Origin: Ostreococcus lucimarinus
Taxonomy: Eukaryota
Strand: one strand, 5' to 3'
Length of the DNA: 64,000 nucleotides
NCBI GenBank assembly: GCA_000092065.1
Contig: CP000596.1
A program made the translations under genes and the position numbers. A model generated the notes under the pieces. It ran no database searches. It had not been told where the DNA came from and saw nothing but the letters and a program-made list of their open reading frames with translations. The number at the start of each line of letters is the position of its first letter. Positions within the stretch are counted from its first letter, which is position 1. Below, piece by piece: positions 1-64,000 of the stretch.

Positions 1-10
1 GGATAAAATC

Positions 11-470
11 ATGGCTCCGAAGCAAGGATCGAAGAAGGCGGCCGAGGGCATCAACGCGCGACTGCAGATCGTCATGCGATCGGGGCGGTACACGCTCGGG
101 TACAAGCAGTGCCTGAAGACGCTGCGCAAGGGACAGTCGAAGCTCGTGCTGATCTCGAACAACTGCCCGGCGCTGCGCAAGAGCGAGATCGAGTACTACG
201 CGATGTTGGCGAAGACCGGGGTGCATCACTACGCCGGAAGTGCGTGCGCGAGGCGACGCGATTCGACGCGATGCGACGCGCGAGGACGGGGGGGTGGAAA
301 ACCCTAAAGACGGCGACGACGCGCGAGAGACTGACGAAGACGACGAACGCGTCGCGTGAACAGATAACGTCGATCTCGGCACGGCGTGCGGTCGATACTA
401 CCGCGTGTCTTGCATGTCGATCACCGATCCGGGCGACTCCGACATCGTCAAGGCGGTGCCGGAGGAGTAA
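11..470 (+). CDS. RPL30: 60S ribosomal protein L30e, two exons join(11..239,364..470)
   Basis: Exon 1 encodes [76 protein letters not shown]. Exon 2 encodes [35 protein letters not shown] followed by a stop. The exons join in phase 1 across a GTGCGT...CAG intron to give a 111-aa full-length L30e. It is collinear with eukaryotic RPL30 over the whole length. Confidence 0.9.
240..363 (+). other. spliceosomal intron, introner-like (GACGCG-rich)
   Basis: Donor is GTGCGTGCGCG. The sense strand is T-poor and made of GACGCG-type units. The 3' module is GAGAGACTGACGAAGACG followed by the acceptor GTGAACAG. It restores the L30e reading frame exactly. Confidence 0.85.
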
Positions 471-724
471 ACGCGCGAAGCCGTTCGGCGACGCGCGGGC
501 GATTCTTCGGACGATGATTGGTTCGGGCGATCGCGACGCGATCGACGTCGCGAGTTTGCTTGTAATAGATCATCGACTCGCTTCGAGAGTTATTTTAAAT
601 CGGTCAAACGTCGCGGGTGGTGATGAAACTCTGTATCTGGTCTTCTTTCCACTGAGGAGACGTCGTCTCGGCGACGTCATGAAGAGAATGTCCGCATACC
701 TTCTGAACCCAACTCTCTTTTGCG

Positions 725-770
725 TCGCTCGTTCCTCGTTCGCTCGTTCGCTCGTTCGCTCGTTCGCTCG
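725..770. repeat. 8-mer microsatellite (CGTTCGCT)n, about 5.5 copies
   Basis: Tandem cgttcgct units lie in the convergent 3' UTR region between RPL30 and the hydrolase gene. Confidence 0.8.
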
Positions 771-810
771 CGATAGAAATCTAGATTACAAAATGATGAT
801 CAACGTTCGA

Positions 811-1782
811 CTACGCGGCGGCGGCGGCGGCGGCGCGCGCTGCCTCCCACTCGTCCACGCACTCGACGAGCAAACGATTGACGAGCTCGGGGGCCTCGTC
901 TTGCGGGCAGTGTCCGACGCCCGGGAGCGGGATGAACTTATCGGCGTACGACGCGTATAGTTTCCGCCCTTGGTCGATGTTCTCCCACGGATCTTTATCG
1001 CCCCAGAACATGCGCACCGGGACGTCGCATCGAGGCAACAACTCCTCGGGCAGCGGACCGCCGCTGTACGAGATGAAATCCAAAAACACCTCCGCCGCGC
1101 CTTCGCGCAATCCCGGACTGAGAATCGCCTCCACGAGCTCATCCGTGACTTGCGCGGAGTCTCCGTACGCTTCGCACAAGATATTCTTCACCGTCCGCGC
1201 CTTGGCCACCGAACCGAAGAAGGACTTTCCCACGCTCGTCTCTCGAAGCGTTCGCTGCAGCGCCTTCACGAACGGTCGAATGATCGCCGGCTGCTTGCTC
1301 ACGTGCAATCCACGCAGGCTGATATTCATCAGCACCACCCCGCGCACCTTCGTCGGCGCGTCCACGGCGGCTTGCAACCCCGCGACGCCGCCCACCGAGT
1401 TGCACGCCACGTACGCCGGCGTCCCCACCACCTCGTCCAAAAAATCCTCAATCTGCTTTCCCCACGTCTCGAAGCAGTATATCTCGTTCTGTTCTCGCAG
1501 CATCGGATTCGGTTTATCGCTGTACCCGTACCCGAGCAGATCGATCGCGTACACGCGCTTGCCAGTCGCCGCCAGCGCGTTTACGTTTCTTCTCCAGTGG
1601 TCCGCGTTCCCGCCGAATCCGTGCACCAGCACCACCGCCGGTCCGTCGCCGTCGCCGACCGCCTCCGTGTACCGTATCGCGTGCGTCTCGTTCGTGCGCG
1701 GCGCGCGCCAGCGCCAGTAGCGCTCGTCCACGCCGTAGCGCTGCGCGCGCGTCGCCGGCGTCGTCGTCCCGGTCGACGTCAT
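811..1782 (-). CDS. alpha/beta-hydrolase of the pheophytinase / chlorophyll-dephytylase (PPH/CLD1) type
   Basis: The ATG at 1782 (MTSTGTTTP...) gives 323 aa ending in poly-Ala. Motifs VLVHGFGGNADHW, VYAIDLLGYGYSDKP and CNSVGG match the plant PPH/CLD1 family (LVHGFGAS / VYALDLLGFGWSDK / GNSLGG). The upstream part of the listed ORF is read-through of GC-rich DNA. Confidence 0.7.
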   Translation of the reverse strand: MTSTGTTTPATRAQRYGVDERYWRWRAPRTNETHAIRYTEAVGDGDGPAVVLVHGFGGNADHWRRNVNALAATGKRVYAIDLLGYGYSDKPNPMLREQNEIYCFETWGKQIEDFLDEVVGTPAYVACNSVGGVAGLQAAVDAPTKVRGVVLMNISLRGLHVSKQPAIIRPFVKALQRTLRETSVGKSFFGSVAKARTVKNILCEAYGDSAQVTDELVEAILSPGLREGAAEVFLDFISYSGGPLPEELLPRCDVPVRMFWGDKDPWENIDQGRKLYASYADKFIPLPGVGHCPQDEAPELVNRLLVECVDEWEAARAAAAAAA

Positions 1783-1945
1783 CGCGACGCGCGCGCGCCG
1801 TCTCGCGTCGCCGCGCGCGCGCCGCGGCGCGCGACGCGCCGGCGAGCGACGCGCGACGTCGCGGAGCGTCGACGGCGGCGCGCGCGGCGCGGCGCCGAGC
1901 GTCATCGCGCGCGCGGCCGGCCGAGACGCGTCAGAGTGACGCGCG

Positions 1946-4900
1946 ATGGGACGCGAGCGCGTCGCCGCGTCGAGCGCGTCCGCGGCGCCCGCGAGCGCGG
2001 AGCGCGCGCGACGCGCGCTCGCGGACGCGCCCGCGGCGTCCGCGCTCTCGGGGTGCGTCGACCGCGCGAGCGACGCGAGGGCGACGCGCGCGAACGAAGG
2101 CGCGCGCGAACGACGACTGACGACGCGACGACGCGCGACGACGACGCGACGCAGGTTCGGGTTCGGTGGATACGCCGGACAGGTGTCCCTGACGGCGCGC
2201 GCGGCGAGCGACGCGAGCGCGGACGCGGGAGAGGTGGACGAGGACGCGGCGCGCGCGCTGCGGCGATGCGCGCAAAAGTCGTCGACGGCGACGAAGGCGA
2301 AGGCGCTGCGAGAACTCCGCGACGCGCTGTTCGTCGACGCCGCGGACGAAGATTCGATGGAGGAAGTGGCGAAAAAGGTGAAAACGGTCGCGGGCGTGCT
2401 CGGGGTGTCGCGGGCGTGGGCGAGGGCGTACGATAAATTGGCGGGCGACGGCGACGCGGGATGTCGACGCGAGGCGGCGGCGTTGAACGGAGCGATCGCG
2501 GTGGCGGCGGGGAAGGGACTGGGGAAGATTTTGAAGAGCACGCCGATCATGTGCGCGTGGGTGCGGGGGATGTGCGATCCAAGCGCGGAGGTGCGAGAGA
2601 TGGCGATGGTGGCGTTTGAGAAGACGTTTTCGACCGATGCGCGACGCGCGGGGGCGTTGGCGCTCGCGCACGAAGTGATTTTAGACGATTTGATCGAGGC
2701 TTTGAAACGGCGCGGGCCGCAGGATATGATCTTTAAGGAAGGCTCAGAGGCTGAGCAGTACGCGCGTTTCGAGTTGAGCGCGCGCGCGGCTCTCAGGGCG
2801 GTGACGTTTACGTGTGAGCGATTGAGCGCGTTTGAGGGAGACGAGAGCGACGCCGCGGCGAGCAAGTTTAGTTATTTGCTCGATGAGTTGGCGACGTTAA
2901 AGACGCAAATTCGAGGTGAATACATGGTCATACGCCGAGATGCGTACGCGACGTTGGCGGCGATTTGTAAGCGCGCGGTCGATGACGAAATCACCCCGGC
3001 GTGGCGAGACGCGCTTCGAGGCCAAGTGCCTAAAATTGCCTCGACGAGCTTCGCTCTGATTTCGTCCGAGACCGAGCCAGGAGCGATGCGTGATATGTGG
3101 GAGCTCATACTCGGTATCGCCACTTCGCACCCCGACGCTTGGGGCGCTATAGATGTCGAAAAAACCTTCATGTCTGGCTTGCGCAAGCACTTCAAACGCG
3201 GGAGCTACGGCGCCGCGAGTGTTTCGTCGCCGTCGCTCCTTCCGCTTCTCGCGCACTTGCCCCCGAAAGCGCTTATCGAGCGCGACGCCGATGGTCGCGC
3301 CATGTCGGGATTAGTGCGCGTCATGGACGCCGTTTTTGCGGGGTGGTGTTTCTTGAGTTCGAGCGCCGTTCGCTCAAACGAGGCGCGCGATACGCTGCCG
3401 GCGATGCGCGAAGGCGTTTTATACGGCGTTCTGAAGCTCGCCCCGCTCACCGATCACGCGGAAGAGTGCGCCACGCACGTCTTGGTCGATCACGTGGTCG
3501 ATGTGTGGATGCGAGAGTTTTTAGCGCGCGGTAACGGCGCCGCGCTCGATTTGATGTGCGACGTGCTCAACGTGCTGAGCACAAAGCCGCACGCGAAGAC
3601 CGCCGTCGTGGAGGCGTGGGCGAAATTAGGAGACATCACAGAAGCGGCGTTGGACGACCCCGAAAAAGGCGAACACGCAAATGCGATGTACGCTCGACTG
3701 TTTGCATCGGGGAAATTCGCGTCGTCGTCGCAGGCTACGGCGCCATTCGCGAAGGCTGTTTTCGCGCAAGCAGTGGATGCGCCGTCGAAGCAAACCTTCG
3801 AGCGATTGGCGACCTTGGTCGAGAGTCTAGGCGTTGAGCCATTCGACGGTGCGCAACGTTTGATGGACTTCGCACTCGCGGACAACGCGCCACAAGGTTC
3901 GGGCGCGGTCGTCGCTGCGGTGTTGAAGCACGACGCGAGCTGGTGGAGCGCGGTGCTGGATGACGCGAACGCGGCGGATGAATTGGAGTCGTCTTCGCGC
4001 GTGCGAGTCGTAACGGAAGCAATCGCCGCCACGAAATCGTTCGGTGAACTCAAATGCCCGGCGCTCGATGATCTCGTTCGTCGATGCGCGAAGCGATCGA
4101 GTGATGCTTCGTGCTCGCAACTGTTAATCGCCATCTCGCAGTTTTTTGAACCGGTTTCCGCCGACGTCGCATCCGACGTCTTTGAAAGTCTCGCTTCGAG
4201 CGACCTCGGCGACGGCGCGTCGAACGCGCGTAAAGCGCTGCGCGAGTGGATACTGATACCGCCTAAAGAAGCACTGAGTATTCCGTGGTCAAATGCCGTC
4301 GGTGCACTCTTCGCACACGTGCTCTTGGAAAGTCAGCACACCGTGAAGTGCGTGATTCACGAAGCCGAGAGCGAGGGTGAAAGCGAGGACGAGGTGGAAT
4401 ACGACGAGACGAAAGTCGGAGAAGTGCAACGCGATTGGAAAGCTTTCGAGTGCGACGCAGAGAGTAATCCAGTACTGTCACCCGCGCTTCAGGCCGCGTT
4501 CACAACCGCCATCGCACGCACCGCCGCGGCGACGGCGGCGACGCAACACCCAGGTGAATCCGATTTGGTTTTGAGATTGTGGGCGCAGATGACCGCGCGA
4601 GCGCTTCGAGCGTTCCACGTCGACGATGAGACGTTTGCAAAATGCATCGTCGACGAAATGGAAAATAACGTGGACGACGATGTGACTTTTCACTGGCTGA
4701 ACGCCGTCGCGCGCGTTCTCGATTGGAGCTCGTTGTTGCGCGCGATGGATGCAGACAGGCGAAAAGAATTCACGGTCGACGCGTTAGCGCTGGCGCCGAG
4801 TGTCAATAAAGCGTTCGCGATTGCGCTGTGCGGTGATGCTGCGATGCAAACGCAAATATTCGTCTCGCTCGTCAACGCGGTGTTGGAGGCGTCGCCAGAT

Positions 4901-7180
4901 GATGAATCTGCCGAAGACGCGTTGCTCAATTTTTCGCGTCGCGCTCGCGCGCTCGACGAGGCTTGGATCGACAATCACGCCGATGTCGTGCGCGAGTTCC
5001 TCGACGCGTCAAGCGCGAAGCGCGATACGTGTTCAAATCGTTTGACGCGAGTCATACCGTGGATATTACCCTCTGACATGTCTGGGGGCGCGCACGCCGA
5101 GCGTTTCATCGCTGAGCTCACGCGCGAGGTGATTGCGGATATCGAAAACCGTCGCCGACGATTGGATGGCGCTAAGATTCGACTCGTCGCCGCATGTTTT
5201 AGCCGCGCGGACGACTTGGGTGAAACGATTGTCGTGCATTCGATTCAAGACCCCGCGTGCGCGCCTCTCGTGGAGGTGTTTCGCGCGATTGCCAAACGAG
5301 AAGCGGCAGAGGCCGCCGCGAGCGCCGCCGCGGCGCGCTTCGGCGACGCTGGCGATAGCGAGTCGCGCGATGGTTCGAGTGCATCTGATGTAGGCATCGC
5401 CGCGCTCACCGCGGCAATCATTCGTCGCACCGCCGCGGATTTCGATTCTCGAGATTGGGGCTCTATAATCGGGCGATTGCACGCGTGGACGGCGTTGCGG
5501 GCGAAGATGGCGGAGACGTACGCAGAGAACGAAGCCGTCGACGGGGACGACGGTTCACAGTCGGCGCACGCTGCGGCGACGATCGTGTGTCTCATCGATG
5601 CGTTACCGATGGAACTTCTTGAAGCCACGGATTCGTCTTCGGGTGATCTCGTTCCTTACGCGGCGCATGGGTCGTCGATGATGACCATCGCCAAGGCGCT
5701 CGCGAATGCGTCGTGGCCGCGCGAGCGCGCCGAAATCGTCGAACGTTTATATCGTTGCGTCATCATCACCGGTACCGAGCTGCGCGACGTCGAAGAGGAG
5801 GACGACGACGAGCGTCGACATCGCTTCTGGGCCCGATGCCGGGACGAGACGCGCATGTGGATACGCATCGCTGACATTGCGTGCGGCGGCACGCCGACAA
5901 AGACGAGCGCGTGGCGAGCCGGCGTTTACGTAGACGCGTGGGACGATGCCCCGTGTGAATCCATAGGCGCGCTTTACCAGTTGCTCGCCATGTTGCCGAC
6001 GTTGTGGTTCGACGTTTCGGCCGCCGACGACGACGAAGTATTGGAAGCGCTCAGGCGCGCGGCTTATGGTTTGCTTTCCAACGAAGCGCTCATCCAAGCC
6101 GCCGTCGTCGGCTTGGACGCGGGAATCGCAGACGTCGCCAAGGTGGAGCAAGCCCTCGACGCCGCGCTCGCGGCCGCGGACGAGAACGACGAAGCAGACG
6201 TCGGTAACTTTGGGACACCCGCCGAAAGCGCCGGATTGCGCGAAGATTTGGCGACACTCCTATCGAGCGCCGGGTACGAGCCACGCGTCGCGTGGTTAGG
6301 CTGGGCCTTGCTCTTCCGCTACGTCCTCGCCTTGCCCATCGAGTCTTCGTGCAGGGAGCGTTTGGTGAATTATACGCGCGAAACAAAGGCGATTCCATCG
6401 CTTATGCGCGACATCATGCGCTCGATGCCCCTTCCCGAGAGTGCGGACGTAGAAAGCGAAGACGATTTGCCGTCGTCGTGGCGAGGCGTCGATTGGGACA
6501 ATCCCGCGTCGGCGACGCAAATTTATGATCCGAGATTCTCGTTCGAAGTCTTAATGTACGCCGCCGCGCTCCGCGCGCTTCCAGCGAGCGTTCGAGCGTT
6601 CGTAAGCGACATGAAACCTCAACGCGACGCCAAGCGTCTCGAAGGTGCCACCTCGGCGACGGTTTCGCCGACGCTCATCGCCGCCGAATTCAAAGCCGTC
6701 TCCGCCATGACGTTCGCCGGCGACGGCACGGGATCACTCACCGTCAAGCCCTCCATCGCCACGCGCGAATTTCTCACGACGTACGAAATCGACGAATCCT
6801 CCCTCGAGCTCACCGTGCGTCTCCCCAACGCCTACCCCCTCGCCCCGGCGGAGCTCGTCTGCGCCAAGCGCGTCGGCATCTCCGAGGCTCGCCTTCGCAA
6901 ATGGATGCTCGGCATCTCCGCCATCCTCAAGCATCAAAACGGTGCCGTCGCCCAGGCTTTACTCCAATGGCAGCGCAACATCGACGCCGAGTTCGCCGGC
7001 GTGGAGCCGTGTCCGATTTGCTACGCCGTCATCCACCCCGTGGATCATCAAAAGCCTCGCCTGCGCTGTCGCCAGTGCTCGAACACCTTTCACGCCACCT
7101 GTCTCTACACCTGGTTCCGCACGTCGAGCAAGAGTTCGTGTCCACTGTGCGTCACGCCGTGGGGGAGTTCGTACCGTTAG
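1946..7180 (+). CDS. LTN1: E3 ubiquitin ligase listerin (Ltn1/RNF160-like), join(1946..2052,2155..7180)
   Basis: About 1700-aa HEAT-repeat protein with a C-terminal RING (CPICYAVIHPVDHQKPRLRCRQCSNTFHATCLYTWFRTSSKSSCPLC). The N-terminal FGFGGYAG and KAKALRELRDAL motifs resemble listerin N-termini. Exon 1 ends in phase 2 (..TCG GG) at a GTGCGTCGAC donor. Exon 2 starts with G after ..GACTGACGACG..GCAG, which restores GGG and the frame. Confidence 0.8.
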   Translation: MGRERVAASSASAAPASAERARRALADAPAASALSGCVDRASDARATRANEGARERRLTTRRRATTTRRRFGFGGYAGQVSLTARAASDASADAGEVDEDAARALRRCAQKSSTATKAKALRELRDALFVDAADEDSMEEVAKKVKTVAGVLGVSRAWARAYDKLAGDGDAGCRREAAALNGAIAVAAGKGLGKILKSTPIMCAWVRGMCDPSAEVREMAMVAFEKTFSTDARRAGALALAHEVILDDLIEALKRRGPQDMIFKEGSEAEQYARFELSARAALRAVTFTCERLSAFEGDESDAAASKFSYLLDELATLKTQIRGEYMVIRRDAYATLAAICKRAVDDEITPAWRDALRGQVPKIASTSFALISSETEPGAMRDMWELILGIATSHPDAWGAIDVEKTFMSGLRKHFKRGSYGAASVSSPSLLPLLAHLPPKALIERDADGRAMSGLVRVMDAVFAGWCFLSSSAVRSNEARDTLPAMREGVLYGVLKLAPLTDHAEECATHVLVDHVVDVWMREFLARGNGAALDLMCDVLNVLSTKPHAKTAVVEAWAKLGDITEAALDDPEKGEHANAMYARLFASGKFASSSQATAPFAKAVFAQAVDAPSKQTFERLATLVESLGVEPFDGAQRLMDFALADNAPQGSGAVVAAVLKHDASWWSAVLDDANAADELESSSRVRVVTEAIAATKSFGELKCPALDDLVRRCAKRSSDASCSQLLIAISQFFEPVSADVASDVFESLASSDLGDGASNARKALREWILIPPKEALSIPWSNAVGALFAHVLLESQHTVKCVIHEAESEGESEDEVEYDETKVGEVQRDWKAFECDAESNPVLSPALQAAFTTAIARTAAATAATQHPGESDLVLRLWAQMTARALRAFHVDDETFAKCIVDEMENNVDDDVTFHWLNAVARVLDWSSLLRAMDADRRKEFTVDALALAPSVNKAFAIALCGDAAMQTQIFVSLVNAVLEASPDDESAEDALLNFSRRARALDEAWIDNHADVVREFLDASSAKRDTCSNRLTRVIPWILPSDMSGGAHAERFIAELTREVIADIENRRRRLDGAKIRLVAACFSRADDLGETIVVHSIQDPACAPLVEVFRAIAKREAAEAAASAAAARFGDAGDSESRDGSSASDVGIAALTAAIIRRTAADFDSRDWGSIIGRLHAWTALRAKMAETYAENEAVDGDDGSQSAHAAATIVCLIDALPMELLEATDSSSGDLVPYAAHGSSMMTIAKALANASWPRERAEIVERLYRCVIITGTELRDVEEEDDDERRHRFWARCRDETRMWIRIADIACGGTPTKTSAWRAGVYVDAWDDAPCESIGALYQLLAMLPTLWFDVSAADDDEVLEALRRAAYGLLSNEALIQAAVVGLDAGIADVAKVEQALDAALAAADENDEADVGNFGTPAESAGLREDLATLLSSAGYEPRVAWLGWALLFRYVLALPIESSCRERLVNYTRETKAIPSLMRDIMRSMPLPESADVESEDDLPSSWRGVDWDNPASATQIYDPRFSFEVLMYAAALRALPASVRAFVSDMKPQRDAKRLEGATSATVSPTLIAAEFKAVSAMTFAGDGTGSLTVKPSIATREFLTTYEIDESSLELTVRLPNAYPLAPAELVCAKRVGISEARLRKWMLGISAILKHQNGAVAQALLQWQRNIDAEFAGVEPCPICYAVIHPVDHQKPRLRCRQCSNTFHATCLYTWFRTSSKSSCPLCVTPWGSSYR
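2053..2154 (+). other. spliceosomal intron, introner-like
   Basis: GTGCGTCGACCGCGCG donor, GACGCG body, CGACGACTGACGACG branch-like motif, GCAG acceptor. Phase 2 + 1 is consistent. Confidence 0.7.
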
Positions 7181-7268
7181 TCTCGATCGAGTAGCTAGTT
7201 TAGACGATACGAGTCGAGTTAGAATCCGTCGGCGTCGGCGTCGACGCCTCACACGTCGAGGCGTCGCG

Positions 7269-8762
7269 ATGAGCGCGCCGTCCATTTTCCTCGTCCTCGC
7301 CGTCGGCGCCCTCGAGCACGTCTACAGCGCGAGCGCGAACACGACGCACGTCAAGCGCACCGTGTTGATCGTCGACGGCGACCGCGCGCGTCGTCCGTCG
7401 CCGTTGATTCTTTGGAACGCCACGGCGAGATGCGAATTAAAAATCGGCGACGTCGCGTACGCGAGCGCGCTGCGGCGCGCGCACGCGTCGCCTCGATGGC
7501 GAACGCATCGCGACGCCCTCGTCGCGGCGCGCGGGTGCGAGATTCGCGCGGTGGCGAGCGCGGAGGCGGTGGCGGGACGGCGCGAGCGACGCGCGCCGGG
7601 TGCCGAGTTTTCAACGAAAAATGGATTCGACGGTCGCGCCGCGATGCGACGGACGATCGAGCGCGCGCGCAAGGAACACGCGGACGTGTTGCGACGCGCG
7701 GTGGACGCGGCGGAGGCGAGACGGCGGGAGAGCTTCGGAAGGGAGGCGGGGTACGTCGAGGTCGAGGCGCTCGACGGGACGAGCGCGGCGTTGGTGCACG
7801 TGCTGGGACGCGTCGTGCGAGAGACGATCGCGCCGAGCAGCTGGCGTCCGCGCGCGGGGGGACGCGACGGCGCGCGGTACGTGCGAAGGATCGTTTGGGT
7901 GGTGCAAACGCACGGGGGACGGTGCGTGGCGATTTGTTTACCGCCGACGACGGAGGCGGCGGCGGCGGAGCGATCTTTATTGAAAGACGGTGCGGTGATC
8001 GACGTGCGCAACGCGTTGGTTCGACGAAACGCGCAGACGGGCGTGTGTGACTTAGTGTGCGACGTTCGATCGCACTGGCGCGCGCTCGATGGGAAGGACC
8101 CGAGGTACGCCGACGTGTGCGCTCGCGCGCCGAAATCGGCGTTTGAGCAAACGCTGACGTTCGAAGCGCTCGCGCTCGCGATGCACTCGAACGGATTCGC
8201 GCGCGCGTCGTCCATGATTCGATTCAAAGCGTGCGTGCGATGGGTGAAGGTGGCCACAGAGCGTAGACGCGTGCCACCGATGCTTCGCGAGACGGACTCA
8301 TCCGTGACGGCGGCGATGACGTACTTGGCGTGCCTCGCGTGCTCGCGAGAGCTCGAAACCGATCACAACAACGTGTACAAGATGTGTCACTGCACGTCAA
8401 ACGACGCGAGGTGTGGGTTCGTGTGGCGGGACATCGTGCTCGGAATGCAAAGCGACCACGGAGATTCCAAGACGGTGATTCCGGTGCGGGCGCGCGGCGA
8501 CATCGCGCGACGACTTTTATTCAACGTCGACGCGTCGAGCGTGTTGGACGAACACGCCAGCGACGACGAGTTTGACGACTTCGACGACGACGACGCAGCT
8601 CCGCGTTCAGATCACAAGAAGGTCGTGGTTGCCGCCATCAACGCGCTCGCCGCCGGCCGTCGAAACGCCGCCATGGATTGGCGAGTGAAATTCCCCGCGC
8701 TCGACGAGAACGGACTGCCGAGACGAGACGAGCTCGAGCTCGTGGATTTTAACGCAGACTAA
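7269..8762 (+). CDS. hypothetical protein with a hydrophobic N-terminus and a C-terminal Cys/His cluster
   Basis: ATG at 7269 (MSAPSIFLVLAVGALE...), 497 aa. Contains LACLACSRELETDHNNVYKMCHCTSNDARCGF and an acidic tail DEHASDDEFDDFDDDD. I recognise no family. It is a long ORF in the same frame as the track ORF 6942..8762. Confidence 0.45.
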   Translation: MSAPSIFLVLAVGALEHVYSASANTTHVKRTVLIVDGDRARRPSPLILWNATARCELKIGDVAYASALRRAHASPRWRTHRDALVAARGCEIRAVASAEAVAGRRERRAPGAEFSTKNGFDGRAAMRRTIERARKEHADVLRRAVDAAEARRRESFGREAGYVEVEALDGTSAALVHVLGRVVRETIAPSSWRPRAGGRDGARYVRRIVWVVQTHGGRCVAICLPPTTEAAAAERSLLKDGAVIDVRNALVRRNAQTGVCDLVCDVRSHWRALDGKDPRYADVCARAPKSAFEQTLTFEALALAMHSNGFARASSMIRFKACVRWVKVATERRRVPPMLRETDSSVTAAMTYLACLACSRELETDHNNVYKMCHCTSNDARCGFVWRDIVLGMQSDHGDSKTVIPVRARGDIARRLLFNVDASSVLDEHASDDEFDDFDDDDAAPRSDHKKVVVAAINALAAGRRNAAMDWRVKFPALDENGLPRRDELELVDFNAD

Positions 8763-9703
8763 GCCACATCACTCGTCGCCGCGTGGGCGATCTCTCGGAG
8801 CACGCGCGCGCGCTCTTCGACGAAGTCTAACTCGCGCGAGAGGCTCGCGTCGCCGCCGTAGGCGCGATTATCGCGTGAGCACCGACACGCCAGGTTTCGC
8901 ACCGCCATCTTCGCCTCGGCGAGACCGCGCACTTTTTCCACCATCGCCCGCGCCCTGTACGCCGCCTCCTGTTGCAATCGCCCGTTTTCGCGCTTCAAGT
9001 CTTCATCCTGTTGTCGCAGCCGAGCGACGGACGCCGTCGCCGCCAACCGTTCCTCCTCCATGTGTTTCACCGCGCGCTCGTGCGCCGCGCGCGTCGCCTC
9101 CACGCGCTCGTTCGACTCCACCACGCTCGCGCGCAAGCTTTCGTACGTCCGCTGCAGCGTATCGTGCCGTCCGAGCACATCGGCGATGTCCTCGAACGCG
9201 TTTCCCCGCGCCGCTTCCTCGGCGACGCGCGCCAGAAACCATTCAAACACCCGCACCCGACCCAACTCCTCCTCCACGCTCGCCCCCGCGCTCGCGCGCT
9301 CGCGCAGGCTCCATCGCATCTCCGTCAATCGCGCGTCCCGCGCCTCGTTCGCCTCCCGCTCCTCTTTCGCCCGTCGCAGCGCCGACTGTCGCTTCACCTC
9401 GTTCTCCCGCACGAACGCCTCGAACCGCCCGACGTCCGCGCGCGCGCGCCGCTGCGCCTCGTTCGTCGCGCGCTCGCGCCTCGCGCACGCCTCCGCGCGC
9501 GCGTCGCGCTCGCGCTTCTTCGCCTCGAGCGCGAGCGACACGCGCGCGAGCGCCAGCGCCTCGAGCGCGCGCGACGACCGCGCGGCGGTTCGCGCGAACG
9601 CCGCCACCGCGCGCGCCTCGCTCGCATCGCTCGTCGCCGCCGCGTCCGACGCGAGCGCGGTGAGGAAACCCTCGCGCGCGGTCGCGCGCGCGTCGTCGTC
9701 CAT
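8759..9703 (-). CDS. coiled-coil protein, possibly DUF4200 / CCDC42-CFAP73-like (cilium-associated)
   Basis: From the ATG at 9703 (MDDDARATAREGFL..) there are 314 aa of heptad-rich sequence: RFEAFVRENEVKRQSALRRAKEEREANEARDARLTEMRW...FEWFLARVAEEA. Upstream exon(s) are possible. Its stop codon overlaps the stop of the convergent gene 7269..8762. Confidence 0.4.
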   Translation of the reverse strand: MDDDARATAREGFLTALASDAAATSDASEARAVAAFARTAARSSRALEALALARVSLALEAKKRERDARAEACARRERATNEAQRRARADVGRFEAFVRENEVKRQSALRRAKEEREANEARDARLTEMRWSLRERASAGASVEEELGRVRVFEWFLARVAEEAARGNAFEDIADVLGRHDTLQRTYESLRASVVESNERVEATRAAHERAVKHMEEERLAATASVARLRQQDEDLKRENGRLQQEAAYRARAMVEKVRGLAEAKMAVRNLACRCSRDNRAYGGDASLSRELDFVEERARVLREIAHAATSDVA

Positions 9704-9720
9704 CGCGTCGCCCGCGTCGC

Positions 9721-9755
<35 letters not shown>

Positions 9756-10138
9756 CGGTTCGACGTGCGCGCGAACGTCGCTTTGTATCGCCAAAAATAA
9801 CCGTCGACGCCTCGACGCGCGCGACGCGCGCCGCCTCGACGCGCGCGCGAACGCGCGACGGTTCCCTCGACCGCGCCGAAAACAGGCGCGCGCGCGACGC
9901 GCGCGCGACGGGCCGCGTCCGCGCGCGCGCCGACGCCCGGCGCGTCGTCCGTCTCGACGTCGAAAACGCGCGCGCCGCGCACCGTCGCGGACCGTCGCGC
10001 GTTAAAACGCGCGCGCTCGAAACGCGCGCCGCGCGCGCGCGATGAACGATGGAAAGTTTCGAGTCGTCGTCGCGGCGCGTCGTCCGTCTCGACGTCGCGC
10101 CCGCGCGACGCCGCTCGAGCGTCACGTCGCGACGCGCG

Positions 10139-13000
10139 ATGTCGCGAATCGCCGCGCTTCGCGCGCTCGCGCTCGTCGCGTGCGTCGCGACGCTCGTCGA
10201 TCGTCGATGCGGCGTCCCGTCGTCGTCGTCGGCGTCCGACGCGACGGCGTTCGACGAGTCGCGCGCGCGCGCGACGGCGCGCGCGCTCGAGGCGCTCGGC
10301 GCGCGACCGTGCGGGACGCCCGCCGAGGCGCGCGGATTCGCGACGCTCGAGCGCGCGACGACGACGATGGCCGAGGCGCTCGCGCGGGACGCGGGCGCAC
10401 ACGGCGTCGCGTCCTGGACGACCGCGGAGACGCGCGCGACGTCGACGTGGACGAGCGAGGCGTACGAGACGACGTACGCGAACGCGACGGCGACGACGAC
10501 GAAGGCGATGAATCGGGACGCGATCGAGCGGTTAGGGTACGACGAGCGCGTGGTCGTCGTGAGCGCGCACGTGGACACGGCGCACGCGAGCGCGGGCGGG
10601 AGCGACGCGGGAGCGTGCGCGGCGATCGCGCTGGAGACGATGCGGGCGCTGTCGGCGCGAATCGCGGCGGCGGCGAACGAAAAGGCGAAGAGCGGAGGGA
10701 CGGCGTCGCCGGTGATGTGCGACGCGAAAGCGCGGCGGTGCGCGTCGGTGGTTTTGACGTTTAGCACGGCGGAGGAGGACGGATTGGCGGGCGCGCGAGG
10801 GTTGACGGCGTCGCGGGAGTGGGCGCGGCGAGCGCCGCAGGCGATTTTAAACCTCGAGTCGATGGGCGCGGGCGGGCCGCATCGAATGTTTCAGGCGCGC
10901 GCGGACACGGCGGTCGGAAGGCAGGCGCTGCGCGCGTGGGCGCGCGTCGCGCCGCTCGCGAGCGGCGGCGTCTTCGGAGACGATGTGTTCAAGTCGGGGT
11001 TGATCAACAGCGGCACCGATTACTCGGTGTTTCGGAAATTTAGCGACGCCGAGGCGCTGTTCGATTTCGCGTTCGTCGAGCGCACGATGGTGTATCACAC
11101 GCCGCGAGATCGGGTGAAATATATCCGGCCGGGGTCGTTTAAGCATTCGGGGGAGAATTTGCTCGAGTTTTTATCGGACTACGTCACGCGCGGCGGATTC
11201 GAGAGCGAAGGCGACGACGCGCGCGCGACGAAATCATCGCCGCCGGTGTCGTGGTACACGATCCCTGGATACGGCATGGTGGTGCACGACGCGCCTCGGC
11301 GCGAGACGCACGCGGTCTTCTTCGCCGCGCCGCTCGTCCTCTTCGCCGCGTTTTTGCACAAGGCGTACGTCGGCGAAATATTCGCCTCGTCGTCGGCTTG
11401 CTCCGAAGCCGCGCGCGTTCGCATGGAAAACACGTTTCGACTCATGGTGAGCGTCCCGTTCGTCATCGCGGGGTGCGCCGCGAGCTGGATGGGTGCCATC
11501 GCATCAGCCGCGCTCGCGCCCGCGACGGTGGCGTTCGCGTTCGGCGAGCCGAGTTTGTACGTCGCTCGTCCGCTCGCGCTCGGCGCGCTCGCGGGCTCAG
11601 CCGCGTGTCTCGCCTTCATCTGCGTTCAAAGGTTCACGCGCATGCTCGCGTTCGCGATGATGCCCTTACCGGTGAAGATGAAATCGAACGCCGACGACGA
11701 GCGCGTCGTCGAGTGGTCGCTGCTTCTGGGAAACGTCGCGATTTGGGGCGCGGCGGCGTCTCGCGCGACGCGCGCCGAGATCGGCTCGTCCTACATCCCG
11801 CTGCTTTGGCTGATATTGCCGTCGTCCATAATCATCGCGCCGGTTCTCGTGCCGTGGATTCTCGCGCATGGTCGATCGAGCGAAACGGAAGCCGCGCCGC
11901 CGCCGCCGACGCCGATGAACGTCGCGTTCGCCATCGCCGCGCCGGTGTGGATTACGTTTCCGAACGCCGCCCTCGTGCTTCGCGTCTTGCAAGGCATCGG
12001 CGCGCGTTCGCCTCTGAGTGATGATATCGTGTATCTCTACGACGCCATCGGCGGCGCCGTGGTCGGGATCTTCGTCGCCATGACGTGTAGCTTTTTGGTT
12101 CCGGGCGCGGTGGCGAAGGAGGACTCGGCGTCGTGGCGGCGCGGCGCCAGGATCTCAATCATCACGCTCGCTTCGGCGTGCGCGTATACCGTGGTTTTCA
12201 TGCGCGCGAACGCGGGCGTGCACTGGACGGCGTTGTCGCCGCAGCCACTGGTCTTGACGCACATCTCCGACGCGTCGTTTTCTCGCTCGCGCGTCGTGTT
12301 GGCGCGCGCTGGAGCGTCTCGCACGCGACGCGTCGTCGAGCACCTCGAATCCAACCCCGCCATCGCTCGCGCGTTCACGTTCGATTGCACCGCCAACGCG
12401 ACGTATGATTTTGTGAACACCGTCGTCAGGGGCGCGTGCGTGATCGATGCGAAACAGAAGACACCCGGCGTCGACGCGCTCGCGATGGAGGCGAGAGCCA
12501 CTGGAGCGTCGCCGCCGAAATTTACGACGCCGCGCCAAAGACACGCACCGAACGTGCGTTCGGTGACGATGGACGTGGGCGAAAGCACGCGATGGGTGCT
12601 CGCGGTGGACACGCGGTGCGTCGCTCGCGTCGCCATCAAGGCGCTTTACGATGAAAACGACGACGAATCGCCCGAGCAATGGGTGCGCGTCGAGCCGTAC
12701 GCGCCCGGCGGCAAGAAACGACACGTGCTCAACGGCGTCGGCGGCCTCTCGGCGCCGTCGACGTACGCGATTTGGTATGAAACGCGCGACGCGGAGACGC
12801 GCGCTCGTTACTTTTCGAGCGACGACGAAGCGCAAGCGCGCGCGTGCGCCAAAGGCTTGCGCGCGCGAACGGATTACGTCGCGCGAACGCCGAGCGTCGT
12901 CGCCGTCGACGCGGCTTTGCCCACATGGGCGGTGCCGTTCGGTAAACATCGAAGCCCGCAATGGCTAGGTTTCGTAGAAACGCACGATGTGTTGAATTGA
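10139..13000 (+). CDS. ER metallopeptidase 1-like (M28 peptidase domain plus polytopic membrane domain, ERMP1/FXNA type)
   Basis: ATG at 10139 (MSRIAALRALALVACVATLV, signal/anchor). The M28 metal-binding region reads VVVVSAHVDTAHASAGGSDAGACAAIALE. The C-terminal half has about 9 hydrophobic helices. The first 30 codons of the listed ORF are Arg-rich read-through. Confidence 0.75.
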   Translation: MSRIAALRALALVACVATLVDRRCGVPSSSSASDATAFDESRARATARALEALGARPCGTPAEARGFATLERATTTMAEALARDAGAHGVASWTTAETRATSTWTSEAYETTYANATATTTKAMNRDAIERLGYDERVVVVSAHVDTAHASAGGSDAGACAAIALETMRALSARIAAAANEKAKSGGTASPVMCDAKARRCASVVLTFSTAEEDGLAGARGLTASREWARRAPQAILNLESMGAGGPHRMFQARADTAVGRQALRAWARVAPLASGGVFGDDVFKSGLINSGTDYSVFRKFSDAEALFDFAFVERTMVYHTPRDRVKYIRPGSFKHSGENLLEFLSDYVTRGGFESEGDDARATKSSPPVSWYTIPGYGMVVHDAPRRETHAVFFAAPLVLFAAFLHKAYVGEIFASSSACSEAARVRMENTFRLMVSVPFVIAGCAASWMGAIASAALAPATVAFAFGEPSLYVARPLALGALAGSAACLAFICVQRFTRMLAFAMMPLPVKMKSNADDERVVEWSLLLGNVAIWGAAASRATRAEIGSSYIPLLWLILPSSIIIAPVLVPWILAHGRSSETEAAPPPPTPMNVAFAIAAPVWITFPNAALVLRVLQGIGARSPLSDDIVYLYDAIGGAVVGIFVAMTCSFLVPGAVAKEDSASWRRGARISIITLASACAYTVVFMRANAGVHWTALSPQPLVLTHISDASFSRSRVVLARAGASRTRRVVEHLESNPAIARAFTFDCTANATYDFVNTVVRGACVIDAKQKTPGVDALAMEARATGASPPKFTTPRQRHAPNVRSVTMDVGESTRWVLAVDTRCVARVAIKALYDENDDESPEQWVRVEPYAPGGKKRHVLNGVGGLSAPSTYAIWYETRDAETRARYFSSDDEAQARACAKGLRARTDYVARTPSVVAVDAALPTWAVPFGKHRSPQWLGFVETHDVLN

Positions 13001-13020
13001 ATTAAATTGAATCGGCTCGT

Positions 13021-13704
13021 TCACGCCGCCGCCGCGCTTCTCGAAGAGCGAGTCTCCACGAAGAGCAAGTCTTCATCCGTCCCGAACGCCGTCCGCGCCT
13101 CGTCGAACCGCGCGCGAGAGACCATCACGTCGCCCCCATCCGGCGCCGGGTCGAATATTCTAAATCGAATCACCCTCCCGCCGTCGACGTCCGCGCCTCG
13201 CACGACGACGAAGTGCCCGACGAAATCGCGCTCGCGTTCGCGTTCGCCCTCCCGCGCCGTCAACAACCGCGCGTCCACCAGAGCCACGCACCGCACCGCC
13301 CGCGTCGAGAGCGCTCGCGCGATGTCCTCCGCGCGCATCCTCGCGCGCACCACCGTCGAGGCGTCCGCGCGCGCGAAGAGCCTCGCCACGCGCTCGCAGT
13401 CCTTTATCAACTCGTTCTCGTAAAAGCCGTCGTTCGCGTACCGCGGATCGACGCCCGCGCGCGTCGTCACCAGCGTCGCCCTCGCGCCCGTCGCTCGCAC
13501 CGCGCGCAGCAAATCGATCGTCCAGCACGACCTCGCGCGCAGCGCCCGTCGCAGGGCGTCGCGCGGCGTCCCGCTCGCGCTCGCCGCCGCGCTCAGCCCG
13601 CAGTCCCACGCCGAGCGCTGTTCGCGCGGCGTCCAATCCGCCGCCTCGTCGCGCGCGCGCGCGGGAAACCGTCCAAACGTTCGGTCGAACGCGCGCGCCG
13701 TCAT
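13021..13704 (-). CDS. GUCD1 / plant GC1-like protein (guanylyl-cyclase-domain-containing, papain-like fold)
   Basis: ATG at 13704 (MTARAFDRTFG..). Motifs SAWDCGLSAA, CWTIDLL, GHFVVVRGAD and AFGTDEDLLFV are collinear with Arabidopsis GC1 / human GUCD1 (SWDCGLAC, IWTVDL, GHYVVICGYD, SFGTDEDLLL). Confidence 0.7.
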   Translation of the reverse strand: MTARAFDRTFGRFPARARDEAADWTPREQRSAWDCGLSAAASASGTPRDALRRALRARSCWTIDLLRAVRATGARATLVTTRAGVDPRYANDGFYENELIKDCERVARLFARADASTVVRARMRAEDIARALSTRAVRCVALVDARLLTAREGERERERDFVGHFVVVRGADVDGGRVIRFRIFDPAPDGGDVMVSRARFDEARTAFGTDEDLLFVETRSSRSAAAA

Positions 13705-14376
13705 GGCGCGCGCGCGCGCGGTCCGGTCGTCGTCGTCGCGCCGTCGCGTTCGCATCGTTCGAACACCGTTACTCGAAATGTTTGATTGATGAAGGCGCGA
13801 TTCGTCGCGCGAGGACGCGAAATGCGGCGCCGAGGCGCGCGCGCGACGCGCGCGACGGCGTCGTTCGCGCGCGTCGTCGCGCGCGGCGCGCGGCGCGCGG
13901 CGCGCGGCGGTGTGAGGAAATGGAGCGTCGACTCGCGCTCACGCGAGGCACGGGACGGCGGCGGCGGCGGCGAAGAGGAGCGACGCGCGCTCGCTCGCGG
14001 CGATGGCGGCGCACGCGCTCGAGCCCGACGCCGACGTGGTGCCGACGGCGCACGCGGCGCACGCGCTCGAGCCCGCGTTCGCGGCGAACGTGCCCGACGG
14101 ACAGAAATCACACGCGCCGGCGACGCGTCCGCGCGCGCGCGCCCGGGATCGATCGCTCACTGTTACTCATACCCGAATGTCCGAAATCGTCGTCGTATTT
14201 ATGCGCGACGCGCACCGTACTCGAGCGCTCTGAAAGGCCATCAGTAAAGCGTCGCGAGACGTCGCGTCCGACCGCCTCCCGCGCGCGCGTCGCACACCGC
14301 GACGCGCGCGCGCGACGCGACGGACGACGCGGAAGACGACACGGAAGACGGACGACGGACGCTCGAACCGCGAGCG

Positions 14377-15447
14377 ATGCCGACCGCCGCGATGACGGCG
14401 CGAACGAAGGACGAACGACGACGATTCGTCGTTCGAGGCGCGATCACGCGCGCGCCCTGCCTCCCGGAATTGAGCGCGAAGGCGACGCCGGAAGCGCGTA
14501 AGAAGGTCGATTTCAACGAGGTGATGAAGAAGGCGTCCGCGCGGGCGTTTCGCGGCGGCGTCGCGGGATTCGCGGCGGGCGTGATTCAGGTCGGGACGTT
14601 CATGTGGATGCGAACGGCGATGAATTATCAGTACGCGAACGGCGGGACGATGCTGTCGAGCATTAAGGCGCTGTATAAGGAGGGCGGAGTGCCGAGATTG
14701 TATAAGGGGATGTCGTTTGCGATCGTGCAAGCGCCGTTGAGCCGATTCGGGGACACGGCGGCGAACACTGGGGTGATCGCGGCGTTGGAGGCGTACTATC
14801 CGCAAATGCCGGTGAGCGTGATGACGGGATTCGCGAGCGTCGGAGGCGCGACGTGGCGGATCTTTTTAACGCCCGTGGACACGTTCAAGACGACGCTGCA
14901 AGTGCAAGGGAACGCGGCCTTCGCGTTGTTGAAGGATAAGGTGCGAACTGGTGGCGTCGGAGTGTTGTACAACGGCGCGGCGGCGAACTTCGCGGCGAAC
15001 TGGGTCGGCAACTATCCGTGGTTCGCGACGTTCAACTACTTGCAAAAGGCGATCCCGAAGCAAGACACGAAGTTGAAGAACAACGCGCGCAACGCTTTGA
15101 TCGGTATGGCGGCGTCGATCGTGTCCGATTGCATCTCCAACTCTTTGCGCGTCGTGAAGACGGTCAAGCAAACCTCTGGCGACGCCAAGTTGAGTTACAC
15201 GGGCGCCATCAAGGGTGTGCTCGAAAAGGACGGCATGAAGGGCTTGTTCGGCCGTGGATTGTCCACGCGCATCGCCACGAATGTGTTGCAAGCCATGGTG
15301 TTCTCTGTGGCGTGGAAGGCTATCGAGGAAGAGCTCAACAAGAAGGCTGAAGCCAAGAACGCCGCGCCGGCGAAGAAGGGCAAAAAGGCGTCCCTCACCG
15401 CCGCGCAAGTCGCCGGCGTCGGGTTACCCCCGCTCAGCATCGCGTAA
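14377..15447 (+). CDS. mitochondrial carrier family (SLC25-like) protein with N-terminal presequence
   Basis: 356 aa. Carrier-repeat signatures LTPVDTFKTTLQV and SNSLRVVKTVKQT are present. Six predicted helices follow an S/T/R-rich N-terminus. Confidence 0.6.
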   Translation: MPTAAMTARTKDERRRFVVRGAITRAPCLPELSAKATPEARKKVDFNEVMKKASARAFRGGVAGFAAGVIQVGTFMWMRTAMNYQYANGGTMLSSIKALYKEGGVPRLYKGMSFAIVQAPLSRFGDTAANTGVIAALEAYYPQMPVSVMTGFASVGGATWRIFLTPVDTFKTTLQVQGNAAFALLKDKVRTGGVGVLYNGAAANFAANWVGNYPWFATFNYLQKAIPKQDTKLKNNARNALIGMAASIVSDCISNSLRVVKTVKQTSGDAKLSYTGAIKGVLEKDGMKGLFGRGLSTRIATNVLQAMVFSVAWKAIEEELNKKAEAKNAAPAKKGKKASLTAAQVAGVGLPPLSIA

Positions 15448-15681
15448 ACAAACGCGATTAATATCTGTAGATCATTCGATCTCTGTGCCGCTCGAAAACC
15501 GAGCAGCGCACATTTTTCTCGCGTCGACACGAAGCAGAGCGCTCGCGGGGCGAGCGGTGATACAATACGCCGTTTCGCTCTTCGGCGAATTCCAGCATGT
15601 GAAATAAACACGCACGTATATAATCATAATCACAATGCTCGTCTCTCTAACTAAAACTTAATATCCTCGTCACACGCGCGC

Positions 15682-16977
15682 TCACGCCGCGACCGGGTCG
15701 AGCTGCTTGTCCGTGAACACCCACTCGTCGCCCTTCTTGACGACGGCGATGCACTTGCTGCCGACGCGCCAAGTCGCCGTGGCGATGGGCGTCGGGTCAT
15801 ACAGGTACAGATCCGGGAACGCCTTTTGCAACGCCTCGGTGGCCTTCTTGGCGTGGTAGTGCGGGATGGTGTGGTTGATGTGATGCGCGACGTGCGTGCT
15901 GCCGATGCGGTGGTGCAAAAAGTCAAACACTGGCCCGTACGGGCGATCAATCGTCATAAACGCGCCCTTGACCAAGTTCCAGTCGTCGCCCTCAAAGTGC
16001 GGCACGTCCACGTCAGTGTGCTGCAACCACGTGTACAGGACGAGCCAAAAGTTGGTCACCATGTACGGTCCGACGTAGAGCGCCATGACGGTGGCGACAC
16101 CGCTGTGCGCCGCCCACGCCGCGAGCGCTCCCAAAACCGCCACGACGCCGACGTCGCTCTGCCAAACCTTCTTCGCCCACTTCCCCGGGAACAACGCGTG
16201 CTTACCCTTCTCGCCCATGAACGGCAAGAAGTGGTTCGTGTTCCCGCGAACCGGCCCACCGCTGGCGCCGGTGAGCAAATAAATCGGCCACCCCAAGGCG
16301 AACACTCCGACGAGGTTCAAAAACGTAAACGGCCCTTCGCCGAGCAACCCGCGCAACTTGAACATCACGTTCGCGTCCTCCGTCCCCAACCGCGCCGGCA
16401 CGTGCGTCTCTCCCTCGAGCACGTGATTAGTCCTCGAGTGATGCACCGCGTGCGACCGCTGCCACGAAAAATACGGCACCAACAACAACGAGTGCAGCGC
16501 GTATCCCACCGCGTCTTGAATCGTTTTATCGTCGCTAAACGCGCCGTGTCCGCACTCGTGCGCCGCGACCCAGCACCCGGTCGCCGCCGTTCCCGTCACG
16601 AACGCGTACGCCACCCACACCGGCCAATACGCCGCCGTCACCGGCACGCACGCCCACGCCAGCGCGCCGCACGCCAGCGTGATCGCCGTCGAGCACGCCG
16701 CGTACGCGAGCGACTTTCCCGTGTCCCGCTCGAAGCACTCCCTCGGGATCGCGCGCAGCACCTCTTGCATCGTCGGGAACGTCTTCGCCTCGGCGTTCAG
16801 CGCCTTGGCGTTCAAGCCCGAGCGCAGTTGTTCGTGTCGCGACGTGTCGTAGGTCGTCGCGGCGTCGGCGCGCGCGGCGCGGGCGACGCGCGCGCGATCG
16901 CGACGTGACGTCGTCGAGCGAGAGAACGCGGCGCGCGGGAGCGCGCGAGCGCGCGGGAGCGTCAGAGCGCGGAGCAT
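15682..16977 (-). CDS. plastid-type omega-6 (delta-12) fatty-acid desaturase, FAD6/DesA-like
   Basis: The N-terminal MLRALTLPRARALPRAAFSRSTTSRR looks like a transit peptide. His boxes are HECGHGAFS, HHSRTNH and HVAHHINH. Confidence 0.85.
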   Translation of the reverse strand: MLRALTLPRARALPRAAFSRSTTSRRDRARVARAARADAATTYDTSRHEQLRSGLNAKALNAEAKTFPTMQEVLRAIPRECFERDTGKSLAYAACSTAITLACGALAWACVPVTAAYWPVWVAYAFVTGTAATGCWVAAHECGHGAFSDDKTIQDAVGYALHSLLLVPYFSWQRSHAVHHSRTNHVLEGETHVPARLGTEDANVMFKLRGLLGEGPFTFLNLVGVFALGWPIYLLTGASGGPVRGNTNHFLPFMGEKGKHALFPGKWAKKVWQSDVGVVAVLGALAAWAAHSGVATVMALYVGPYMVTNFWLVLYTWLQHTDVDVPHFEGDDWNLVKGAFMTIDRPYGPVFDFLHHRIGSTHVAHHINHTIPHYHAKKATEALQKAFPDLYLYDPTPIATATWRVGSKCIAVVKKGDEWVFTDKQLDPVAA

Positions 16978-17143
16978 GACGCGCGACTGTCGTTCGTGGA
17001 TCGCGGTGCCGCGGGAAAGCGGTCGACGCGCGAGCGCCGGTGAGTGCGAACGCGACGACGCGACGGGAGAGCCTTATCCCGCGAGGCGCGAAGGCGGACG
17101 CGAGGCGAGCGAAACGCGCGAACGAATCGGGGCGTTACAAAGG

Positions 17144-20100
17144 CTAGACGACGCGCGAGAGACGCATGGAACGTAAAATCTTATCCACGAGTTGTGCGAT
17201 CACGGTGTGGGATTGACGCTCGTCGCCGTGGTCGGTGAATAAAGACTTGAGCCTGGCGACGACGTCGTGGCGGATGATGAGCTCCTTGGGACGCTGGGCG
17301 TGCTCGTGGACGACGCCGAGGGTCTTGAGAAGGGTGATGCGGATCGTCGGTTTCGTGGTTGGGGAAGTGATGGCGTCCATGAGGGATGGGATGAAATCCT
17401 CGTTGGCCAGGGCTTGGCACAAGCGGGGGGATTTGGAGATGAGATCGAGCAAGGCTTCGAGGACGTTGGCTTGGGAGGTGGATTCGTCGAGGACCTCGAG
17501 GATGGAATCGATGGCGTCCGTCTCGAGCAAGCGAGCTTCGACTTTCCACGGTTCGATAGCGAGCCAGGAACCGACGGCATTGAGCGCGGAGAGTGTCCAT
17601 CCGGAGTTCACGGCTATGAGCTGGACGTAGGTGTCCAACGCGCCGTGCTTCTCCAAAATTTCGCGCGTTTTCCGACTCGTCGACGCCATGTCGCACAAGA
17701 GCGGCACGGCGAGCGTCATCGCGGAAGAGCGCGCGGTGGTCGCGACTGCGGCGGTGTTGACTTTATCGCCATTCGTGGCCGTCGACATCGAGCCATCTCC
17801 GTTCTTTTCGTCCCGAGCGCTGGCGATGATTTGAACGAGGATTGGAATCAAACCCGCCACGGCGGCTTGCTCCTGACGCTCCTTGTTCACCGCGCACAAG
17901 TTGTGCAACGCCTTCAGCGCCATCTCCCACGATTGCGCGTGACCACTTCGAAAGTTACCTTCGACGCATTTCACCAATTTGGGAATCGCTCCGGCGTTTT
18001 GCAACACATGAAATGCATTCGTTTGTTGAGACAGCAAGTGCACCAGACCGAGAATCTTCGTCGCCGTCGAGCGAGGGACGACGCTCAATTGCGCCAAACA
18101 TCCGTGAATAATTCTCACGTCCACGAGCGCCTTGGAGACTTCTGCGCATCCTTCACCACGTTTGGCGACACGATACAGCGTCTCGGCGACGAGTTCGCGG
18201 TAATACTTGCCCCCACTGGAACCTCCGCTGCGCGATCGACTGATCGTACTCGCGCCGCCGATTGATCCTGTCATCGACGAACCCCCCTCGCTGCGCGCGT
18301 CGTCGATATCGTCCGTGATCATCGCCGCATCTTCTAAACTCGCTGTGTGCGTTGCACCGAGCAAGGTGACAAGTTTCGGGAACAGGCCTGCGCTAGCAAG
18401 GGCAAGCGAGACGGTTTGAGCGAGTTGTTTCGGCAGCTGGTCGCCGCGCTCGATCTCCGCGGCAATATAAATCGCCCCGAGTGCGTATTTGGTGAGCTCG
18501 CGCCCGTTTCCGCTGTATCCGTAATCCAATACGTCGACTAATATGGGAAGCGCCCCGCATGCGACGAGACATCGTGTGAACACCGGTCCAGCCTTGGCGG
18601 TGGCGCGACACAGCCGCAACGCCGCGAGCTTGATCCTCATGCTTGAATCCTTCTTTTTCAGCACCTCTAAAGCCCTAGGTAGCACCGCAAGCGTGACGAA
18701 CGATGTGAGTATATCTCTGCTCAACATACTCGCTGCCGTGACACACTCTAACGCCACCGTTCGCATTCTTGCCGACGCCGATTCATTTTCTAAGACGTTG
18801 ACGAAAACGCCGCACGCTCGCGTGGTAAAGAGCGTCTCGTTCGCCACCAATACGCTCGTAGCGGTCTCCATCGCGCGTACGAATTCTGCACCAGCCTGTT
18901 CGGCGTCATCTATCGCCGCCACATCACTCGTTGACGTGCCGAACGCATCCTTCAAGCGATCGACGATTGAGATGAGCGATTTGTTGAAGTCGATTTGCGC
19001 CTTTGTCACGCCCGAGTCGCTCTTCATAAAGTTCCCCAAATCGCTCTTCATAAAGTTTTCTAAGTCCTTTTGCGAGCTTGAGCGCTCGCTCGCGGCTATT
19101 AGGGGTGACGAATTGGCGGCTGCGGCGTCGTCCGCCGCCGTGACGTCGCCGTTCACGCCAACTTTTGCCATTTGATCGATGACTTTAACGATGACGCCTT
19201 CCTCCGCGTCGTCATTCTGCGTTCGCCCACCGCTCGCGTCTCGTTTGGTCCACGTCTCGGCGAGCACTTTGTGCTCGTCCATCAACCACGTGTGGTTGAT
19301 CAACTCCTCCGCGCTCGGTCGATCTTTCGGGTCCCTTTTGAAGCACAACAACAAGAAATCCCGCAACGCCTCTGAAATCCCCGTCGGCAGCGGCGGGTGC
19401 TCGTCGCGTACGATCCTAAACAACGCCGGCATGGGATCGAGATCAAAATACGGCGGGTTGCTGGTCAATAACTCTATGATAGTACATCCCACGCTCCATA
19501 TATCCGCCGCCGCCGTGACGCTCCGCATTTCGATCACTTCCGGCGCCATCCAATACGGAGTCCCCAGCGCCTTGTCGCCCTCGCCCTCACCCTCGGCTCG
19601 CGTCCCATCGCCAATCCCGCGCCCATCGCTCGCATCACCATCGCTTCCTTCCGACCTCCCCTCCGCCCCGAACACACCACTCAACCCATCCCCCGACGCC
19701 CGTCCGCCCTTTGTCGCCACGCCGAAATCCGCCAACTTCACCACTCCCTCCTTCGTCGTCAATATATTCGCCCCCTTGATGTCCCTGTGCACCACTCCTT
19801 GCGAGTGCAAGTACGCCAACCCTCTCAACACCTGCGCGACGTACACCGCGCACAGGCTCTCCGGGAACGCCCCGAATCGACTCGGATGTACCGTTCGCGC
19901 CAGCGACCCATTCTCCGCGTACTCCAGCATGATGTACAAGCACTCCTCCACGCGCACCGCGCCCTCATATTTCACGATATTCGCGTGTTCGAGCCTCGAC
20001 AGCAGCTCCACTTCGCTCGTGATGCGCTCGAGCTGCTCGACCGGGACGCCGCGCAGCGGAATCTCCTTCACCGCGCAAATCGACCCCGTGCGCTGGTCGA

Positions 20101-20209
20101 CGGCTTTGTGCACGCGCGACGTCGCGCCGGAGCCGATGAGCTCGCCCAGGATGTGGTTACCGACGCGTTTCACCGCGTGGTGCGGCGACGCCGGCGGCGA
20201 CGCCGGCAT
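17144..20209 (-). CDS. MAP3K-epsilon / Cdc7-like Ser/Thr kinase with ARM/HEAT repeats
   Basis: ATG at 20209 (MPASPPASPHHAVKRVGNHILGELIGSGATSRVHKAV). Kinase motifs HRDIKGANIL, DFGVA and GTPYWMAPEV, then about 650 aa of helical repeats. Matches plant M3KE1/2 and S. pombe Cdc7 architecture. Confidence 0.8.
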   Translation of the reverse strand: MPASPPASPHHAVKRVGNHILGELIGSGATSRVHKAVDQRTGSICAVKEIPLRGVPVEQLERITSEVELLSRLEHANIVKYEGAVRVEECLYIMLEYAENGSLARTVHPSRFGAFPESLCAVYVAQVLRGLAYLHSQGVVHRDIKGANILTTKEGVVKLADFGVATKGGRASGDGLSGVFGAEGRSEGSDGDASDGRGIGDGTRAEGEGEGDKALGTPYWMAPEVIEMRSVTAAADIWSVGCTIIELLTSNPPYFDLDPMPALFRIVRDEHPPLPTGISEALRDFLLLCFKRDPKDRPSAEELINHTWLMDEHKVLAETWTKRDASGGRTQNDDAEEGVIVKVIDQMAKVGVNGDVTAADDAAAANSSPLIAASERSSSQKDLENFMKSDLGNFMKSDSGVTKAQIDFNKSLISIVDRLKDAFGTSTSDVAAIDDAEQAGAEFVRAMETATSVLVANETLFTTRACGVFVNVLENESASARMRTVALECVTAASMLSRDILTSFVTLAVLPRALEVLKKKDSSMRIKLAALRLCRATAKAGPVFTRCLVACGALPILVDVLDYGYSGNGRELTKYALGAIYIAAEIERGDQLPKQLAQTVSLALASAGLFPKLVTLLGATHTASLEDAAMITDDIDDARSEGGSSMTGSIGGASTISRSRSGGSSGGKYYRELVAETLYRVAKRGEGCAEVSKALVDVRIIHGCLAQLSVVPRSTATKILGLVHLLSQQTNAFHVLQNAGAIPKLVKCVEGNFRSGHAQSWEMALKALHNLCAVNKERQEQAAVAGLIPILVQIIASARDEKNGDGSMSTATNGDKVNTAAVATTARSSAMTLAVPLLCDMASTSRKTREILEKHGALDTYVQLIAVNSGWTLSALNAVGSWLAIEPWKVEARLLETDAIDSILEVLDESTSQANVLEALLDLISKSPRLCQALANEDFIPSLMDAITSPTTKPTIRITLLKTLGVVHEHAQRPKELIIRHDVVARLKSLFTDHGDERQSHTVIAQLVDKILRSMRLSRVV

Positions 20210-20388
20210 GGCGCGTCGGAGAGTGCGTTCGATGCGATTGAGATTGGCGACGACGGTTGAAAATTTGAGATTTCGGCGGAGGCGCGGTCGGCGACGGATG
20301 CACGCGCGATGCGGGACGCGCGCGACGCGAACGCGCGTCACGAACGAAATGAAAAGACTCGCATGAGATTACACGCGAGATGGCGCGG

Positions 20389-23300
20389 TTAGATCTCGGC
20401 CGAGGTGGAGACGTCGAGGATTCGACGGCGAATGACGCGGTCGGCGACGGCGAGTTGGGCGTCGGCGACGGAGGCTCGAACGGCGCGAATCGCGGATGCG
20501 GTCGTGGCGATGATGGCGATCGCGCCGAGAGGCGATTTGGGGGGTAACGTTCCCGCGCGAATGTGCGCGGAGAGGGCGTAGATGGCGTACACGGTGGGGA
20601 TGGCTTGGAAGACGTAAAAGGCGACGACGGCGAGGCGTTGCGACGCGGCGTACGCGACGGTTTCGTAGTGAGGAAAACCGCTCGCCGTTCGGGCGAATGT
20701 GCGGAAGTGTACCGTGGCGTCGCGGAGTTCGGTGATGAGCGAACACGCGATTGCGACGACGAAAACGTCGTGGTGCAACGCGAGGAGCGTGACGGCCAAA
20801 GCGACGACGCGGCGAAACATCTCGCCGCGCTCGCGGCGGGCGCCGTCGACGACGACACGACCGACCATCACCATGACGTACACCTTGAGTAACTCCACCG
20901 CAGCTAACTTTCCAGCCTGCTTTCTTTCGTTCGGAAGTATCCACGAGATGGCGGCGGCGCGCACGTTTTGCGTGTCGTCGATGAAGCGATACGCCGCCGT
21001 GCCGACGGCGGCGGCGACGACTGCCTTGGTCAACGGGACGCTGAGCGCCAAGGAACGTTCCATGAGCGTGCCGTGTGCGCTCGATGCTTCGGCGAGCTTG
21101 ACTTTACTAACCTTTTTACCGAGCTGCGGCAACGCCACGCTCGAGACGACGGCGGCTAAGAAGGTCGCGCAGCTAAAGACTGCGACGACGCCGACGAGCA
21201 GAGGCACAGCCATCGGGAGCATTTCCGTCACTGTTGAAGGATTGCGCTGCGCGAACATCGCACAGATGGCCACTACCACGGCTAAGTATTGAAATTCCGG
21301 CGCGATGGACGAGGTAGAAACCTCGCTTCTAGATGCATCGTCGCTCTTCTTGACCCACGTCATTTGCAAATCGTAAATCAACTTGTTCGCAAACGCAGCC
21401 TCGCAATACGCAAAGTAAAACTCAAACATGCGCAAAAACTTTCGTGAGTAGCCCATAGAAAGGATTCGTTGGGCGTGATGCATCATACGCTCGCGCCACA
21501 ATCGCAAAGTGACGGCATAATGCAAGCCGATATCGTCGTATCCCTCGAGCACGAGACCACGCGGCGAAGCGCTCTTCATCGCCCCCACCGACGGCAAGTG
21601 GCCACCTGGGAAAATGTACGCACGAATGAAGTCGCTTTCACTGTTGCAGTATGACTCGTAGCGGCCGTCCGGCATAGTGATGACTTGGATCGCGGCTCGC
21701 CCGCCGGGTTTCAGCACTCTGTGCACGGTGCCAAAGAACGTCGGCAAGTGTTCGTGTCCGACCGCCTCAAGCATTTCAATCGACACCACCTTGTCGAACG
21801 TTCCTTGCACATCGCGGTAGTCACAAATGACGATGTCGATCAAGTGTGACAAACCGGCGGCTTTGACGCGCGCCGTTGCTTCGGCGTGCTGCTCGTGCGA
21901 CAGTGTCAAACCAGTGACATGGCAATTCTTCTCGCTCGCCATGCGAATCGCGCACGTCCCCCAACCGCAGCCAATCTCAAGCACGCGATCGCCTGGCTTA
22001 ATACCCGCTCGAGCGATCATGGCGTCTATCTTTAAATACTGCGCCTCTTCCAAGTGCTTTTCTTGGGCCTCGAACGTCTTGAACTTCTTCAAAACGTCTA
22101 CGGACATCGCAGCGTCGTCGATAGCGCCGTGAATGGCGCTCGAGTACAACATGGTGTCATCCAAAAACAGCTTGTAGAACTCGTTTCCAGCGTCGTAGTG
22201 GTACTCTATGTTTTTACGAGATCCTTCTTTCGTGTTACTTAACGCCTTGTGTGCTGCCATCTCCATTTGCGCTCCTACCCAGTTAACCGCCTCCGTGAGG
22301 AGACCCACTGGGTCGAGACGCATCTTCGGCTTACAGCTCTCCGTCTCTGCGCCAGAAGCCGCGGGATGGCCTTTGCAAATCATGTCCATGAACCCAATTA
22401 AATCCACGTCGAAATCTCCGTTCATATAACACTCACCAAGACCGATATCTGCGCGCAAAATCGTTTGCATGAAGAGTCTTTGGTTGAATACCGTCATGGT
22501 AATCGTCTCCGACGACGCGTTGGCCTCTTTACCCATCATAAGACGTTCGCTTCCATCCGGTAAAATCATGCGGAGTCGTTTGTCGGCTGGTAACCACCCC
22601 ACGCACGCGCGCTGGAAAAGCGGTAAGACCATCTTCGTGCTCATGGACAACTTTGGATCGCACGACCGCGGCATCCACGGCACGGATGACTTGCCGAGCA
22701 TTTTGTCCACACAATCAACCGCTGATTTGATACCATCCTCGTGAAATCCGTAGCCGCACCACGCGCCGCAAAACCAAACCCGGTCTTTACCTTGTAACGC
22801 CTTGATCTCCTCCTGCGCCGCGATCGCGGCTTTGTTAAATAACGGATGCGCGAGCGTGACTTTGTGTTCGACCGAGCCTGCCTTCGGCTCGCGCGGCGGG
22901 TTCAGCGTGACGAACAAATCCTTCGTCCCAGGGGCGAGGTTTTGCAACAAGTTGACCCAGTAAGTCACACAAACGCTTCGATTTGCGGCTTCTTCGGCGG
23001 GAATGCCTAAGCGATCGCCGCGAAGGCAGTTCCACGATGCCCAGGCATCTTTGTTCCGCGGCATCATTGTTTCGTCGGTGTGCAAATACACGTCATTCTC
23101 TTGATACTTCACCGCCGACAGAGCCGAGACTTCTTCCTCGCTCGCAGCTTTGCCAAGTATTTGTAACGCTTGATCGCTATGGCACGCGAAAACGACGTCG
23201 TCGAAAACCTCGGTGGACTCCTGAACTTTTCCCTTGGCGTCCTCTGTCTTAAAAGTCACGCTCACGCCCCCCGCCACGCGGTACACCTTGGTCACGTACG

Positions 23301-24072
23301 CGCCCTTACGCACGTCTTTGAGCTCGCGCTCAACGGCGTCGACGTAAGCGCTCGATCGACCACTGACGACTCGCCAGAGAGGTCGCTCGATGATGTTTAA
23401 TAAGTGATGGTTCACCCAAAATCGTACGAGCGTGCGCACTGGGAACGCCATCGCGTCGTCGTCGCTGCAGCTCCAAATCGCCGCACACATCGGCACCACG
23501 TACGACTCTTGAAAGAACGCCGAGTACTTGCGAGCTTTGAGGTACTCACCCAAAGAGACGTCCGCGAACTCGCTCGCGCGTTCCGGCGCCAAAACCTCTG
23601 GCGCCTCGCGACCAAAACGTAGAATCTCCCGAATCATATTCAAAAACCGTCCGCTCATCGCGTTCGACTTTTGCGCGAACACGCCTTTCAGTCCTATGCT
23701 CCCCCACTCGACGTCTCCCGTGGACAATGAAAACGACATGTCGCTCGGTTCGCTCTCGACGCCGAGCTCGCCGAACAGGCCCACCAGGTGCGGGTACGTC
23801 GTCAGGTTGAACACCTGGAAGCCCAAATCCACGTCGCACTTCGCCGTGCTCGAGTATTGCGTCAGTGCGTGTCCACCGAGCTTCGTCGACGCTTCGAACA
23901 GCGTCACCGCGCCGCACGAGGGCGTCGAGGGCGCGCTTTGCGCTTTTACACTTTTTGGTCCGCCGCCGGCGTCGTCGGCGTTCTTTTGGAGTAAATACGC
24001 CGCCGACAGGCCGCTGACGCCGCCGCCGATGACGGCGACGCGTTTACCGCGTGTGGTGGCTTCGTCCTTCAT
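20389..24072 (-). CDS. FAD-dependent amine-oxidase domain fused to cyclopropane-fatty-acyl-phospholipid synthase (plant CPA-FAS type), with an extra C-terminal multi-TM domain
   Basis: 1227 aa. N-terminus MKDEATTRGKRVAVIGGGVSGLSAAYLL (dinucleotide-binding oxidase). Middle NIEYHYDAGNEFYKLFLDDTMLYSSAIH...VLEIGCGWGTCAIRMA...SIEMLEAVGHEH (CFA-synthase SAM methyltransferase). The last roughly 330 aa are seven or more hydrophobic helices with no family I recognise. Confidence 0.8.
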   Translation of the reverse strand: MKDEATTRGKRVAVIGGGVSGLSAAYLLQKNADDAGGGPKSVKAQSAPSTPSCGAVTLFEASTKLGGHALTQYSSTAKCDVDLGFQVFNLTTYPHLVGLFGELGVESEPSDMSFSLSTGDVEWGSIGLKGVFAQKSNAMSGRFLNMIREILRFGREAPEVLAPERASEFADVSLGEYLKARKYSAFFQESYVVPMCAAIWSCSDDDAMAFPVRTLVRFWVNHHLLNIIERPLWRVVSGRSSAYVDAVERELKDVRKGAYVTKVYRVAGGVSVTFKTEDAKGKVQESTEVFDDVVFACHSDQALQILGKAASEEEVSALSAVKYQENDVYLHTDETMMPRNKDAWASWNCLRGDRLGIPAEEAANRSVCVTYWVNLLQNLAPGTKDLFVTLNPPREPKAGSVEHKVTLAHPLFNKAAIAAQEEIKALQGKDRVWFCGAWCGYGFHEDGIKSAVDCVDKMLGKSSVPWMPRSCDPKLSMSTKMVLPLFQRACVGWLPADKRLRMILPDGSERLMMGKEANASSETITMTVFNQRLFMQTILRADIGLGECYMNGDFDVDLIGFMDMICKGHPAASGAETESCKPKMRLDPVGLLTEAVNWVGAQMEMAAHKALSNTKEGSRKNIEYHYDAGNEFYKLFLDDTMLYSSAIHGAIDDAAMSVDVLKKFKTFEAQEKHLEEAQYLKIDAMIARAGIKPGDRVLEIGCGWGTCAIRMASEKNCHVTGLTLSHEQHAEATARVKAAGLSHLIDIVICDYRDVQGTFDKVVSIEMLEAVGHEHLPTFFGTVHRVLKPGGRAAIQVITMPDGRYESYCNSESDFIRAYIFPGGHLPSVGAMKSASPRGLVLEGYDDIGLHYAVTLRLWRERMMHHAQRILSMGYSRKFLRMFEFYFAYCEAAFANKLIYDLQMTWVKKSDDASRSEVSTSSIAPEFQYLAVVVAICAMFAQRNPSTVTEMLPMAVPLLVGVVAVFSCATFLAAVVSSVALPQLGKKVSKVKLAEASSAHGTLMERSLALSVPLTKAVVAAAVGTAAYRFIDDTQNVRAAAISWILPNERKQAGKLAAVELLKVYVMVMVGRVVVDGARRERGEMFRRVVALAVTLLALHHDVFVVAIACSLITELRDATVHFRTFARTASGFPHYETVAYAASQRLAVVAFYVFQAIPTVYAIYALSAHIRAGTLPPKSPLGAIAIIATTASAIRAVRASVADAQLAVADRVIRRRILDVSTSAEI

Positions 24073-24242
24073 CTCGGCGTCGCCCGCGCGCGCGATGACG
24101 CGTCGAGCGCTGACGTCACTCTGAGGTGGTCACTTTAGGGGACGGCGGGACGAGGCGCGCGCGGACGCGAACGCGGCCACGTTTGGGCGCTACGATGATC
24201 TAATTCTAGTTACACGTTGTTGTGCTAATGTTTGAGCGCGCG

Positions 24243-25625
24243 CTACGTCCACACGATGTGCCGGTCGGAGGTGACCTCGTATCGGCGCTGGTCCACGAGG
24301 CGACGCTTTACGTGGTCGCATCGAAGGTCGGGGTGCGGGAACCGCGCGAGGTCGGCCACGCCGTCGTGGTCGAAATCGGTGGCGGATCGTAATGGAATGG
24401 CGGTCGTGGCGTCGGGCCCGATTCCGAGCGCGGCTTCGGCGTTGTGCTTGGTTTCGAGGACGTGCTGGAGGAATTGTTCCTTGTCGCGCGCGTCTCCGCA
24501 ATACGACGCCGTGACGGTGTGCGCGCCTGGGAACGTACCATCGTCTCCCGCGTTGGCGGTGATGAAATTTCCCGATTCTGCGGTGCTCATGGCGTGGATG
24601 TGGAACTCTCCCGCCGTCGTCGGCACGAGAACGTAGTTGAAGTAACTCTGCTCCGGAAATTCGCCGTAGTTCACCTTGGATACTAATCGACTCTCCCCCT
24701 CGAGCCATCGCTCGCACAAACTCACGCTCCGCGTCGTGGCTGGGAAAATGACGAGCTTCGTGTTCATGTTTCCTTGCGCCTCGAACTCGTTACCGACGTC
24801 TGAGCTCACGACGACGTCGTACTTTTCGAGCGCGCTCGTCCACGCTTCGGTTGGATCGGACAAAAACACCGTGTCCGAATCGAGCATCACCACTGGGATG
24901 CGCGCTTTCAGTAATTCTAAGGCCGCGTGTACCTTGCGCCACGACATGGCGTCGCGCGCGACGCCATCGTTCGGATCTTGCCCGTACGCCCGCGCGAAGT
25001 CGGCGTCGTAAAAGCAATCCACGCCGCGATGCGCCTCGCACGATCGCTGCGTCTCCGTGTCGTACGTCAGCACCGTGACGTGCGGCAACAACGCCGGTGC
25101 CCATCGTTTAACGCTCTGAATCTGCAAATACGTCATCCCCCACTCGAACGGCTTGGTGAGGATTAATATCCGCGCGTCGTCGCTCGCCCGCTGCGTCTCT
25201 CGCACGTGCGTCCGCAGCCCCGGCACGCCGCGTCCCGGCGACCGCAGTCCCGGCACGCGCGTGCGCAGCGATATCCTATTTATCACATCCGCCTTCGCCG
25301 GCGCCCGCATCCGCGCTTCCGCGCTCAACGGCGCTCCGAAAAAGTTCCCTCGCTCGTTCGCCGTCCCGCCCAGCCTCGCCGTCGCCCTCGATCGCCCCGC
25401 CGCGCCCTCTCGCACCGCCGCGACCGCGAGCGCGCACGCCAGCGCGACCGCCACCGCGACCGCGATCCCCGAGCCGCGCGTTCGCGCGCCGATTCGCCTC
25501 GCGCGGCGCACCTCGGCGACGCGTTCGTCCTCAACACCATTCGCTTCCCGCGCGCGCGACTCCGTCCCGTACGCCGTCGACGCGCCGCGCGCCATCAGCC
25601 CCGTCGCGGGGTCCTCGCTCGACAT
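24243..25625 (-). CDS. type-II membrane glycosyltransferase, nucleotide-diphospho-sugar transferase (GT77 / Nucleotid_trans-like)
   Basis: ATG at 25625 (MSSEDPATG..). Short cytoplasmic tail, then TM GIAVAVAVALACALAVAAV. The lumenal domain carries PVVMLDSDTVFLSDP (a DxD-type motif) as in plant GT77 RGXT/XEG113-like enzymes. Confidence 0.65.
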   Translation of the reverse strand: MSSEDPATGLMARGASTAYGTESRAREANGVEDERVAEVRRARRIGARTRGSGIAVAVAVALACALAVAAVREGAAGRSRATARLGGTANERGNFFGAPLSAEARMRAPAKADVINRISLRTRVPGLRSPGRGVPGLRTHVRETQRASDDARILILTKPFEWGMTYLQIQSVKRWAPALLPHVTVLTYDTETQRSCEAHRGVDCFYDADFARAYGQDPNDGVARDAMSWRKVHAALELLKARIPVVMLDSDTVFLSDPTEAWTSALEKYDVVVSSDVGNEFEAQGNMNTKLVIFPATTRSVSLCERWLEGESRLVSKVNYGEFPEQSYFNYVLVPTTAGEFHIHAMSTAESGNFITANAGDDGTFPGAHTVTASYCGDARDKEQFLQHVLETKHNAEAALGIGPDATTAIPLRSATDFDHDGVADLARFPHPDLRCDHVKRRLVDQRRYEVTSDRHIVWT

Positions 25626-25822
25626 CTCCGCGCGTCGACGCTCGCGCGCGCGCGCGTCGCGGTGTGCCGCGCGCGTCGCCCGCGCGCCGCGCGAAGATGT
25701 CGTAACACCCATCGACGGCGCGACACAAATCGTCGCGCGAGCGCGCGCGAGCGTCGCGCTCGACGCCCGGCGCCGACTCGAGCGACGCGCGAACGCGATC
25801 GACGCGCGATCGACGACGCGCG

Positions 25823-27406
25823 ATGGCGCGAACGGAGCGCACGGCGCTGCTGCGCGGCGATGAAGACGTGGAAATCGCGTTGAAAACGCGTCGCGGCGAC
25901 AAAGACGCGTCCGCGGACGACGCGCGCGAGGCTCTCGGGCGACGCGAGAGGCGCGCGCGCGAGTCGAACGGTGGCGCGGAGGCGTCGACGAGCGCGCGCG
26001 GGATGAAGACGGCGCGCGCGGTGGTGGTGGGGACGTTGGCGGCGGGGGCGATCGCGGCGGGCGTCGCGGCGTTCGCGGCGTCGCCGCGCGCGGCGTCGAT
26101 GACGGCCGATCGCGCGTTCGCGTCGCTCGGTGAGCGAGGAATGGCGATGTTGGGCTCGAGCGAGGGCGCGGGTCGCGACGCGAGACCGGTGCCGGTGCTG
26201 TCGAAACGATTTCCGGGATACGCGGCGCCGTTTAGCGGACGTTTCGAACGCATCGGCGAGTGGCCCGAGCACTGGTTGGTGAAGTGCTCGAAGCACGTGG
26301 TGTGCGAGCAATCACACTTGGGAGCGTTTTTGGGGTCTCGTGACGCGCCCGCGCCGTATGCTAACCCGCTCGGGCACGGGCTGCCGCGTGGATACGTGCG
26401 GCCAGACCAGGCGCGCATAAACGAGTTCATCTCGACGTGGGACAGCAACGCTAGACAGGCGCACGGGGGGGTGTATGAGCTGCCGCAAGCTGGCAAGGCT
26501 AAAATGGTCGCGATGGCGCATAATTCTGCGTACTTTTACAACTTTGTGCACGTGCCAAAGGCGGGCGGGTCGTATTTTTCCATCACCGTCTTGATGGAAG
26601 CCCTGGAGCGCAGCGGTGAGCATCACGGGTATCCGTACAAACTCACGCACGAGCCCGTATCGCACTGGATCACGCTTCCACAGGTGGATCTTACGCAGAC
26701 AAACGTGAAGGAGACGTATACACATTTCCAGGAAGGGAAGCCGGAGGGCATTTTTGGACCCGAAAATACCAAACAAATGTATAAAGAAGGCAAGCGGATG
26801 TTCGGAAAGGGCCAGTTCGGCATGGGACTGTGCGGAGTTATTCACGCACCGTGCGTGTACTTGACTGTGTTGCGCGATCCGGTGGAACGTTACTTGAGTC
26901 ATTACAAGTACTCGTGCTTGGCCGGGTCTGAGGGCGCCGCGCAGTGGTTACCCGAGTGGAAAGAACTCGACCGTTGCCCGTTGGATCCGATCGAGTTCAT
27001 GGACTACCTCGGACCAAACCTGGACTGGACGATCGAGCTCGCCCCTGGCGCGAAGAACGCGCAAGAGCGCATGGAGACAGCCAAAAGAAATCTCGACAGT
27101 AACTGCTTGCGATACCTCATACTCGAGAAGTACGAAGACGGGTTGGATAAACTCGGCGCGACGTACGCCGATTTCTTATTTTTGAACAAAGAGCCCGCGA
27201 AAGAAAGGCACAAAAAAAAAAACGAAAAGGCCAAAAACGCCGGGCACGGCGTGAGCGAAGGCGAGCAAGACAGGTTTGACATCTACATGAAGAACCAAAC
27301 CATCGTCGACGCCATCGCCGCGCGTCACGCAAAGATGAAGGAAGTGTACGACTACGCGGTCGCCAAATACGAAGCCAACTGGGCGCGCGCGCCGGGGAGC
27401 TGCTAA
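25823..27406 (+). CDS. type-II membrane carbohydrate sulfotransferase (Sulfotransfer_2 / HS6ST-like), paralog 1
   Basis: N-terminal TM ARAVVVGTLAAGAIAAGVAAFAA. 5'-PSB motif YNFVHVPKAGGSY and 3'-PB motif VLRDPVERYLSHYKYSCL. C-terminal YDYAVAKYEANWARAPGSC is shared with the downstream paralog. Confidence 0.75.
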   Translation: MARTERTALLRGDEDVEIALKTRRGDKDASADDAREALGRRERRARESNGGAEASTSARGMKTARAVVVGTLAAGAIAAGVAAFAASPRAASMTADRAFASLGERGMAMLGSSEGAGRDARPVPVLSKRFPGYAAPFSGRFERIGEWPEHWLVKCSKHVVCEQSHLGAFLGSRDAPAPYANPLGHGLPRGYVRPDQARINEFISTWDSNARQAHGGVYELPQAGKAKMVAMAHNSAYFYNFVHVPKAGGSYFSITVLMEALERSGEHHGYPYKLTHEPVSHWITLPQVDLTQTNVKETYTHFQEGKPEGIFGPENTKQMYKEGKRMFGKGQFGMGLCGVIHAPCVYLTVLRDPVERYLSHYKYSCLAGSEGAAQWLPEWKELDRCPLDPIEFMDYLGPNLDWTIELAPGAKNAQERMETAKRNLDSNCLRYLILEKYEDGLDKLGATYADFLFLNKEPAKERHKKKNEKAKNAGHGVSEGEQDRFDIYMKNQTIVDAIAARHAKMKEVYDYAVAKYEANWARAPGSC

Positions 27407-27438
27407 TCAGATCCCAAAATTAGAACCATAACTGTAAC

Positions 27439-27468
27439 ATCAACGCGCATCAACGCGCATCAACGCGC
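27439..27468. repeat. tandem 10-mer (ATCAACGCGC)x3 between the two sulfotransferase paralogs
   Basis: atcaacgcgc / atcaacgcgc / atcaacgcgc follows a TGTAA at 27433..27437. Confidence 0.8.
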
Positions 27469-27708
27469 TGGATGGAGCGCGCGTCCAAAGTCCAAAATCG
27501 CCGAGCGCGCCGCCGGCGCCTCCGTCTCGTCGATGTCTGCTCGCGCCTCACTGCGCCGCGCGCGGCGTCTCGCGCGAACGCCCACGGCTCGAACGCGCGT
27601 CTAAAACGCTTTCGAGCGCGAGCGACGCCTCCGCGTTCGCGAGCGATCGCCGGCGACGCCCCGAGCGACGATCTCTCGCGGCGGGCGGGGCGTAACACCC
27701 TCTGGACG

Positions 27709-29157
27709 ATGACGAAAGAAACGAGCGCCCACAACGCCGAGCGCGCGCCGTTGGTCGTGAAAACCACCGCGCGCGATGCGGTGGACGTAGAGATTGCCGA
27801 TCGCGCGCGTCACGCGGGCGGTGAAGGCGAAGCAACGCCGACAGCGCGAGGAAAGTGGTCGATCGCGGGCAGAGCGGCGTTGGCGGTGGCGTGCGCGACG
27901 TTCGCGGCGGTGGGCGTCGCGCGCGCGTCCACCGTTCGTCGCGGTGGTGAGGTCGTGACGTTGTTCCCCGAACTAGGTGGGGTTTCGGAGTGGCGCAGGG
28001 ACTTCGTGGCGGGGAAGATTGCGCCGGGGCGGAAGTTTAGCGACACGGTGCCGAGCAAGACGTGCGTGCGACAAACGAGCCGGAATAGATTGGAGGACGT
28101 GGAAAAGTATTACATCGTGAGGGCGATGAATCACGAAAACGAGCTGCATAAGGGTAATAAAACGATCGCGGCGATGCCGACGTACGATCACATAAAGGCG
28201 GAGTCGATGTTCATGACGGGCATGGTGAACAAGAATTCAGAGTCGCCGTACATGTTGCCGTCAAGCGGGTACGAGAAGAGCATCAAGCAGTCCGGAAACT
28301 CGGCGATGATGTATAATTTCGTGCACATTCCCAAGGCTGGGGGGACGTACTTGTGCGAAGTTTTGCAGCAGGTGCAATCTCATTTGGACGCTCGACACGG
28401 GAGCGTCTTTGGAAATTACAACCTGTACCGCGACCCATGGTCCATGAAACCGCTCTTAGACGCCACGTCGCGCAATGTTTGGCAAACCACGCATCTCATG
28501 AAAAGTAAGCTCAAGGCGTTTACCGACGAAAATCTGGCGAGAGGCTACGCCAAGGGCCAGCGGATGATGTCGAAGGGGTCGTATAATATGGGCTTGTGCT
28601 CAACCACGGAGGCGCCGTGCATGTACCTCACCGTTTTACGAAATCCCTTTCAGCGCTTTATGAGTCACTACAAGTATTCTTGCCTCGAAGGCGCGGAGAA
28701 CCGAGCGATGTGGATGCCGGCTTGGAAAAAGCAAGGCTCGTGTCCACTCAACCCATTGGAATGGTTTTACTTCACGCAAGGCGACGATTGGACGCATCTG
28801 ATCGCCCCGGGGGCGTTCCCGCGTGACTCCCAGTGTCACATCGACGCCGCGAAGAATAATTTAATGAGTGGTTGCATGCGATACTTGATCACGGAGAACT
28901 TGCACGACGGATTAGCCAAGCTTAAGAATAAGCTTCCAGATTTCGCGACGTTGGATCTCAACGCCGTCAAGTCGCTCTTCAAGAATGACAGCGCTGGTCG
29001 ATTAACGCCGGCGCTGCAAGCGAGGTTGAAGCGGTACGAGGAAGATAAGAACATGATGCACCAGATCAAACAAGGACTGTGGCATCAAACGAAAATTTAC
29101 AACTTTGCCGTAGAGAACTACGAAAAGTCGTGGGACAGAGACATTCAGACGTGCTGA
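27709..29157 (+). CDS. type-II membrane carbohydrate sulfotransferase (Sulfotransfer_2 / HS6ST-like), paralog 2
   Basis: ATG at 27709 (MTKETSAHNAERAPLVVKTTARDAVDVEIADR, parallel to the paralog-1 N-terminus). TM AALAVACATFAAVGVA. Motifs YNFVHIPKAGGTY, VLRNPFQRFMSHYKYSCLEG, and C-terminal YNFAVENYEKSWDRDIQTC. Confidence 0.75.
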   Translation: MTKETSAHNAERAPLVVKTTARDAVDVEIADRARHAGGEGEATPTARGKWSIAGRAALAVACATFAAVGVARASTVRRGGEVVTLFPELGGVSEWRRDFVAGKIAPGRKFSDTVPSKTCVRQTSRNRLEDVEKYYIVRAMNHENELHKGNKTIAAMPTYDHIKAESMFMTGMVNKNSESPYMLPSSGYEKSIKQSGNSAMMYNFVHIPKAGGTYLCEVLQQVQSHLDARHGSVFGNYNLYRDPWSMKPLLDATSRNVWQTTHLMKSKLKAFTDENLARGYAKGQRMMSKGSYNMGLCSTTEAPCMYLTVLRNPFQRFMSHYKYSCLEGAENRAMWMPAWKKQGSCPLNPLEWFYFTQGDDWTHLIAPGAFPRDSQCHIDAAKNNLMSGCMRYLITENLHDGLAKLKNKLPDFATLDLNAVKSLFKNDSAGRLTPALQARLKRYEEDKNMMHQIKQGLWHQTKIYNFAVENYEKSWDRDIQTC

Positions 29158-29177
29158 GACCAATCGAGAAAATCTGT

Positions 29178-29182
29178 TGTAA
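29178..29182 (+). promoter_or_regulatory. putative TGTAA polyadenylation signal downstream of sulfotransferase paralog 2
   Basis: It lies 21 nt after the stop codon. Similar TGTAA pentamers occur at 561..565 (RPL30), 27433..27437 (paralog 1), 52493..52497 (citrate synthase), and on the minus strand near 43480 (TPX2-like) and 39735 (METTL5). Confidence 0.35.
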
Positions 29183-29227
29183 TATGCAAAACGCTAATTA
29201 GTGGTGCTAACCCGCTGAGATGCTCGC

Positions 29228-30391
29228 CTAGACCGCAGCCGAGCCGATGCCGCCCGTTGTGGCGGCGGCGATCCCCTCCCGATACGCCTCGGCGCGCGCC
29301 TGCTCGAGCGTGTGCCCGCCGCTGCGGAACGAGCTGTACACCCAGCGAATAGCCAAGACGGACAAGACGGAGTCCGCCGCGAACAGCAGCATGACGATGG
29401 TGTGCATGACGCCAATGGTCTTGTTGCCTTGCAGCGCTTCGTTGAGATTCAATATTCCGCACAGCGACCATTTCTGCGCGCCGAACATGTTCGGCGGCGC
29501 CAGGGTGGCGAAGAAGACGAATCCGATGTGCACCATGAACATCAAGAAGAACCAAAGGAACCCGAACGCGCGGTCGGTTTTGCACGAATTATAAACTCGT
29601 CTGTACCACAACATGTAGGCACCGGGGATGCCACACACCATGTATATGAACGCCATGAGAAACGCCGCGAAGTCCATGTGCAAGAACATGCGCGCCATGG
29701 CCACGAAAAAGTTGCTCACGAGGGCGAGCGCGAAGACGCAGTACACCGTGTAACAGAACTTCACGCACGATCGGTGCTGCGGATGAATCTCGTCGGAGAT
29801 GTTGTGGTACGTGAACGCCCAGAACGAGAACGGCCAGTTCGGCGTCTTCCCTCCCCCTCCGCTTCGCGCCGACCGCTCGCGAACCTCCAAGTCGCGCTCT
29901 CGCCGTAAAATTTCCGCCTCGCGACGCTCGAGGTCGCGTCGCGCCGCCGTCAACGTCGCCGCCGACGCGCCACCGCCGCCCGCGCTCGTCCCCATCGCGC
30001 CTTGCGTCCCCCCCACCGCGGACGCGGACGAAGACCCGCCGCCGAACGCGCCCTTAAACGCGCTCGTCGCCGATCGAAACGCCGACCGCCCGCCCTCCGC
30101 GGCCGCCTCCACCCCTCCCGTCGCCCCAGCCCCCGCCGCGACGTCGTACGCCCCGAACGTCGAGTGCGGCGCCCCCCCGCTTCCCACCGCTCGCTCGTAC
30201 GCGCTCTCCGGCATCGGCACGTCCGGCAGCGTCTCGCCGACCCCCCCCGCGCCGCCGCCCTCCGTCGTCGTCGACGCCCCCTCGAACGGGTTACTGAACC
30301 CATCCTGCGACTCGTCGCTCGCGCGTCGCGCGCGTCCGCTCTCGAACGGGTTCGACGCCCGCGCGGGCGTCGTCTCGAACGGGTTGCTCAT
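29228..30391 (-). CDS. secretory carrier membrane protein (SCAMP)
   Basis: Three N-terminal NPF repeats (SNPFETT, SNPFESG, SNPFEGA), a coiled-coil stretch, four TM helices, and the conserved inter-helix peptide LWYRRVYNSCKTDRAFGFLWFF. Confidence 0.85.
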   Translation of the reverse strand: MSNPFETTPARASNPFESGRARRASDESQDGFSNPFEGASTTTEGGGAGGVGETLPDVPMPESAYERAVGSGGAPHSTFGAYDVAAGAGATGGVEAAAEGGRSAFRSATSAFKGAFGGGSSSASAVGGTQGAMGTSAGGGGASAATLTAARRDLERREAEILRRERDLEVRERSARSGGGGKTPNWPFSFWAFTYHNISDEIHPQHRSCVKFCYTVYCVFALALVSNFFVAMARMFLHMDFAAFLMAFIYMVCGIPGAYMLWYRRVYNSCKTDRAFGFLWFFLMFMVHIGFVFFATLAPPNMFGAQKWSLCGILNLNEALQGNKTIGVMHTIVMLLFAADSVLSVLAIRWVYSSFRSGGHTLEQARAEAYREGIAAATTGGIGSAAV

Positions 30392-30623
30392 TCGAACGCG
30401 TCGGATCGAATCAAATCTTCAAATCTTCAAATCTTTCGCAAATCTGTGCGCGTTCGCGCCCCTCGCGAAGCGTCGCGACGGATTCGCGCGTAAAGCGTCG
30501 CTCGTGGGCGTCCCGCGTCTCTCCCGCGCGCGAACCCGCGGCGGCGCGCGGCGTCAGCGCGCGAACCGCGTCGCGAAATGCCGAATCCGCAGCGTCACTG
30601 CGCGACGCCGATCGATCGACGAC

Positions 30624-33206
30624 ATGGCGCCGAGCGACGCGCTGACGCGATTGCTCGAAGAAACCCCGCTCACGACGGACGCGTGGGTGCAGTGCGATTC
30701 GTGCGAGACGTGGCGCCGCGTCCCGCGCGTCGTCGCGGACCGGTTGGGGGAAAACACGGCGTGGTTTTGTCATCAGAATTTGGATCAGAAATTCTCGACG
30801 TGCGACGACGCGCAGGAGCTGAGCGACGACGAGATCGATCGGTTGATGCGCGCGCAGGCGCATGCGGCGACGAGCGCGGCGAACGGTGAGGACGCGTGCG
30901 ATGGGGATTCGAACGCGAGGGCGCGCGGGCGCGCGGTGACGAACGAGTGGTACAGGACGACGCGAAACATATTCGCGCACCGAGCGCCGAGGACGCCGTC
31001 GGAGGACGACGCGATGATCTGCGCGTGCGCGCCGGAGAGCGGCGCGGGGTGCGGGAGCGATTGTTTGAATCGATTGGTGCTGAGCGAGTGCGATCCGGCG
31101 CACTGTCCGTGCGGGAGCGCGTGCGGGAATCAGAGGATGAGTCGGGGGGAGAGCAGAGCGACGACGGTGCGACGAACGGGGAAAAAGGGACACGGGTTGT
31201 TCGCCGCGGAGCGCGTCGGCGCGGGGGAGTTCGTGTTGGAGTACTGCGGGGAGGTTTTGCACGAGGAGGCGTACAAGGAACGGAAGCGGCGGTATCAAGA
31301 CGAGGGAAGGAGTCATTATTACTTCATGACGCTGTCGAGCAGCGAAACGATCGACGCGACGATTCGAGGAAACGAGGGGCGGTTTTTAAATCACTCGTGC
31401 GCGCCGAATTGCGAGACGCAAAAGTGGATGGTTCGCGGGGAGCTGTGCATCGGAATATTCGCCACGCGAGACATCGAGGAGGGGGAGGAGCTGACGATCG
31501 ATTACAAGTTTGAGCGCTTCGGTGAGAAACCGTCGCGATGCTACTGCATGGCGGGCGCGTGTTGCGGGTGGATCGGCGGCGCGAAAGCCGCCGAGGCGGC
31601 CAAGGCGTACAACGTCGACGGCGACGACGACGAGGGGCACGAGGACGATCCGGAGCCGATAATGCGCGAACTCGACGAGGCGCTCATCGCGCAAGAAGAA
31701 GCCAAGGGACGAGAACAGATGGCGGACAAGTACGCACCGAAAAAGGTGGCCGTCAAGGCCGAAAACAAGTCTTGGCGACCGCCCGAGGAGGTTCGCGAAA
31801 TCGAGCGACAGCGCAAGGCGACGGAACGAGACGAAAACCGCGCGGCGCGCGCGGCGAGATCGAGCGGTGGCTCCAACGTCCGTCGCGTCAAGATTCCCGC
31901 GGGTTCGTACGCGCAAAAGTGGAGCGCGATGTCCGCCGGGGCGAAGAAGCGGACCGAGGTCGATCTCACCATGGAGGAGTTGCAATCCACGACTGGGGGG
32001 TTGCGTTCGAAGGACGCCGTGTCGCACTGCGTGCAGCTTTTCAACTTGTGCTATCCAGTCGACGCCGACGGTGTGACGCAAATCAACACTCGCGATCTCG
32101 GTTTGATTCTCGAAGCGATTTCGTTGACGAAAAATCCCAGTCTGCAGCAAGAACTCGTCGGCGGCGGCGTCATGTCGTGCTTTCAAAAGTGCATCAACGT
32201 CCTCGGCGGTCCGACTGCGTCCGCGGCGCACGCCGCGCTTCAGCGCAAGATTTTGAAAATCTTGATGGATTTGATGCTTCATTTCAAAGAGTTTGTCATC
32301 ACTCGCATCGGTGAAACGAGAACAGCGGCGGGGACGCTGATGCAAGCCATCGGCGACTTGCGCGTGGCGAACGACACGCCGTTGATGAAGCTGGCGCGAG
32401 ATTTCGAGTACAAGTACATCGGCACCGGCGTCATGGGACCGATGCCCGAACGTCCGCGCGCGCAGCCTCCGCAGCAGCAGCTTCGTCGAAATGACTCGGG
32501 TTCGGGGTCGGGCGCCGGTTGGGGGATGCGATCTCCATCCACCGGTTCTTTGAATCGCTACGGGAGTTCGCCCGCGGGATCGATGTTCAACGGTAGCGCG
32601 CCGCCGCGAAGCGCGATGTCCGGCGGTCGAGGCGGCTTTAACGGTAGCGCGCCGCCAAGAAGCGCCATGTCCAGCGGCGGTATTCGAGGCGGCGGCTACG
32701 GTGGTGGCTACGGTGCGCCGCCGCAGCAGCAATCGAGCCTGTCGCAAGCGATGCGTCCGCAATCGCAAGCGTACCCGCCGCAACAGCGCGACGGCGGTTG
32801 GGGACCTCCGCCCGCCGCCGCTCCGCCGCACTCGTCGTACGACGACGGTCGAGGGATAAAACGCGCGCGCGACGAACCGCTTCGCCAGCCTCAACGACCA
32901 CGCGCCACCGCGAGTAAGCCTTTGCTCACGCAACCGCTCCCGGCGCAATTCGAAGATCCGCGATCAGAGCTCTTCGCCGACGCCGTCACCGCCTTCGTGA
33001 CGATGGAAGTCGAAGACCTCCGCGCGCCGAGCCACCCTTTGCACGATCCACGAGCAAACTACGACCGCCTCACCCAACGCTGGGCGCTCGAGGCGCTGGA
33101 AAACGAGCACGCGCAGTGGAACCAAAGCGACGCCCGGCCGCTCCCGGTGTCGCAAGTCCGCGAGCGCGTCGTCTCGCACGTCAGATCCGCCGCCCGCGCC
33201 TCCTGA
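30624..33206 (+). CDS. SET-domain histone-lysine methyltransferase of the SET2/ASH1 class with an N-terminal CW-type zinc finger
   Basis: ATG at 30624 (MAPSDALTRLLEE). CW finger WVQCDSCETWRRVP..WFCHQN. AWS region CACAPESGAGCGSDCLNRLVLSECDPAHCPCGSACGNQRM. SET domain GHGLFAAERV...RFLNHSCAPNC...ELTIDY. Post-SET CYCMAGACCGW. Long Gly/Pro/RGG-rich C-terminus. Confidence 0.85.
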   Translation: MAPSDALTRLLEETPLTTDAWVQCDSCETWRRVPRVVADRLGENTAWFCHQNLDQKFSTCDDAQELSDDEIDRLMRAQAHAATSAANGEDACDGDSNARARGRAVTNEWYRTTRNIFAHRAPRTPSEDDAMICACAPESGAGCGSDCLNRLVLSECDPAHCPCGSACGNQRMSRGESRATTVRRTGKKGHGLFAAERVGAGEFVLEYCGEVLHEEAYKERKRRYQDEGRSHYYFMTLSSSETIDATIRGNEGRFLNHSCAPNCETQKWMVRGELCIGIFATRDIEEGEELTIDYKFERFGEKPSRCYCMAGACCGWIGGAKAAEAAKAYNVDGDDDEGHEDDPEPIMRELDEALIAQEEAKGREQMADKYAPKKVAVKAENKSWRPPEEVREIERQRKATERDENRAARAARSSGGSNVRRVKIPAGSYAQKWSAMSAGAKKRTEVDLTMEELQSTTGGLRSKDAVSHCVQLFNLCYPVDADGVTQINTRDLGLILEAISLTKNPSLQQELVGGGVMSCFQKCINVLGGPTASAAHAALQRKILKILMDLMLHFKEFVITRIGETRTAAGTLMQAIGDLRVANDTPLMKLARDFEYKYIGTGVMGPMPERPRAQPPQQQLRRNDSGSGSGAGWGMRSPSTGSLNRYGSSPAGSMFNGSAPPRSAMSGGRGGFNGSAPPRSAMSSGGIRGGGYGGGYGAPPQQQSSLSQAMRPQSQAYPPQQRDGGWGPPPAAAPPHSSYDDGRGIKRARDEPLRQPQRPRATASKPLLTQPLPAQFEDPRSELFADAVTAFVTMEVEDLRAPSHPLHDPRANYDRLTQRWALEALENEHAQWNQSDARPLPVSQVRERVVSHVRSAARAS

Positions 33207-33349
33207 TCCCGATCCACGCCGACCGAATCGAAAGAATTGAATTGATGAATAGACTTGAATCGACGACGCGTCCGTCTCGTTCGCGCCCACCGTCCCTCGC
33301 CTCGCGTTCGTCTCGCTCGCCGCGCTCGCCCCACTCGGCGACTCGCGCC

Positions 33350-33931
33350 ATGTCCGCCGCGCCGCGTCGCGCCCCCGATCCTCCCGCGCTTCGCGCGCGC
33401 GCGCGCTCGACGCGACACCGCGACGCTCGATGCCGCGCCGCCGTCGTCCGTCGCACGGGCGAGGACGAACCGACGCAAACGCCCGGCGTCGTCCGTCGCG
33501 CCTTCGCCGTCGACCTCGGCGGTCCGACCCCCGCCGCCGTCGCGCTCGCGTTCCCGGACGCCACCGACGCGGTGTGCTTCGAACTCACGCGCCCGCTCGG
33601 CGTCGTCTTCGAGCAGCGGCTCAGCGGCGCGACGACGGAGATTTTCGTGGACGAGGTCGTGGAGAACGGCGCGGCGGCGAAAGCCGGCGTCGAGCGGGGC
33701 GACGTCTTGCGCCTGTGCACCGCGGTGTTCGAAGTCAGCGCGCCCGTGGACGTCACGACGTGGTTGAATCCACCGGCGAAGCGCAAGGTGAAGGCGTACT
33801 ACGAGTGCGACGCGAAACCGTTCGATTCAGTGATGGACGCGCTGGCGTCGCACGGCGTCCAAATCGACACGCCGAACGGAAAGGAGGACGTCAAATTCGT
33901 GGGGTTGGTGCTTCAACGCGCGCGCGCGTAG
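33350..33931 (+). CDS. small PDZ-domain protein with a transit-peptide-like N-terminus
   Basis: ATG at 33350 (MSAAPRRAPDPPALRARARSTRHRDARCRAAVV). PDZ-like core RPLGVVFEQRL..EIFVDEVVENGAAAKAGVERGDVLRL. Confidence 0.5.
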   Translation: MSAAPRRAPDPPALRARARSTRHRDARCRAAVVRRTGEDEPTQTPGVVRRAFAVDLGGPTPAAVALAFPDATDAVCFELTRPLGVVFEQRLSGATTEIFVDEVVENGAAAKAGVERGDVLRLCTAVFEVSAPVDVTTWLNPPAKRKVKAYYECDAKPFDSVMDALASHGVQIDTPNGKEDVKFVGLVLQRARA

Positions 33932-34101
33932 CGTCGCCGTGGATTTATTGAGAGTGTGGATGCGTGGACGCGCGAACGTGTGGATCGGATGCGCGCGCGC
34001 GCGAAATTAGAGCGCGATTGTAAACGACGAGCGTCGAACATCGAGGCGAGGCGCCGCGAGCGTCACACGCCGACGCATCCCACGTCCCCTCGAGCGCGCG
34101 C

Positions 34102-36700
34102 ATGCCTCGCGTCATCGAACTCGACGACGATGAAATAATAGATCGTCAATCGAGCGCGGTTTCGGCGTCCACGACGGCGTCCACGCGTCGCGAGACGGTC
34201 GTTTTCGATGAAGATTTCGACGATGAGAGTGACGCCGAACGACCGAACCTTTACGCGATTCTCGGCGTCGACAGCGCGGCGACGACGTCAGAGATCACGC
34301 GCGCGTACAGGTCTATCGCCATTAAACACCATCCCGATCGCCGACGGGGACGAGCGAACCCGACGGGGCAGGATGACGGGGATGAAAAGTTTGTGGAGGC
34401 GCAGGCGGCTTACGAGATTTTAAAAGACGACGCGAAGCGAGAATTTTACGACGCCGGGGGATCGATGGCGGAGATGGTGCGTCGCGCGACGTGATTGTGA
34501 TCATTTTGAGTGACTGACTGATGCGTTTCGGTGCACGTAGGACGTGGACGTGGAGGAGTACGTGGACGCGTTTAGAGCGTTGTTTGAGGAAAGATTCGGC
34601 GGCGAGGACGTCGCGGCGCTGACGAGAGGGATGTCCACGGAGGAGCTCGAGGCGATGCCCCCGTTTCCGTTTCCAAAGTTTTTGTTTCCGAAAGGAACGT
34701 TTCCAGACGGTTTGAGGTTCGACGAGTCGTCGTTCACGGCGCCGCCGAAGGTCAAGGCGTTCGTCGACGAACACGGAGAGGACGCGTTAGCCGCGCTCGC
34801 GAGCGAGTTAGCGGCGAAGGCTGCGAAGAACCGCGGCGCGGGGGGCGAAACACTGACCAGGGGAGGATTGAGCGAGGAAGAAGAGTTGCGCGCGTTCATC
34901 ATGGACGCCATGAAGGATGAGCTTGACGGCTTGCAGTTTCCCGAAGGTGAAGACATGGACGAAGCCATGGCGCGCTTGATGGAGTCGATGCAAGATTTCG
35001 CGGGTGGCATCAATGGTTTAGGACGCGATTACGGCGACATTTCAGACGACGAGGATGGGGAATTCGGCTACGGCTCACCGAGCTACGGCTCGCCGAGCTA
35101 TGGTTCCCCGCGTTTTGGAGGACGGCGTTCGAGTGGCGTCGCGAGCGACGATTCCGAGCGTTCGTACACGCACACGTCTGCATTGGAGGTGCGACGTTGG
35201 TTGGACGCAGCCAAGGCGGGAGATTTGATCACCATGCAAATACTTCATAAAGAACAGCCTTCGTTGGTGCACGAGCGCTCGAGCGGTGTCGGACACACCG
35301 CCGCGCACTGGGCGGCGGCGAAGGGACACGTCGGCGCGTTGACGTGGTTGCTCGACGCGTGCTCGTTTGATCCCAATTTTTCCAACGCATGCGGTGCCAC
35401 GGCGTTACACTCGGCGGCGGCGAATGGTCAGGAAACGTGCGCAGCCCTACTCGTCGCGCGCGGCGCGCGAACAGATAAGGTGGATGAAATTGGCGAGTCG
35501 CCGTGTGATGTCGCCATACGAATGCAGCGAAGCGGCAAACTCATCGACATACTCGGCGGAGACACCGCGAGAACTGGCGTGTTTTGTGGCGTATGCGAAG
35601 AACTGCCGGTCGTACAAGAAGAAGATGAAATCCCAGCCATCGAGCTCGACAAGGATGCACAACGACGTTGGCTCGGCGCAGCCAAGGCGGGAGATTTGGG
35701 TGTCATGCGCACGATTCTCGATGCAGACGAGAACTTACTATACGCGAACGGTGATGGCACAAACTATGGTTTTTCTGGGAACACCGCCATGCACTGGGCT
35801 GCTTCGAAGAACCACGTCGAATGCATTCGTTGGTTGTACGCTCGCGGTATGGATCCGAACGTCATAAACAAGGGCGACAGCACGCCGGCGCACTCAGCGG
35901 CTGGTTCTGGTGCGCTTGAGGCGCTTCGCACTCTTGTGCACGAGTGTGGTGCCGATGTCGATCGCGCAAACGACGTGGACGAGCGACCGATTGATATTGC
36001 GACGCATCGAGGGTACCATGACGTCGTCACTTTGCTGAAAACTGGTGCCGCGCTCGAAACGTTGCGTGAAGAATTTCTTCGCCAAGGTTCGTACACGATC
36101 AAACGCGCCAAAGGTGTCCTGGACTCGTTCGCCGCAAACGATGCCTCGTGTCGTGGACTGGGCGAAAAGTCGGAAATTGTCGCCAAGATTCAGTCGTACG
36201 TGGACGCACTTCCCGTGAGAATTGAACGCAAGTGCGTCGCGCCGAAACCGCAGTTGCGTGGCGCCGTCACCGCGCCCGAACCTGTGGACGAAATCGTCAC
36301 CCGGAAAGCGAGAGATCGCGCGAACGAGCTGCTCGCTGCGCAAGATTTCACGGCCGCCATCGCATCGTACTCTATGGCCATACGACTTGATCGCGCAAAC
36401 GCCGCGCTGTTTTGCGAACGAAGCGCCGCCAACCTCGGCGCGGGCAAGATTGAAGACGCCCTCGCGGATGCCAAAACCGCGGTCAAGCTCGATGCGCGCC
36501 TAGGAATCGCGTACGCAGCACAAGCGGCTGCGCTCAGCGCCGCGAGTCTCCACGCCGAGGCCGTAAAGGTGTGTCGCGCCGGGTTACTTGAAGACGCCGA
36601 GTGCGACGCCTTGCGAACGCAAATCGTCGCGAGCGAGCGCGCCATCGCGGATGATCGCGCGAGGTACGAAAAAATGTGGGGCGACGAAAGAAAGGTTTAG
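34102..36700 (+). CDS. DnaJ (J-domain) - ankyrin-repeat - TPR protein, join(34102..34476,34541..36700)
   Basis: Exon 1 carries a J domain (LYAILGVDSAATTSEITRAYRSIAIKHHPDR..KFVEAQAAYEILKDDAKREFYD). It joins in phase 0 to exon 2 (DVDVEEYVDAF...) across a 64-nt intron with donor GTGCGT, branch-like GAGTGACTGACTGATG and acceptor CACGTAG. Exon 2 has two blocks of ankyrin repeats (TAAHWAAAKGHV.., TAMHWAASKNHVECIRWL..) and C-terminal TPRs. Together 844 aa. Confidence 0.6.
34477..34540 (+). other. short spliceosomal intron (64 nt) carrying the ACTGAC branch motif
   Basis: gtgcgtcgcgcgacgtgattgtgatcattttgagtgactgactgatgcgtttcggtgcacgtag. It is in-frame and removes the TGA that would otherwise end the J-domain ORF. 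Confidence 0.55.
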
Positions 36701-36829
36701 GGTAATTCAATTCATCAACTATCCCTCAACTATCCAGTGAGCTATCATCGACTCATCACCGCTCGACCGCCTGCTCCCGCGCCGTTCGCCCGCGTCGCCG
36801 CAGAGCGCGCCAACCCGATCGCCGCCCTC

Positions 36830-37819
36830 ATGCTCACCGACCCGATGACGTCCAAACCGTCGTCTGTGATGCAGTCGCAGACGCAGATGACGAGGATCGC
36901 CATGTGCGTCGTCGGCGTCGTCGGTTCTCTCATCGTCTACGGCATCTTGCAAGAACGGATCATGACGAGACCGTACGGGGTCGAGAGCGAATACTTCAAA
37001 TACAGCGTCTTCTTAGTGCTGAGTAACCGCGTGCTGAGCGCGTCGCTCGCGGCGGCGATCCTGGCGTACACGAAAGGGATGGTGCAACCGGCGGCGCCGA
37101 TTTGGAAGTATGCGGGGGTGAGCGCGAGCAACGTGCTGGCGACGACGTGCCAATACGAAGCGCTGCGATACGTGTCGTTCCCGGTGCAAACGCTCGGAAA
37201 GTGCGCGAAGATGATACCGGTGATGATTTGGGGATATTTCATCAATCAGCGACGGTATACACTGAACGATTACGTCATAGCGTCGTGCGTCACGCTCGGT
37301 TGTACCATTTTCGCGTTGTACGGCGATTTGACGCACAAGCACAGCGCCAAGAGTTCGAACACCAGCGCGAAAGGATTGATGTTAATGTTAGGCTATCTCG
37401 GTTTCGACGGATTCACGAGCACGTTTCAGGATAAGCTGTTCAAAGGATACCAAATGGAGACGTACAATCAAATGTTGTACGTCAACGGAGTCAGCGCGTG
37501 CCTCTCCGTCGCCTGGCTCTTATCCGACGGCGCGATTTGGCAGGCCCTGGAGTTCATCGCCCGTCACCCCGCGGTGTTATCCGATATCATCACTCTGTCA
37601 TTGAGTTCGATGTTCGGTCAGCTCTGCATCCTGTACACCATCAAAGAGTTCGGCGCGTTGCTCTTCGCCGCCATCATGACGACGCGACAGCTACTCAGCA
37701 TTCTTCTCAGCTGCGTGTTATTCCTCCATCCACTGACGTGGCAGCAATGGTGTGGCACCGCCTTAGTTTTCTCCGCGCTCTACGCCCAGGCGTATTTGAA
37801 GAACGCGCAGCCGCGTTAG
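36830..37819 (+). CDS. SLC35B-family nucleotide-sugar / UAA transporter (SLC35B1/HUT1-like)
   Basis: ATG at 36830. MTRIAMCVVGVVGSLIVYGILQERIMTRPYGVESEYFKYSVFLVLSNRV is collinear with the SLC35B1 N-terminus (GILQEKITRGKYG...). Ten predicted helices, 329 aa. Confidence 0.65.
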   Translation: MLTDPMTSKPSSVMQSQTQMTRIAMCVVGVVGSLIVYGILQERIMTRPYGVESEYFKYSVFLVLSNRVLSASLAAAILAYTKGMVQPAAPIWKYAGVSASNVLATTCQYEALRYVSFPVQTLGKCAKMIPVMIWGYFINQRRYTLNDYVIASCVTLGCTIFALYGDLTHKHSAKSSNTSAKGLMLMLGYLGFDGFTSTFQDKLFKGYQMETYNQMLYVNGVSACLSVAWLLSDGAIWQALEFIARHPAVLSDIITLSLSSMFGQLCILYTIKEFGALLFAAIMTTRQLLSILLSCVLFLHPLTWQQWCGTALVFSALYAQAYLKNAQPR

Positions 37820-37998
37820 CCCGTTTCTTTCGCGCGCGCGCGAGCGGCGAGTCACCGATTCAAATCTCCATCCTTCACCGCTTGTCCGAACACCCATATG
37901 TTACATACAATGCTAGTATCAGATTCATACACAATACCGTTTATTCCAACCCATCCAGACCGACCGCGTTATCCGACGACGTCACACGCGCGCGCGTC

Positions 37999-39537
37999 AT
38001 GACGTCCGCCTCGCACGCGCGATGCGCGCTCAGCGCCCAGCTCACCGCGAGAAGACACGCGAGAGGTGCGTCGATGCGACCGCGACGCGACCGCGACGCG
38101 CGCGCGACGACGGCGACGCGCGCGCGCGGCGAAGACGATGGGATCGTTCGCCGGACGCGCTGGCGGACGCGGGACGGCGACCGCGCGGCGCGCGCGACGC
38201 GCGAGACGGCGACCGCGACCGCGCGGACGCGCGAGACGCGATTCGCGAACGACGCGCGACGCGCGCGCGCGGACCGGACGACGCGCGGACGAGGACGGGC
38301 GAGAGCGGGGAGACGCGAGGGATCGCGAGACGGCGCGAAGACGCGGACGACCCGGACGAAAGCGAGGGGTCGACGAGCGATGCGAGATGACTGACGAATG
38401 ATGCGATGGTCGTTTTGAACGCGCGCAGTGTCCACGACGCAAACGGTGGCGATGCCGAGAATGGGGACGAAGACGCGAAGCATCACGGCGCCGGGGGTGA
38501 TCGAGCTCGGGGACGAGAACAACGACGCGGTGGTTTGGAAGAGACTCGGACAAGAAGGCGTCGATAAGGCGGTCGAGTTGTGGAGTTCGGTGAACAGTGA
38601 GGCGGCGGCGGCGGCAAAAGGGGCGTGGGCCGGCGTGAAGCCCGCGCACAAGGTTTTCCTTTCGGATATTTTGGCGAGTCCGAAGCGCAACGCGTTTTTG
38701 AGAAAGTGGATTCCGACGGATATCACGTACGTCAGTTTCATCGGAGTCATGCACCTCGGGTGCCTGCTCGCGCCGTTTACTTTCACCTGGGGAGCGTTCA
38801 AGTGCTTCTTGGCGATGTATTTCATCACTGGTTGCCTCGGTATCACGCTGAGCTATCACAGGCAGATTGCGCACAAGTCGTTCCGCACGCCCAAGTGGCT
38901 CGAGTACGCGCTCGCGTACTGCGGTGCGTTGGCCATGCAAGGTGACCCGTTGGAGTGGGCGTCGAGCCACCGTTACCACCACCAGCACTGCGACACGCCC
39001 AAAGACCCGCACACGCCGTACGAAGGCTTCTGGTGGTCGCACGCCGGATGGTTGTTGGATAACGAGGCGACCATCGAGCGCGTGGGGGATCGCTCGAACG
39101 CCCAAGAGCTCGCGGCGCAGCCGTTCTACCGCTTCATGGAGAAGACGTACATCTGGCATATCGCCGCGTCCGCCGCTGTGTTGTTCGCCCTCGGCGGTTT
39201 GCCGTGGCTCGTTTGGGGTTTCTGCGTGCGCACCGTGTGGGTGTGGCACATCACTTGGGCGGTGAACTCGGTGGCGCACTGCTGGGGTTCGCAAGAGTTC
39301 AACACGGGTGATTTGTCTCGCAACAATTGGCTCATAGGTATCTTGGCGTACGGTGAAGGCTGGCACAACAACCATCACGCCTTCGAATTTAGCGCTCGCC
39401 ACGGATTACGTTGGTGGCAAATTGATATGACTTGGATGGTCATCAGCGTGTTGAAGTTCTTCCGCTTGGCGGATAAGGTGAAACTCCCGAAGGAGGCGCA
39501 GATGGAACGCATGCGTTTCCAGCCAACCCAAGCCTAA
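37999..39537 (+). CDS. delta-9 acyl-lipid desaturase (DesC/ADS-like), join(37999..38065,38429..39537)
   Basis: His boxes HRQIAHKSF, HRYHHQHCDTPKDPH and GEGWHNNHHAFEFSARHG. A 67-nt first exon (MTSASHARCALSAQLTARRHAR, transit-peptide-like) ends in phase 1 at GTGCGTCGATGCGAC. Exon 2 starts TG..., giving GTG = V then STTQTVAMPRMG. Confidence 0.75.
38066..38428 (+). other. spliceosomal intron, introner-like (363 nt)
   Basis: GTGCGTCG donor, long T-poor GACGCG/GCGCGA body, then GAGATGACTGACGAATGATG...GCGCGCAG. Reading it as coding gives only Arg-rich nonsense ORFs. Confidence 0.7.
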
Positions 39538-39774
39538 GGAGTCAGCAATGGATACTACAATAAAACGGTTTTATTCACAGCCGCGACGACGACGCGCCGC
39601 TCGCTTCGTCGATCGCTCGCCACCGACTTCATTCTTCACTCCAGCAGTTTAAAAAGTAAAAAAAGTACAGGAGATTTCCAGCAGCTGCTCTTCGCGACTC
39701 CGAGCGGATGAAAGTTCCGCGCCTTATTCTTACACGAGGATCATCGATTGACTAAGACCATTTTTTATCACAAA

Positions 39775-40596
39775 TCACTTTCCTCGACCACCGCGCGCGC
39801 CTCGGCGCCCACCGCCTCGGCGCCCGCCGCCACGCCCGCCGCGCACGTGAGCCTTGCTCGATAAATCGCGCGCCAAGCCGTCGATCGACGCATCGTGTGC
39901 TAATTCTAATTCTAACGCCTCGTCATCTATGACCGCCCCCGGCGTCGGCTCGAATCGCCACAAATCCACGGCGATTTCCACCGACTTTTCCCTGTGGTGC
40001 CCGTACGTCGCCGGCAAGTCGTACTTCAACTGCGCCAACACCTCCGCCTCGCGCGCGTGAAACCTTGTCTTCGCCACTTTCTCTATGTGCGCCCTCGTCG
40101 ACGTCTTGTGTAAGCTATAAATCGCCCCATCCGCAATCTTAAACGCCGCGCGGAGAAACGCCACGTCGGCGCCGCCGCGCCACGCGCCGAACGGCGGATT
40201 CATCAACACCGTGTCGCACCTCTTCCCCCCCCGCCCCATCCGTCGTCCACCGAGCGTCCAACTCCCATCGATCACGTCCCCGCACACCAGTTCCACCTCC
40301 AGCGCCGGTTCAAACGCTCGCAAGTTCTCCGCGCACCGCGTCAGCGCGTCCTCGTCCACGTCCACCCCCACCACCACCGCCGCGTCGCACAGCGTCGCCG
40401 CGACGCTCAGGATCCCCGTCCCGCACCCTAAATCCACGACGAACTTCCCCTCGACGTCCCCTCGCGCGCGCGCGCCGTGCAGCACGCCCGCGGCGAGCGC
40501 GGCGTTCGTCGGGTACTGCTCGAGTCGCTGTTTCGGCGTCGCGAACGTCTCGTCCACGTTGGCGCTCAGCGCGCTCTCGAGCTGACGCGCGCGCAT
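39775..40596 (-). CDS. METTL5: METTL5-like rRNA N6-adenosine methyltransferase
   Basis: [39 protein letters not shown] and [16 protein letters not shown] are collinear with METTL5. C-terminal RGG tail. Confidence 0.8.
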
Positions 40597-40827
40597 CGCG
40601 CGTCACCGCGTCGCCCCGGCGTCGCGCCGCGCGCGCGTCGCGTCGCGTCGCCGCGCGTCCGCGTCTCGCGCGCCGGTCGGTCGGCGCGCGCGGGCGGCGC
40701 GGTCGGTCGCACACGCATTCAGTCAGACACCACATACACCACACACCACACATGGGCGCACACTTCATAATATACGTCACGCGTATCGTGATAGTCTTAA
40801 TCACATCCACAATGCGTTGACTCGCAC

Positions 40828-40841
40828 GTATATCGATATAC
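40828..40841. promoter_or_regulatory. 14-bp perfect palindrome GTATATCGATATAC in an AT-richer island upstream of HSP70
   Basis: It lies about 110 bp upstream of the HSP70 ATG inside a locally AT-richer stretch (about 40740..40845). TATA-like, possible core promoter. I saw no clear nGAAnnTTCn heat-shock element. Confidence 0.35.
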
Positions 40842-40948
40842 CGATTCCGACGCCGCGCGCCGTCGCGTCGCGTCGCGTCGCGTCGCCGCGGCGCGCCGGC
40901 GCGCCGGCGCGAAGGCGCGGCGTCGGCACAACTTTACGCGCGAGAAAC

Positions 40949-42623
40949 ATGAGCAAGGCCGAGGGACCGGCCATCGGCATCGATTTGGGCACGACGTATT
41001 CATGCGTCGGCGTCTGGCAACACGACAGGTGCGACGCGCGACGCGACGCGACGCCACGGCGACGATCGCATCGCGCGCGGACGGCGCGCGATGGGCGTTT
41101 CGGCGATGCGCGGCGAACGATCGCGGCGCGGGCGCGCGCGATTCGACGCGAACGACGACGGTGACGCGATGGGACGCGAGAAGGAAATATGCGCGAGCGA
41201 ACGGCGGCGCGGGCGCGGGCGACGCGCGGTCGCGCGCGACGGGAGACGCGAGATCGGCGCGCGCCGTCGACACCATCTTTCGAAGCTTCTTGGACGTTCT
41301 CGCGGCTTCGGAGGGCCGTGTGTTGAATTGTATGACGCGGCGAGACGCGCGCGACGTCGGACGTCGGGGGGGGGTCGGGCGATCGCGCGAGGGCGCGCGA
41401 GAGCGCGAGAGCGAAGACTGACGAATGTGTGACGCGTGTGTCTCGTTTGACGCAGGGTGGAGATCATCGCGAACGACCAGGGGGCGCGAACGACGCCGTC
41501 GTACGTGGCGTTTACGGATAGCGAACGCCTGATCGGGGACTCGGCGAAGAATCAAACCGCGATGAACCCGATGAACACGGTTTTCGACGCGAAGCGTTTG
41601 ATTGGACGCAAGTTTTCTGAACCGCAAGTGCAAGCGGACATCAAGGATTGGTCGTTCAAGGTCGAAGCCGGCGAGGCGGACAAGCCGATGATCGTCGTCG
41701 AGTTTCACGGCGAGAAGAAGAAGTTTTCCGCGGAGGAGATTTCTTCCATGGTGCTCGTCAAGATGAAGGAAGTCGCGGAGGCTTACCTCGGTAAGGACAT
41801 TAAGAACGCTGTCGTCACCGTGCCGGCGTACTTCAACGATTCTCAGCGTCAGGCGACCAAGGATGCCGCCGTCATCTCTGGTTTGAACTGCTTGCGCATC
41901 ATCAACGAACCGACCGCCGCGGCGATCGCTTACGGTCTGGACAAGCGCCACGAAGCCAACGGCGCTGAGAAGAACGTTTTGATCTTCGATCTCGGTGGAG
42001 GTACCTTCGATGTGTCTTTGTTGACCATCGAAGAAGGCATCTTCGAAGTCAAGGCGACGGCTGGCGACACGCACTTGGGCGGCGAAGATTTCGACGCTCG
42101 CTTGTTGCAGCACTTCATCGCTGAATTCAAGCGCAAGAACAAGAAGGACATCACGGGCAACCCGAAGGCACTCCGTCGTCTCCGATCTGCTTGCGAACGC
42201 GCCAAGCGTACCTTGTCTTCCACGGCGCAAACGTCCATCGAAATCGATTCCTTGTTCGAAGGCGTCGACTTCTACACTTCCATCACCCGCGCTCGCTTCG
42301 AAGAGCTCTGCATGGATTTGTTCCGCAAGTGCATGGACCCGGTCGAAAAGACGCTTCGCGATGCGAAGATGGACAAGTCGCAAGTTCACGAGGTCGTCCT
42401 CGTCGGCGGATCCACGCGCATCCCCAAGGTGCAACAGCTCTTGTCCGATTTCTTCAACGGCAAGGATTTGTGCAAGTCCATTAACCCCGATGAAGCCGTC
42501 GCCTACGGTGCGGCCGTCCAAGCCGCTATTTTGTCCGGCGAAGGCAACGAAAAGGTGCAAGACTTGCTCTTGCTCGACGTTTCCCCGCTCTCCATGGGTC
42601 TCGAAACCGTCGGCGGCGTGATG

Positions 42624-42655
<32 letters not shown>

Positions 42656-42824
42656 GACAAAGAAGGAACAAGTGTTCTCCACTTACTCCGACAACCAGCC
42701 GGGTGTGTTGATCCAAGTCTTCGAAGGCGAACGCTCCCGTACGCGCGACAACCACTTGTTGGGCAAGTTCGAGCTCTCCGGCATTCCGCCGGCGCCGCGC
42801 GGCGTCCCGCAAATTAACGTTTGC

Positions 42825-42856
<32 letters not shown>

Positions 42857-43328
42857 GTCCGCCGAAGACAAGGGCTCTGGCCAAAAGAACAAGATTACCA
42901 TTACCAACGACAAGGGTCGCTTGAGCAAGGAGGACATCGAGCGCATGGTCCAAGACGCGGAGAAGTACAAGGCTGAGGACGAGGAGCACAAGAAGAAGAT
43001 CGAAGCCAAGAACGCCGTCGAGAACTACGCGTACAACATGCGCAACACCATGAACGACACCAACGTCGGTGGCAAGTTGGATGCGGACGACAAGAAGACG
43101 ATCGAAGACGCCGTCGAGGCCGCGATCACTTGGTTGGACGGTAACCAAACCGCCGAAGTGGACGAGTTCGAGGACAAGCTCAAGGAATTGGAGGGTGTGT
43201 GCAACCCGATCATCAGCAAGATGTACCAAAACGCTAGCGGTGCTCCGGGCGCCGACATGGGTGGTGCTCCGGGTGCTGAAGATGCCGGTGGTGCCTCCTC
43301 TGGCCCGAAGATTGAGGAAGTCGATTAA
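40949..43328 (+). CDS. HSP70: cytosolic heat-shock protein 70, join(40949..41028,41456..43328)
   Basis: Exon 1 [26 protein letters not shown] plus split codon R. Exon 2 [21 protein letters not shown]...[12 protein letters not shown]... ends GPKIEEVD and stop. Joined in phase 2 across a 427-nt GTGCGACGCG...GAAGACTGACGAATG...GACGCAG intron. Confidence 0.9.
41029..41455 (+). other. spliceosomal intron, introner-like (427 nt) inside HSP70 codon 27
   Basis: Exact restoration of the universally conserved HSP70 N-terminus (..[17 protein letters not shown]..). Its composition and 3' module match the other introns of this family. Confidence 0.9.
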
Positions 43329-43500
43329 GTCTTCTCCTCGCGATTCCATTTTTGAGTACTGAAACGAAACGTTGTTCCGCGCCCGTGGCGGAGTTTTAGC
43401 CAGGTTTGCCAGCTTAGGATGCAATCAACACAATATCCATTCACTTAAGTCGCTTCGCTCGTGTCTTCGCACGTTCTTTTTACACAGTCTAATCTCTCGT

Positions 43501-45073
43501 CTACTTGCCGTCGCGCCCAAGCATGGATGCGAGTTGTTGGCGCGTGATCGAAACTCCAGCCCGCTGGTTGCGAGGAATCGGCGTCGCCGTGAATCGTGGC
43601 CGGCTCGCGTTTTCGCGCTCTTCCTCGTCTTCGCGCATTCTCGCAAACTTGCGTTCGTGATACGCGCCTCGGCGTTCGGTCGTCAGGTTGAAAGGTTTGA
43701 TTTCGGTGAGCACGGCGCCCGTGATGGAGATGCGCTTGCGCTTGTTGTCGCGCAAATCAGGAGTTTGCTCGTCTTCTATGGCTCCATACATTGTCGGCGC
43801 TGACGTCCGTCTCGATCGCGTTCGACGCACGGCGTCAGCGGCGTCGTCGACCGCGCGTTCACTCGGCGCTGCGGCTTTGCTGGCTCGCGCCGATGTCAGC
43901 GTCTTCAATACTTTGGACTTGATGGTCGTGTACGGCGGCGCGTACGAGCTCGCTCGGCGACGAACCTTTTCTTTCTCCATCGCTGCTTTCATTTTCTCAA
44001 TCTCCAACAACTCGCGCTCTTCCGTGGTCAATATCTTTTGTTTTATGCGCGTGTTCGTGAATTTCGGGCTTCGAGCCTTCGTCGTCGTCGTCGCGGCTGG
44101 GATCAGCGTCAGATCCTCGTAATCCGTCGTACGTCCCCCAATTTCGAACGCACGAAGCTTTTCTTTGCGCGATCTGAACTTTTCTACCCCAGAATCAGTG
44201 TTTTGCGTGCCCTTGAGCAAGCGAGACGACGCCGCGATGACCTTCGCCGACGTCTTCTTCTTCGCCGCCGACATCACAACCTGCTTATGTTTCGCGATCA
44301 ATGCCGCGCGAGGAACAATGGGTCTTGGTGTCTTCAATATTCTCTTCGCCGGCGTCTGCGACGCAAATCGACTCTTGCGCGCCGATTTCGTCGTCGATTT
44401 CGTCGCGGCTGAAGCCTCCGAGCCGTCCTTCTTCTCGCTCGAACGCGCGAACATCAACGCCAAACGCGGCGACCGACGCACGGGCGTCTTCACATCCTCG
44501 CTCTTCGGCGTCTTTGCCGCACTTCTAACTTTCTTATCCGTGCTCGAACCCGTCACCACCTCCCGTCTCGGCGCGCCCAAGCGTCTCGGCGTCCGTCCCG
44601 GCGTCTCGCCGCCGCGTCTCGCCGCGCTCTTCATCCCCTCCCTCGGCGACGTCCGATCGACGTCCCCTCCCACTCCTCGATTCGCCGGATCGCTCAAAAA
44701 AGCCTGCGTCGCATCCGTGATGGCGACGACCGCGGGCGCACGCCACGAATTCGCCGGCGCCGCGGCCGTTTTGCCGCGCGGCGTCGTCAGTCGCGTCGGC
44801 GCCTCGCTCTCGAAGTACGCCTCGCTCCCTTCATCATCCGACGCGTCGGCGTCGAAGTCGAAATATTTCGGAGCCTCGAATTCCCACCTACGGCGCGTTT
44901 CGCGCGCGACGCGCGTCGTCAGTCATCGTTCGGCGTGGCTGTCGTTGGTCACCGTTTGAAAATCACCGCGGAACAGAAACGGCATCGCGAGCGCGCGAGG
45001 ACGCGCGCGCGATCGAGAAACGAGCTTCGACGCGCGATTTACGACCGGGCACGCACTTGGTCTCGTCTCGCAT
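43501..45073 (-). CDS. TPX2-family microtubule-associated protein (C-terminal TPX2 motif), join(complement(45057..45073),complement(43501..44887))
   Basis: C-terminal ITEIKPFNLTTERRGAYHERKFARMREDEEE matches the TPX2 signature. A 17-nt first coding exon (ATG CGA GAC GAG ACC AA) at a GTGCGTGCCC donor joins in phase 2 to G|TGG GAA TTC.. (WEFEAPKYFDFDADASDDEGSEAYFESE..) after GATGACTGACGACG..CGTAG. The listed ORF starts at a TTG inside exon 2. Confidence 0.5.
44888..45056 (-). other. spliceosomal intron, introner-like (169 nt)
   Basis: On the minus strand: GTGCGTGCCCGG...GATGACTGACGACGCGCG...GCGCCGTAG. Confidence 0.5.
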
Positions 45074-45281
45074 GTCCGGGACGGGCGTCGTGGTGTGCGG
45101 CGCGGCGCGCGCGAGCGAGCGGGACGCGTCGGCGCGGCGAGACCGCGGCGAAGTCGACGGCGCGTCGGCGAATCGCGCGTTACGAGAGAGCTAATGATTG
45201 TTACTACAACAAAACCGAGCGAGACGCGCGCGCGTCCACGAAACGGCGCGGTGAGGCCGCGACGCCGGGACTCGAAGACGC

Positions 45282-46171
45282 TCACAAGAGTTCCATCTCG
45301 GCTTGCAGCGCCTTGAGTTCGGCTTCTTCGTCCGCGGCGATCGCGGGCGCCGGCACGGACGGCAACGGCACGCTCGGCATCGCGGGTTCTTCCTCCAACT
45401 CCCGGGCGAGCTCGGAATCGAGTAATTTGTCTTCGACGTCCAACGCGTCCAACTCGGCCAACTCCTCCTCCAGCTCGTCCTCGTCCAACTCCGCCGCGAA
45501 CCCCACCGGTTGTCCCAACGCCTCCTGCACCTGCCGCATCTGTTCCGTCTGTTCGCTGATCGCATCCATCGTCGCGTCGACGTCCTCGATCTTCGTCTCC
45601 TTGACCATCCTTCGCATCGCGTCCGCCCCGCTTCGCAGCGCTCCGTACGTCTCGCTCGTCGCCTTCGATCCCTCCAGCATGATCACCTGTTCCTGCAGCT
45701 TCAACTGCGACGTCGCCAGCGCGTCTAACTGCGCTTCGTACAATTTTTTCTTCTTCAGGTGCTGCAGCGCTCGTCGTTTGTTTCCCTGTCGATTCGCCTC
45801 GCGCGCGTTCGCCAGCTCCTCCGCGATCTTTCTCGCCATGAGCGACTCCTTCTTCTCCAGCATCTCGAGCGTCTGTTCGTCGTGCGCGCGCCGCGTCCGT
45901 CAGTCTCCCGCGTCGCGTCGCGAAACCGCGCTCGCCGCTCGCCGCTCGCCGCCGTCGTCGCGCGCGCGTTCGCGCCGCGCGGCGACGCGTTCGCGACGGG
46001 ATCTCGTCGCGAATGCGAACGCGACGACTCGACCGCGCGCGTTCCATCGCGACGCACCGTCTTGATCCTGTCGATGGCGTCCATCGGGCTGTGCGCGCGC
46101 GAGTCCGAGGACGCGTTGGACGCGCTCGTCGTCGGGCTCGCGCGACCGTGGCCGAATAACTTGCGAAACAT
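45282..46171 (-). CDS. CHMP6: ESCRT-III subunit CHMP6/Vps20 (Snf7 family), join(complement(46058..46171),complement(45282..45872))
   Basis: Exon 1 MFRKLFGHGRAS..SPMDAIDRIKT (cf. CHMP6 MGNLFGR..DKAILQLK). Exon 2 TLEMLEKKESLMARKIAEELANAREANRQGNKRRALQHLKKKKLYEAQLD.. is collinear with CHMP6 and has an acidic C-terminus. The intron runs GTGCGTCGCGATGG...GGGAGACTGACGGACG...CGAACAG. Confidence 0.75.
45873..46057 (-). other. spliceosomal intron, introner-like (185 nt)
   Basis: Joins the CHMP6 exons in phase 0. The 3' module GGGAGACTGACGG is nearly identical to the one in the carrier gene at 60475..60631. Confidence 0.7.
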
Positions 46172-46281
46172 GACGCGAGGGACGAGGAGTGCGGCGCGGC
46201 GGTGGGCACCGACGAGACGGCGACGCGAGACGACGGAGAGAGATGACGCGCACGAAGAGATCACACGGCGCTCGCGATGAG

Positions 46282-48221
46282 TTACGAATTCATGCTATCC
46301 GCGAGGGCGTCGAAGGCGTTGCGAGCGACGACGGGGGCGGGTTCGGCGAGCTTGGGCGCGGGCGCGGCGCGCTCGCGAGGCGCGGGCGCCGATTTCTCGG
46401 CGGCGGCGGGCTTGTCCTTGGGCGCGGGTGTGTCCTTGGACTTGCCGTCCTTGCCGTCCTTGGGCTCTGGTCTGCCTTTGGCGAAGCGAAATTTGTCGTC
46501 GAGCTCGAGGGAGAGCTTGGTGAGCTCGAGTTCGAGGTCTTTGACGTCGTCGCCGGCGTCCTTGGCGGCTTGAATCTTCTCCTTGAGTTCCTTCTCCTCT
46601 TTGAACTCCTTGCGCTTGACCGCGCCGACGGAGCGCTTGAGATCTTCGGCTTGCCAATCGCGACCGGCTTCCTTGAGCGCCTCTTCGCGCGGGCGAGCGC
46701 CGCCGAAGAGCGAGCTCTTCGCCGCGGCGCCGACGGGGGCGTCGGTGGAACGCTTTTGCAAGTTCAGTTTGGGCCTCGCGGCGCGCTCCTCGGGAGTCGC
46801 TTCGCGGAGTTCTTCCTCTTTGCGCGGGGCGAACGAAGACTTGCGGCCCCATCTGTCGCCATCGGAATCTTTCGGTTCGTCGTATTGCTTGCGCTCGGTA
46901 CGTTCGGGGTTTTCTTCCGAGCGAATCGGAATCGCTTCGCGCGGCTTGTCCTCGACGTACTTGACGTCTACGGGCTTAGCGCCACCGAAGAGCGAGCTTG
47001 AGCCCGCGCTCGCGCTCGTAGGAGCGGCTTCCGAGCGTGGTTTGAGCTGAAGCTTCGGGCGATCGCCTCGCGGAGCGTAACCATCATCCGACGGCGGCTC
47101 GGCGGCGGCGGTGCGAGAACGCAAAGAGCCCCAGTCGCGGTCGCGTTCTTCGCGCGGAGGTCGATCGTCGTATCGCGAATCACGCTCCGGTAACTGTTTT
47201 CTGTCTCTACTCCAGCTGTCGCTTTCATCCGCGCGCGACGGTCCGAGATCCTCACGCGGCGGCCGGTCTGCGAAATCGCCAAATCCCGGTCTGCGCTCCT
47301 CGCGGTCGCCGTAGCGATCGTCGCCGCCGCCGTAACGGTCGCCACCTCTCTCGGCGTAACGGTCGCCAAATCCTGTTGCACGCCTGTCGCCGCCGTAACG
47401 ATCATCTTGCGGCGGCGCGCGACGGTCCGCGCCCCAGTTAGAGCTCGTATCCGCGCGAGAAGGACCTTGCTCTTCGCGAACCTCTCTGTCGCCATATTCA
47501 CCGTCGCGGCGGTCGTCTCGATCGTACCGACCCGGACGACGCTCATCACTGCGATCACCGCCGCCGTAACGATCACCACCGCCGTAACGATCACCACCGC
47601 CGTAACGATCACCGCCTTGGTTGAATCCACCACCGAGACCGACGCCTCCGTCGTCGTCCGGTCGCGAGCTCGGCCCACTCGGCAGCACGACGTCGTCGCC
47701 GCGTCCTCGACCGAACGCCGATCCACCGACTCGTCCCGGAGGCGCGTACGACGACCCACCCGACGCACCCGCGAATTCTGCGAGCGAAAGTTTCACCCCT
47801 TTCGTCTTCTTCTTCGGTTCCTTCACCTTGGCCGCCGCCCCGAGCGACGGAAACGCTCCGCTCGCGTCCGCTTCCGCCGCCTCCCCGCCGAGCGACGGGA
47901 ACGCCTGCGCCGGCACCGCTAACGATTCCACTCCATCGTTTCCTTCCTTCGTCTGCGTGAATCGCGAAAGCGCGCGTCGTTCCGTCAGTGCGCGCTCGTT
48001 TTCGTCGAGTTTAGCTTTTAAAAATCGAGCCCACGTCCGAGCCGCGATCTCCGCGCGAACCGTCTCGACCGCGCCGCGCCCTCGATCGCGCGCCTCGTCG
48101 CCCCGGCGTCTCGCGAACGATGCGCGCGCAATTTCTCCATCATCTCGCGCGCGAATCGCGCGCGCGCGCGCGTCGCGCGCGTCGCGGGCGACGCGCACGC
48201 GTCGCCCCACGGCGCCGCCAT
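46282..48221 (-). CDS. plant-type translation initiation factor eIF4B-like protein (5' structure unresolved)
   Basis: Low-complexity protein with AQAFPSLGG, KLSLAEFAG, (DRYGGG)n, SSLFGGAKP and SSLFGGARP motifs typical of plant eIF4B. A candidate initiator MAAPWGD at 48221 (cf. plant MSKPWGG) is in a different frame from the downstream ..TWARFLKAKLDENERA (cf. AWADEAERA). The main frame opens no later than 47952 after a CACTGACGG..CAG motif. Confidence 0.45.
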
Positions 48222-48533
48222 CGGTCGGGCGTCGTTCGATGCATTTCGCGCCGCCGACGCGCGCGCGACGCGTCGCGCGCGTCCGCGACGCGCGACGCGC
48301 GTCGTGAGGATTTTTCAATCGCGCGCTACGATCGTACCTGTGCGCTCCACGCGCTGGTCGTGCCCCAAGCCATGTTTCGTTGTGCGGGACGATCGGCGCT
48401 GGGTCTTTACGCCGATGCCGGGCCGAAGGAGAGGCGCGGCGGCGAGGCGAGGCGAGGCACGCGAACCGATGTCAAATGAAGGTTTATTATGACAACTGAT
48501 TATGAAAGATGGATGCGTGATGCGCGTGCGCGT

Positions 48534-50639
48534 TTAGGCGGCGGCGAAACCGAGCGCTTGGGCGATGTCGCGCTCGCTGGCGCTCTCGGCGGCGGCGATG
48601 ATGTCGGCGGCTTCGATCGAGTCGTCCTCGGCGGCGTCTTCGGAATAGATGAGAGAGACGGCGCTGGAGGATTTGGAGTGGCGGCGCGCGGGCGAAGGCG
48701 CGAAGGCGTCCGAAGCGTCGCTTTGATTGCGCTCCAACATTTGAGCATACGAGCCGCGAGTGGCGAAATTGACGGTATTCCAACTTGGGACTCGGCCGCG
48801 GGAACCCATGCGGCCGCGACCGCGGAGGTTTTTGCGGAGGGAGGCGACGCACTCGTCGAGGACGAGTTCGATCCCGCACGCGTGCTCGATGGCGGCGAGT
48901 TGCGGCCAGATTTCTTTCTCGCCCATCGTCGCGGTTTCGAACAAGAACTCGCGCGTGGGATTGCTGGCGATGTGTGAAAATTGCTTCCACGTGTACCACA
49001 TCACCGCCGTGGCGTCGCCCTCCCACTGTTGACCGAAGAGTTTGAAGACATCGAAGACGTCGACGCCCGGAATCAAATCCAACACTTGTCGACAGCGATG
49101 TTTCCACTCGCTCTCGATGAAGTACGCCCAGAGGGCCAGCGCGCTTCCGCGCGATGTAAACCACCTTTTCACTCGCAACAGAGGGACGATGTGCGGATTC
49201 GTCTGCGACACGATGAAGTAATTGCAGTTGAAGAGTTCGCGCAAGTTGTCCATGGGCAGATCCGCCTCGAGACTACCATCGCGCCAGCGTCGCGGTCCGA
49301 GTTTTCCTTCTGGGAGCCACGGCACGAAGGCGCCGCTGCGAGATTTTGCCAACAATGGCTGCGGCGGGAACAACGAGGGAAACGCGCACGACGCCGCGAC
49401 GGCTGACCAAAGCACGACGTGCGGCGACGTGAGATAGTTTAACAGTCTCGGTTTTTCCCCAGTCGTCGTTGCACACACACACACACTCAGTATTCTGCCT
49501 CCACTTCGATCGTATGCCTCTTGAAAAGTCAAGTCGCCGAGTAACGCGCGGAGACAGCGCTGGAAAAAGTCAATGTCGTGCAACGCCCCGGTGCGCAAGT
49601 AGTGCTTCATCGCGCTCATCGAATCGTTGCCGCTGAAGAACGTCAAGTCTGGGAGCAAATCCCAAAAGTGCTCTTCGCTGAAGAACTCATCGAGCTCTTC
49701 CTGCGTGCGACTGCCGATAATGGCGGCGATGATGGAGCCGACAGACGATCCGGCGAGCACGCGCGGGAGCAAATGTTTCCGATTCAACGCGCGCGCGACG
49801 CCGACGTGAAACGTTCCGAGCGTCCCTCCTCCGCTCATCATCAGCGCCGTGCGCCCGAAACAATGTCTCGTCTCTTGCAAAAACACCAGCTTTTCCTGAA
49901 TCGTCACCGTTTCGTCCTGAGCGATGCTAAACAGCTGACTTTTCAGCTCGGCCATGTACTGGCGCACCGCCCGAGGCACCGCCGGCGGCTCGGCGTTCGA
50001 TTTCGAAAACCGCACCTTACAATCGCTCTGCAACGATCCCAAATTCCTCAAAATATCAGCTCTGAGCAAGAACATCATCTCTTCCACGTTCCCACTCGCG
50101 CGCTGCGCCTGCAACTGCCTCAACTGTTCATCGATTAACTCGACGTCGTACGACCTCGACCCGCTTCCCCAACCGTCGCTCCGCGTCGTCGCCCGACCTC
50201 CCGCCTCCGCTCGCGCTTCTTCTTCCGCATCCTCGCGTTCGAGTTCCAACGCCGCGTCTTCAAACGCATCGTACGACGTCGCATCTCGCATTCGCGCTAA
50301 GATTTCCTTTCGTTTGCGTCCGTGTCGCCGTCGCGCCGCCGTCGCCGCCGTCCCGTCGCCTCGCGCCGCGAGATACCCCGTCCTCGTCACCGCCACCGCC
50401 ACCGCGACGCACGCGACGACGCGCGCGTACATTTCGTACTCTTGTCTCATCCATCTCCCGCGTCCGGCGCGGACGTACGCGCCGTACGGCGTCCGCGACG
50501 GCGTCGCGCGCGCGGCTGTCCCCGTCAGCATCAGCATCGGCGACGACGTTTTCACGCTTCGCACCGTCTGCGCCACCGCGCGCGCGACGTCGCGCGCCGC
50601 GGACGCCGCGTAGGACACCCCTTCGTCGAACGCGCCCAT
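48534..50639 (-). CDS. SDP1/TGL4-type patatin-like triacylglycerol lipase (DUF3336 + patatin domain)
   Basis: ATG at 50639 (MGAFDEGVSYAAS..). Oxyanion motif GGGTLGTFHVGVARAL, nucleophile GSSVGSIIAA, and the Asp region are collinear with yeast Tgl3/4/5 and plant SDP1. Confidence 0.75.
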   Translation of the reverse strand: MGAFDEGVSYAASAARDVARAVAQTVRSVKTSSPMLMLTGTAARATPSRTPYGAYVRAGRGRWMRQEYEMYARVVACVAVAVAVTRTGYLAARGDGTAATAARRRHGRKRKEILARMRDATSYDAFEDAALELEREDAEEEARAEAGGRATTRSDGWGSGSRSYDVELIDEQLRQLQAQRASGNVEEMMFLLRADILRNLGSLQSDCKVRFSKSNAEPPAVPRAVRQYMAELKSQLFSIAQDETVTIQEKLVFLQETRHCFGRTALMMSGGGTLGTFHVGVARALNRKHLLPRVLAGSSVGSIIAAIIGSRTQEELDEFFSEEHFWDLLPDLTFFSGNDSMSAMKHYLRTGALHDIDFFQRCLRALLGDLTFQEAYDRSGGRILSVCVCATTTGEKPRLLNYLTSPHVVLWSAVAASCAFPSLFPPQPLLAKSRSGAFVPWLPEGKLGPRRWRDGSLEADLPMDNLRELFNCNYFIVSQTNPHIVPLLRVKRWFTSRGSALALWAYFIESEWKHRCRQVLDLIPGVDVFDVFKLFGQQWEGDATAVMWYTWKQFSHIASNPTREFLFETATMGEKEIWPQLAAIEHACGIELVLDECVASLRKNLRGRGRMGSRGRVPSWNTVNFATRGSYAQMLERNQSDASDAFAPSPARRHSKSSSAVSLIYSEDAAEDDSIEAADIIAAAESASERDIAQALGFAAA

Positions 50640-50850
50640 CGCGCGCGCTCGATTCGCGTCGCGCGACGCGCACTGCGGCGTAATCGCGCCGACGCCGACC
50701 GAAAGTTCGTTACGCGTCGGCACCTCAGACGACGACGCGACGTCGCGCGCCGTTCGCGCGCGCCCGAACGTCGCGCGGCGGTGAGAAGAGACTCGCGCGC
50801 GCGTCGCGAGCGCGCGCGCGACGTCGAACGCGCCGCACCGCGCTCGAACG

Positions 50851-52485
50851 ATGGGAGATTCGCGCGACGTGGCGAATCGGCGGCTGGGACAAATCAACGA
50901 TCACGTCCGCGGCGACGCGAAACGCGCGAACGGAGGCGCGAGAGCGGGCGGTGGCGATGGGTCGGACGCGCGAGCGACGCCGTCGGGGGGCGCGGGGGCG
51001 CTGCACGTGCGAGACTCGCGGACGGGGAAGGAGTATGAAATCGCGGTGTCGAGCGACGGCGCGGTGGACGCGTCGGCGTTTAAACAAATCACCGCGGGCG
51101 GCGATGGACGAGGTTTGGTGATGTACGATCCCGGATACATGAATACGGCGCCGTGTAAGTCGAAGATATCGTACATCGACGGCGAACGGGGGATTTTGAG
51201 GTATCGCGGGTACGCCATCGAGAGCTTGGCGAAATCGTCGACGTATCTGGAGACGGCGTTCGCGTTGGTGTACGGAGATATGCCGAATGCGAGTCAGTTG
51301 ATGGAGTGGGAACGGACGATTGCGAGGCATAGTGCGTTGCCGGTGCAGGTGGTGCACGCGATCGAGGCGTTGCCGCACGACGCGCATCCGATGGCGGTGA
51401 TGCTCGCGGGGTTGAACTCGTTGAGCGCGATGCACCCGGAGCAGAATCCAGCCATCGCGGGTGGGGCGATTTACAACTCTCACACCGTGCAGGATAAACA
51501 AATCGTGCGCATCATCGGCAAAATGACCACGCTCGCCGCGCACGCATATCATCGAAACACCGGGCGCTCGCCGGCGGCGCCGAATACGCGCATGTCGTAC
51601 GCGGAGAATTTCTTGTACATGCTCGACGCCGGTTTGGACGCGCGGCATCGACCGCATCCGAAGCTCGCGAAGGCGCTGGACGTGATGTTTTTACTACACG
51701 CGGAGCACGAGATGAACTGTAGCACGGCGGCGTGCAGACACTTGGCATCGAGCGGGGTGGACGTGTTTTGCGCCGTGGCGGGCGCGGTGGGCGCGCTTTA
51801 CGGGCCTCTGCACGGCGGCGCCAACGAAGCAGTGCTCAAGATGCTCGAACGGATCGGAAGCGTCGATAACATCCCGAGCTTTTTGGCCGGGGTGAAGGAA
51901 AAGCGATACGTGATGTTTGGTTTCGGACACCGCGTTTACAAGAACTTTGATCCTCGCGCGAAGATTATTCGCGACATCGCGAACGACGTCTTCGAGCTCG
52001 TCGGACGCGACCCGTTGATCGACATCGCCATCGAGCTCGAGAAGGCGGCGCGGGCGGACGAATACTTCGTCAAGCGTAAGCTTTACCCGAATGTAGACTT
52101 CTACAGCGGGCTGGTGTATCGCGCCATGGGGTTTCCCCCCGAATTTTTCACCGTGCTCTTCGCCATCCCGCGCGCGACGGGTTATCTTGCGCACTGGCGC
52201 GAGAGCTTAACGGACGCCGACAAGAAAATCATGCGCCCGCAGCAAATTTACCAAGGCGAATGGTTGCGAGATTACGAACCGATCGCCGCGCGCTCGCGCT
52301 CGCTCACCGACGCCATGGAGGATATTCAACCATCCAACGCGGCGCGGCGCCGCATGGCTGGAGACCCGCCATCCGGCACGGCGTGGGTCGGGAAAGGCGT
52401 GGAAATGTCCACGCCGGCGTGGCAGTCGGGCGCGTCAGTCGGCGACGCGACGAGCGGCGTGGAGAACTATCTCGGACGAAAATGA
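50851..52485 (+). CDS. citrate synthase, peroxisomal/glyoxysomal type (PTS2-like N-terminus)
   Basis: [27 protein letters not shown] and other citrate-synthase signatures. The N-terminal [19 protein letters not shown] resembles a PTS2 nonapeptide (R-L-x5-H-V/L). Confidence 0.85.
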
Positions 52486-52533
52486 ATTTACTGTAAATAC
52501 TACACACACACATTTCTCGCTTAAAAGTATCCG

Positions 52534-53508
52534 TCAACGGTGACCCCTATCGATGCACTCTCGAGTGCCGAAGATGTTCGTCCGCCACCTCAAGCACGGC
52601 GCCGTTCCTCCGTTGATGGCGACCGTCCTCGACAGATACATTCGCTCGCGCGCCCGGCGCGGATCGCACAAACCGCTTTGCAGTTCGAACTCAGTGCAAA
52701 ACTGATAGACTTCCTCGAGATCAGGCTGACAGTACGGCCAAGACAGCGGCGCGTTCATTCTCGAAATTCTTTCGCGGTACCACGAACCTCGATTTTCGTA
52801 AGTGCATCGTCGGAGCACCTCCTCGACCGAACACGGTCTCACGAGCGTCGCGCACCGCATGTAATCGTCCAGAGCGGTCGGATTCCCTGGAAAGATTGTG
52901 GAGAACCACGTGAGCTGCTGCATCAACCTACCAATCTCTCCTTGCGGCTCGAACATCACGCGCGAACCGTCCGCGTCGTACACGACGTACGCCTCGTTCG
53001 TAAACGCGACGAAATCAACCGGCGGGTACGCCGCGTCACCGACCCACGTCATCTCCAGCGCTCGCGCGTTCGCGATCCTCTCGAGATCGCTCTGAATGTC
53101 GTACGCGATCTCATCGAGCGTCTCGCGCATCGCGCCCGCGTCGGACGCGCTCGCCGACTCGATCAGGCTCAGCTCGAGCTTCGCCACCTCGCGTTCGACG
53201 TACTCGTCGTAGGACATCGTTCGCGCGCCCGAGTCGACGCCATCGCTCGCGCGCGCGAACTCGTCGTACCATCCCTCTCGCGCGTACCGCGCCTCGCCGT
53301 CGCCGTCGCCGTCGCTGTCGTAGCCGTAATCGTAATCGTAATCGTCGTCGCCCTCGTTTTTGCGAACCGTCGGCGTCGTCGCCTCGGGCGGTTGTTCGAA
53401 CACGCGCACCGTTCGCGACCGCGCGGCGACGGAATCGAGCGCGGACGCCTCCGCGAGCTCGCGCCCCAGCTCGGCCGCGATCGCGAGCGCCGCGAGCGCG
53501 CGTCGCAT
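52534..53508 (-). CDS. hypothetical protein with a signal-peptide-like N-terminus and an acidic Tyr-rich stretch
   Basis: ATG at 53508 (MRRALAALAIAAELG..). Contains GDDDYDYDYGYDSDGDGDGE and a Cys-containing C-terminal half. No family recognised. Confidence 0.4.
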   Translation of the reverse strand: MRRALAALAIAAELGRELAEASALDSVAARSRTVRVFEQPPEATTPTVRKNEGDDDYDYDYGYDSDGDGDGEARYAREGWYDEFARASDGVDSGARTMSYDEYVEREVAKLELSLIESASASDAGAMRETLDEIAYDIQSDLERIANARALEMTWVGDAAYPPVDFVAFTNEAYVVYDADGSRVMFEPQGEIGRLMQQLTWFSTIFPGNPTALDDYMRCATLVRPCSVEEVLRRCTYENRGSWYRERISRMNAPLSWPYCQPDLEEVYQFCTEFELQSGLCDPRRARERMYLSRTVAINGGTAPCLRWRTNIFGTRECIDRGHR

Positions 53509-53791
53509 CGGCGCGACGCCGAGTGCGGCGGAGGCGAAGCGGCGTTTCGCCTCGCCTCGCGTCGACGAACACACCAACAGACGAATCATCCCTCTTCACT
53601 GTATGCACACACCCGCATGTCCGACCAAAAGCAACATTTCGACGCACGCCTCTATTTCATATACCGCAAAATCGCGCTCGAATGCGATACACGCGCGCGA
53701 TAAACCCGCGCCGCGCGGATAACGCGACGCCGCCGACCGGCGCCGACGGCGCGCACAACGCCGCGCCTCGGATACCGCCGCGCCCGCGACG

Positions 53792-54439
53792 ATGACGACG
53801 ACGATGCGCGCGCCCGCTCGACCGCGCGCCGCGCCGACGCCGCGTCGCGACGCCGCGCGCGCGCCGCGCCGCGCGTCGCGCGCGCGCGCGGGCGACGTGA
53901 ACAAGCGCCAGGAAGACCTCGGCGGACTCGGCGGCGACATCGGCGCCCGCGATCCCACCGCGGGCGAGCTCGAGAGCAATTTCGGGACGTCCACGCTCGG
54001 ACACGCGGACACCGATCACATCCTGCAGGTGCCGACGGCGATGGCGGAGATGATCATGCTGAAGAATAAAAAGTGCGCGCCGGGGGCGCAGGCGGAAAAG
54101 TTGGACTTTCAGGGGCAGGAGGTGCTGCGGAAGCAGGTGTGGGACTGGAAGATTCGCCCGGGACGAGGGAACTTCGAGTGCCTGCGTCGGGAGTTTCCGA
54201 CGGCGGAGGGCGAGGCGGGGAGGCTGTGCGAATTGATCGCGGGGACGGCGACGGCGGAGGGATGGGCGCCGGCGACGTGCGAGGCGACGAGCGGGAGCAA
54301 GGTGCTCGTGGAACTCGGGAGCGATGCGCTCAAGGGCGTGTGCACGAATGATTTCATTCTCGCGGCGAAGATCGATGCGAACGAGGAGGCGATGGGGATG
54401 TTGGTGAAGGAGGCACCCAAGGCGCGCAACTGGTTTTGA
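53792..54439 (+). CDS. hypothetical protein with a transit-peptide-like N-terminus
   Basis: MTTTMRAPARPRAAPTPRRDAARAPRR.., then a conserved-looking globular part (GTSTLGHADTDHILQVPTAMAEMIMLKNKKCAPG..). Four Cys. No family recognised. Confidence 0.35.
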   Translation: MTTTMRAPARPRAAPTPRRDAARAPRRASRARAGDVNKRQEDLGGLGGDIGARDPTAGELESNFGTSTLGHADTDHILQVPTAMAEMIMLKNKKCAPGAQAEKLDFQGQEVLRKQVWDWKIRPGRGNFECLRREFPTAEGEAGRLCELIAGTATAEGWAPATCEATSGSKVLVELGSDALKGVCTNDFILAAKIDANEEAMGMLVKEAPKARNWF

Positions 54440-54651
54440 GAACCCCTCGGCGAGGGGGGCGTTTTTTCGTAGCGCGCGTCGTAGCCTGCGTCGTCTCGCG
54501 TAGCGCGCGCGCGCGCGTTCGCGCGTTCGCGCGATCCATCAATCAATCTAGCGTTACGAATCGTCTTCTAACACTCAGATTAATTACACTAATTACTACA
54601 CAACTCGTACCACACGCGCATTCACGGCGACGCGCAACGCGGTTTCAAAAA

Positions 54652-56997
54652 TTACTCGTCGTCGTCGCCGTCGATTTGTGCCTCGCGAGCGATTTCGTCG
54701 TCCGATTCGAACAACGAACGGACCGCGGGAAGGAGTTTGGGGAGCGACGATAATCCGGCAAAATCGACGCTCATCAAATCGAACGCCACGGCCGTGCGCT
54801 CGGTGTAAGTCCCGTCAAAGATTGGGATTTTAGGGTATCGCTGCGAAAAATGCGTGAGAATGGTGCGATAGGCGCCGGCGTCGATGCCGGTTTGCACAGC
54901 CTCCTTGGTCGTCGAATGCCGCTTCTTCACGGCTTCTTCCTCCATACCGTTCTCGAACGTCGCTTCGTGGACGAGGAGCGTGGCGTCGCGCGCGGCCGCG
55001 ACGAGACTCGGACACGGGCGAGTGTCACCAGAATACACCATCGTCCATCCTCGCTTGCCGACGAGCTTGGCGCCGTACGCGTGCGCGCAGTGATGCACGG
55101 GTACGGCGACAATTTCGTCCAAATCTGATCCCATGAGCGCGGTGCGCAGTCGCGCCACCTGTGGGCTCATCGTCTCGCTCGACCATTTATCCTGCGTCGT
55201 CTCGCTCAAGTCGATGAAATCACAGTGTAAGCGTTCGAGATCCTCGTAGTAGTCCAAGAAGCGGCGCAGCGCGCGAGGACCGACGACGGGAATGATTGGC
55301 GGCTCCACGCCGTCTCGACGAAAGATCTCGGCGCGAGCGGTGAGAATGCGCGGTAAACCGACGTGATGGTCGGCGTGAATGTGCGAGATCCACACCATTC
55401 TCATCTCTCGCAACTTTTCATCCACCGCGCTCGCGCCGAAGCGACGAATCATTTGCGCCAGCGATCCTTCGCCGGTGTCGAGCATGATGTTCCCTCGGTA
55501 CCCTTCGCCGCCGAACTGCATGGAAAATCCCGAGACGTTGCGATACTTTGCCGGCACCGCAGATCCAGTGCCTAAGAATACGAGCTCGACGTCACCAGGT
55601 TTGAGCTTTCGCAAATATTCAGGCTCTGGAAGTTCCGCGCCCGGACGCGCCTCGGCGGACGGCGACGGCGGCGGGGTCGGTTTCATCGCCTCGTTCGCCA
55701 AGTCTATCGTCCTTTGCTCGATATCTCTACGATGTACGAAGCCAGGCACGTATCTGGGCACCGCGCTCATGTCCGCTCCGGCGTTCTTCGTCGGAATCAG
55801 CGTAAACTTGAACATATTTTTCCCCGCCAAAGCGTTCGGGACGTCTGCGGGCACCCCGTCGCGCCGCTTGTCATCTTTTGAAGGCGACGGCGGGGGCGAT
55901 CTCGGCACATTATTCTCTGGAAACACGGTCGCACTGACTGCGTGCAGCCTGGCTTGAATTCTCGCCGACGACGCGAACACGGGAACGTCGTCCATGGCGT
56001 CGGAGTTGGCGAAGACGTGCGCCGCGTCTTTCGGCGCGCCGCCGAAGACGGATTTCACGAGCGCGGCGTACTCCTTCGTGGACACAATCGCCGCGCTGGC
56101 CAAGTGCACGACGACGCTCAAGTCTGATAGTTCGCCGAAGAGCTCGCCGCCGCGAGTCGTCGCCTCGCGCACGTGCGCCGTCGTGGGCGCGTCGAACACG
56201 ACGACGCGCGGTCCCGGTTGCTCCGGTCCGACGCACATCTCCGGCGACACCACCGAACCGTCGTCCAGCGTGATCGACTCCCCCCGCACCAACCGCCCGC
56301 GCTGCGGCCCGTTCGGCACGCCTAATTCCACCGCCGCCCGCATGTCAAATTTTCCCGGTATCGCCGCCAACTTGACGTCGTAACTCGCCACCTCATCGCT
56401 CGCGTCCTCGTCCGCTCTCGCGCGCTTCGCCGCGCGTCCCACCGCCGAATCCGTCCCGTCGTCCCTCGTCTCCCCCCCGAGCACGACGGCCGATATCGCC
56501 ACCTTGCCGTCGTCCGCGACGACGCTCCGCGCGCGCCTCGCCGCGCCTCGCGTCGTCAGTTCCACCGCGCGTCCGCTCCCGAACAGCGTCCGCACCGCCC
56601 GCGTCAGCGCGCGCAACCGCCCGTCCGGTCCGCACACCTCGACGCGCCTTCGCTCGACGCCCGCGTCGAGCCCCCGCCGCGTCTCCGCCTCGTCGCTCAT
56701 CGTGAGCAGCGTCCCGACCAACCCGCCCGCCGCGCGCGAGTCCGCGCGCGTCAGCAGCACCCGCTCGCATCGTTTCAGCGCCTTGACGCGTCGCTCGACG
56801 CACAATCGCTGAAATCCCTCGCCGACGTTGAAGACGACGCGCGCGTCATCCGTGCACAGCAGCACCGACGCGCACGTCGCGTCGCGCGCGTCCGCGCCGG
56901 GGTGCAGCACCTGGACGTACGCGCCGCCGACGCGTCGCGCGCGCGACGGACCCGACATGCGCCGCGCGAGCGTCTCGACGACGCGCCGCGTCGACAT
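54652..56997 (-). CDS. ELAC2: tRNase Z long form (ELAC2-like)
   Basis: The N-terminal half AYVQVLHPGADARDATCASVLLCTDDARVVFNVGEGFQRL matches the ELAC2 pseudo-beta-lactamase repeat. The C-terminal half has HIHADHHVGL and the HST/AxD motifs of the metallo-beta-lactamase RNase Z. Confidence 0.8.
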   Translation of the reverse strand: MSTRRVVETLARRMSGPSRARRVGGAYVQVLHPGADARDATCASVLLCTDDARVVFNVGEGFQRLCVERRVKALKRCERVLLTRADSRAAGGLVGTLLTMSDEAETRRGLDAGVERRRVEVCGPDGRLRALTRAVRTLFGSGRAVELTTRGAARRARSVVADDGKVAISAVVLGGETRDDGTDSAVGRAAKRARADEDASDEVASYDVKLAAIPGKFDMRAAVELGVPNGPQRGRLVRGESITLDDGSVVSPEMCVGPEQPGPRVVVFDAPTTAHVREATTRGGELFGELSDLSVVVHLASAAIVSTKEYAALVKSVFGGAPKDAAHVFANSDAMDDVPVFASSARIQARLHAVSATVFPENNVPRSPPPSPSKDDKRRDGVPADVPNALAGKNMFKFTLIPTKNAGADMSAVPRYVPGFVHRRDIEQRTIDLANEAMKPTPPPSPSAEARPGAELPEPEYLRKLKPGDVELVFLGTGSAVPAKYRNVSGFSMQFGGEGYRGNIMLDTGEGSLAQMIRRFGASAVDEKLREMRMVWISHIHADHHVGLPRILTARAEIFRRDGVEPPIIPVVGPRALRRFLDYYEDLERLHCDFIDLSETTQDKWSSETMSPQVARLRTALMGSDLDEIVAVPVHHCAHAYGAKLVGKRGWTMVYSGDTRPCPSLVAAARDATLLVHEATFENGMEEEAVKKRHSTTKEAVQTGIDAGAYRTILTHFSQRYPKIPIFDGTYTERTAVAFDLMSVDFAGLSSLPKLLPAVRSLFESDDEIAREAQIDGDDDE

Positions 56998-57039
56998 GTG
57001 ACGAAGACGCGCGCGTCGCGACGCATCGCGACGCGCGCG

Positions 57040-58044
57040 ATGCGGCGCGCGCTCAGCGCGCGACGCACGAAGGCGCGCGCGGTGACGCCGCGCTGCGACG
57101 CGTCGCGCGTCGCGCGACTCGCGACGGGACGCGTCGTGTCGCGCGTCGGATTCGGCACCGCGGCGTGGGGCGACGAGACGCGCGGGTTCGGGACGCGCTA
57201 CCGCGAGCGCGACCTCGCGGCGGCGCTATCGCGCGCGCTCGAGCGAGGCGTCACGTTCGTCGACACCGCGGAGACGTACGGGGCAAGCGCGCGGGCGTTC
57301 GAACAGGGCGCGGAGGAGATGGTGAGACGCGCGAGGACGACGGCGAGGCGAGACGACGCGCGAGACGACGCGTTCGTCGGAACGAAAGTGTTGACGGTGC
57401 CGTGGACGAACGTGAGCGCGGGAGGGGACGTGCGATCGACGACGAAGAGCTTGGTGGACGCGATCGAGGCGTCGGTGGGGAGGAACGGGGGGGAGGCGTA
57501 CGATTTGGTGTCGATTCATTTTCCGTTTCCGACGTGGACGCAGAGCGCGCTGTGCGACGCGCTCGCGGAGGCGACGGAGCGAGGGCTGTGTCGGGCGGTG
57601 GGGGTGAGTAATTACGACGTAAGGCAGATGACGGAGGCGCATGGGTTGTTGGCGAAGCGTGGGATCGCGTTGGCGACGAATCAGGTGAAATATTCCGTGC
57701 TCGATCGAGGCGCCGAAAAGAGCGGGGTGCTCGCCGCGGCGCGGGATTTAGACGTCGCCGTCGTGGCGTATTCGCCCTTGAGCGGTGGGGCGCTGCGGAC
57801 GAGCGCGGACCCGGAGATTCGCACGTTGGACAAGTTGCTCGAGTTCATCGGCGCCGTCAACGGTGGTTGGACGTCGGCGCAGGTGGCGTTGAACTATCTC
57901 GTCCGCAAGGGCGCGATTCCGATTCCGAGTTGTACGAGCGTCGCGCGCGCCGACGCCATCGCGGACGTCCTCGAATTCGAGCTCGGCGTCGAAGACATCG
58001 AGACTATCGATGAAAAAATGGATTACATCGAACGCAAGTCGTGA
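57040..58044 (+). CDS. aldo/keto reductase (AKR) with N-terminal presequence
   Basis: ATG at 57040 (MRRALSARRTKARAVTPRCDASRVARL..). The AKR core reads VGFGTAAWG..FVDTAETYG..SIHFPFP..VGVSNY..LAYSPL.. Confidence 0.7.
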   Translation: MRRALSARRTKARAVTPRCDASRVARLATGRVVSRVGFGTAAWGDETRGFGTRYRERDLAAALSRALERGVTFVDTAETYGASARAFEQGAEEMVRRARTTARRDDARDDAFVGTKVLTVPWTNVSAGGDVRSTTKSLVDAIEASVGRNGGEAYDLVSIHFPFPTWTQSALCDALAEATERGLCRAVGVSNYDVRQMTEAHGLLAKRGIALATNQVKYSVLDRGAEKSGVLAAARDLDVAVVAYSPLSGGALRTSADPEIRTLDKLLEFIGAVNGGWTSAQVALNYLVRKGAIPIPSCTSVARADAIADVLEFELGVEDIETIDEKMDYIERKS

Positions 58045-58143
58045 CGGTGAATATTTTGCGCTCGTTCGTTTTTTAGCTTTTTAAATCGCGTTGTTTTTGT
58101 ACATGAAATTTCGTCTCAATCGAATTCGTCGACGACGCCTTCG

Positions 58144-59544
58144 TCACGCGCAGTGCATTCGCGACACCGCGGCGGATAACCCCGTGCTCGATTTCTCTAG
58201 GTCGCCCAACGGACTGCGTCGCTCGATGAGTTCGTCGAAACTCATCTCCACGGTTTCGCCGTCGAACGCGCGCGGCGAATTTCCTTCCGAGCCTTGGAGG
58301 TAATCGAGCAGCTTTGCGCCGCCGGTTTGCGCGTGAATCGCTTCGCGGCCGCCTTCGTCGAGCGCGAGCACACTCAGCACACTGAGCGCGTCGTCGCGCG
58401 ACGTGGCGCACCCTTCGCGCGCGAGCGCCATCAGTCGCGCGGTGACTCGATTCGTCATGTGCTCGCGGTTGCTCGGTTGCCACGCGAGCGCCCACAGCGC
58501 GAGCGCCGCGTCCGCCGCGGCGGGCTCGAGACTGTGCCGAAGCTCCAGGAGCGAGCTCAAAAGATCAATCATATCGTGAAAAAAATTCAGCCCACCGAGC
58601 GAGGACGCGGTGCCGTTCGCGTTCGCGAGCTTTTCCGCCATCGTCAACTCTTCGCGATCGCGGCGCGCCGAGGCCGAGTCCGAGTCCGAGTACCACCCGT
58701 CGTTCTGCGTCGTTCCGTTCATCGCCGACGCGCCGGCGTCGACGCCCGCGACGCTTCGCAGCGCGGCGAGCGACGCGTTGCGCTGTCGCTCCCCGCCCAG
58801 CGCGGCGGTGACGAGCGGTAACACCGCGCCGCATCGCGCCACCGCCCTTCGGCCCGTCGCGCCCGAGCTCGCGATTCTTCCGAGCGCCGCGCTCGCCTCC
58901 CCGTGCGCCACCGTCGCCTCGCTCATCAGCACCTCCACCACGCTTCGCACCGCGGACTCCGTCGTCAAATCTAGCGCGCTCGGATCGCTCGAGATCGGAA
59001 ACAGCGCCCTCGAATCGTACGCATCGCTTCGTCCGCTCAACCGCCGCAGCGCGTCCGCCGCGAATCGCGCCGTCTCGCTCGCCTCTCCCGTCTCCTCGCT
59101 CGCCGCTCGCGCGCACGCCTCGCTCAAATTTCCCAACACTCCGGACCTTATCATCATCTGGCACACGTCCGACGAGCTCGCCATCGCGCCCAGCGCTCTC
59201 GCCGCGTCCGCGCTCGTCCGTCCCGCGCCGTCTTCGTCCCGCAGCCTTTGCGCCAGCGCCGGGACGGCGCCCGCGCGCGCCGCGCGCCGCAGCGCGTCGT
59301 CGTTCGCCTTCAGCAGCGACAGCGCTCGAAGCGCGCCGACCTTGTCTTGCAACCCGACGTTTCGGACGACGACGGAGATGAGCGCGACGAGCATGGCGCC
59401 GCGCGGCGTCTTCGTGAACGGCGCGGCGGGACCTTCGGCGTCGACGCACAGGTTTCGGAGTTGGCGCACGGCGTCGGCGCCGTCCGGCGTCGACGCGCGC
59501 GCGCGCTGGACGAGGGCGTCGAGCGCGCGCGCGTCGTCCGTCAT
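58144..59544 (-). CDS. armadillo/HEAT-repeat protein of unknown function
   Basis: ATG at 59544 (MTDDARALDALVQRARAS..). About 10 helical repeats (ALRALSLLKANDDALRRAARAGAVPALAQRL, ...). Confidence 0.45.
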   Translation of the reverse strand: MTDDARALDALVQRARASTPDGADAVRQLRNLCVDAEGPAAPFTKTPRGAMLVALISVVVRNVGLQDKVGALRALSLLKANDDALRRAARAGAVPALAQRLRDEDGAGRTSADAARALGAMASSSDVCQMMIRSGVLGNLSEACARAASEETGEASETARFAADALRRLSGRSDAYDSRALFPISSDPSALDLTTESAVRSVVEVLMSEATVAHGEASAALGRIASSGATGRRAVARCGAVLPLVTAALGGERQRNASLAALRSVAGVDAGASAMNGTTQNDGWYSDSDSASARRDREELTMAEKLANANGTASSLGGLNFFHDMIDLLSSLLELRHSLEPAAADAALALWALAWQPSNREHMTNRVTARLMALAREGCATSRDDALSVLSVLALDEGGREAIHAQTGGAKLLDYLQGSEGNSPRAFDGETVEMSFDELIERRSPLGDLEKSSTGLSAAVSRMHCA

Positions 59545-59737
59545 GTCGAGTCGACCCCGTCGACGCGCCGCGGTGACGTCGCGGGCGTCGAGGAGTGACG
59601 CGTCCACGCGAGTGGCGAGCAAGGGCGACTCGGCGACTCATATTTTACAAAAGAATTGCGCTACGCTCGCGACGAGCGATGCGGGCGTCGTCGCGGTGCG
59701 TCGTCCAGATCGACCGCGCGCGGTTGACCTTCGTTAT

Positions 59738-60710
59738 TTACGTCTCGTCCGCGGTCAAGTTGGCGTTCTTGTAGTTGACGGCGTATTCGCGAATGTTGCC
59801 GACGATGAAAAACGCGCCGCAGATGCGCACGGTGCGCGCGAAACCACCCTTGTATAACGCGCGAATACCGCCCGTTTTGTACGTTTCAGACAGAGCGTGC
59901 GTGGCGGAGGTGAATTTGGAGCCGCTCAAATCGCTCTGCATGAGCGTCTTCGACGTGTCGATCGGGTGCGTGAGGCCCGCGGCGAAGGTGCCCGCGAGCG
60001 ACGCGCCCAGGACGCTCGAGGCGAAATCGCCCAAATTCGGTTGCGCTTCCTTGATCTTGTTCGTCAGCACCGGTCCGAGACCGAGGTATCCCGCGGTGTA
60101 GATGCTCTCGCGCGCCGCGCACGACACCGTCCCTCGCCACATCTTCGCGAGACCTCCTTGTTTCACGACGGCGGCCACCGTCCCCCCCGGACCGAGGCCC
60201 ATCTTTTGCTGTTGAATCACCGTCAAATCCACCGGCGAGTACAGCGCGCTCGACACCGCCCCCGCCGCCATGGCGCATCCAATTTGCTCCGCGTCGCTCA
60301 TTCCTCGCTCACCGTTCGTGATGACGCGCTCGATCGCCCCATTCACCGCCACCTGCGCCGCGGTGATGGGCGCCAGCGACGCCGCGTTCGCGAAGACGCC
60401 GCGGTACCATCCCGCGATCGACCGCGGCAGCGCTCTCGAGTCCTGCACGCAGATCTTAAACGTGATCAGCGGCACTGCGCGCGATTCGATCGCGGTCCCG
60501 TCAGTCTCCGCGCCGTCGTCGTCATCCGTCACATCGCGCGACCGCCGTTATCCATTACATTAATCACATCGCGTCACTCGACCATCATCGCGCGTCTCGC
60601 GCCGTCGCCTCGCCTCGATCGTCGCACGCACTCTGCACGCACGTCTCCACGATCCCCCCGAACGCGCCCACGGCGAGATTCTCCGCGTCCGACAGCGGGA
60701 CGCGCGCCAT
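59738..60710 (-). CDS. mitochondrial carrier family-like protein (degenerate SLC25 signatures), join(complement(60632..60710),complement(59738..60474))
   Basis: Exon 1 MARVPLSDAENLAVGAFGGIVETCVQ plus A (phase 1) at donor GTGCGTGCGAC. Exon 2 starts TG, giving M then PLITFKICVQD..YSPVDLTVIQQQ..THPIDTSKTLMQ (three carrier-like repeats). Read directly, the 5' end of the listed ORF would translate the intron (MTDDDDGAETDGTAIESRA). Confidence 0.55.
60475..60631 (-). other. spliceosomal intron, introner-like (157 nt)
   Basis: Minus strand: GTGCGTGCGACGATCGAGG...GGAGACTGACGGGACCGCGATCGAATCGCGCGCAG. Only the second of two adjacent GTGCGTG donors is phase-compatible. Confidence 0.55.
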
Positions 60711-60779
60711 GACGACCGCGCGACGCGTTTTCGCGCGTCTCCCCGTCGCGCGCAAGGCCCCTTGCCGCGACGCGATGGT

Positions 60780-60966
60780 CGATCGCGATGTTCGATCGAT
60801 CGAGCGCGACGTCGACGCGAACCTCGATCGAGGTTCGCGTCGCGGCCGTCGATCGACGCGGTGAGGTTCGCGCGATCGACGGCGTGGGCGTCGATCGACG
60901 CCGGCGTCGACCGACGGCGGCGGCGGCGCGCGCGCGGCGACAGTGCGCGCGCGCGAATCCCGATCG
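60780..60966. promoter_or_regulatory. cluster of eight CGATCG palindromes (GTCGATCGAC-like) in the bidirectional 5' region between the carrier gene and the DEAD-box helicase gene
   Basis: CGATCG occurs at 60780, 60793, 60797, 60825, 60850, 60873, 60892 and 60961. Base composition predicts far fewer than one copy in 187 bp. Confidence 0.5.
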
Positions 60967-60968
60967 CG

Positions 60969-62603
60969 ATGTCGACGACGACGACGACGACGCGCGCGAG
61001 GGAGGGAAAGGCGCGGAAGCGCGACGCGGCGCGGGAGACGGAGACGGACGAGGCGCGCGCGCGACGTCGCGCGGCGAAGAAGGCGAAGAAGGCGAAGAGG
61101 GCGACGTCGGCGGCGACCGACGCGAGGGCGACGGCGGGGTCGGAGAGCGCGTCGATCGAGGCGCCGAAGACGCCGACGCTGAAACGAATCGCGTCCAAGG
61201 AAGACTTTCGAAGGGAACACGCGATCGAGATTCGGAACGCGTGCGAGAGGACGCGGGATTTGGAACCGTTTACGACGTTCGACGAGGCGGCGTTTCCGAA
61301 ACCGCTGCGAGCGGCGCTGAAAGCGCAGGGATACGACGCGCCGACGCCGATTCAGGCGGAAGCGTGGCCGATATTGCTGAAGGGGAAGGATGTGGTGGCG
61401 ATCGCGAAGACGGGGTCGGGGAAGACGTGTGGGTTTTTGTTGCCGGCGCTGGCGAGCATCGTGGCGAGAGGATCGCAAAAGGCGCCGGAGATGCAGTTGC
61501 TCGATGGACGATGGCGTCCGGGGGCGGTGACGCCGACGGTCATCGTGTTAGCGCCAACGCGGGAGTTGGCGATTCAAATCCACGACGAGTGCGCGAAGTT
61601 TTGCCCCGCCGCGGGGTGCCGCTCGGCGGTGCTCTACGGCGGCGCCGCCAAGGGCGATCAGTTGCGCGCGTTGCGTTCGGGCGCCGACGTCGTCGTCGCC
61701 ACGCCCGGGCGATTGAACGATTTTCTTGAACCACCCCCGGGATTCACCGCGCCCGTGAGCGCGGTGAAGGCGTCGTACGTCGTCCTCGACGAGGCGGATC
61801 GAATGTTGGACATGGGATTTGAGCCGCAGATTAAAAAGATTTTCAAGCTCTGCCCGTCGGCGCGTCAGACGGTGATGTTCACCGCGACGTGGCCGAAAGC
61901 GGTGCAAAAGATTGCAGACTCTTTCACGACGAAGCCGATTCACATTCAAATCGGTAGCGGCGGCGATAAACTCACGGCGAATAAGTCGATTACGCAAACC
62001 GTCGAAGTACTCGAGGAGGAGGAAAAGTTTGACCGTTGCGTCGCCATCCTGAAGAAGGAGCTCGGTAAGGACGACACGTGCATTATGTTTGCCGGCACAA
62101 AGCGTCGATGCGATTTTTTGGACCGCAGATTGAAGCAGTCTGGGTTTTCCTCCGCCGGCGCTATTCACGGCGACAAGGACCAATACGAGCGCGAGATGGT
62201 CCTCGACAACTTTCGTCGCGGTCGTGGCAATATTCTCGTCGCCACTGACGTCGCTGCGCGTGGTTTAGACATTCCTGGCGTCGCAGCGGTTCTCGTGTAC
62301 GATTTTCCGCTCCAAGTGGAGGATTACGTGCACAGAATCGGTCGCACCGGACGCGCCGGGAAGGAGGGCAAGGCGTTCACCTTCTTCACTAAAGATAACC
62401 GTGGCGCCGCAAACGAGCTCATCGATATCCTCCAAGGAGCCGGACAAACCGTACCTTTGGCGCTCCAAGCGATGCAGCGCAAGGGCGGCGGCGGCGGAGG
62501 CGGCCGCGGTTGGTCGGGCGGCCGAGGCCGAGGCGGCGGCCGAGGCCGAGGCGGCGGTCGAGGAGGCGGCGGCAGATTCTCGCGCGGCAACAAAAAGTGG
62601 TGA
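60969..62603 (+). CDS. DEAD-box ATP-dependent RNA helicase (DDX5/Dbp2-like, RGG C-terminus)
   Basis: ATG at 60969 (MSTTTTTTRAREGKARKRD..). Q motif, AKTGSGKT, PTRELA, DEAD, TAT and HRIGRTGRAG motifs, then a [31 protein letters not shown] tail. Confidence 0.9.
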   Translation: MSTTTTTTRAREGKARKRDAARETETDEARARRRAAKKAKKAKRATSAATDARATAGSESASIEAPKTPTLKRIASKEDFRREHAIEIRNACERTRDLEPFTTFDEAAFPKPLRAALKAQGYDAPTPIQAEAWPILLKGKDVVAIAKTGSGKTCGFLLPALASIVARGSQKAPEMQLLDGRWRPGAVTPTVIVLAPTRELAIQIHDECAKFCPAAGCRSAVLYGGAAKGDQLRALRSGADVVVATPGRLNDFLEPPPGFTAPVSAVKASYVVLDEADRMLDMGFEPQIKKIFKLCPSARQTVMFTATWPKAVQKIADSFTTKPIHIQIGSGGDKLTANKSITQTVEVLEEEEKFDRCVAILKKELGKDDTCIMFAGTKRRCDFLDRRLKQSGFSSAGAIHGDKDQYEREMVLDNFRRGRGNILVATDVAARGLDIPGVAAVLVYDFPLQVEDYVHRIGRTGRAGKEGKAFTFFTKDNRGAANELIDILQGAGQTVPLALQAMQRKGGGGGGGRGWSGGRGRGGGRGRGGGRGGGGRFSRGNKKW

Positions 62604-62749
62604 TCGTCTTCGCGTCCCATTCATTCCGCATTATTATATTCGTGTATTGAAATCGTAGTGTATTCGTTCCGCTCGAGAAACGGCGTCGCTCTTCGGCCGC
62701 TTCGACCTCGCCCCGGCGCCGTCCCCACAATCGGACGCGTCGGTCCGTC

Positions 62750-64000
62750 ATGCGCGCCGAAGCCGCGTCGCACGCGACAGCGCGAGAGCACATCGTGCGC
62801 GCGCGTCCACACCGCGCGCGTCGAGCGCCGGCGCGCACAGCTGCGCCATCGTCGTCGCGAATTCGTTCCGTGCGCGAGCCCAACTTGGATAGCGCAGACC
62901 GCGAAGAAATCGCCTCAAACGACGCGCTCAGGCGCGCTCGCGGCGAGACGAGCACGTCGAACGATGACGAGTCAACGATCGCGTCGTTTGTCGCGAGCGC
63001 AGGGGCTCGAGAGACGATAGATTTAGGCGCGCGCGCGTCGTTGGCTGCTGGATGGGACGCTCTGGCGAGACGAGTGCGAGACGCGCGGCGAGACGCCGAT
63101 CGAATGCCGGCGTGCAAGTTTGACAGCGGGTGCTTGCGGTTCGTGATCGATGTGCCGCGAGACGCGCGGGCGCTGCGATGGGTGAGCGAGGTGAGCGGGA
63201 AGGTGAGGAGTGGAACGCCGGCGTTTTATTGGTCGCCACGAGCGAAGACGGCGAGCGGAAGCGCGGTGGGCAAGGGCGGATCAGCGTCGAAGGAGACGGC
63301 GATGGAAACGACGAGGAGTGATAAGTTGGATTTTGACGCCGCACGCGGGTCGCGCGCGGGTTTTGGGTCGTGCGCGACGTGGACGGACGCAGGGAACGAG
63401 GACGAGACGTCATTTCGGCGGCGCATCGCTTCGATGCGGAGGTTTCTAAGCGAGCATAAAGACGCTCGTGCGGGGTCTCGAGTGTATGGCGCCGGAAGGT
63501 TCGATCCTGGTCGCGCGCCCGAGGAGGAGTGGGCGTCGTTCGGGACGCATTATTTCTTTTTGCCCACGCTCGAAGTCGTGGAGGGCGTCAAGAGCGCCAC
63601 GTTGACGGTTTCCGTGGCGTGGGACGCGCGCGGTGAAGAAAACTGCGGTCCATCGGCCAAGTCACTCGTCCAAGCGCTTGATGATGCGTGCGAGACGCTC
63701 AAGCGCTCAATGGGTGTCGAAAAGAGTTCAAACAAGGCGTTACCCCCGGGCGCGGCGCACGTCGTCGACCGTGCGCTGGTGCCCGATCAAGACGGATGGT
63801 CCAAAGACGTGTCCTCCGTCATCAGCCGCATTAGAGTATCGCGAGCATCCGTGAGCGCTAGCGTGCGGGACAAAGAGGATGCCTGGATCGACTTAGGGAG
63901 CAGCTTTGACGAATCAGATTCGCCAGATGTGCGAACGGCGTTAGAATCGCTTGGTCGCGCGGCTGGAGTCGAAGCCCCGAGCGCGGTTCTCGATCAATTC
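62750..64000 (+). CDS. isochorismate synthase (MenF) domain, probably the 5' end of a PHYLLO-type phylloquinone gene; partial, runs off the window
   Basis: It is absent from the ORF track because it has no in-window stop. ATG at 62750 (MRAEAASHATAREHIVRARPHRARRAPARTAAPSSS, transit-peptide-like). ..VIDVPRDARALRWVSEVSGKVRSGTPAFYWSPR.. parallels E. coli MenF ..VIDIPFPLKDAFDALSWLASQQTYPQFYWQQR.. . ..GRFDPGRAPEEEW..HYFFLPTLEV.. parallels ..AFDPSQGNLLLPRLEW.. . Confidence 0.5.
   Translation, partial: MRAEAASHATAREHIVRARPHRARRAPARTAAPSSSRIRSVREPNLDSADREEIASNDALRRARGETSTSNDDESTIASFVASAGARETIDLGARASLAAGWDALARRVRDARRDADRMPACKFDSGCLRFVIDVPRDARALRWVSEVSGKVRSGTPAFYWSPRAKTASGSAVGKGGSASKETAMETTRSDKLDFDAARGSRAGFGSCATWTDAGNEDETSFRRRIASMRRFLSEHKDARAGSRVYGAGRFDPGRAPEEEWASFGTHYFFLPTLEVVEGVKSATLTVSVAWDARGEENCGPSAKSLVQALDDACETLKRSMGVEKSSNKALPPGAAHVVDRALVPDQDGWSKDVSSVISRIRVSRASVSASVRDKEDAWIDLGSSFDESDSPDVRTALESLGRAAGVEAPSAVLDQF

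Follow-up and report, generated by a model that had tools for sequence, protein, structure and literature searches.

The gene at 20389..24072 (-) of the window, by which we mean the whole 64,000-nucleotide stretch of DNA that was analysed, is a single intron-less nuclear gene of Ostreococcus lucimarinus. The last 310 or so residues of its product, fused in frame, form a divergent helical domain of the TLC fold. We consider it probable that the product is one membrane-integral, three-domain enzyme that modifies lipid acyl chains, in which the C-terminal part (the tail) acts as a non-catalytic anchor and lipid-binding scaffold. No description of this three-domain layout with a TLC tail was found in the reference annotation or in the literature searched.

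The ORF list contains a complete coding sequence, running from ATG to stop without an intron at exactly 20389..24072 (-), which encodes 1227 amino acids, as an earlier note on this DNA had described. That note divided the protein into an oxidase, a CFA synthase and a polytopic tail, and this division agrees with the Pfam and NCBIfam domains and with the helical tail. The motifs that it quoted were all located, namely the dinucleotide-binding (Rossmann) motif from residue 14 (GGGVSG, within VIGGGVSG), the SAM motif VLEIGCGWG beginning at residue 697, and SIEMLEAVGHEH at about residue 764.

Residues 11–906 are identical at 877/877 aligned positions to XP_001422042.1 from O. lucimarinus CCE9901 (BLASTP, cluster membership), while a full-length protein, 99% identical, is encoded on an 83.8-kb ENA contig. 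The NCBI reference model XP_001422042.1 consists of 877 amino acids and is flagged 'partial'. It ends at residue 906, which is exactly the end of the methyltransferase, and is therefore without the tail. It also has a gap of 19 amino acids, where 57 nt (22045..22101 (-), residues 658–676, VDVLKKFKTFEAQEKHLEE) are spliced out as an intron. The ORF is open throughout this stretch, and its amino acid sequence is conserved both in orthologues and in more distant homologues, which suggests that it is most likely coding rather than an intron. The reference protein model looks homology-limited.

The FAD-binding amine-oxidase-like domain is N-terminal, at about residues 11–460 (22693..24042 (-)), as located by Pfam and by homology to Cupriavidus. 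Pfam matches are to Amino_oxidase (PF01593) at residues 19–384 (E 1.4e-12) and to NAD_binding_8 (PF13450) at residues 14–103, and the closest solved structure is that of the amine oxidase LkcE. It is followed by a CFA-synthase-type SAM methyltransferase at residues 518–906 (21355..22521 (-); PF02353 and NCBIfam). The CMAS family PF02353 matches residues 617–900 with E 1e-77, and the NCBIfam CFA-synthase models, which are bacterial, align with residues 518–910 with all scores under the equivalog cut-offs. Because this alignment starts at residue 518, the N-domain of CFA synthase is also present. The best relatives in the PDB are the bacterial CFA synthases 7qos, 6bqc and 5z9o, and mapping onto E. 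coli CFA synthase gives S645, E769, Q796, I798 and Y852 as the equivalents of the bicarbonate site.

The bacterial counterparts of these two domains are separate genes of an operon, as the earlier note stated. The FAD-dependent oxidoreductase of a Cupriavidus operon is 45% identical to residues ~55–452 (E 7e-100), and the CFA-synthase-family protein from Cupriavidus aligns from end to end with residues 481–894 at 36% identity. The N-terminal domain is homologous to the oxidoreductase that occupies the UfaD position in the bacterial operon of the furan-fatty-acid genes. Judged by these matches, the first two domains are a eukaryotic fusion of two bacterial-operon genes, encoding a UfaD-like oxidoreductase and a CFA-synthase/UfaM-type methyltransferase.

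The tail is confirmed, at the level of coding sequence, as a translated part of one 1227-residue protein. Five independent assemblies, which cover three orthologues (99%, 74% and 67% identity), all carry it in frame, and comparison of the contigs indicates that gene order around the three orthologues is conserved. Indels in the tail among orthologues are in-frame only. The dN/dS ratio of the tail is 0.37 in an unsaturated pair (L002/L005), with a range of 0.37–0.65 as against 0.04–0.05 in the methyltransferase domain; by this measure the tail is under purifying but relaxed selection. We take the tail to be genuine because its frame is preserved in orthologues and its dN/dS lies below 1. The earlier note had proposed a search for the extension in orthologues, and it is indeed present, with 88 of 121 algal homologues having a tail of at least 240 amino acids after the CMAS motif. 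The same layout is seen in MMETSP transcripts of relatives typed 'complete' (P0018, P0032), and a metagenomic fragment (P0001) covers the CMAS end together with the tail.

The length of the ORF is by itself poor evidence, because spurious antisense ORFs of 300–400 amino acids occur several times in the window, which is GC3-rich (ORF list). The earlier argument that such a long frame is unlikely to arise by chance is weaker than was claimed: with A=T=0.2 and G=C=0.3, one stop is expected in every 31 or so codons rather than in every 40, and P is ~2e-5 for 330 open codons. The frequency of long spurious ORFs, and the end of the reference model at residue 906, could be taken to mean that the extension is outside the protein, as a separate downstream gene, a read-through due to an assembly error, or a segment that is spliced out. 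This is very improbable. The junction is in frame in all five assemblies and is spanned by the metagenomic fragment, and the reference model is not only partial but also drops the conserved in-frame 57-nt stretch. At coding-sequence level, the open frame, the purifying selection with its in-frame indels, and the complete transcriptome ORFs of relatives settle the earlier concern that the frame might conceal a stop or an intron, or might take in a separate gene.

The C-terminal domain comprises residues 920–1227 (20392..21315 (-)) and is missing from the reference annotation. It is polytopic, as had been noted earlier: there are 6–7 hydrophobic segments after about residue 906 on the Kyte-Doolittle scale, and the AlphaFold model of the tail has eight long helices and one short helix. 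The HMM and topology analysis that the earlier note proposed thus upholds its description, and the domain, to which it gave no family, has a TLC (ceramide-synthase-like) fold. The helices form a transmembrane helical barrel as in solved ceramide synthases. The AF2 models are confident over the whole barrel, and the TLC fold is reproduced when the alignment used for the model holds no Pfam-recognisable TLC sequence.

Profile evidence for homology of the tail to TLC family members is moderate. The direct match of the tail to Pfam PF03798 is weak (13.0 bits, E 0.1, under the gathering cut-off of 24.6), and no PF03798 match at E <= 0.01 was found in it or in any of the 15 closest tails. PF03798 matches 10/26 aligned tails, with a best E of 2.3e-8. 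Iteration of HMMs on tails trimmed of their CMAS end increased the number of matches from 26 to 43, and the iterated HMMs reach chlorophyte tails that are PF03798-positive. When the window's clade together with the next clade was compared with the chlorophyte tails by hhalign, the result was E 1e-5 and a probability of 82% over ~120 core columns. The sequence identity of the tail to solved TLC proteins is 7–9%; Foldseek against the PDB gave no significant match (best E 0.38), and no TLC protein was retrieved when the tail alignment was used as a profile to search PDB sequences.

Other membrane families were considered. ELO fatty-acid elongases have a structurally related fold, and were rejected: a motif search of the tail found no HxxHH motif, and they are not its closest structural match. 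A DUF1295 or ICMT-like membrane methyltransferase was also rejected, since the tail has no family HMM match (no DUF1295/ICMT Pfam match at E <= 1) and, as the earlier note said, no RHP-type motif. That note had further suggested that the tail could be another fused partner from the bacterial stress operon, of the DUF1295/ICMT type or a transporter. The first two domains do come from neighbouring operon genes, but in the one operon examined the sole polytopic member is an MFS transporter, for which the hhalign probability with the tail is 0.06%, so that the suggestion is unsupported there and is the least probable of the origins and roles discussed here.

The three-part layout occurs widely among algae and is not peculiar to the Ostreococcus gene. 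The same order, with tails of 270–420 amino acids, is found in Chlorella, Micractinium, Coccomyxa, Chlamydomonas, Volvox, Guillardia and Hemiselmis, and two homologues, from Myrmecia bisecta and Ostreobium quekettii, carry the automatic UniProt name 'TLC domain-containing protein'. These other algal tails are 12–17% identical to the window tail, and many of them are recognised by Pfam as TLC. Many also end in a dibasic K-x-[H/K]-x-x, whereas the window tail ends in TSAEI. This conserved C-terminal end (RRRILDVSTSAEI, residues 1215–1227, 20392..20430 (-)) is seen in alignments A1 and A3; the pattern R.R(I/V)..(V/L)(A/S)TSA(E/D)(I/V) is common to the window's clade and the next clade, and 24/88 tails end in TSA[DEQ][VI].

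The catalytic residues of CerS6 and CLN8 have been described (PMC11919693; bioRxiv 10.64898/2025.12.18.695077). The corresponding columns were mapped using a CLN8 alignment and an 86-sequence L-INS-i alignment, at 13–25% identity, with helix boundaries taken from the AF2 model. They place a helix hairpin at the TLC active-site region, at residues 1086–1116 (20725..20817 (-)). The chlorophyte-tail profile aligns to CLN8 with H138, E167 and R204 in register, and the window tail has R1087, R1088, E1115 and Q1157 at the positions of CLN8 H138, H139, E167 and R204 respectively. In the window's clade the nucleophile His position is occupied by R, K, I or G and the second His by R, N, H, Q or Y; Volvocales have Q at the nucleophile position, and cryptophytes have G, V or R. 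All 12 members of the window's clade keep the acidic E1115 (the CLN8 E167 / CerS6 D242 region), and 63/85 tails have Glu there. The CLN8 R204 position is Q, R or V in the window's clade and R or K in 61/85 tails. On these alignments, the Ostreococcus tail has other residues in place of both the His that acts as acyl-transfer nucleophile and the conserved Arg, and retains only the acidic residue.

The clade has conserved motifs of its own, comprising LHxD (1099–1102), ASGFPHYET, KVSKVKLxEAS and the C-terminal TSAEI, and these suggest a function more specific than anchoring. The tail may have a non-canonical active site. The tail would then be a working TLC-type acyltransferase within a trifunctional protein, loading or moving a chain from acyl-CoA or between lipids, and in Ostreococcus the catalytic set could be for example H1100/H1101-D1102 together with E1115. 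CerS6, CLN8 and TLCD1 are acyl-CoA-dependent and act via an acyl-His intermediate (PMC11919693; bioRxiv 10.64898/2025.12.18.695077); the full set of His, Glu and Arg/Lys at CLN8 H138, E167 and R204 is intact in 20/85 algal tails, such as those of Chlorella, Micractinium, Bryopsis and Ostreobium; and (L/I)HxD and E1115 are conserved in the window's clade. We nevertheless rate an acyltransferase as rather improbable, in view of the varied residues at the nucleophile position and the change of the conserved Arg to Gln or Val in the clade. The clade-specific LHHD at 1099–1102 is moreover at the hairpin turn in the model (helix 163–182, loop 183–185 in tail numbering), ~13 residues from the canonical mid-membrane His, and the tail evolves ~10 times faster than the methyltransferase domain.

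The loss of the catalytic residues and the high dN/dS of the tail relative to the methyltransferase domain could also be read as signs of a decaying relic, which serves merely as a generic multi-pass anchor with no lipid-binding role. Some homologues have tails of 75–145 amino acids only (104 in Emiliania huxleyi), and the plant enzymes have none (PMC3132707). However, about eight helices and a length of 306–335 amino acids are maintained across the window's clade, several loop and terminal motifs are invariant, AF2 is confident over the entire barrel, and eight helices are more than a simple anchor needs. A relic is therefore unlikely, if a little less so than a working acyltransferase.

Our preferred reading remains that the Ostreococcus tail is most likely a non-catalytic anchor and lipid-binding scaffold, because the acyl-transfer nucleophile is missing. 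The methyltransferase would add a SAM-derived carbon to the cis double bond of a chain still esterified in a membrane glycerolipid, and the FAD domain would then desaturate the product, in the manner of UfaD in furan-fatty-acid synthesis by bacteria. Candidate products are a cyclopropane fatty acid and a methyl-branched acid from which furan fatty acids are made. The TLC domain would carry out no acyl transfer, and would tether the two soluble catalytic domains to the bilayer, probably that of the ER; it may also bind or present lipid acyl chains in its central hydrophobic cavity. Since the protein lacks an N-terminal presequence, with the Rossmann motif starting already at residue 14, its N-terminal domains are expected to face the cytosol. 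A membrane anchor is not strictly required, since the homologues in plants arrive at membranes or lipid droplets even though they have no TM domain (PMC10940516, PMC3132707).

A bolder and doubtful extension is that the TLC barrel is a functional partner of the other domains, lifting a lipid acyl chain from the bilayer (or taking it from acyl-CoA where His/Glu/Arg are kept) and passing it to the methyltransferase and FAD desaturase. If this were true, the algal synthase of furan or cyclopropane fatty acids, which has long been sought, would have this single polypeptide as its membrane-integrated core, with the Ostreococcus version a pseudo-acyltransferase, and the protein would be a natural 'Rosetta-stone' fusion tying TLC domains to the modification of lipid-bound acyl chains.

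One of the nearest known systems is in plants. [quoted passage not shown] The Arabidopsis fusion AT3G23510 has been named UFAMD1 and localises to lipid droplets (PMC10940516), while Sterculia CPS is associated with microsomal membranes, and the substrate of the plant enzyme is oleate esterified to phosphatidylcholine (PMC3132707). The active cotton CPS1/2 share with the window protein Ser, Glu, Gln, Ile and Tyr at the positions of E. coli C139, E239, H266, I268 and Y317 (PMC3132707). The membrane tail is foreign to the plant enzyme, again as had been noted: the cotton CPSs are two-domain proteins of 865–873 amino acids (PMC3132707) with no polytopic region, whereas the window protein has ~320 extra residues in the form of the TLC-fold membrane domain.

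In bacteria, the furan-fatty-acid genes ufaD, ufaO and ufaM are RPA2571-2569 in R. palustris and RSP1091, RSP1090 and RSP2144 in R. sphaeroides. In R. palustris the adjacent genes ufaM, ufaO and ufaD are sufficient to make furan fatty acids on phospholipids, and UfaM and UfaD both work on chains bound to phospholipid (PMC7380195). The window protein contains a UfaD-like and a UfaM-like enzyme as domains of one polypeptide, whereas in bacteria ufaD and ufaM are individual genes separated by DUF1365 (UfaO). No match to DUF1365 was found within the 64-kb window (tblastn, best E 0.61); in Chlamydomonas, CFA1 is strongly induced by singlet oxygen along with a DUF1365 gene (PMC4067076). The bacterial operon examined has no TLC domain, unlike the window protein.

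Finally, the tail differs from the TLC acyltransferases in that its nucleophilic His, second His and conserved Arg are all replaced. Whereas CerS6/Lac1, CLN8 and TLCD1 are standalone proteins, the TLC domain of the window protein is fused behind ~900 residues of soluble enzymes.

The reading frame on the minus strand at 20389..24072 is confirmed exactly by the ORF listing: it runs from ATG to stop and encodes 1227 aa, and the motifs quoted from it in the earlier note are found where that note placed them. Pfam matches Amino_oxidase at residues 19-384, NAD_binding_8 at residues 14-103, and CMAS (the methyltransferase domain of CFA-synthase type) at residues 617-900 (E 1e-77), all on the minus strand. 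The CFA-synthase models of NCBIfam, none of which reaches its equivalog cut-off, give an alignment spanning residues 518-910, so that the N-domain of bacterial CFA synthase is present too. Beyond about residue 906 there is a hydrophobic C-terminal region (the tail), with 6-7 hydropathy peaks, much as had been described. A motif search also agreed with the description in finding no RHP motif in it, and HxxHH is likewise absent.

The reference protein, XP_001422042.1/ABP00336.1, is listed as 'predicted protein, partial [Ostreococcus lucimarinus CCE9901]', has 877 aa, and belongs to the 90%-identity cluster of our ORF. When aligned to ORF residues 11-906 it is identical at 877/877 aligned positions. 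It ends exactly where the CMAS domain ends, at residue 906, leaving out the last 321 codons, and the 3' part of the gene, 20389-21354 (-), is thus unannotated. It also treats 57 nt at 22045-22101 (-), corresponding to residues 658-676, as an intron. This stretch starts with GT, ends with AG and is in frame; however, the peptide that it encodes is conserved across orthologues and more distant homologues, and for this reason the intron is almost certainly not real but a product of homology-guided modelling. The reference gene model for O. lucimarinus is truncated and wrongly spliced, with no tail annotated, and the present result amends it.

The earlier note argued from the length of the open frame that the tail could hardly be there by chance. 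The argument is weaker than stated, since the GC3-rich window contains several antisense ORFs of 300-400 aa. Many long ORFs rich in Arg, Ser and Ala (190-395 aa) oppose or overlap real genes in this GC3-rich stretch, for example at 19179-20366 (+), 17267-18265 (+) and 20157-20944 (-). The 875-aa ORF at 40797-43424 (-), which matches Pfam PF10712 'NAD-specific glutamate dehydrogenase' (E 3e-131), runs antisense to a clear HSP70 gene at 41457-43328 (+) (PF00012, E 4e-247), and looks like an antisense-ORF artefact rather than a second gene.

Because length is weak evidence here, the tail was tested by conservation. An independent 83.8-kb ENA contig encodes a 99%-identical protein, also of 1227 aa. 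Eleven orthologues have 67-74% overall identity and lengths of 1216-1283 aa, with tails of 331-352 aa, and one metagenomic fragment covers the end of CMAS and the first 170 residues of the tail. In codon alignments the indels in the tail are all in frame and there are zero stops. For two orthologous loci that form an unsaturated pair (L002/L005, dS about 0.25-0.33), dN/dS by the Nei-Gojobori method is lowest in the CMAS domain (0.04), followed by the linker (0.07) and the oxidase (0.19), and reaches 0.37 in the tail. The conserved frame, the in-frame indels and the dN/dS values together indicate that the tail is coding and constrained, though evolving about 10 times faster than the methyltransferase.

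The window is otherwise composed of ordinary eukaryotic nuclear genes, closely packed, including listerin, a mitochondrial carrier, a fatty-acid desaturase, a kinase with ARM repeats, a SET-domain protein, HSP70 and citrate synthase; an Rfam scan of the whole window gave zero matches. The order glycosyltransferase, fusion gene, kinase-ARM, fatty-acid desaturase, mitochondrial carrier is the same in 2 orthologue contigs. The desaturase gene (PF00487), at 15682-16977 (-), sits two genes from the fusion gene, and its orthologues (PF00487) are at 13219-14496 in locus L002 and 13286-14374 in L006. A separate gene, an intron or an assembly artefact behind the tail is rejected, given the open frame and conserved gene order in the orthologues and the purifying selection on the tail.

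The same extension, which the earlier note proposed to look for in other green algae, is widespread among algae. Counting from the conserved FxFYFxYCExxF motif of CMAS, 88 of the 121 homologues retrieved have at least 240 further residues. They include Chlorella, Micractinium, Coccomyxa, Chlamydomonas, Volvox, Gonium, Bryopsis, Ostreobium, Guillardia and Hemiselmis. Some are MMETSP transcriptome ORFs typed 'complete', which provide indirect transcript evidence, from relatives, for the three-part fusion. A few homologues are longer still: P0032-P0040 have tails of 590-706 aa that the tail HMM weakly matches a second time, which could represent a duplicated C-terminal region, P0078 (Elliptochloris) has 2054 aa, and one longer-tailed homologue bears an extra protein-kinase domain. 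Such very long tails, or the added kinase domain, may be gene-model fusions.

The only direct Pfam match of the tail is a sub-threshold one to TLC, the ceramide-synthase-like fold (PF03798, 13 bits, E 0.1), and single-sequence searches with the tail alone against two very large protein collections returned only close orthologues or fragments (1 match and 5 matches). Several of the fusion homologues carry precomputed PF03798 matches, and two are named 'TLC domain-containing protein'. Tail HMMs were built after trimming the last 25 CMAS residues, to guard against carry-over. The trimmed HMM of the window's clade (the close orthologues and the window's own tail) picked up a second clade, with E-values from 1e-20 to 1e-8, and two more rounds recovered chlorophyte tails that are PF03798-positive. 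In the resulting alignment of 26 tails (A1), 10/26 match PF03798, with a best E of 2.3e-8; the window's clade and the next clade, 15 tails in all, give no such match at E <= 0.01. In hhalign those 15 tails align to 11 chlorophyte tails with E 1e-5 and a probability of 82%, over a core of about 120 columns. A profile comparison of A1 with A2, which is a subset of it, is not independent and was set aside. AlphaFold2, given A1, models the tail as nine helices with pLDDT 86.2 and pTM 0.84. The 26-tail profile had no match among PDB sequences, and a Foldseek search of the model against the PDB gave nothing significant (best E 0.38). The conclusion is that the tail has the TLC fold in a divergent form. 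Membership of the ELO family was considered and rejected, there being no HxxHH motif in the tail.

TLC proteins have recently been shown to be acyl-His acyltransferases, namely CerS6 (PMC11919693) and CLN8 (bioRxiv 10.64898/2025.12.18.695077). The nucleophile of CerS6 is His211, which forms an acyl-imidazole intermediate aided by His212 and Asp239/Asp242 (PMC11919693). In CLN8 the acylated residue is H138, equivalent to H117 of TLCD1, and E117, H138, H139, E167 and R204 are described as 'conserved across the TLCD acyltransferases' (bioRxiv 10.64898/2025.12.18.695077). The best match of the chlorophyte-tail profile in the PDB is CLN8, at a marginal E of 0.047, which served for residue mapping and not as proof. 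CLN8 H138, E167 and R204 align to the chlorophyte motifs H(Y/F)T, LLSE and fRlvPH.

Residues were tallied over 85 tails in an independent L-INS-i alignment of 86. The H138 position is His in 26/85, E167 is Glu in 63/85, and R204 is Arg or Lys in 61/85. All three are retained in 20 tails, from Chlorella, Micractinium, Bryopsis, Ostreobium and others. At the H138 position Volvocales have Gln, cryptophytes have Gly, Val or Arg, and the window's clade has R/K/I/G. The window has R1087, R1088, E1115 and Q1157 at the positions of H138, H139, E167 and R204. R1087 and E1115 are 28 residues apart, as are their counterparts in CLN8 and the chlorophyte tails, and this equal spacing supports the register. 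With H138, H139 and R204 replaced, the canonical acyl-transfer machinery is predicted to be absent from the Ostreococcus tail, on a mapping made through low-identity alignments. The clade-specific (L/I)HxD at 1099-1102 lies at the turn of a helix hairpin in the AlphaFold2 model, not at the canonical mid-membrane site. Two further conserved motifs, likewise within 20389-21315 (-), are specific to the clade: KVSKVKLxEAS (residues 987-997), in a loop that is modelled at low confidence and includes a short helix, and ASGFPHYET (residues 1130-1138), of which the SGFPH portion is common to the next clade.

The C-terminal ends fall into several types. Tails of the window's clade end in an invariant TSA(E/D)(I/V), at 20392-20430 (-) in the window, and the form TSA[D/E/Q][V/I] is found in 24/88 tails, comprising this clade and the next. 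In a further 28/88, chlorophyte and cryptophyte, the final residues are K-x-[H/K]-x-x or KKxx, and in about 10 others K-x-R-x-[D/E]. These lysine-bearing ends resemble dibasic ER-retrieval signals, and for the chlorophyte and cryptophyte proteins with K-x-[H/K]-x-x or KKxx this resemblance points to the ER as their location.

When plasmids were searched by tblastn for the oxidase domain, many alpha- and beta-proteobacterial replicons matched. The genes on Cupriavidus pinatubonensis p2 run FAD-dependent oxidoreductase, DUF1365, CFA-synthase-family protein, chalcone-isomerase family protein, MFS transporter, DUF3833, SDR and NTF2, so that the earlier note was right to call the oxidase and the CFA synthase operon neighbours in bacteria. 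Over residues ~55-452 of the Ostreococcus protein the FAD protein shows 45% identity, and the CFA-synthase-family protein, along its full length, 36% identity to residues 481-894. A third operon partner as the origin of the tail finds no support in this one operon, where the sole polytopic partner, the MFS transporter, is unmatched by the tail profile; a DUF1295/ICMT origin is likewise rejected, the tail having neither a Pfam match to that family nor an RHP motif. DUF1365 has no match within the 64-kb window.

The neighbouring genes ufaM, ufaO and ufaD of R. palustris are enough to produce fatty acids of the methylated and furan types on phospholipids, with UfaD desaturating the methyl-branched monoene (PMC7380195). 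The two-domain fusion of Arabidopsis, AT3G23510, is named UFAMD1 and is found on lipid droplets (PMC10940516, PMC13247531). C139, E239, H266, I268 and Y317 of E. coli CFA synthase correspond to S645, E769, Q796, I798 and Y852 in the Ostreococcus protein. Cotton CPS1/2, proven producers of cyclopropane fatty acids (PMC3132707), share this S/E/Q/I/Y pattern, and the sequence is therefore compatible with either a cyclopropane product or a methyl-branched furan precursor. In Chlamydomonas, CFA1, CFA2 and a DUF1365 gene are SAK1-dependent and induced by singlet oxygen, CFA1 among the strongest (PMC4067076); by analogy, a role in photo-oxidative stress is plausible for the Ostreococcus protein.

The protein is thus a single polypeptide of three domains, whose TLC-fold tail lacks the TLC nucleophile and is under relaxed yet purifying selection. 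The methyltransferase and then the FAD desaturase would act on an unsaturated acyl chain kept esterified in a membrane lipid, which is how the bacterial and plant relatives operate. The TLC domain would hold both enzymes at the bilayer, and its central cavity may bind or present acyl chains. The Rossmann motif begins at residue 14, leaving no room for a presequence, and a cytosolic orientation is accordingly expected for the soluble domains.

Furan fatty acids in fish and plants are said to originate from algae and plants. Two alpha-proteobacteria are the only organisms in which their pathway is established (PMC7380195), and for plants homologues have been put forward by similarity only (PMC10940516). 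For the first two steps of the pathway, or else for a cyclopropanation, the fusion gene and its many algal relatives are the obvious candidates. Automated annotation misses the TLC domain in Mamiellophyceae, because the reference model is truncated and mis-spliced and Pfam is blind to the domain. The natural fusion links the TLC fold with enzymes for acyl chains that are bound in lipids, and hints, in a way that can be tested, at how such enzymes gain access to a double bond deep within the bilayer. As the fused domain lacks the nucleophile in most lineages, it also offers a comparison series of active-like and dead-like TLC domains.

This is not a new kind of system. Each of its three building blocks is from a known family. 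The two-domain fusion was already known from plants, and the three-domain layout is present in dozens of public algal sequences, some labelled TLC automatically; a literature search for 'cyclopropane fatty acid synthase' with 'TLC domain' found no paper linking them. The protein is a plant-type CPS/UFAMD enzyme (oxidase plus methyltransferase) with a fused TLC-fold domain, catalytically degenerate in O. lucimarinus, and it is this built-in membrane domain that distinguishes the algal fusion proteins from the plant CPS/UFAMD enzymes.

Follow-up and report, generated by a model that had tools for sequence, protein, structure and literature searches.

Does the glycosyltransferase gene that stands head to head with two tandem sulfotransferase genes in Ostreococcus lucimarinus act with them on one class of glycan, or are the three genes neighbours only by descent? 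They were analysed within a 64,000-nucleotide stretch of contig CP000596.1 from strain CCE9901, referred to here as the window, and are arranged as follows:

24243..25625, minus strand: GT77-type glycosyltransferase gene (GT77), 460 aa from the ATG at 25625
25626..25822, unstranded: divergent intergenic spacer between GT77 and ST1, 197 bp
25823..27406, plus strand: ST1, sulfotransferase paralogue 1, 527 aa
27709..29157, plus strand: ST2, sulfotransferase paralogue 2, 482 aa, identical to XP_001421913.1 (UniProt A4S9D1)

Two of the genes have longer in-frame starts: an ATG at 25712 would give a GT77 protein of 489 aa (full ORF 24243..25712, minus strand), and an ATG at 27472 opens the full ORF of ST2 (27472..29157, plus strand). 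The shorter starts at 25625 and 27709, which the original prediction had named, are favoured by the orthologue alignments and by the deposited protein XP_001421913.1.

By its sequence, the GT77 protein is a solid member of CAZy GT77/PF03407, as had been proposed for this minus-strand gene; the match to the Pfam profile PF03407 (Nucleotid_trans) covers positions 2-208 of 208 with E=2.2e-38 and 132.8 bits, well above the Pfam cut-off of 22 bits. Its main features are the following:

24468..25091, minus strand: GT77 catalytic domain (PF03407), residues 179-386
24873-24884, minus strand: DxD motif L248-D-S-D251, inside the catalytic domain
25413..25469, minus strand: N-terminal hydrophobic segment, putative signal anchor, residues 53-71, Kyte-Doolittle 19-residue mean 2.71

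Orthologues are 58-77% identical, one of them being an O. tauri 'Nucleotide-diphospho-sugar transferase', and L248, D249, and D251 are invariant in an alignment of 10 orthologues. The predicted model, of low confidence with a mean pLDDT of 52 (core 70-89), resembles LARGE1, glycogenin, LgtC, and XXYLT1, retaining GT-A enzymes that belong to GT8 and related families, with E values of about 1e-6 to 1e-5. A full-length PF03407 domain, the DxD motif, and a type-II-like anchor are common to this protein and the plant and algal GT77 enzymes, including the extensin arabinosyltransferases RRA1-3 and XEG113 and the rhamnogalacturonan-II xylosyltransferases RGXT. However, no plant GT77 is near enough to surface in a word-indexed search with the Ostreococcus protein, which returned mamiellophyte orthologues only. 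For every alga analysed, chlorophyte representatives of the RRA and XEG113 clades were reported, and the GT75 mutase required for UDP-Araf is missing from prasinophytes (PMC3797821), so the donor sugar of the Ostreococcus enzyme may differ.

ST1 and ST2 are 39% identical across 315 aa (E=2e-69), which confirms the second gene as a paralogue of the first. The predicted cofactor-binding motifs and the C-terminal signature Y[DN][YF]AV..YE..W.R..C were found in both proteins, the former at these positions:

26537-26575, plus strand: ST1 5'-phosphosulfate-binding (5'-PSB) loop, YNFVHVPKAGGSY, with H243, K246, and G249 invariant
28312-28350, plus strand: ST2 5'-PSB loop, YNFVHIPKAGGTY
26858-26920, plus strand: ST1 3'-phosphate-binding (3'-PB) strand-turn-helix, YLTVLRDPVERYLSHYKYSCL, which fits PxxRxxS
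28624-28686, plus strand: ST2 3'-PB motif, YLTVLRNPFQRFMSHYKYSCL

Conservation was followed in a close alignment (20 members of the family) and a broad one (24). H243, K246, G249, R351, S359, and Y361 are invariant in both, together with six cysteines that include the C-terminal residue; in the PKAGG loop, K246, G248, and G249 do not vary among the close sequences, and a Lys and a Gly remain invariant in the broad set. The ST1 3'-PB motif reads P353-x-x-R356-x-x-S359 (LRDPVERYLS), in agreement with the PxxRxxS consensus described for PF03567 (PMC11625862). R351 and S359 hold in both alignments and R356 is kept in at least 90%, while P353 does not vary in the broad set; of the 20 close sequences, 19 carry it, and it only seems invariant there as the exception (P0006, LREPV) sits behind an alignment gap. 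In HS2ST and HS6ST, the catalytic base is a His on a non-conserved loop. No invariant His was seen at the expected HS2ST-type position in the close or broad alignments; the sole invariant His is H243, directly preceding the P-loop, and H360 is nearly invariant.

The original prediction had called these enzymes Sulfotransfer_2 and HS6ST-like. Against the Pfam profile Sulfotransfer_2 (PF03567, cut-off 22), ST1 scores 22.5 bits and ST2 20.2 bits, just under the threshold, and distant representatives of the family score marginally too; the profile check is clear for GT77 and borderline for the sulfotransferases. The likeness to HS6ST stands at the superfamily level. The animal Golgi enzymes HS6ST and HS2ST (PF03567) share with ST1 and ST2 a type-II-like anchor, the Lys and Gly of the 5'-PSB loop, the 3'-PB PxxRxxS helix, and the His before the P-loop (FVHVPKAGG in the algal proteins, aligning to FLHIQKTGGT in HS6ST). 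Foldseek matched the ST1 model, with a catalytic-domain pLDDT above 85, to HS2ST (E=1.3e-5), and the fold is a sulfotransferase P-loop-like alpha/beta fold.

Identity to HS6ST and HS2ST is only 14-17%, and a profile search of PDB sequences returned HS6ST (E=0.037) and HS2ST (E=2) over the 3'-PB motif only. Which solved structure comes nearest, HS6ST or HS2ST, varies with the method, the two structure methods being in disagreement. The narrower assignment as HS6ST proper was rejected: significant full-length similarity to HS6ST is lacking, and HS6ST is not the clear best structural match. Heparan sulfate is not known from green algae. The ST1/ST2 clade differs from HS6ST and HS2ST by an additional set of conserved cysteines, a C-terminal Cys that never varies, and an acidic dileucine near the N-terminus. 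Within the HS2ST/HS6ST-type (Sulfotransfer_2) superfamily, ST1 and ST2 belong to an algal clade that is little studied, fast-evolving, and borderline for Pfam. An algal survey listed A4S6Z1 and A4RZY0 from O. lucimarinus and Q019P5 from O. tauri as predicted carbohydrate sulfotransferases with presumed polysaccharide acceptors (Ho 2015; PMC4659905); ST1 and ST2 are not in that list. According to a later review, chlorophyte sequences were retrieved chiefly via PF00685 (PMC11625862).

All three genes are under purifying selection (dN/dS < 1), with values of 0.25 for GT77 as a whole and 0.09 for its catalytic part, 0.38 in the catalytic domain of ST1, and 0.17 in that of ST2 (0.29 overall). In the phylogeny, the ST1 and ST2 clades, each with 100% support, are sisters (bootstrap 94), and the single-copy genes of the Micromonas type fall outside both. 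The pair probably arose by tandem duplication within the Ostreococcus lineage.

The proposed type-II topology of the three proteins is supported by hydropathy, which gave a single N-terminal hydrophobic segment in each. For the sulfotransferases, the anchor and the tail before it are located as follows:

26021..26077, plus strand: ST1 hydrophobic segment, putative signal anchor, residues 67-85, hydropathy 2.13
27862..27918, plus strand: ST2 hydrophobic segment, putative signal anchor, residues 52-70, hydropathy 1.82
25835..25852, plus strand: ST1 cytosolic-tail motif ERTALL, acidic dileucine type [DE]xxxL[LI]
27739..27756, plus strand: ST2 cytosolic-tail motif ERAPLV, acidic dileucine type

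Conserved cysteines, putatively luminal, are a feature of all three proteins; those of the sulfotransferases sit in the catalytic domain. We infer a luminal orientation, a compartment in the secretory pathway, a carbohydrate acceptor, and a functional coupling of GT77 with the sulfotransferases. Of 23 full-length family members, 21 have E-x-x-x-L-[LIV] among their first 17 residues, a hint at post-Golgi sorting, so ST1 and ST2 may not be plain Golgi residents. Proteins resident in the cisternae do not typically carry an acidic dileucine in the tail.

Topology also bears on the acceptor. Arabidopsis TPST is a type I protein with a signal peptide and a C-terminal anchor. ST1 and ST2 are anchored at the N-terminus instead, and hydropathy found no C-terminal hydrophobic segment in either, which argues against regarding them as protein tyrosine sulfotransferases of the plant TPST type with secreted peptides or proteins, not glycans, as acceptors. 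What recommends that assignment is the company that TPST keeps: AtTPST is likewise a green-lineage, membrane-bound, Golgi PAPS-dependent enzyme of the PF03567 type and the only PF03567 sulfotransferase in Arabidopsis, and InterPro groups it with HS6ST (IPR010635, 'HS6ST/protein-tyrosine sulfotransferase') (PMC12506393). Two 'TPST-like' proteins, given without identifiers, are counted for O. lucimarinus in a survey of 2026; by the same account, most chlorophyte 'TPST-like' matches are devoid of sulfotransferase domains, and the peptides known as TPST substrates do not appear before the seed plants (PMC13074997). No plant protein is found among the 19 word-indexed homologues of ST1, and we consider a tyrosine-sulfating role unlikely.

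The resemblance to HS2ST and HS6ST could also reflect a shared PAPS-binding fold and nothing more, with a lipid, a sterol, or a small metabolite as the luminal acceptor; the acceptor-binding regions cannot be aligned. However, membrane-anchored, cysteine-rich luminal enzymes of the PF03567 type typically sulfate glycans or proteins (PMC11625862), a glycosyltransferase gene adjoins the two sulfotransferase genes, and the distant bacterial relatives occur as tandem genes next to others that resemble sugar O-methyltransferases and glycosyltransferases. An acceptor of this kind is very improbable.

The remaining question is whether gene order links GT77 to the sulfotransferases. Two further genes had been pointed out nearby, and both lie where they were predicted:

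29228..30391, minus strand: SCAMP (secretory carrier membrane protein) gene, PF04144 E=2.6e-43, tail-to-tail with ST2
36830..37819, plus strand: UAA/SLC35B-type transporter, PF08449 E=1.8e-65

SCAMP is the most constant neighbour of the sulfotransferases, adjoining them in every contig that reaches past the ST gene (L001-L003, L006-L013, and L023). The transporter lies 7.7 kb and five genes from the sulfotransferases, and no such linkage was found in the Micromonas-type contigs. Its names conflict, being 'adenosine 3'-phospho 5'-phosphosulfate transporter B2' at JGI, a label carried by the 90%-identity cluster of the window protein itself, and 'UDP-galactose/UDP-glucose' at NCBI. It shares the UAA family with the SLC35B2/B3 PAPS transporters and plant UTR5/UTR5B, and is 52-57% identical to land-plant proteins named UTR5B or 'PAPS transporter'. 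By sequence comparison, it qualifies as a UAA-family orthologue of proteins annotated as SLC35B2-type, with PAPS as its putative substrate.

The adjacency of GT77 and ST is old and partly conserved, being shared with O. tauri and four further Ostreococcus-type lineages. The order of GT77, one or two ST genes, and SCAMP is kept in six Ostreococcus-type lineages; it is seen in L001-L003, L008, L023, and L011, which is O. tauri chromosome 17, and the same divergent GT77-ST pair was found in L004 as far as the contig end. The linkage is lost in L006, a Micromonas commoda-like contig whose genes run CMAS, ion channel, 368-aa ORF, ST, and SCAMP with GT77 missing, and in L005, where an ST1-type gene stands next to unrelated genes and not to GT77. 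Within 8 kb of the more distant family members, GT77 and SCAMP are both missing.

The losses in L006 and L005 and the lack of GT77 near distant members speak for the possibility that the enzymes are real and belong to unrelated pathways, their adjacency reflecting a compact genome and inherited synteny; GT77 could, for example, serve protein glycosylation of the hydroxyproline-arabinosylation type and the sulfotransferases another acceptor. ORFs take up about 88% of the window, and the functions of the other neighbours are unrelated. The original prediction had suggested a co-regulated pathway from the co-localised and divergently promoted genes, which is not supported: the 197-bp spacer is of normal length for the genome (median of divergent spacers in the window, 198.5 bp), and a five-species alignment revealed no conserved block in it beyond the closest, 90%-identical relative, hence no sign of a dedicated bidirectional promoter or a shared cis-element. 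The block of 10 or more genes that runs from desaturase through kinase, CMAS, GT77, ST, ST, and SCAMP to SET keeps its order in O. tauri and in further contigs of the Ostreococcus type, and since all of it is syntenic, the conservation of the GT77-ST pair may hardly exceed the background. With about eight GT77 and nine sulfotransferase-annotated genes given for O. tauri in the literature, some chance adjacency of glyco-enzyme genes would not be extraordinary. Against descent alone, GT77, ST, and SCAMP also stay together in L012 and L013, two mamiellophyte contigs that are GC-rich and more distant, despite different genes around them: no CMAS relative was found in the roughly 1.3 kb (L012) and 3.7 kb (L013) examined beyond GT77, and in L013 the genes past SCAMP have changed. 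A putative secretory-pathway topology common to all members and a PAPS-transporter-type gene less than 8 kb away also weigh against it. Inherited proximity by itself is a substantial possibility.

The reading that we prefer, at a probability of roughly 0.45, is that the locus encodes three single-pass, glycan-modifying enzymes of the secretory pathway, each anchored by its N-terminus with the catalytic domain in the lumen, namely a retaining GT-A glycosyltransferase of GT77 and two PAPS-dependent O-sulfotransferases. Our literature search brought up no sulfated glycan reported from Ostreococcus. In the mechanism proposed here, the SLC35B-type transporter would import PAPS into the Golgi/TGN lumen, where the PKAGG loop, through its invariant Lys, and the LRDP..R..S helix, through its Arg and Ser, would bind it, and sulfate would be moved onto hydroxyls of a secreted or surface glycoconjugate. 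ST1 and ST2 would serve different positions or contexts, and GT77 would plausibly add a sugar to the same glycan class. The GT77-ST-ST neighbourhood of O. lucimarinus may thus decorate a sugar chain of the cell surface.

The window has a G+C content of 56-70%, and approximately 88% of it is open reading frame (ORF). Three ORFs were found where the original prediction had placed a glycosyltransferase and two sulfotransferases, and Pfam also confirmed the SCAMP gene and the UAA/SLC35B-type transporter gene named near them.

24243-25625, minus strand: GT77, glycosyltransferase
25823-27406, plus strand: ST1, sulfotransferase
27709-29157, plus strand: ST2, sulfotransferase paralogous to ST1
29228-30391, minus strand: SCAMP gene
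36830-37819, plus strand: UAA/SLC35B-type transporter

GT77 matches PF03407 over the whole profile (E=2.2e-38). ST1 and ST2 are 39% identical across 315 residues (E=2e-69), and each of the motifs quoted for them was located in both at computed coordinates. With the in-frame upstream ATGs at 25712 and 27472, GT77 would have 489 aa and ST2 would have 561 aa, and some metagenome gene calls (proteins P0020 and P0091) use these longer starts; the shorter, originally predicted starts are favored by orthologue N-termini and by the deposited protein XP_001421913.1 (UniProt A4S9D1), which is identical to the 482-aa ST2 from ATG 27709. At least ST2 is thus among the public proteins of O. lucimarinus CCE9901, named "predicted protein" at NCBI and "Sulfotransferase" in UniRef, and the window's cyclopropane-synthase-type (CMAS), SCAMP and transporter proteins fall into clusters with deposited proteins of this species; for GT77 and ST1, only metagenome and JGI sources ("hypothetical protein") were found. 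No paper discussing the three genes was found in the literature, no full-text match was obtained for A4S9D1, XP_001421913 or ABP00207, and the supplements of published TPST or sulfotransferase surveys contained no ST1 or ST2 identifiers.

Hydropathy analysis gave GT77, ST1 and ST2 one N-terminal hydrophobic segment each and no comparable segment elsewhere. This agrees with the type-II topology first proposed, the enzymes being assumed to face the lumen, and alignments show conserved cysteines in the catalytic domains of all three. The same topology counts against a reading of ST1 and ST2 as enzymes of plant-TPST-like tyrosine sulfation, which is disfavored. None of the three genes is a pseudogene, because the ORFs are intact, the motif residues are kept and dN/dS stays under 1. 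Comparison with a relative that is 90% identical gave dN/dS ratios of 0.25 for GT77, 0.51 for ST1 and 0.29 for ST2, falling to 0.09, 0.38 and 0.17, respectively, in their catalytic parts (CMAS, 0.06).

The sulfotransferases diverge fastest in the block (window 25823-29157 compared with five Ostreococcus-type contigs, L001, L004, L008, L011 and L023), with 39-48% identity between Ostreococcus-type species versus 62-74% for GT77 and 67-74% for CMAS. 

Table. Identity to the O. lucimarinus protein in O. tauri (L011) and in the Ostreococcus-type contig L023.
ST1: O. tauri 45%; L023 39%
ST2: O. tauri 43%; L023 42%
GT77: O. tauri 63%; L023 71%
CMAS: O. tauri 71%; L023 71%

The sulfotransferases had been called HS6ST-like. 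Their Pfam Sulfotransfer_2 match is marginal (ST1 22.5 bits and ST2 20.2 bits, with a cut-off of 22), and a profile of 20 relatives searched against PDB sequences reached HS6ST at E=0.037 and HS2ST at E=2. The animal enzymes have the PAPS motifs in common with ST1 and ST2, but the sequence match covers the 3'-phosphate-binding motif only. In the AlphaFold model of ST1, the catalytic domain is predicted with confidence (residues 195-527 mostly with pLDDT >85), and Foldseek placed HS2ST first (E=1.3e-5). The label thus holds at superfamily level and makes no statement of orthology. The family signature is intact, comprising the P-loop Lys/Gly (PKAGG) and the PxxRxxS helix (LRDPVERYLS), which matches the consensus described for PF03567 (PMC11625862). 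H243, K246, G249, R351, S359 and Y361 are invariant in close and much broader alignments, and P353 is invariant in the broad alignment and present in 19 of 20 close sequences. The final residue of both proteins is a cysteine, invariant across the 24 sequences of the broad alignment and preceded by a conserved Y..A...YE..W motif; it probably forms a disulfide that holds the C-terminal helix.

27401-27403, plus strand: C-terminal Cys codon of ST1
29152-29154, plus strand: C-terminal Cys codon of ST2

An exhaustive profile search recovered at least 574 representative clusters (50% identity) at E<=1e-3, 74 of them at E<=1e-30, and their members score equally marginally against Pfam, at or below threshold. 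By this count, the family is sizeable and under-detected by standard domain surveys; a 2015 survey of algal carbohydrate sulfotransferases names other O. lucimarinus proteins, without ST1 or ST2 (PMC4659905). Micromonas-type members are 650-1440 aa long with a C-terminal sulfotransferase domain (P0124, P0127, P0128 and P0133; contig positions L012 2886-6201 and L013 about 6929-11225), and Pfam found no domain in their long N-terminal region. Two ORFs adjoining the sulfotransferase genes in contigs L005 and L006 were rejected as further paralogues for want of alignment with the family, as was a viral origin, since an IMG/VR scan with the family profile found no relatives.

All 10 GT77 orthologues compared keep the DxD motif (L248-D-S-D251) unchanged. 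The better-predicted core of its structure model resembles the retaining GT-A enzymes LARGE1, glycogenin, LgtC and XXYLT1; the model is poor overall (pLDDT 52), and the fold matches therefore serve solely as support for GT-A. Published counts put the number of GT77 genes at about eight for O. tauri and at 6-10 for Micromonas, and chlorophyte members of the family have been placed in the RRA and XEG113 clades (PMC3797821). Prasinophytes are without the GT75 mutase for UDP-Araf (PMC3797821), so the donor sugar may be another one.

The order desaturase-kinase-CMAS-GT77-ST1-ST2-SCAMP-SET, with GT77 and SCAMP on the strand opposite to ST1 and ST2, is kept on O. tauri chromosome 17 and in the 90%-identical relative, and also in the Ostreococcus-type L004, L008 and L023 as far as these contigs extend (L004 stops just past ST1, and L008 starts within the kinase gene). 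Because the block is collinear as a whole, its conservation says little on GT77 and the sulfotransferases specifically, and an adjacency owed to descent only is nearly as likely as the mechanism proposed below. More telling for their linkage, judged on gene order, are the GC-rich and more distant L012 and L013, in which divergent GT77 and ST genes followed by SCAMP are kept with one much longer ST gene; no CMAS relative occurs in the roughly 1.3 kb (L012) and 3.7 kb (L013) of sequence beyond GT77, and L013 has new genes past SCAMP. L006, which its SNF2 neighbor marks as Micromonas commoda-like, runs CMAS-ion channel-368-aa ORF-ST-SCAMP without GT77, an ST1-type gene in L005 is surrounded by unrelated genes, and neither GT77 nor SCAMP was found within 8 kb of two more distant family members. 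The neighborhood of the trio is old, yet not obligatory. In a neighbor-joining tree, the ST1 and ST2 clades (each with bootstrap 100) are sisters (94) and Micromonas-type genes fall outside them (100); the tandem duplication behind the pair therefore belongs to the Ostreococcus lineage and predates the split of the species sampled.

The CMAS gene (20389-24072, minus strand) encodes a 1227-aa fusion of amine-oxidase/NAD-binding and cyclopropane-fatty-acyl-phospholipid-synthase domains with a long hydrophobic C-terminal region; it adjoins GT77 in all Ostreococcus-type contigs and occurs without it in the Micromonas commoda-like contig. At the other end, a 1135-aa ORF (29799-33206, plus strand) runs across the 5' half of SCAMP on the opposite strand; the zf-CW/AWS/SET gene of a related contig is annotated with 916 aa, so the true start in the window is probably downstream of SCAMP.

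Co-regulation from a divergent promoter, as first suggested, was not borne out. The head-to-head spacer between GT77 and ST1 is 197 bp versus a window median of 198.5 bp for divergent spacers, and alignment revealed no block shared more widely than with the closest relative, so a conserved promoter element was rejected. An extended glycan or sulfur cluster was likewise rejected, since Pfam annotation of 20 other ORFs in the window gave nothing but unrelated functions. Land-plant proteins named UTR5B or PAPS transporter share 52-57% identity with the transporter, whose cluster carries the JGI annotation PAPS transporter B2; in Micromonas-type contigs, the transporter gene is unlinked to ST. An 850-aa ORF at 40797-43349 (minus strand) matches PF10712, "NAD-specific glutamate dehydrogenase" (E=2.8e-131), and lies opposite an HSP70 gene (41457-43328, plus strand; PF00012, E=4e-247). 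The long antisense frame of HSP70 genes is well known, and the ORF was rejected as a gene on this ground.

The cytosolic tails of the sulfotransferases are poorly conserved except for a motif E-x-x-x-L-[L/I/V], which 21 of 23 full-length members have among their first 17 residues (seen in proteins P0002-P0018 and P0122-P0126 and in the O. tauri N-termini) and which reads ETDSLL in Micromonas-type proteins.

25835-25852, plus strand: tail motif ERTALL of ST1
27739-27756, plus strand: tail motif ERAPLV of ST2

The pattern is that of acidic dileucine signals, [DE]xxxL[LI], which AP adaptor complexes recognize; GT77 orthologues have no canonical dileucine spacing. The motif suggests AP-adaptor-dependent, post-Golgi sorting at the TGN/endosomes instead of simple cisternal retention, so the sulfotransferases may act in or cycle through these compartments and not the Golgi stack. 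The constant presence of SCAMP, a protein of post-Golgi carriers, could be coincidental or meaningful.

In the proposed mechanism, the three proteins would work in the lumen of the secretory pathway. An SLC35B-type carrier would bring in PAPS, the PKAGG loop and LRDP..R..S helix would hold it, and its sulfate would pass to a hydroxyl of a glycoconjugate; ST1 and ST2 would probably differ in position or context, and GT77 may elongate that glycan. The analysis shows family membership, motifs, selection and gene order; compartment, acceptor and coupling are what we infer. That the trio, with the adjacent SCAMP and the nearby PAPS-type transporter, is a co-inherited unit building a sulfated surface glycan on a "naked" alga is improbable as a whole, at roughly one chance in eight; on this reading, the fast divergence of the sulfotransferases could reflect diversifying pressure on the sulfation pattern, for example as a determinant of prasinovirus attachment. 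A rival reading gives the sulfotransferases a non-glycan acceptor. Bacterial relatives, which are weak and distant, form tandem arrays of two or three Sulfotransfer_2 genes (L018 2184-7434, MAG Denitrovibrio sp.; L017 5779-7686, Vacuolonema iberomarrocanum). The L018 array adjoins rhamnosyl- and TylF-type O-methyltransferase, mannosyltransferase-like, FkbM and radical-SAM/SPASM genes and looks like a glycan-decoration cluster, whereas another relative is surrounded by housekeeping genes; with such differing contexts, bacterial evidence is suggestive at best and was set aside as a guide to the acceptor.

Few marine picoeukaryotes are as abundant as Ostreococcus and its relatives, whose cells are described as having neither wall nor scales; to our knowledge, little is known of their surface glycans, and no literature report of sulfated glycans in Ostreococcus was found. 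Genome regions rich in glycosyltransferases have been linked to prasinovirus resistance. A 2026 preprint links it to outlier-chromosome sulfotransferase genes, over-expressed in virus-susceptible lines, which makes surface sulfation topical; the genes there differ from ST1 and ST2. GT77, ST1 and ST2 are new, uncharacterized members of known enzyme kinds, a reasonable experimental lead and no demonstrated pathway; if they act independently, the outcome is the correct annotation of three ordinary enzymes. Their family is one that Pfam-based surveys of algal sulfotransferases overlook, and as a conserved, core-genome pair predicted to enter the secretory pathway and adjoining a glycosyltransferase, ST1 and ST2 are genetically tractable candidates for asking if such algae produce sulfated glycoconjugates and, if so, to what end.

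Follow-up and report, generated by a model that had tools for sequence, protein, structure and literature searches.

The systems closest to the locus described here are known from plants, yeast and mammals. (i) The triacylglycerol (TAG) lipases SDP1 and SDP1-L of Arabidopsis and Tgl3/4/5 of yeast carry a DUF3336 domain followed by a patatin domain, with a GGGxxG oxyanion motif, a GxSxG serine and a DG[SAG] aspartate. (ii) The peroxisomal citrate synthases, i.e., CSY2 and CSY3 (PDB 9x0i) of Arabidopsis and gCS of pumpkin, are bacterial-like enzymes with a targeting nonapeptide in their presequence. In plants, the products of the lipase and of the citrate synthase belong to one pathway. (iii) Bidirectional promoters, described in yeast, mammals and plants, separate head-to-head genes whose ATGs are <1 kb apart, by a CpG-rich spacer devoid of TATA box.

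These features are found again in the window, i.e., the whole stretch of 64,000 nucleotides of Ostreococcus lucimarinus DNA (contig CP000596.1) that was analysed. The lipase has the same order of domains and the same three motifs, the citrate synthase is of the same bacterial-like type with its nonapeptide equally distant from the catalytic domain, and the two genes are placed head-to-head on either side of a spacer of the kind just described. The favoured reading (probability of about 0.7) is that of two ordinary single-exon nuclear genes, neighbours on opposite strands, with a synthase imported into the peroxisome by a type 2 signal (PTS2), a microsynteny at the level of the gene block in Mamiellales and no dedicated regulatory device.

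The gene calls are correct and the arrangement is ordinary for a compact genome. The coordinates of the pair are exact according to ORF analysis (Table 1), and the divergent genes that the preliminary description had placed about 210 bp apart are indeed separated by 211 bp from ATG to ATG. No alternative in-frame start exists between the preceding stop and the synthase ATG (50851). No RNA gene was detected between 46 and 55 kb with Rfam and a tRNA scan. Since the genome is very compact, both core promoters are necessarily located in the 211-bp spacer, which must hold both 5' UTRs as well.

Table 1. Features of the lipase/citrate synthase locus (positions are those of the window; aa, residues of the corresponding protein).
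Feature	Position	Strand	Remarks
SDP1/Tgl-type patatin-like lipase CDS	48534..50639	-	701 aa + stop, apparently one exon; first ATG at 50639 (plus-strand CAT at 50637-50639), ORF end at 48534; ORF, Pfam, homologs
Hydrophobic segment VVACVAVAVAV	50388..50420	-	aa 74-84, poorly conserved N-terminal region of lipase
DUF3336 domain	49863..50318	-	aa 108-259, typical of SDP1/Tgl3-5 class; Pfam
Patatin domain	49251..49844	-	aa 266-463; Pfam
Gly-rich oxyanion motif GGGTLG	49815-49832	-	aa 270-275, in Patatin domain
Nucleophile motif GSSVG (GxSxG)	49737-49751	-	aa 297-301, in Patatin domain
Asp motif DGS	49272-49280	-	aa 454-456, in Patatin domain
Inter-ATG spacer	50640..50850		211 bp, 75% G+C, CpG-rich, without TATA-like run
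Palindromic CGCGACGTCGCGCGCCG element	50736..50752		in spacer
Further copy of CGCGACGTCGCGCGCCG element	50583-50599		within lipase CDS
Further copy of CGCGACGTCGCGCGCCG element	50814-50826
Plant-type (bacterial-like, peroxisomal-class) citrate synthase CDS	50851..52485	+	544 aa + stop; ORF, Pfam, homologs
PTS2-like nonapeptide RLGQINDHV	50881..50907	+	aa 11-19; alignment with plant orthologs
Citrate_synt domain	51133..52242	+	aa 95-464; Pfam
Catalytic-site motif LHAEHE	51694-51711	+	synthase
Catalytic-site motif GFGHRVY	51919-51939	+	synthase
Catalytic-site motif NVDFYSG	52090-52110	+	synthase
C-terminal extension, Mamiellales-specific	52363..52482	+	aa 505-544, ending in conserved ...GDATSGVE motif

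The two Pfam matches of the lipase, Patatin (PF01734, 1.5e-25) and DUF3336 (PF11815, 1.3e-15), both exceed the gathering score. The catalytic Ser/Asp dyad and the Gly-rich oxyanion motif are intact (GGGxxG / GxSxG / DGS). Proteins named «Triacylglycerol lipase SDP1» are 41-46% identical to it, in alignments that cover 66-83% of its length (E-values of 1e-119 to 1e-139). The former assignment to the SDP1 class is confirmed by these domains, motifs and identities. The enzyme would catalyze the first hydrolysis of lipid-droplet triacylglycerol. Unlike plant SDP1 (about 820-850 aa) the lipase is shorter, and unlike SDP1/Tgl its N-terminal 100 aa are lineage-specific and include the hydrophobic segment, which may be a membrane anchor.

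The synthase matches Citrate_synt (PF00285) with 431 bits and contains all the catalytic His/His/Asp motifs. Among PDB entries, the top score is that of Arabidopsis «Citrate synthase 3, peroxisomal» (CSY3, 9x0i; 673 bits, aa 37-505), vs. 97 bits only for «Citrate synthase 4, mitochondrial» (CSY4, 6k5v). In the same manner, the NCBIfam score is 437 bits with cit_synth_I vs. 101 bits with cit_synth_euk. A mitochondrial isoform was rejected on the basis of these two pairs of scores: the synthase does not group with the mitochondrial isoforms; such a grouping would have contradicted the preliminary description. The top named homologs, from plants and green algae, are peroxisomal or glyoxysomal citrate synthases (59-66% identity), so that the peroxisomal type, which had been proposed earlier, agrees with PDB, NCBIfam and named homologs alike. 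The protein is probably the green-lineage peroxisomal isoform; in the peroxisome it would condense the acetyl-CoA derived from beta-oxidation with oxaloacetate. The activities of both enzymes are predicted.

The N-terminus of the synthase had also been said to resemble a PTS2. The nonapeptide RLGQINDHV matches the PTS2 of the plant orthologs (RLAVLSGHL / RLAVLSAHL) column for column, and 43 aa separate it from the D-x-RTG anchor located downstream. A PTS2-type nonapeptide is present in 82 of the 88 homologs with a full N-terminus (62 of them canonical), and in most of these 82 orthologs the distance to D-x-RTG is 40-49 aa. Within the first 50 aa, such a motif occurs in only one of the 76 long ORFs of the window. 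The consensus used for comparison was [RK][LVI]x5[HQ][LAF], position 5 being hydrophobic (PMC7710942): positions 1, 2, 5 and 8 fit, and two residues, Val (position 9) and Asn (position 6), fall outside the published consensus. The resemblance thus stands as far as positional homology to canonical plant PTS2 is concerned, and does not extend to these two residues. Unlike plant peroxisomal synthases, whose nonapeptide ends with His-Leu, that of the window ends with His-Val and has Asn at position 6; unlike plant PTS2 proteins, the synthase has no Cys processing site downstream of the signal (its first Cys is residue 102). This site is required for cleavage, not for import. It is missing too in some plant orthologs, e.g., Selaginella.

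These departures from the consensus may be read otherwise, i.e., the nonapeptide would be a decayed relic and the synthase, not imported into the peroxisome (cytosolic or elsewhere), would have a weaker pathway link to the lipase than in plants. The absence of the Cys site and of a C-terminal PTS1 (the protein ends with ...NYLGRK) goes in the same direction as Val 9 and Asn 6. So does the Bathycoccus clade, in which His/Gln at position 8 is lost. Moreover, unlike plant peroxisomal synthases, the protein has an extra C-terminal extension of 40 aa, conserved in Mamiellales only, which suggests an altered biology. Such a relic is nevertheless improbable in view of the conservation of the motif. 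All Ostreococcus- and Micromonas-like orthologs retain positions 1, 2, 5, 8 and 9 (Val being found at position 9 in all those examined) within an N-terminal extension that is otherwise unconserved, indicating purifying selection on the signal; across 14 aligned sequences, Arg at position 1 is invariant and the flanks are unconserved. HV and HI endings are also observed among land-plant and other algal orthologs, and RLx5HV has been proposed elsewhere, as yet unvalidated, as a likely functional PTS2 variant (PMC7710942). The PEX7 pathway is, by implication, retained in O. tauri (PMC8172628), and the acidic residues of the presequence speak against a mitochondrial transit peptide. RLGQINDHV is thus a plausible PTS2. 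In the favoured reading of a peroxisomal synthase, the protein would most likely be imported by PEX7 through this N-terminal signal, in a lineage form R-[LV]-x2-[IVL]-x2-[HQ]-V.

The ATGs are so close (211 bp) that hardly any distance can remain between the two core promoters, as would be the case if the spacer were a genuine bidirectional promoter maintained by selection and co-inducing an initial (TAG lipolysis) and a late (peroxisomal citrate synthesis) step in the mobilisation of storage lipids (e.g., at night or upon nutrient resupply). A functional link between the lipase and the synthase is documented in Arabidopsis, where the surface of the peroxisome is the initial location of SDP1 (PMC10671748). 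It is therefore conceivable that, for two products of one pathway, linkage or co-expression is under selection. The geometric definition of a bidirectional promoter (starts <1 kb apart; 211 bp here, measured between ATGs) fits, however, nearly every divergent pair of this genome. Between 46 and 63 kb, the genes of the window that are supported by Pfam or synteny include three divergent adjacent pairs, whose spacers measure 42, 202 and 211 bp, and a relative (L001) contains three such pairs in 17.6 kb (265, 344 and 428 bp). Spacers of about 200 bp are the norm for divergent genes in this genome, and the head-to-head geometry of lipase and synthase does not exceed chance expectation. It has been reported that Ostreococcus intergenic regions are <200 bp and that bidirectional regulatory elements are rarer there than in yeast (PMC2850359), the latter point arguing against such a promoter.

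Conservation of the arrangement in related genomes, which was suggested as a check, is observed in all the Mamiellales loci examined. The pair is head-to-head in 9 of 9 independent arrangements, i.e., 13 loci (L001-L004, L009/L010, L014, L015, L016, L007, L012 and, for Bathycoccus, L005/L006), and the adjacency persists at protein identities down to 64-70%. This would favour a promoter maintained by selection. However, the flanking Snf7, eIF-4B, Pterin_4a and tRNase Z genes are kept in the same order, so that the lipase/synthase pair is not singled out: a whole block of six to seven genes is syntenic, and the adjacency is conserved no better than its surroundings. Moreover, the lipase and the synthase are not neighbours in Chloropicon, Coccomyxa and Auxenochlorella. 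The gene upstream in Klebsormidium encodes a same-strand protein of 2373 aa with no Pfam match, and downstream the contig ends before any called gene. The head-to-head pair is an ancestral Mamiellales microsynteny, retained along with its neighbours.

In the sequence of the spacer, unlike the bidirectional promoters of co-expressed pairs, no conserved shared element was found. The orthologous spacers range from 211 to 636 bp, and a MAFFT alignment of six Ostreococcus-like spacers was possible for the closest pair only (L009/L014). The k-mers common to nine orthologous spacers are all CpG strings, which are equally dense in the other divergent spacers of the window; no non-generic conserved motif was found by either approach. 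A local cluster of palindromic CGACGTCG elements (ACGT core), with 3 of the 26 copies of the 64 kb grouped around the spacer, would favour a bidirectional promoter. As a lead towards a bZIP C-box it was nevertheless rejected as conserved regulation: about 1% of all 340-bp windows equal its GACGTC count, and the cluster, absent from the orthologous spacers, is specific to the window.

The coupling through a shared spacer that was put forward in the preliminary description is not supported, given a typical length, a synteny extending to the whole block, an absence outside Mamiellales and the lack of a non-generic shared motif. We infer that no special co-regulation operates, and a spacer selected for co-induction is considered unlikely. 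The more elaborate version, i.e., a Mamiellales lipid-mobilisation module maintained by selection, in which the bidirectional CpG-rich spacer would ensure stoichiometric co-induction of lipolysis and acetyl-unit export, with a His-Val PTS2 consensus, is doubtful as well. If co-regulation were true, this ecologically dominant picoalga would possess a compact natural dual-output promoter by which lipolysis is tied to the export of carbon from peroxisomes; lipid engineering in algae and research on pathway organisation in compact genomes would both benefit. More modestly, and without surprise for specialists, (i) the peroxisomal citrate synthase of plant type is retained in Mamiellales, where its PTS2 variant ending with His-Val is conserved; (ii) this type of signal is apparently degraded in Bathycoccus; (iii) the microsynteny of the lipase/synthase block is now documented for the whole order.

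In O. tauri, the counterpart of the window synthase is ostta17g02090 (chromosome 17, 355222-356814). Among the entries examined from O. tauri diel and infection studies (PMC2850359, PMC8484446, PMC10540734 and PMC5790953), this protein was found and its lipase neighbour was not. A distinct citrate synthase of this species, ostta05g01760, is of the mitochondrial type.

The SDP1-type patatin gene (hereafter, the lipase) and the citrate synthase gene (the synthase) lie head-to-head, in a window of 63% G+C where ORFs are tightly packed and mostly without introns. The coordinates proposed for both genes in the preliminary description are exact, since ORF ends and first ATGs match, and domains, catalytic motifs and named homologs show the two identities to be correct. 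Both genes are further members of already known families, in an arrangement of known kind.

Coordinates of the gene pair and associated features (window positions unless a relative's locus is named)
Feature	Position	Strand	Detail
Lipase ORF	48534-50639	minus	first ATG 50639; 701 aa
Lipase frame with its upstream open part	48534-50897	minus	
(CA)n/(TG)n run in lipase	49470-49486	minus	
Spacer between start codons	50640-50850		211 bp; 75% G+C
Synthase ORF	50851-52485	plus	ATG 50851; stop 52485; 544 aa
Nonapeptide RLGQINDHV	50881-50907		synthase residues 11-19
Synthase C-terminal extension	52363-52482	plus	aa 505-544
Second (CA)n/(TG)n run	52500-52512		directly past synthase stop codon
Gene without Pfam match	52534-53589		
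850-aa antisense ORF	40797-43349	minus	PF10712, 2.8e-131
Long ORF opposite it	41457-43328	plus	
Bathycoccus prasinos synthase	L005/L006 8001-9683		
Bathycoccus copper amine oxidase	L005 9782-13537	minus	

The lipase contains the Pfam domains DUF3336 (aa 108-259) and then Patatin (aa 266-463), the domain order of the SDP1/Tgl3-5 class. All motifs are intact, i.e., the Gly-rich GGGTLG, the nucleophile GSSVG and the Asp DGS, and beyond Mamiellales the top named matches come from many plants and carry the name «Triacylglycerol lipase SDP1» (41-46% identity). From its sequence, we infer that the protein is probably active as a lipase. The N-terminal ~100 aa are weakly conserved, with a hydrophobic stretch, and the start is called differently among relatives (688-793 aa). 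The window start MGAFDEG aligns with MGALERA of a relative, thus ATG 50639 is reasonable. Upstream of this ATG the frame stays open for another 258 nt, across the entire spacer and into the strand opposite the synthase start; this effect of the high GC leads some gene callers to predict too long an N-terminus (793 aa in L010 and, in L014, a GTG start; both are other Ostreococcus-like loci). The (CA)n/(TG)n run of the lipase encodes a conserved ...SVCVCATT... segment; a second, short run follows the synthase. Elsewhere in the window, an 850-aa ORF matches «NAD-specific glutamate dehydrogenase»; it is antisense to a long ORF where relatives encode HSP70, and we take it to be an antisense-of-HSP70 artefact and no real gene.

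The synthase does not group with mitochondrial isoforms, in agreement with the peroxisomal form proposed earlier. This follows from: (i) its top solved-structure match, Arabidopsis «Citrate synthase 3, peroxisomal» (9x0i, 673 bits, aa 37-505), vs. 97 bits for «Citrate synthase 4, mitochondrial» (6k5v); (ii) the NCBIfam scores, i.e., 437 bits for cit_synth_I (bacterial-type) vs. 101 bits for cit_synth_euk; (iii) its named homologs at 59-66% identity, which are peroxisomal/glyoxysomal enzymes of plants and green algae; (iv) the presence in O. tauri of a further citrate synthase, ostta05g01760, which is of mitochondrial type. Its sequence nearly equals that of a metagenomic protein (identity listed as 100%, two residues differing by eye), and is 83-85% identical to several clusters, one with Ostreococcus mediterraneus sequences, and 68% identical to the Bathycoccus prasinos ortholog. 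These identities place the window in a Mamiellales picoalga, most probably in an Ostreococcus species. The O. tauri protein, probably ostta17g02090 (chromosome 17), is among the proteins detected in a diel proteome. In Mamiellales, citrate synthases have a C-terminal extension of 40-90 aa, absent from plant and core-chlorophyte orthologs, with the conserved end motif P-A-[WF]-x-[SG]-G-x-x-[VA]-G-[DE]-x-[TS]-S-G-[VI]-[ED].

The resemblance of the synthase N-terminus to a PTS2 stands as homology (alignment and position) but not as canonical form. Compared with the stringent consensus [RK]-[LVI]-x5-[HQ]-[LAF], with a hydrophobic position 5 (PMC7710942), the nonapeptide matches at positions 1, 2, 5 and 8; Val at position 9 lies outside. 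Among the best 120 homologs, the conserved D-x-RTG anchor is preceded by 40 residues or more in 88; the canonical nonapeptide is found in 62 of these and a slightly relaxed form in 82, mostly 40-49 residues ahead of the anchor (43 in the window). In the HMMER alignment the region pairs with LARARLAVLSGHL of the plant-type enzyme 8qzp. With MAFFT, the nonapeptides of 14 orthologs form one block with an invariant Arg at position 1, in an unconserved presequence. The last two residues of the nonapeptide are [HQ]-V in all Ostreococcus- and Micromonas-like orthologs, and HV or HI in a few plant and algal ones. Only 1 of 76 long ORFs of the window has a PTS2-type motif in its first 50 residues. RLx5HV has been proposed as a probable, still unvalidated functional variant in another lineage (PMC7710942), and a published statement implies that the PTS2 receptor exists in Ostreococcus (PMC8172628). 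On the negative side, the synthase has no PTS1, and its presequence no Cys-containing processing site (first Cys at residue 102). On balance, the N-terminus probably carries a functional, lineage-specific PTS2 (probability about 0.7). In the Bathycoccus clade (P0017, P0021, P0022), His/Gln at position 8 is replaced by Ser/Thr (RVAHFSRTV, RVEHLSRSV, RVANLSRTL), thus the signal looks degraded, which suggests that targeting may be weakened or lost in Bathycoccus.

The length of the spacer is typical. Other divergent pairs of the window are separated by 42 and 202 bp, those of L001 (a contig of the 85% relative) by 265, 344 and 428 bp, and Ostreococcus intergenic regions are <200 bp (PMC2850359). 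Orthologous spacers (211-636 bp) are alignable solely between the two closest relatives. The k-mers common to most of them are of the CGCGCG or GACGCG type, and the window's other divergent spacers hold them at equal or higher density. Scans for RNA families and tRNAs found none in the region. The palindrome CGACGTCG has 3 of its 26 copies in the 64 kb clustered here (50585, 50738, 50819). CGCGACGTCGCGCG-type palindromic repeats with an ACGT core straddle both start codons (50583-50599, 50736-50752, 50814-50826, 50861-50874), and two of the three exact 14-mers of this type in the window are at this locus. The cluster was not found in orthologous spacers; it is a local peculiarity of the window.

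All Mamiellales loci retrieved share the head-to-head arrangement. It is conserved in four contigs of the 85% relative (spacer 265 bp), the 84% relative, three more Ostreococcus-like lineages, one lineage with a synthase identity of 70%, another with a lipase identity of 64%, and two Bathycoccus prasinos assemblies. Flanking genes are kept in all of them as in the window (Snf7 and eIF-4B on the lipase side, Pterin_4a and tRNase Z on the synthase side), thus the pair is part of a six-to-seven-gene syntenic block. In Chloropicon primus the lipase lies among unrelated genes, the synthase not being its neighbour; in Coccomyxa viridis Med8 and a WD40 gene flank the synthase, with the SDP1 homolog on a different contig; in Auxenochlorella the synthase lies between a kinase and STT3, without lipase neighbour. 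In Klebsormidium, a 2373-aa same-strand protein without Pfam match lies upstream of the synthase, and downstream the contig ends before any called gene.

In Arabidopsis, SDP1, at first located on the peroxisome surface, starts the hydrolysis of TAG in lipid droplets, and the glyoxylate-cycle enzymes that follow beta-oxidation in the peroxisome include citrate synthase (PMC10671748). By analogy, the products of both genes plausibly belong to a single pathway in the alga as well. A coupling of the two steps in storage-lipid breakdown by the shared spacer, as previously proposed, is improbable: its length is ordinary, the flanking genes are equally kept, the shared k-mers are generic and the palindromes window-only. 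The arrangement is truly conserved; its best explanation is microsynteny of the ordinary kind, in a genome that is very compact.

In Bathycoccus, a copper amine oxidase gene, whose plant counterpart encodes a peroxisomal enzyme, lies directly downstream of the synthase. Ostreococcus-like genomes have at this position a gene without Pfam match, coding for 334-351 aa.
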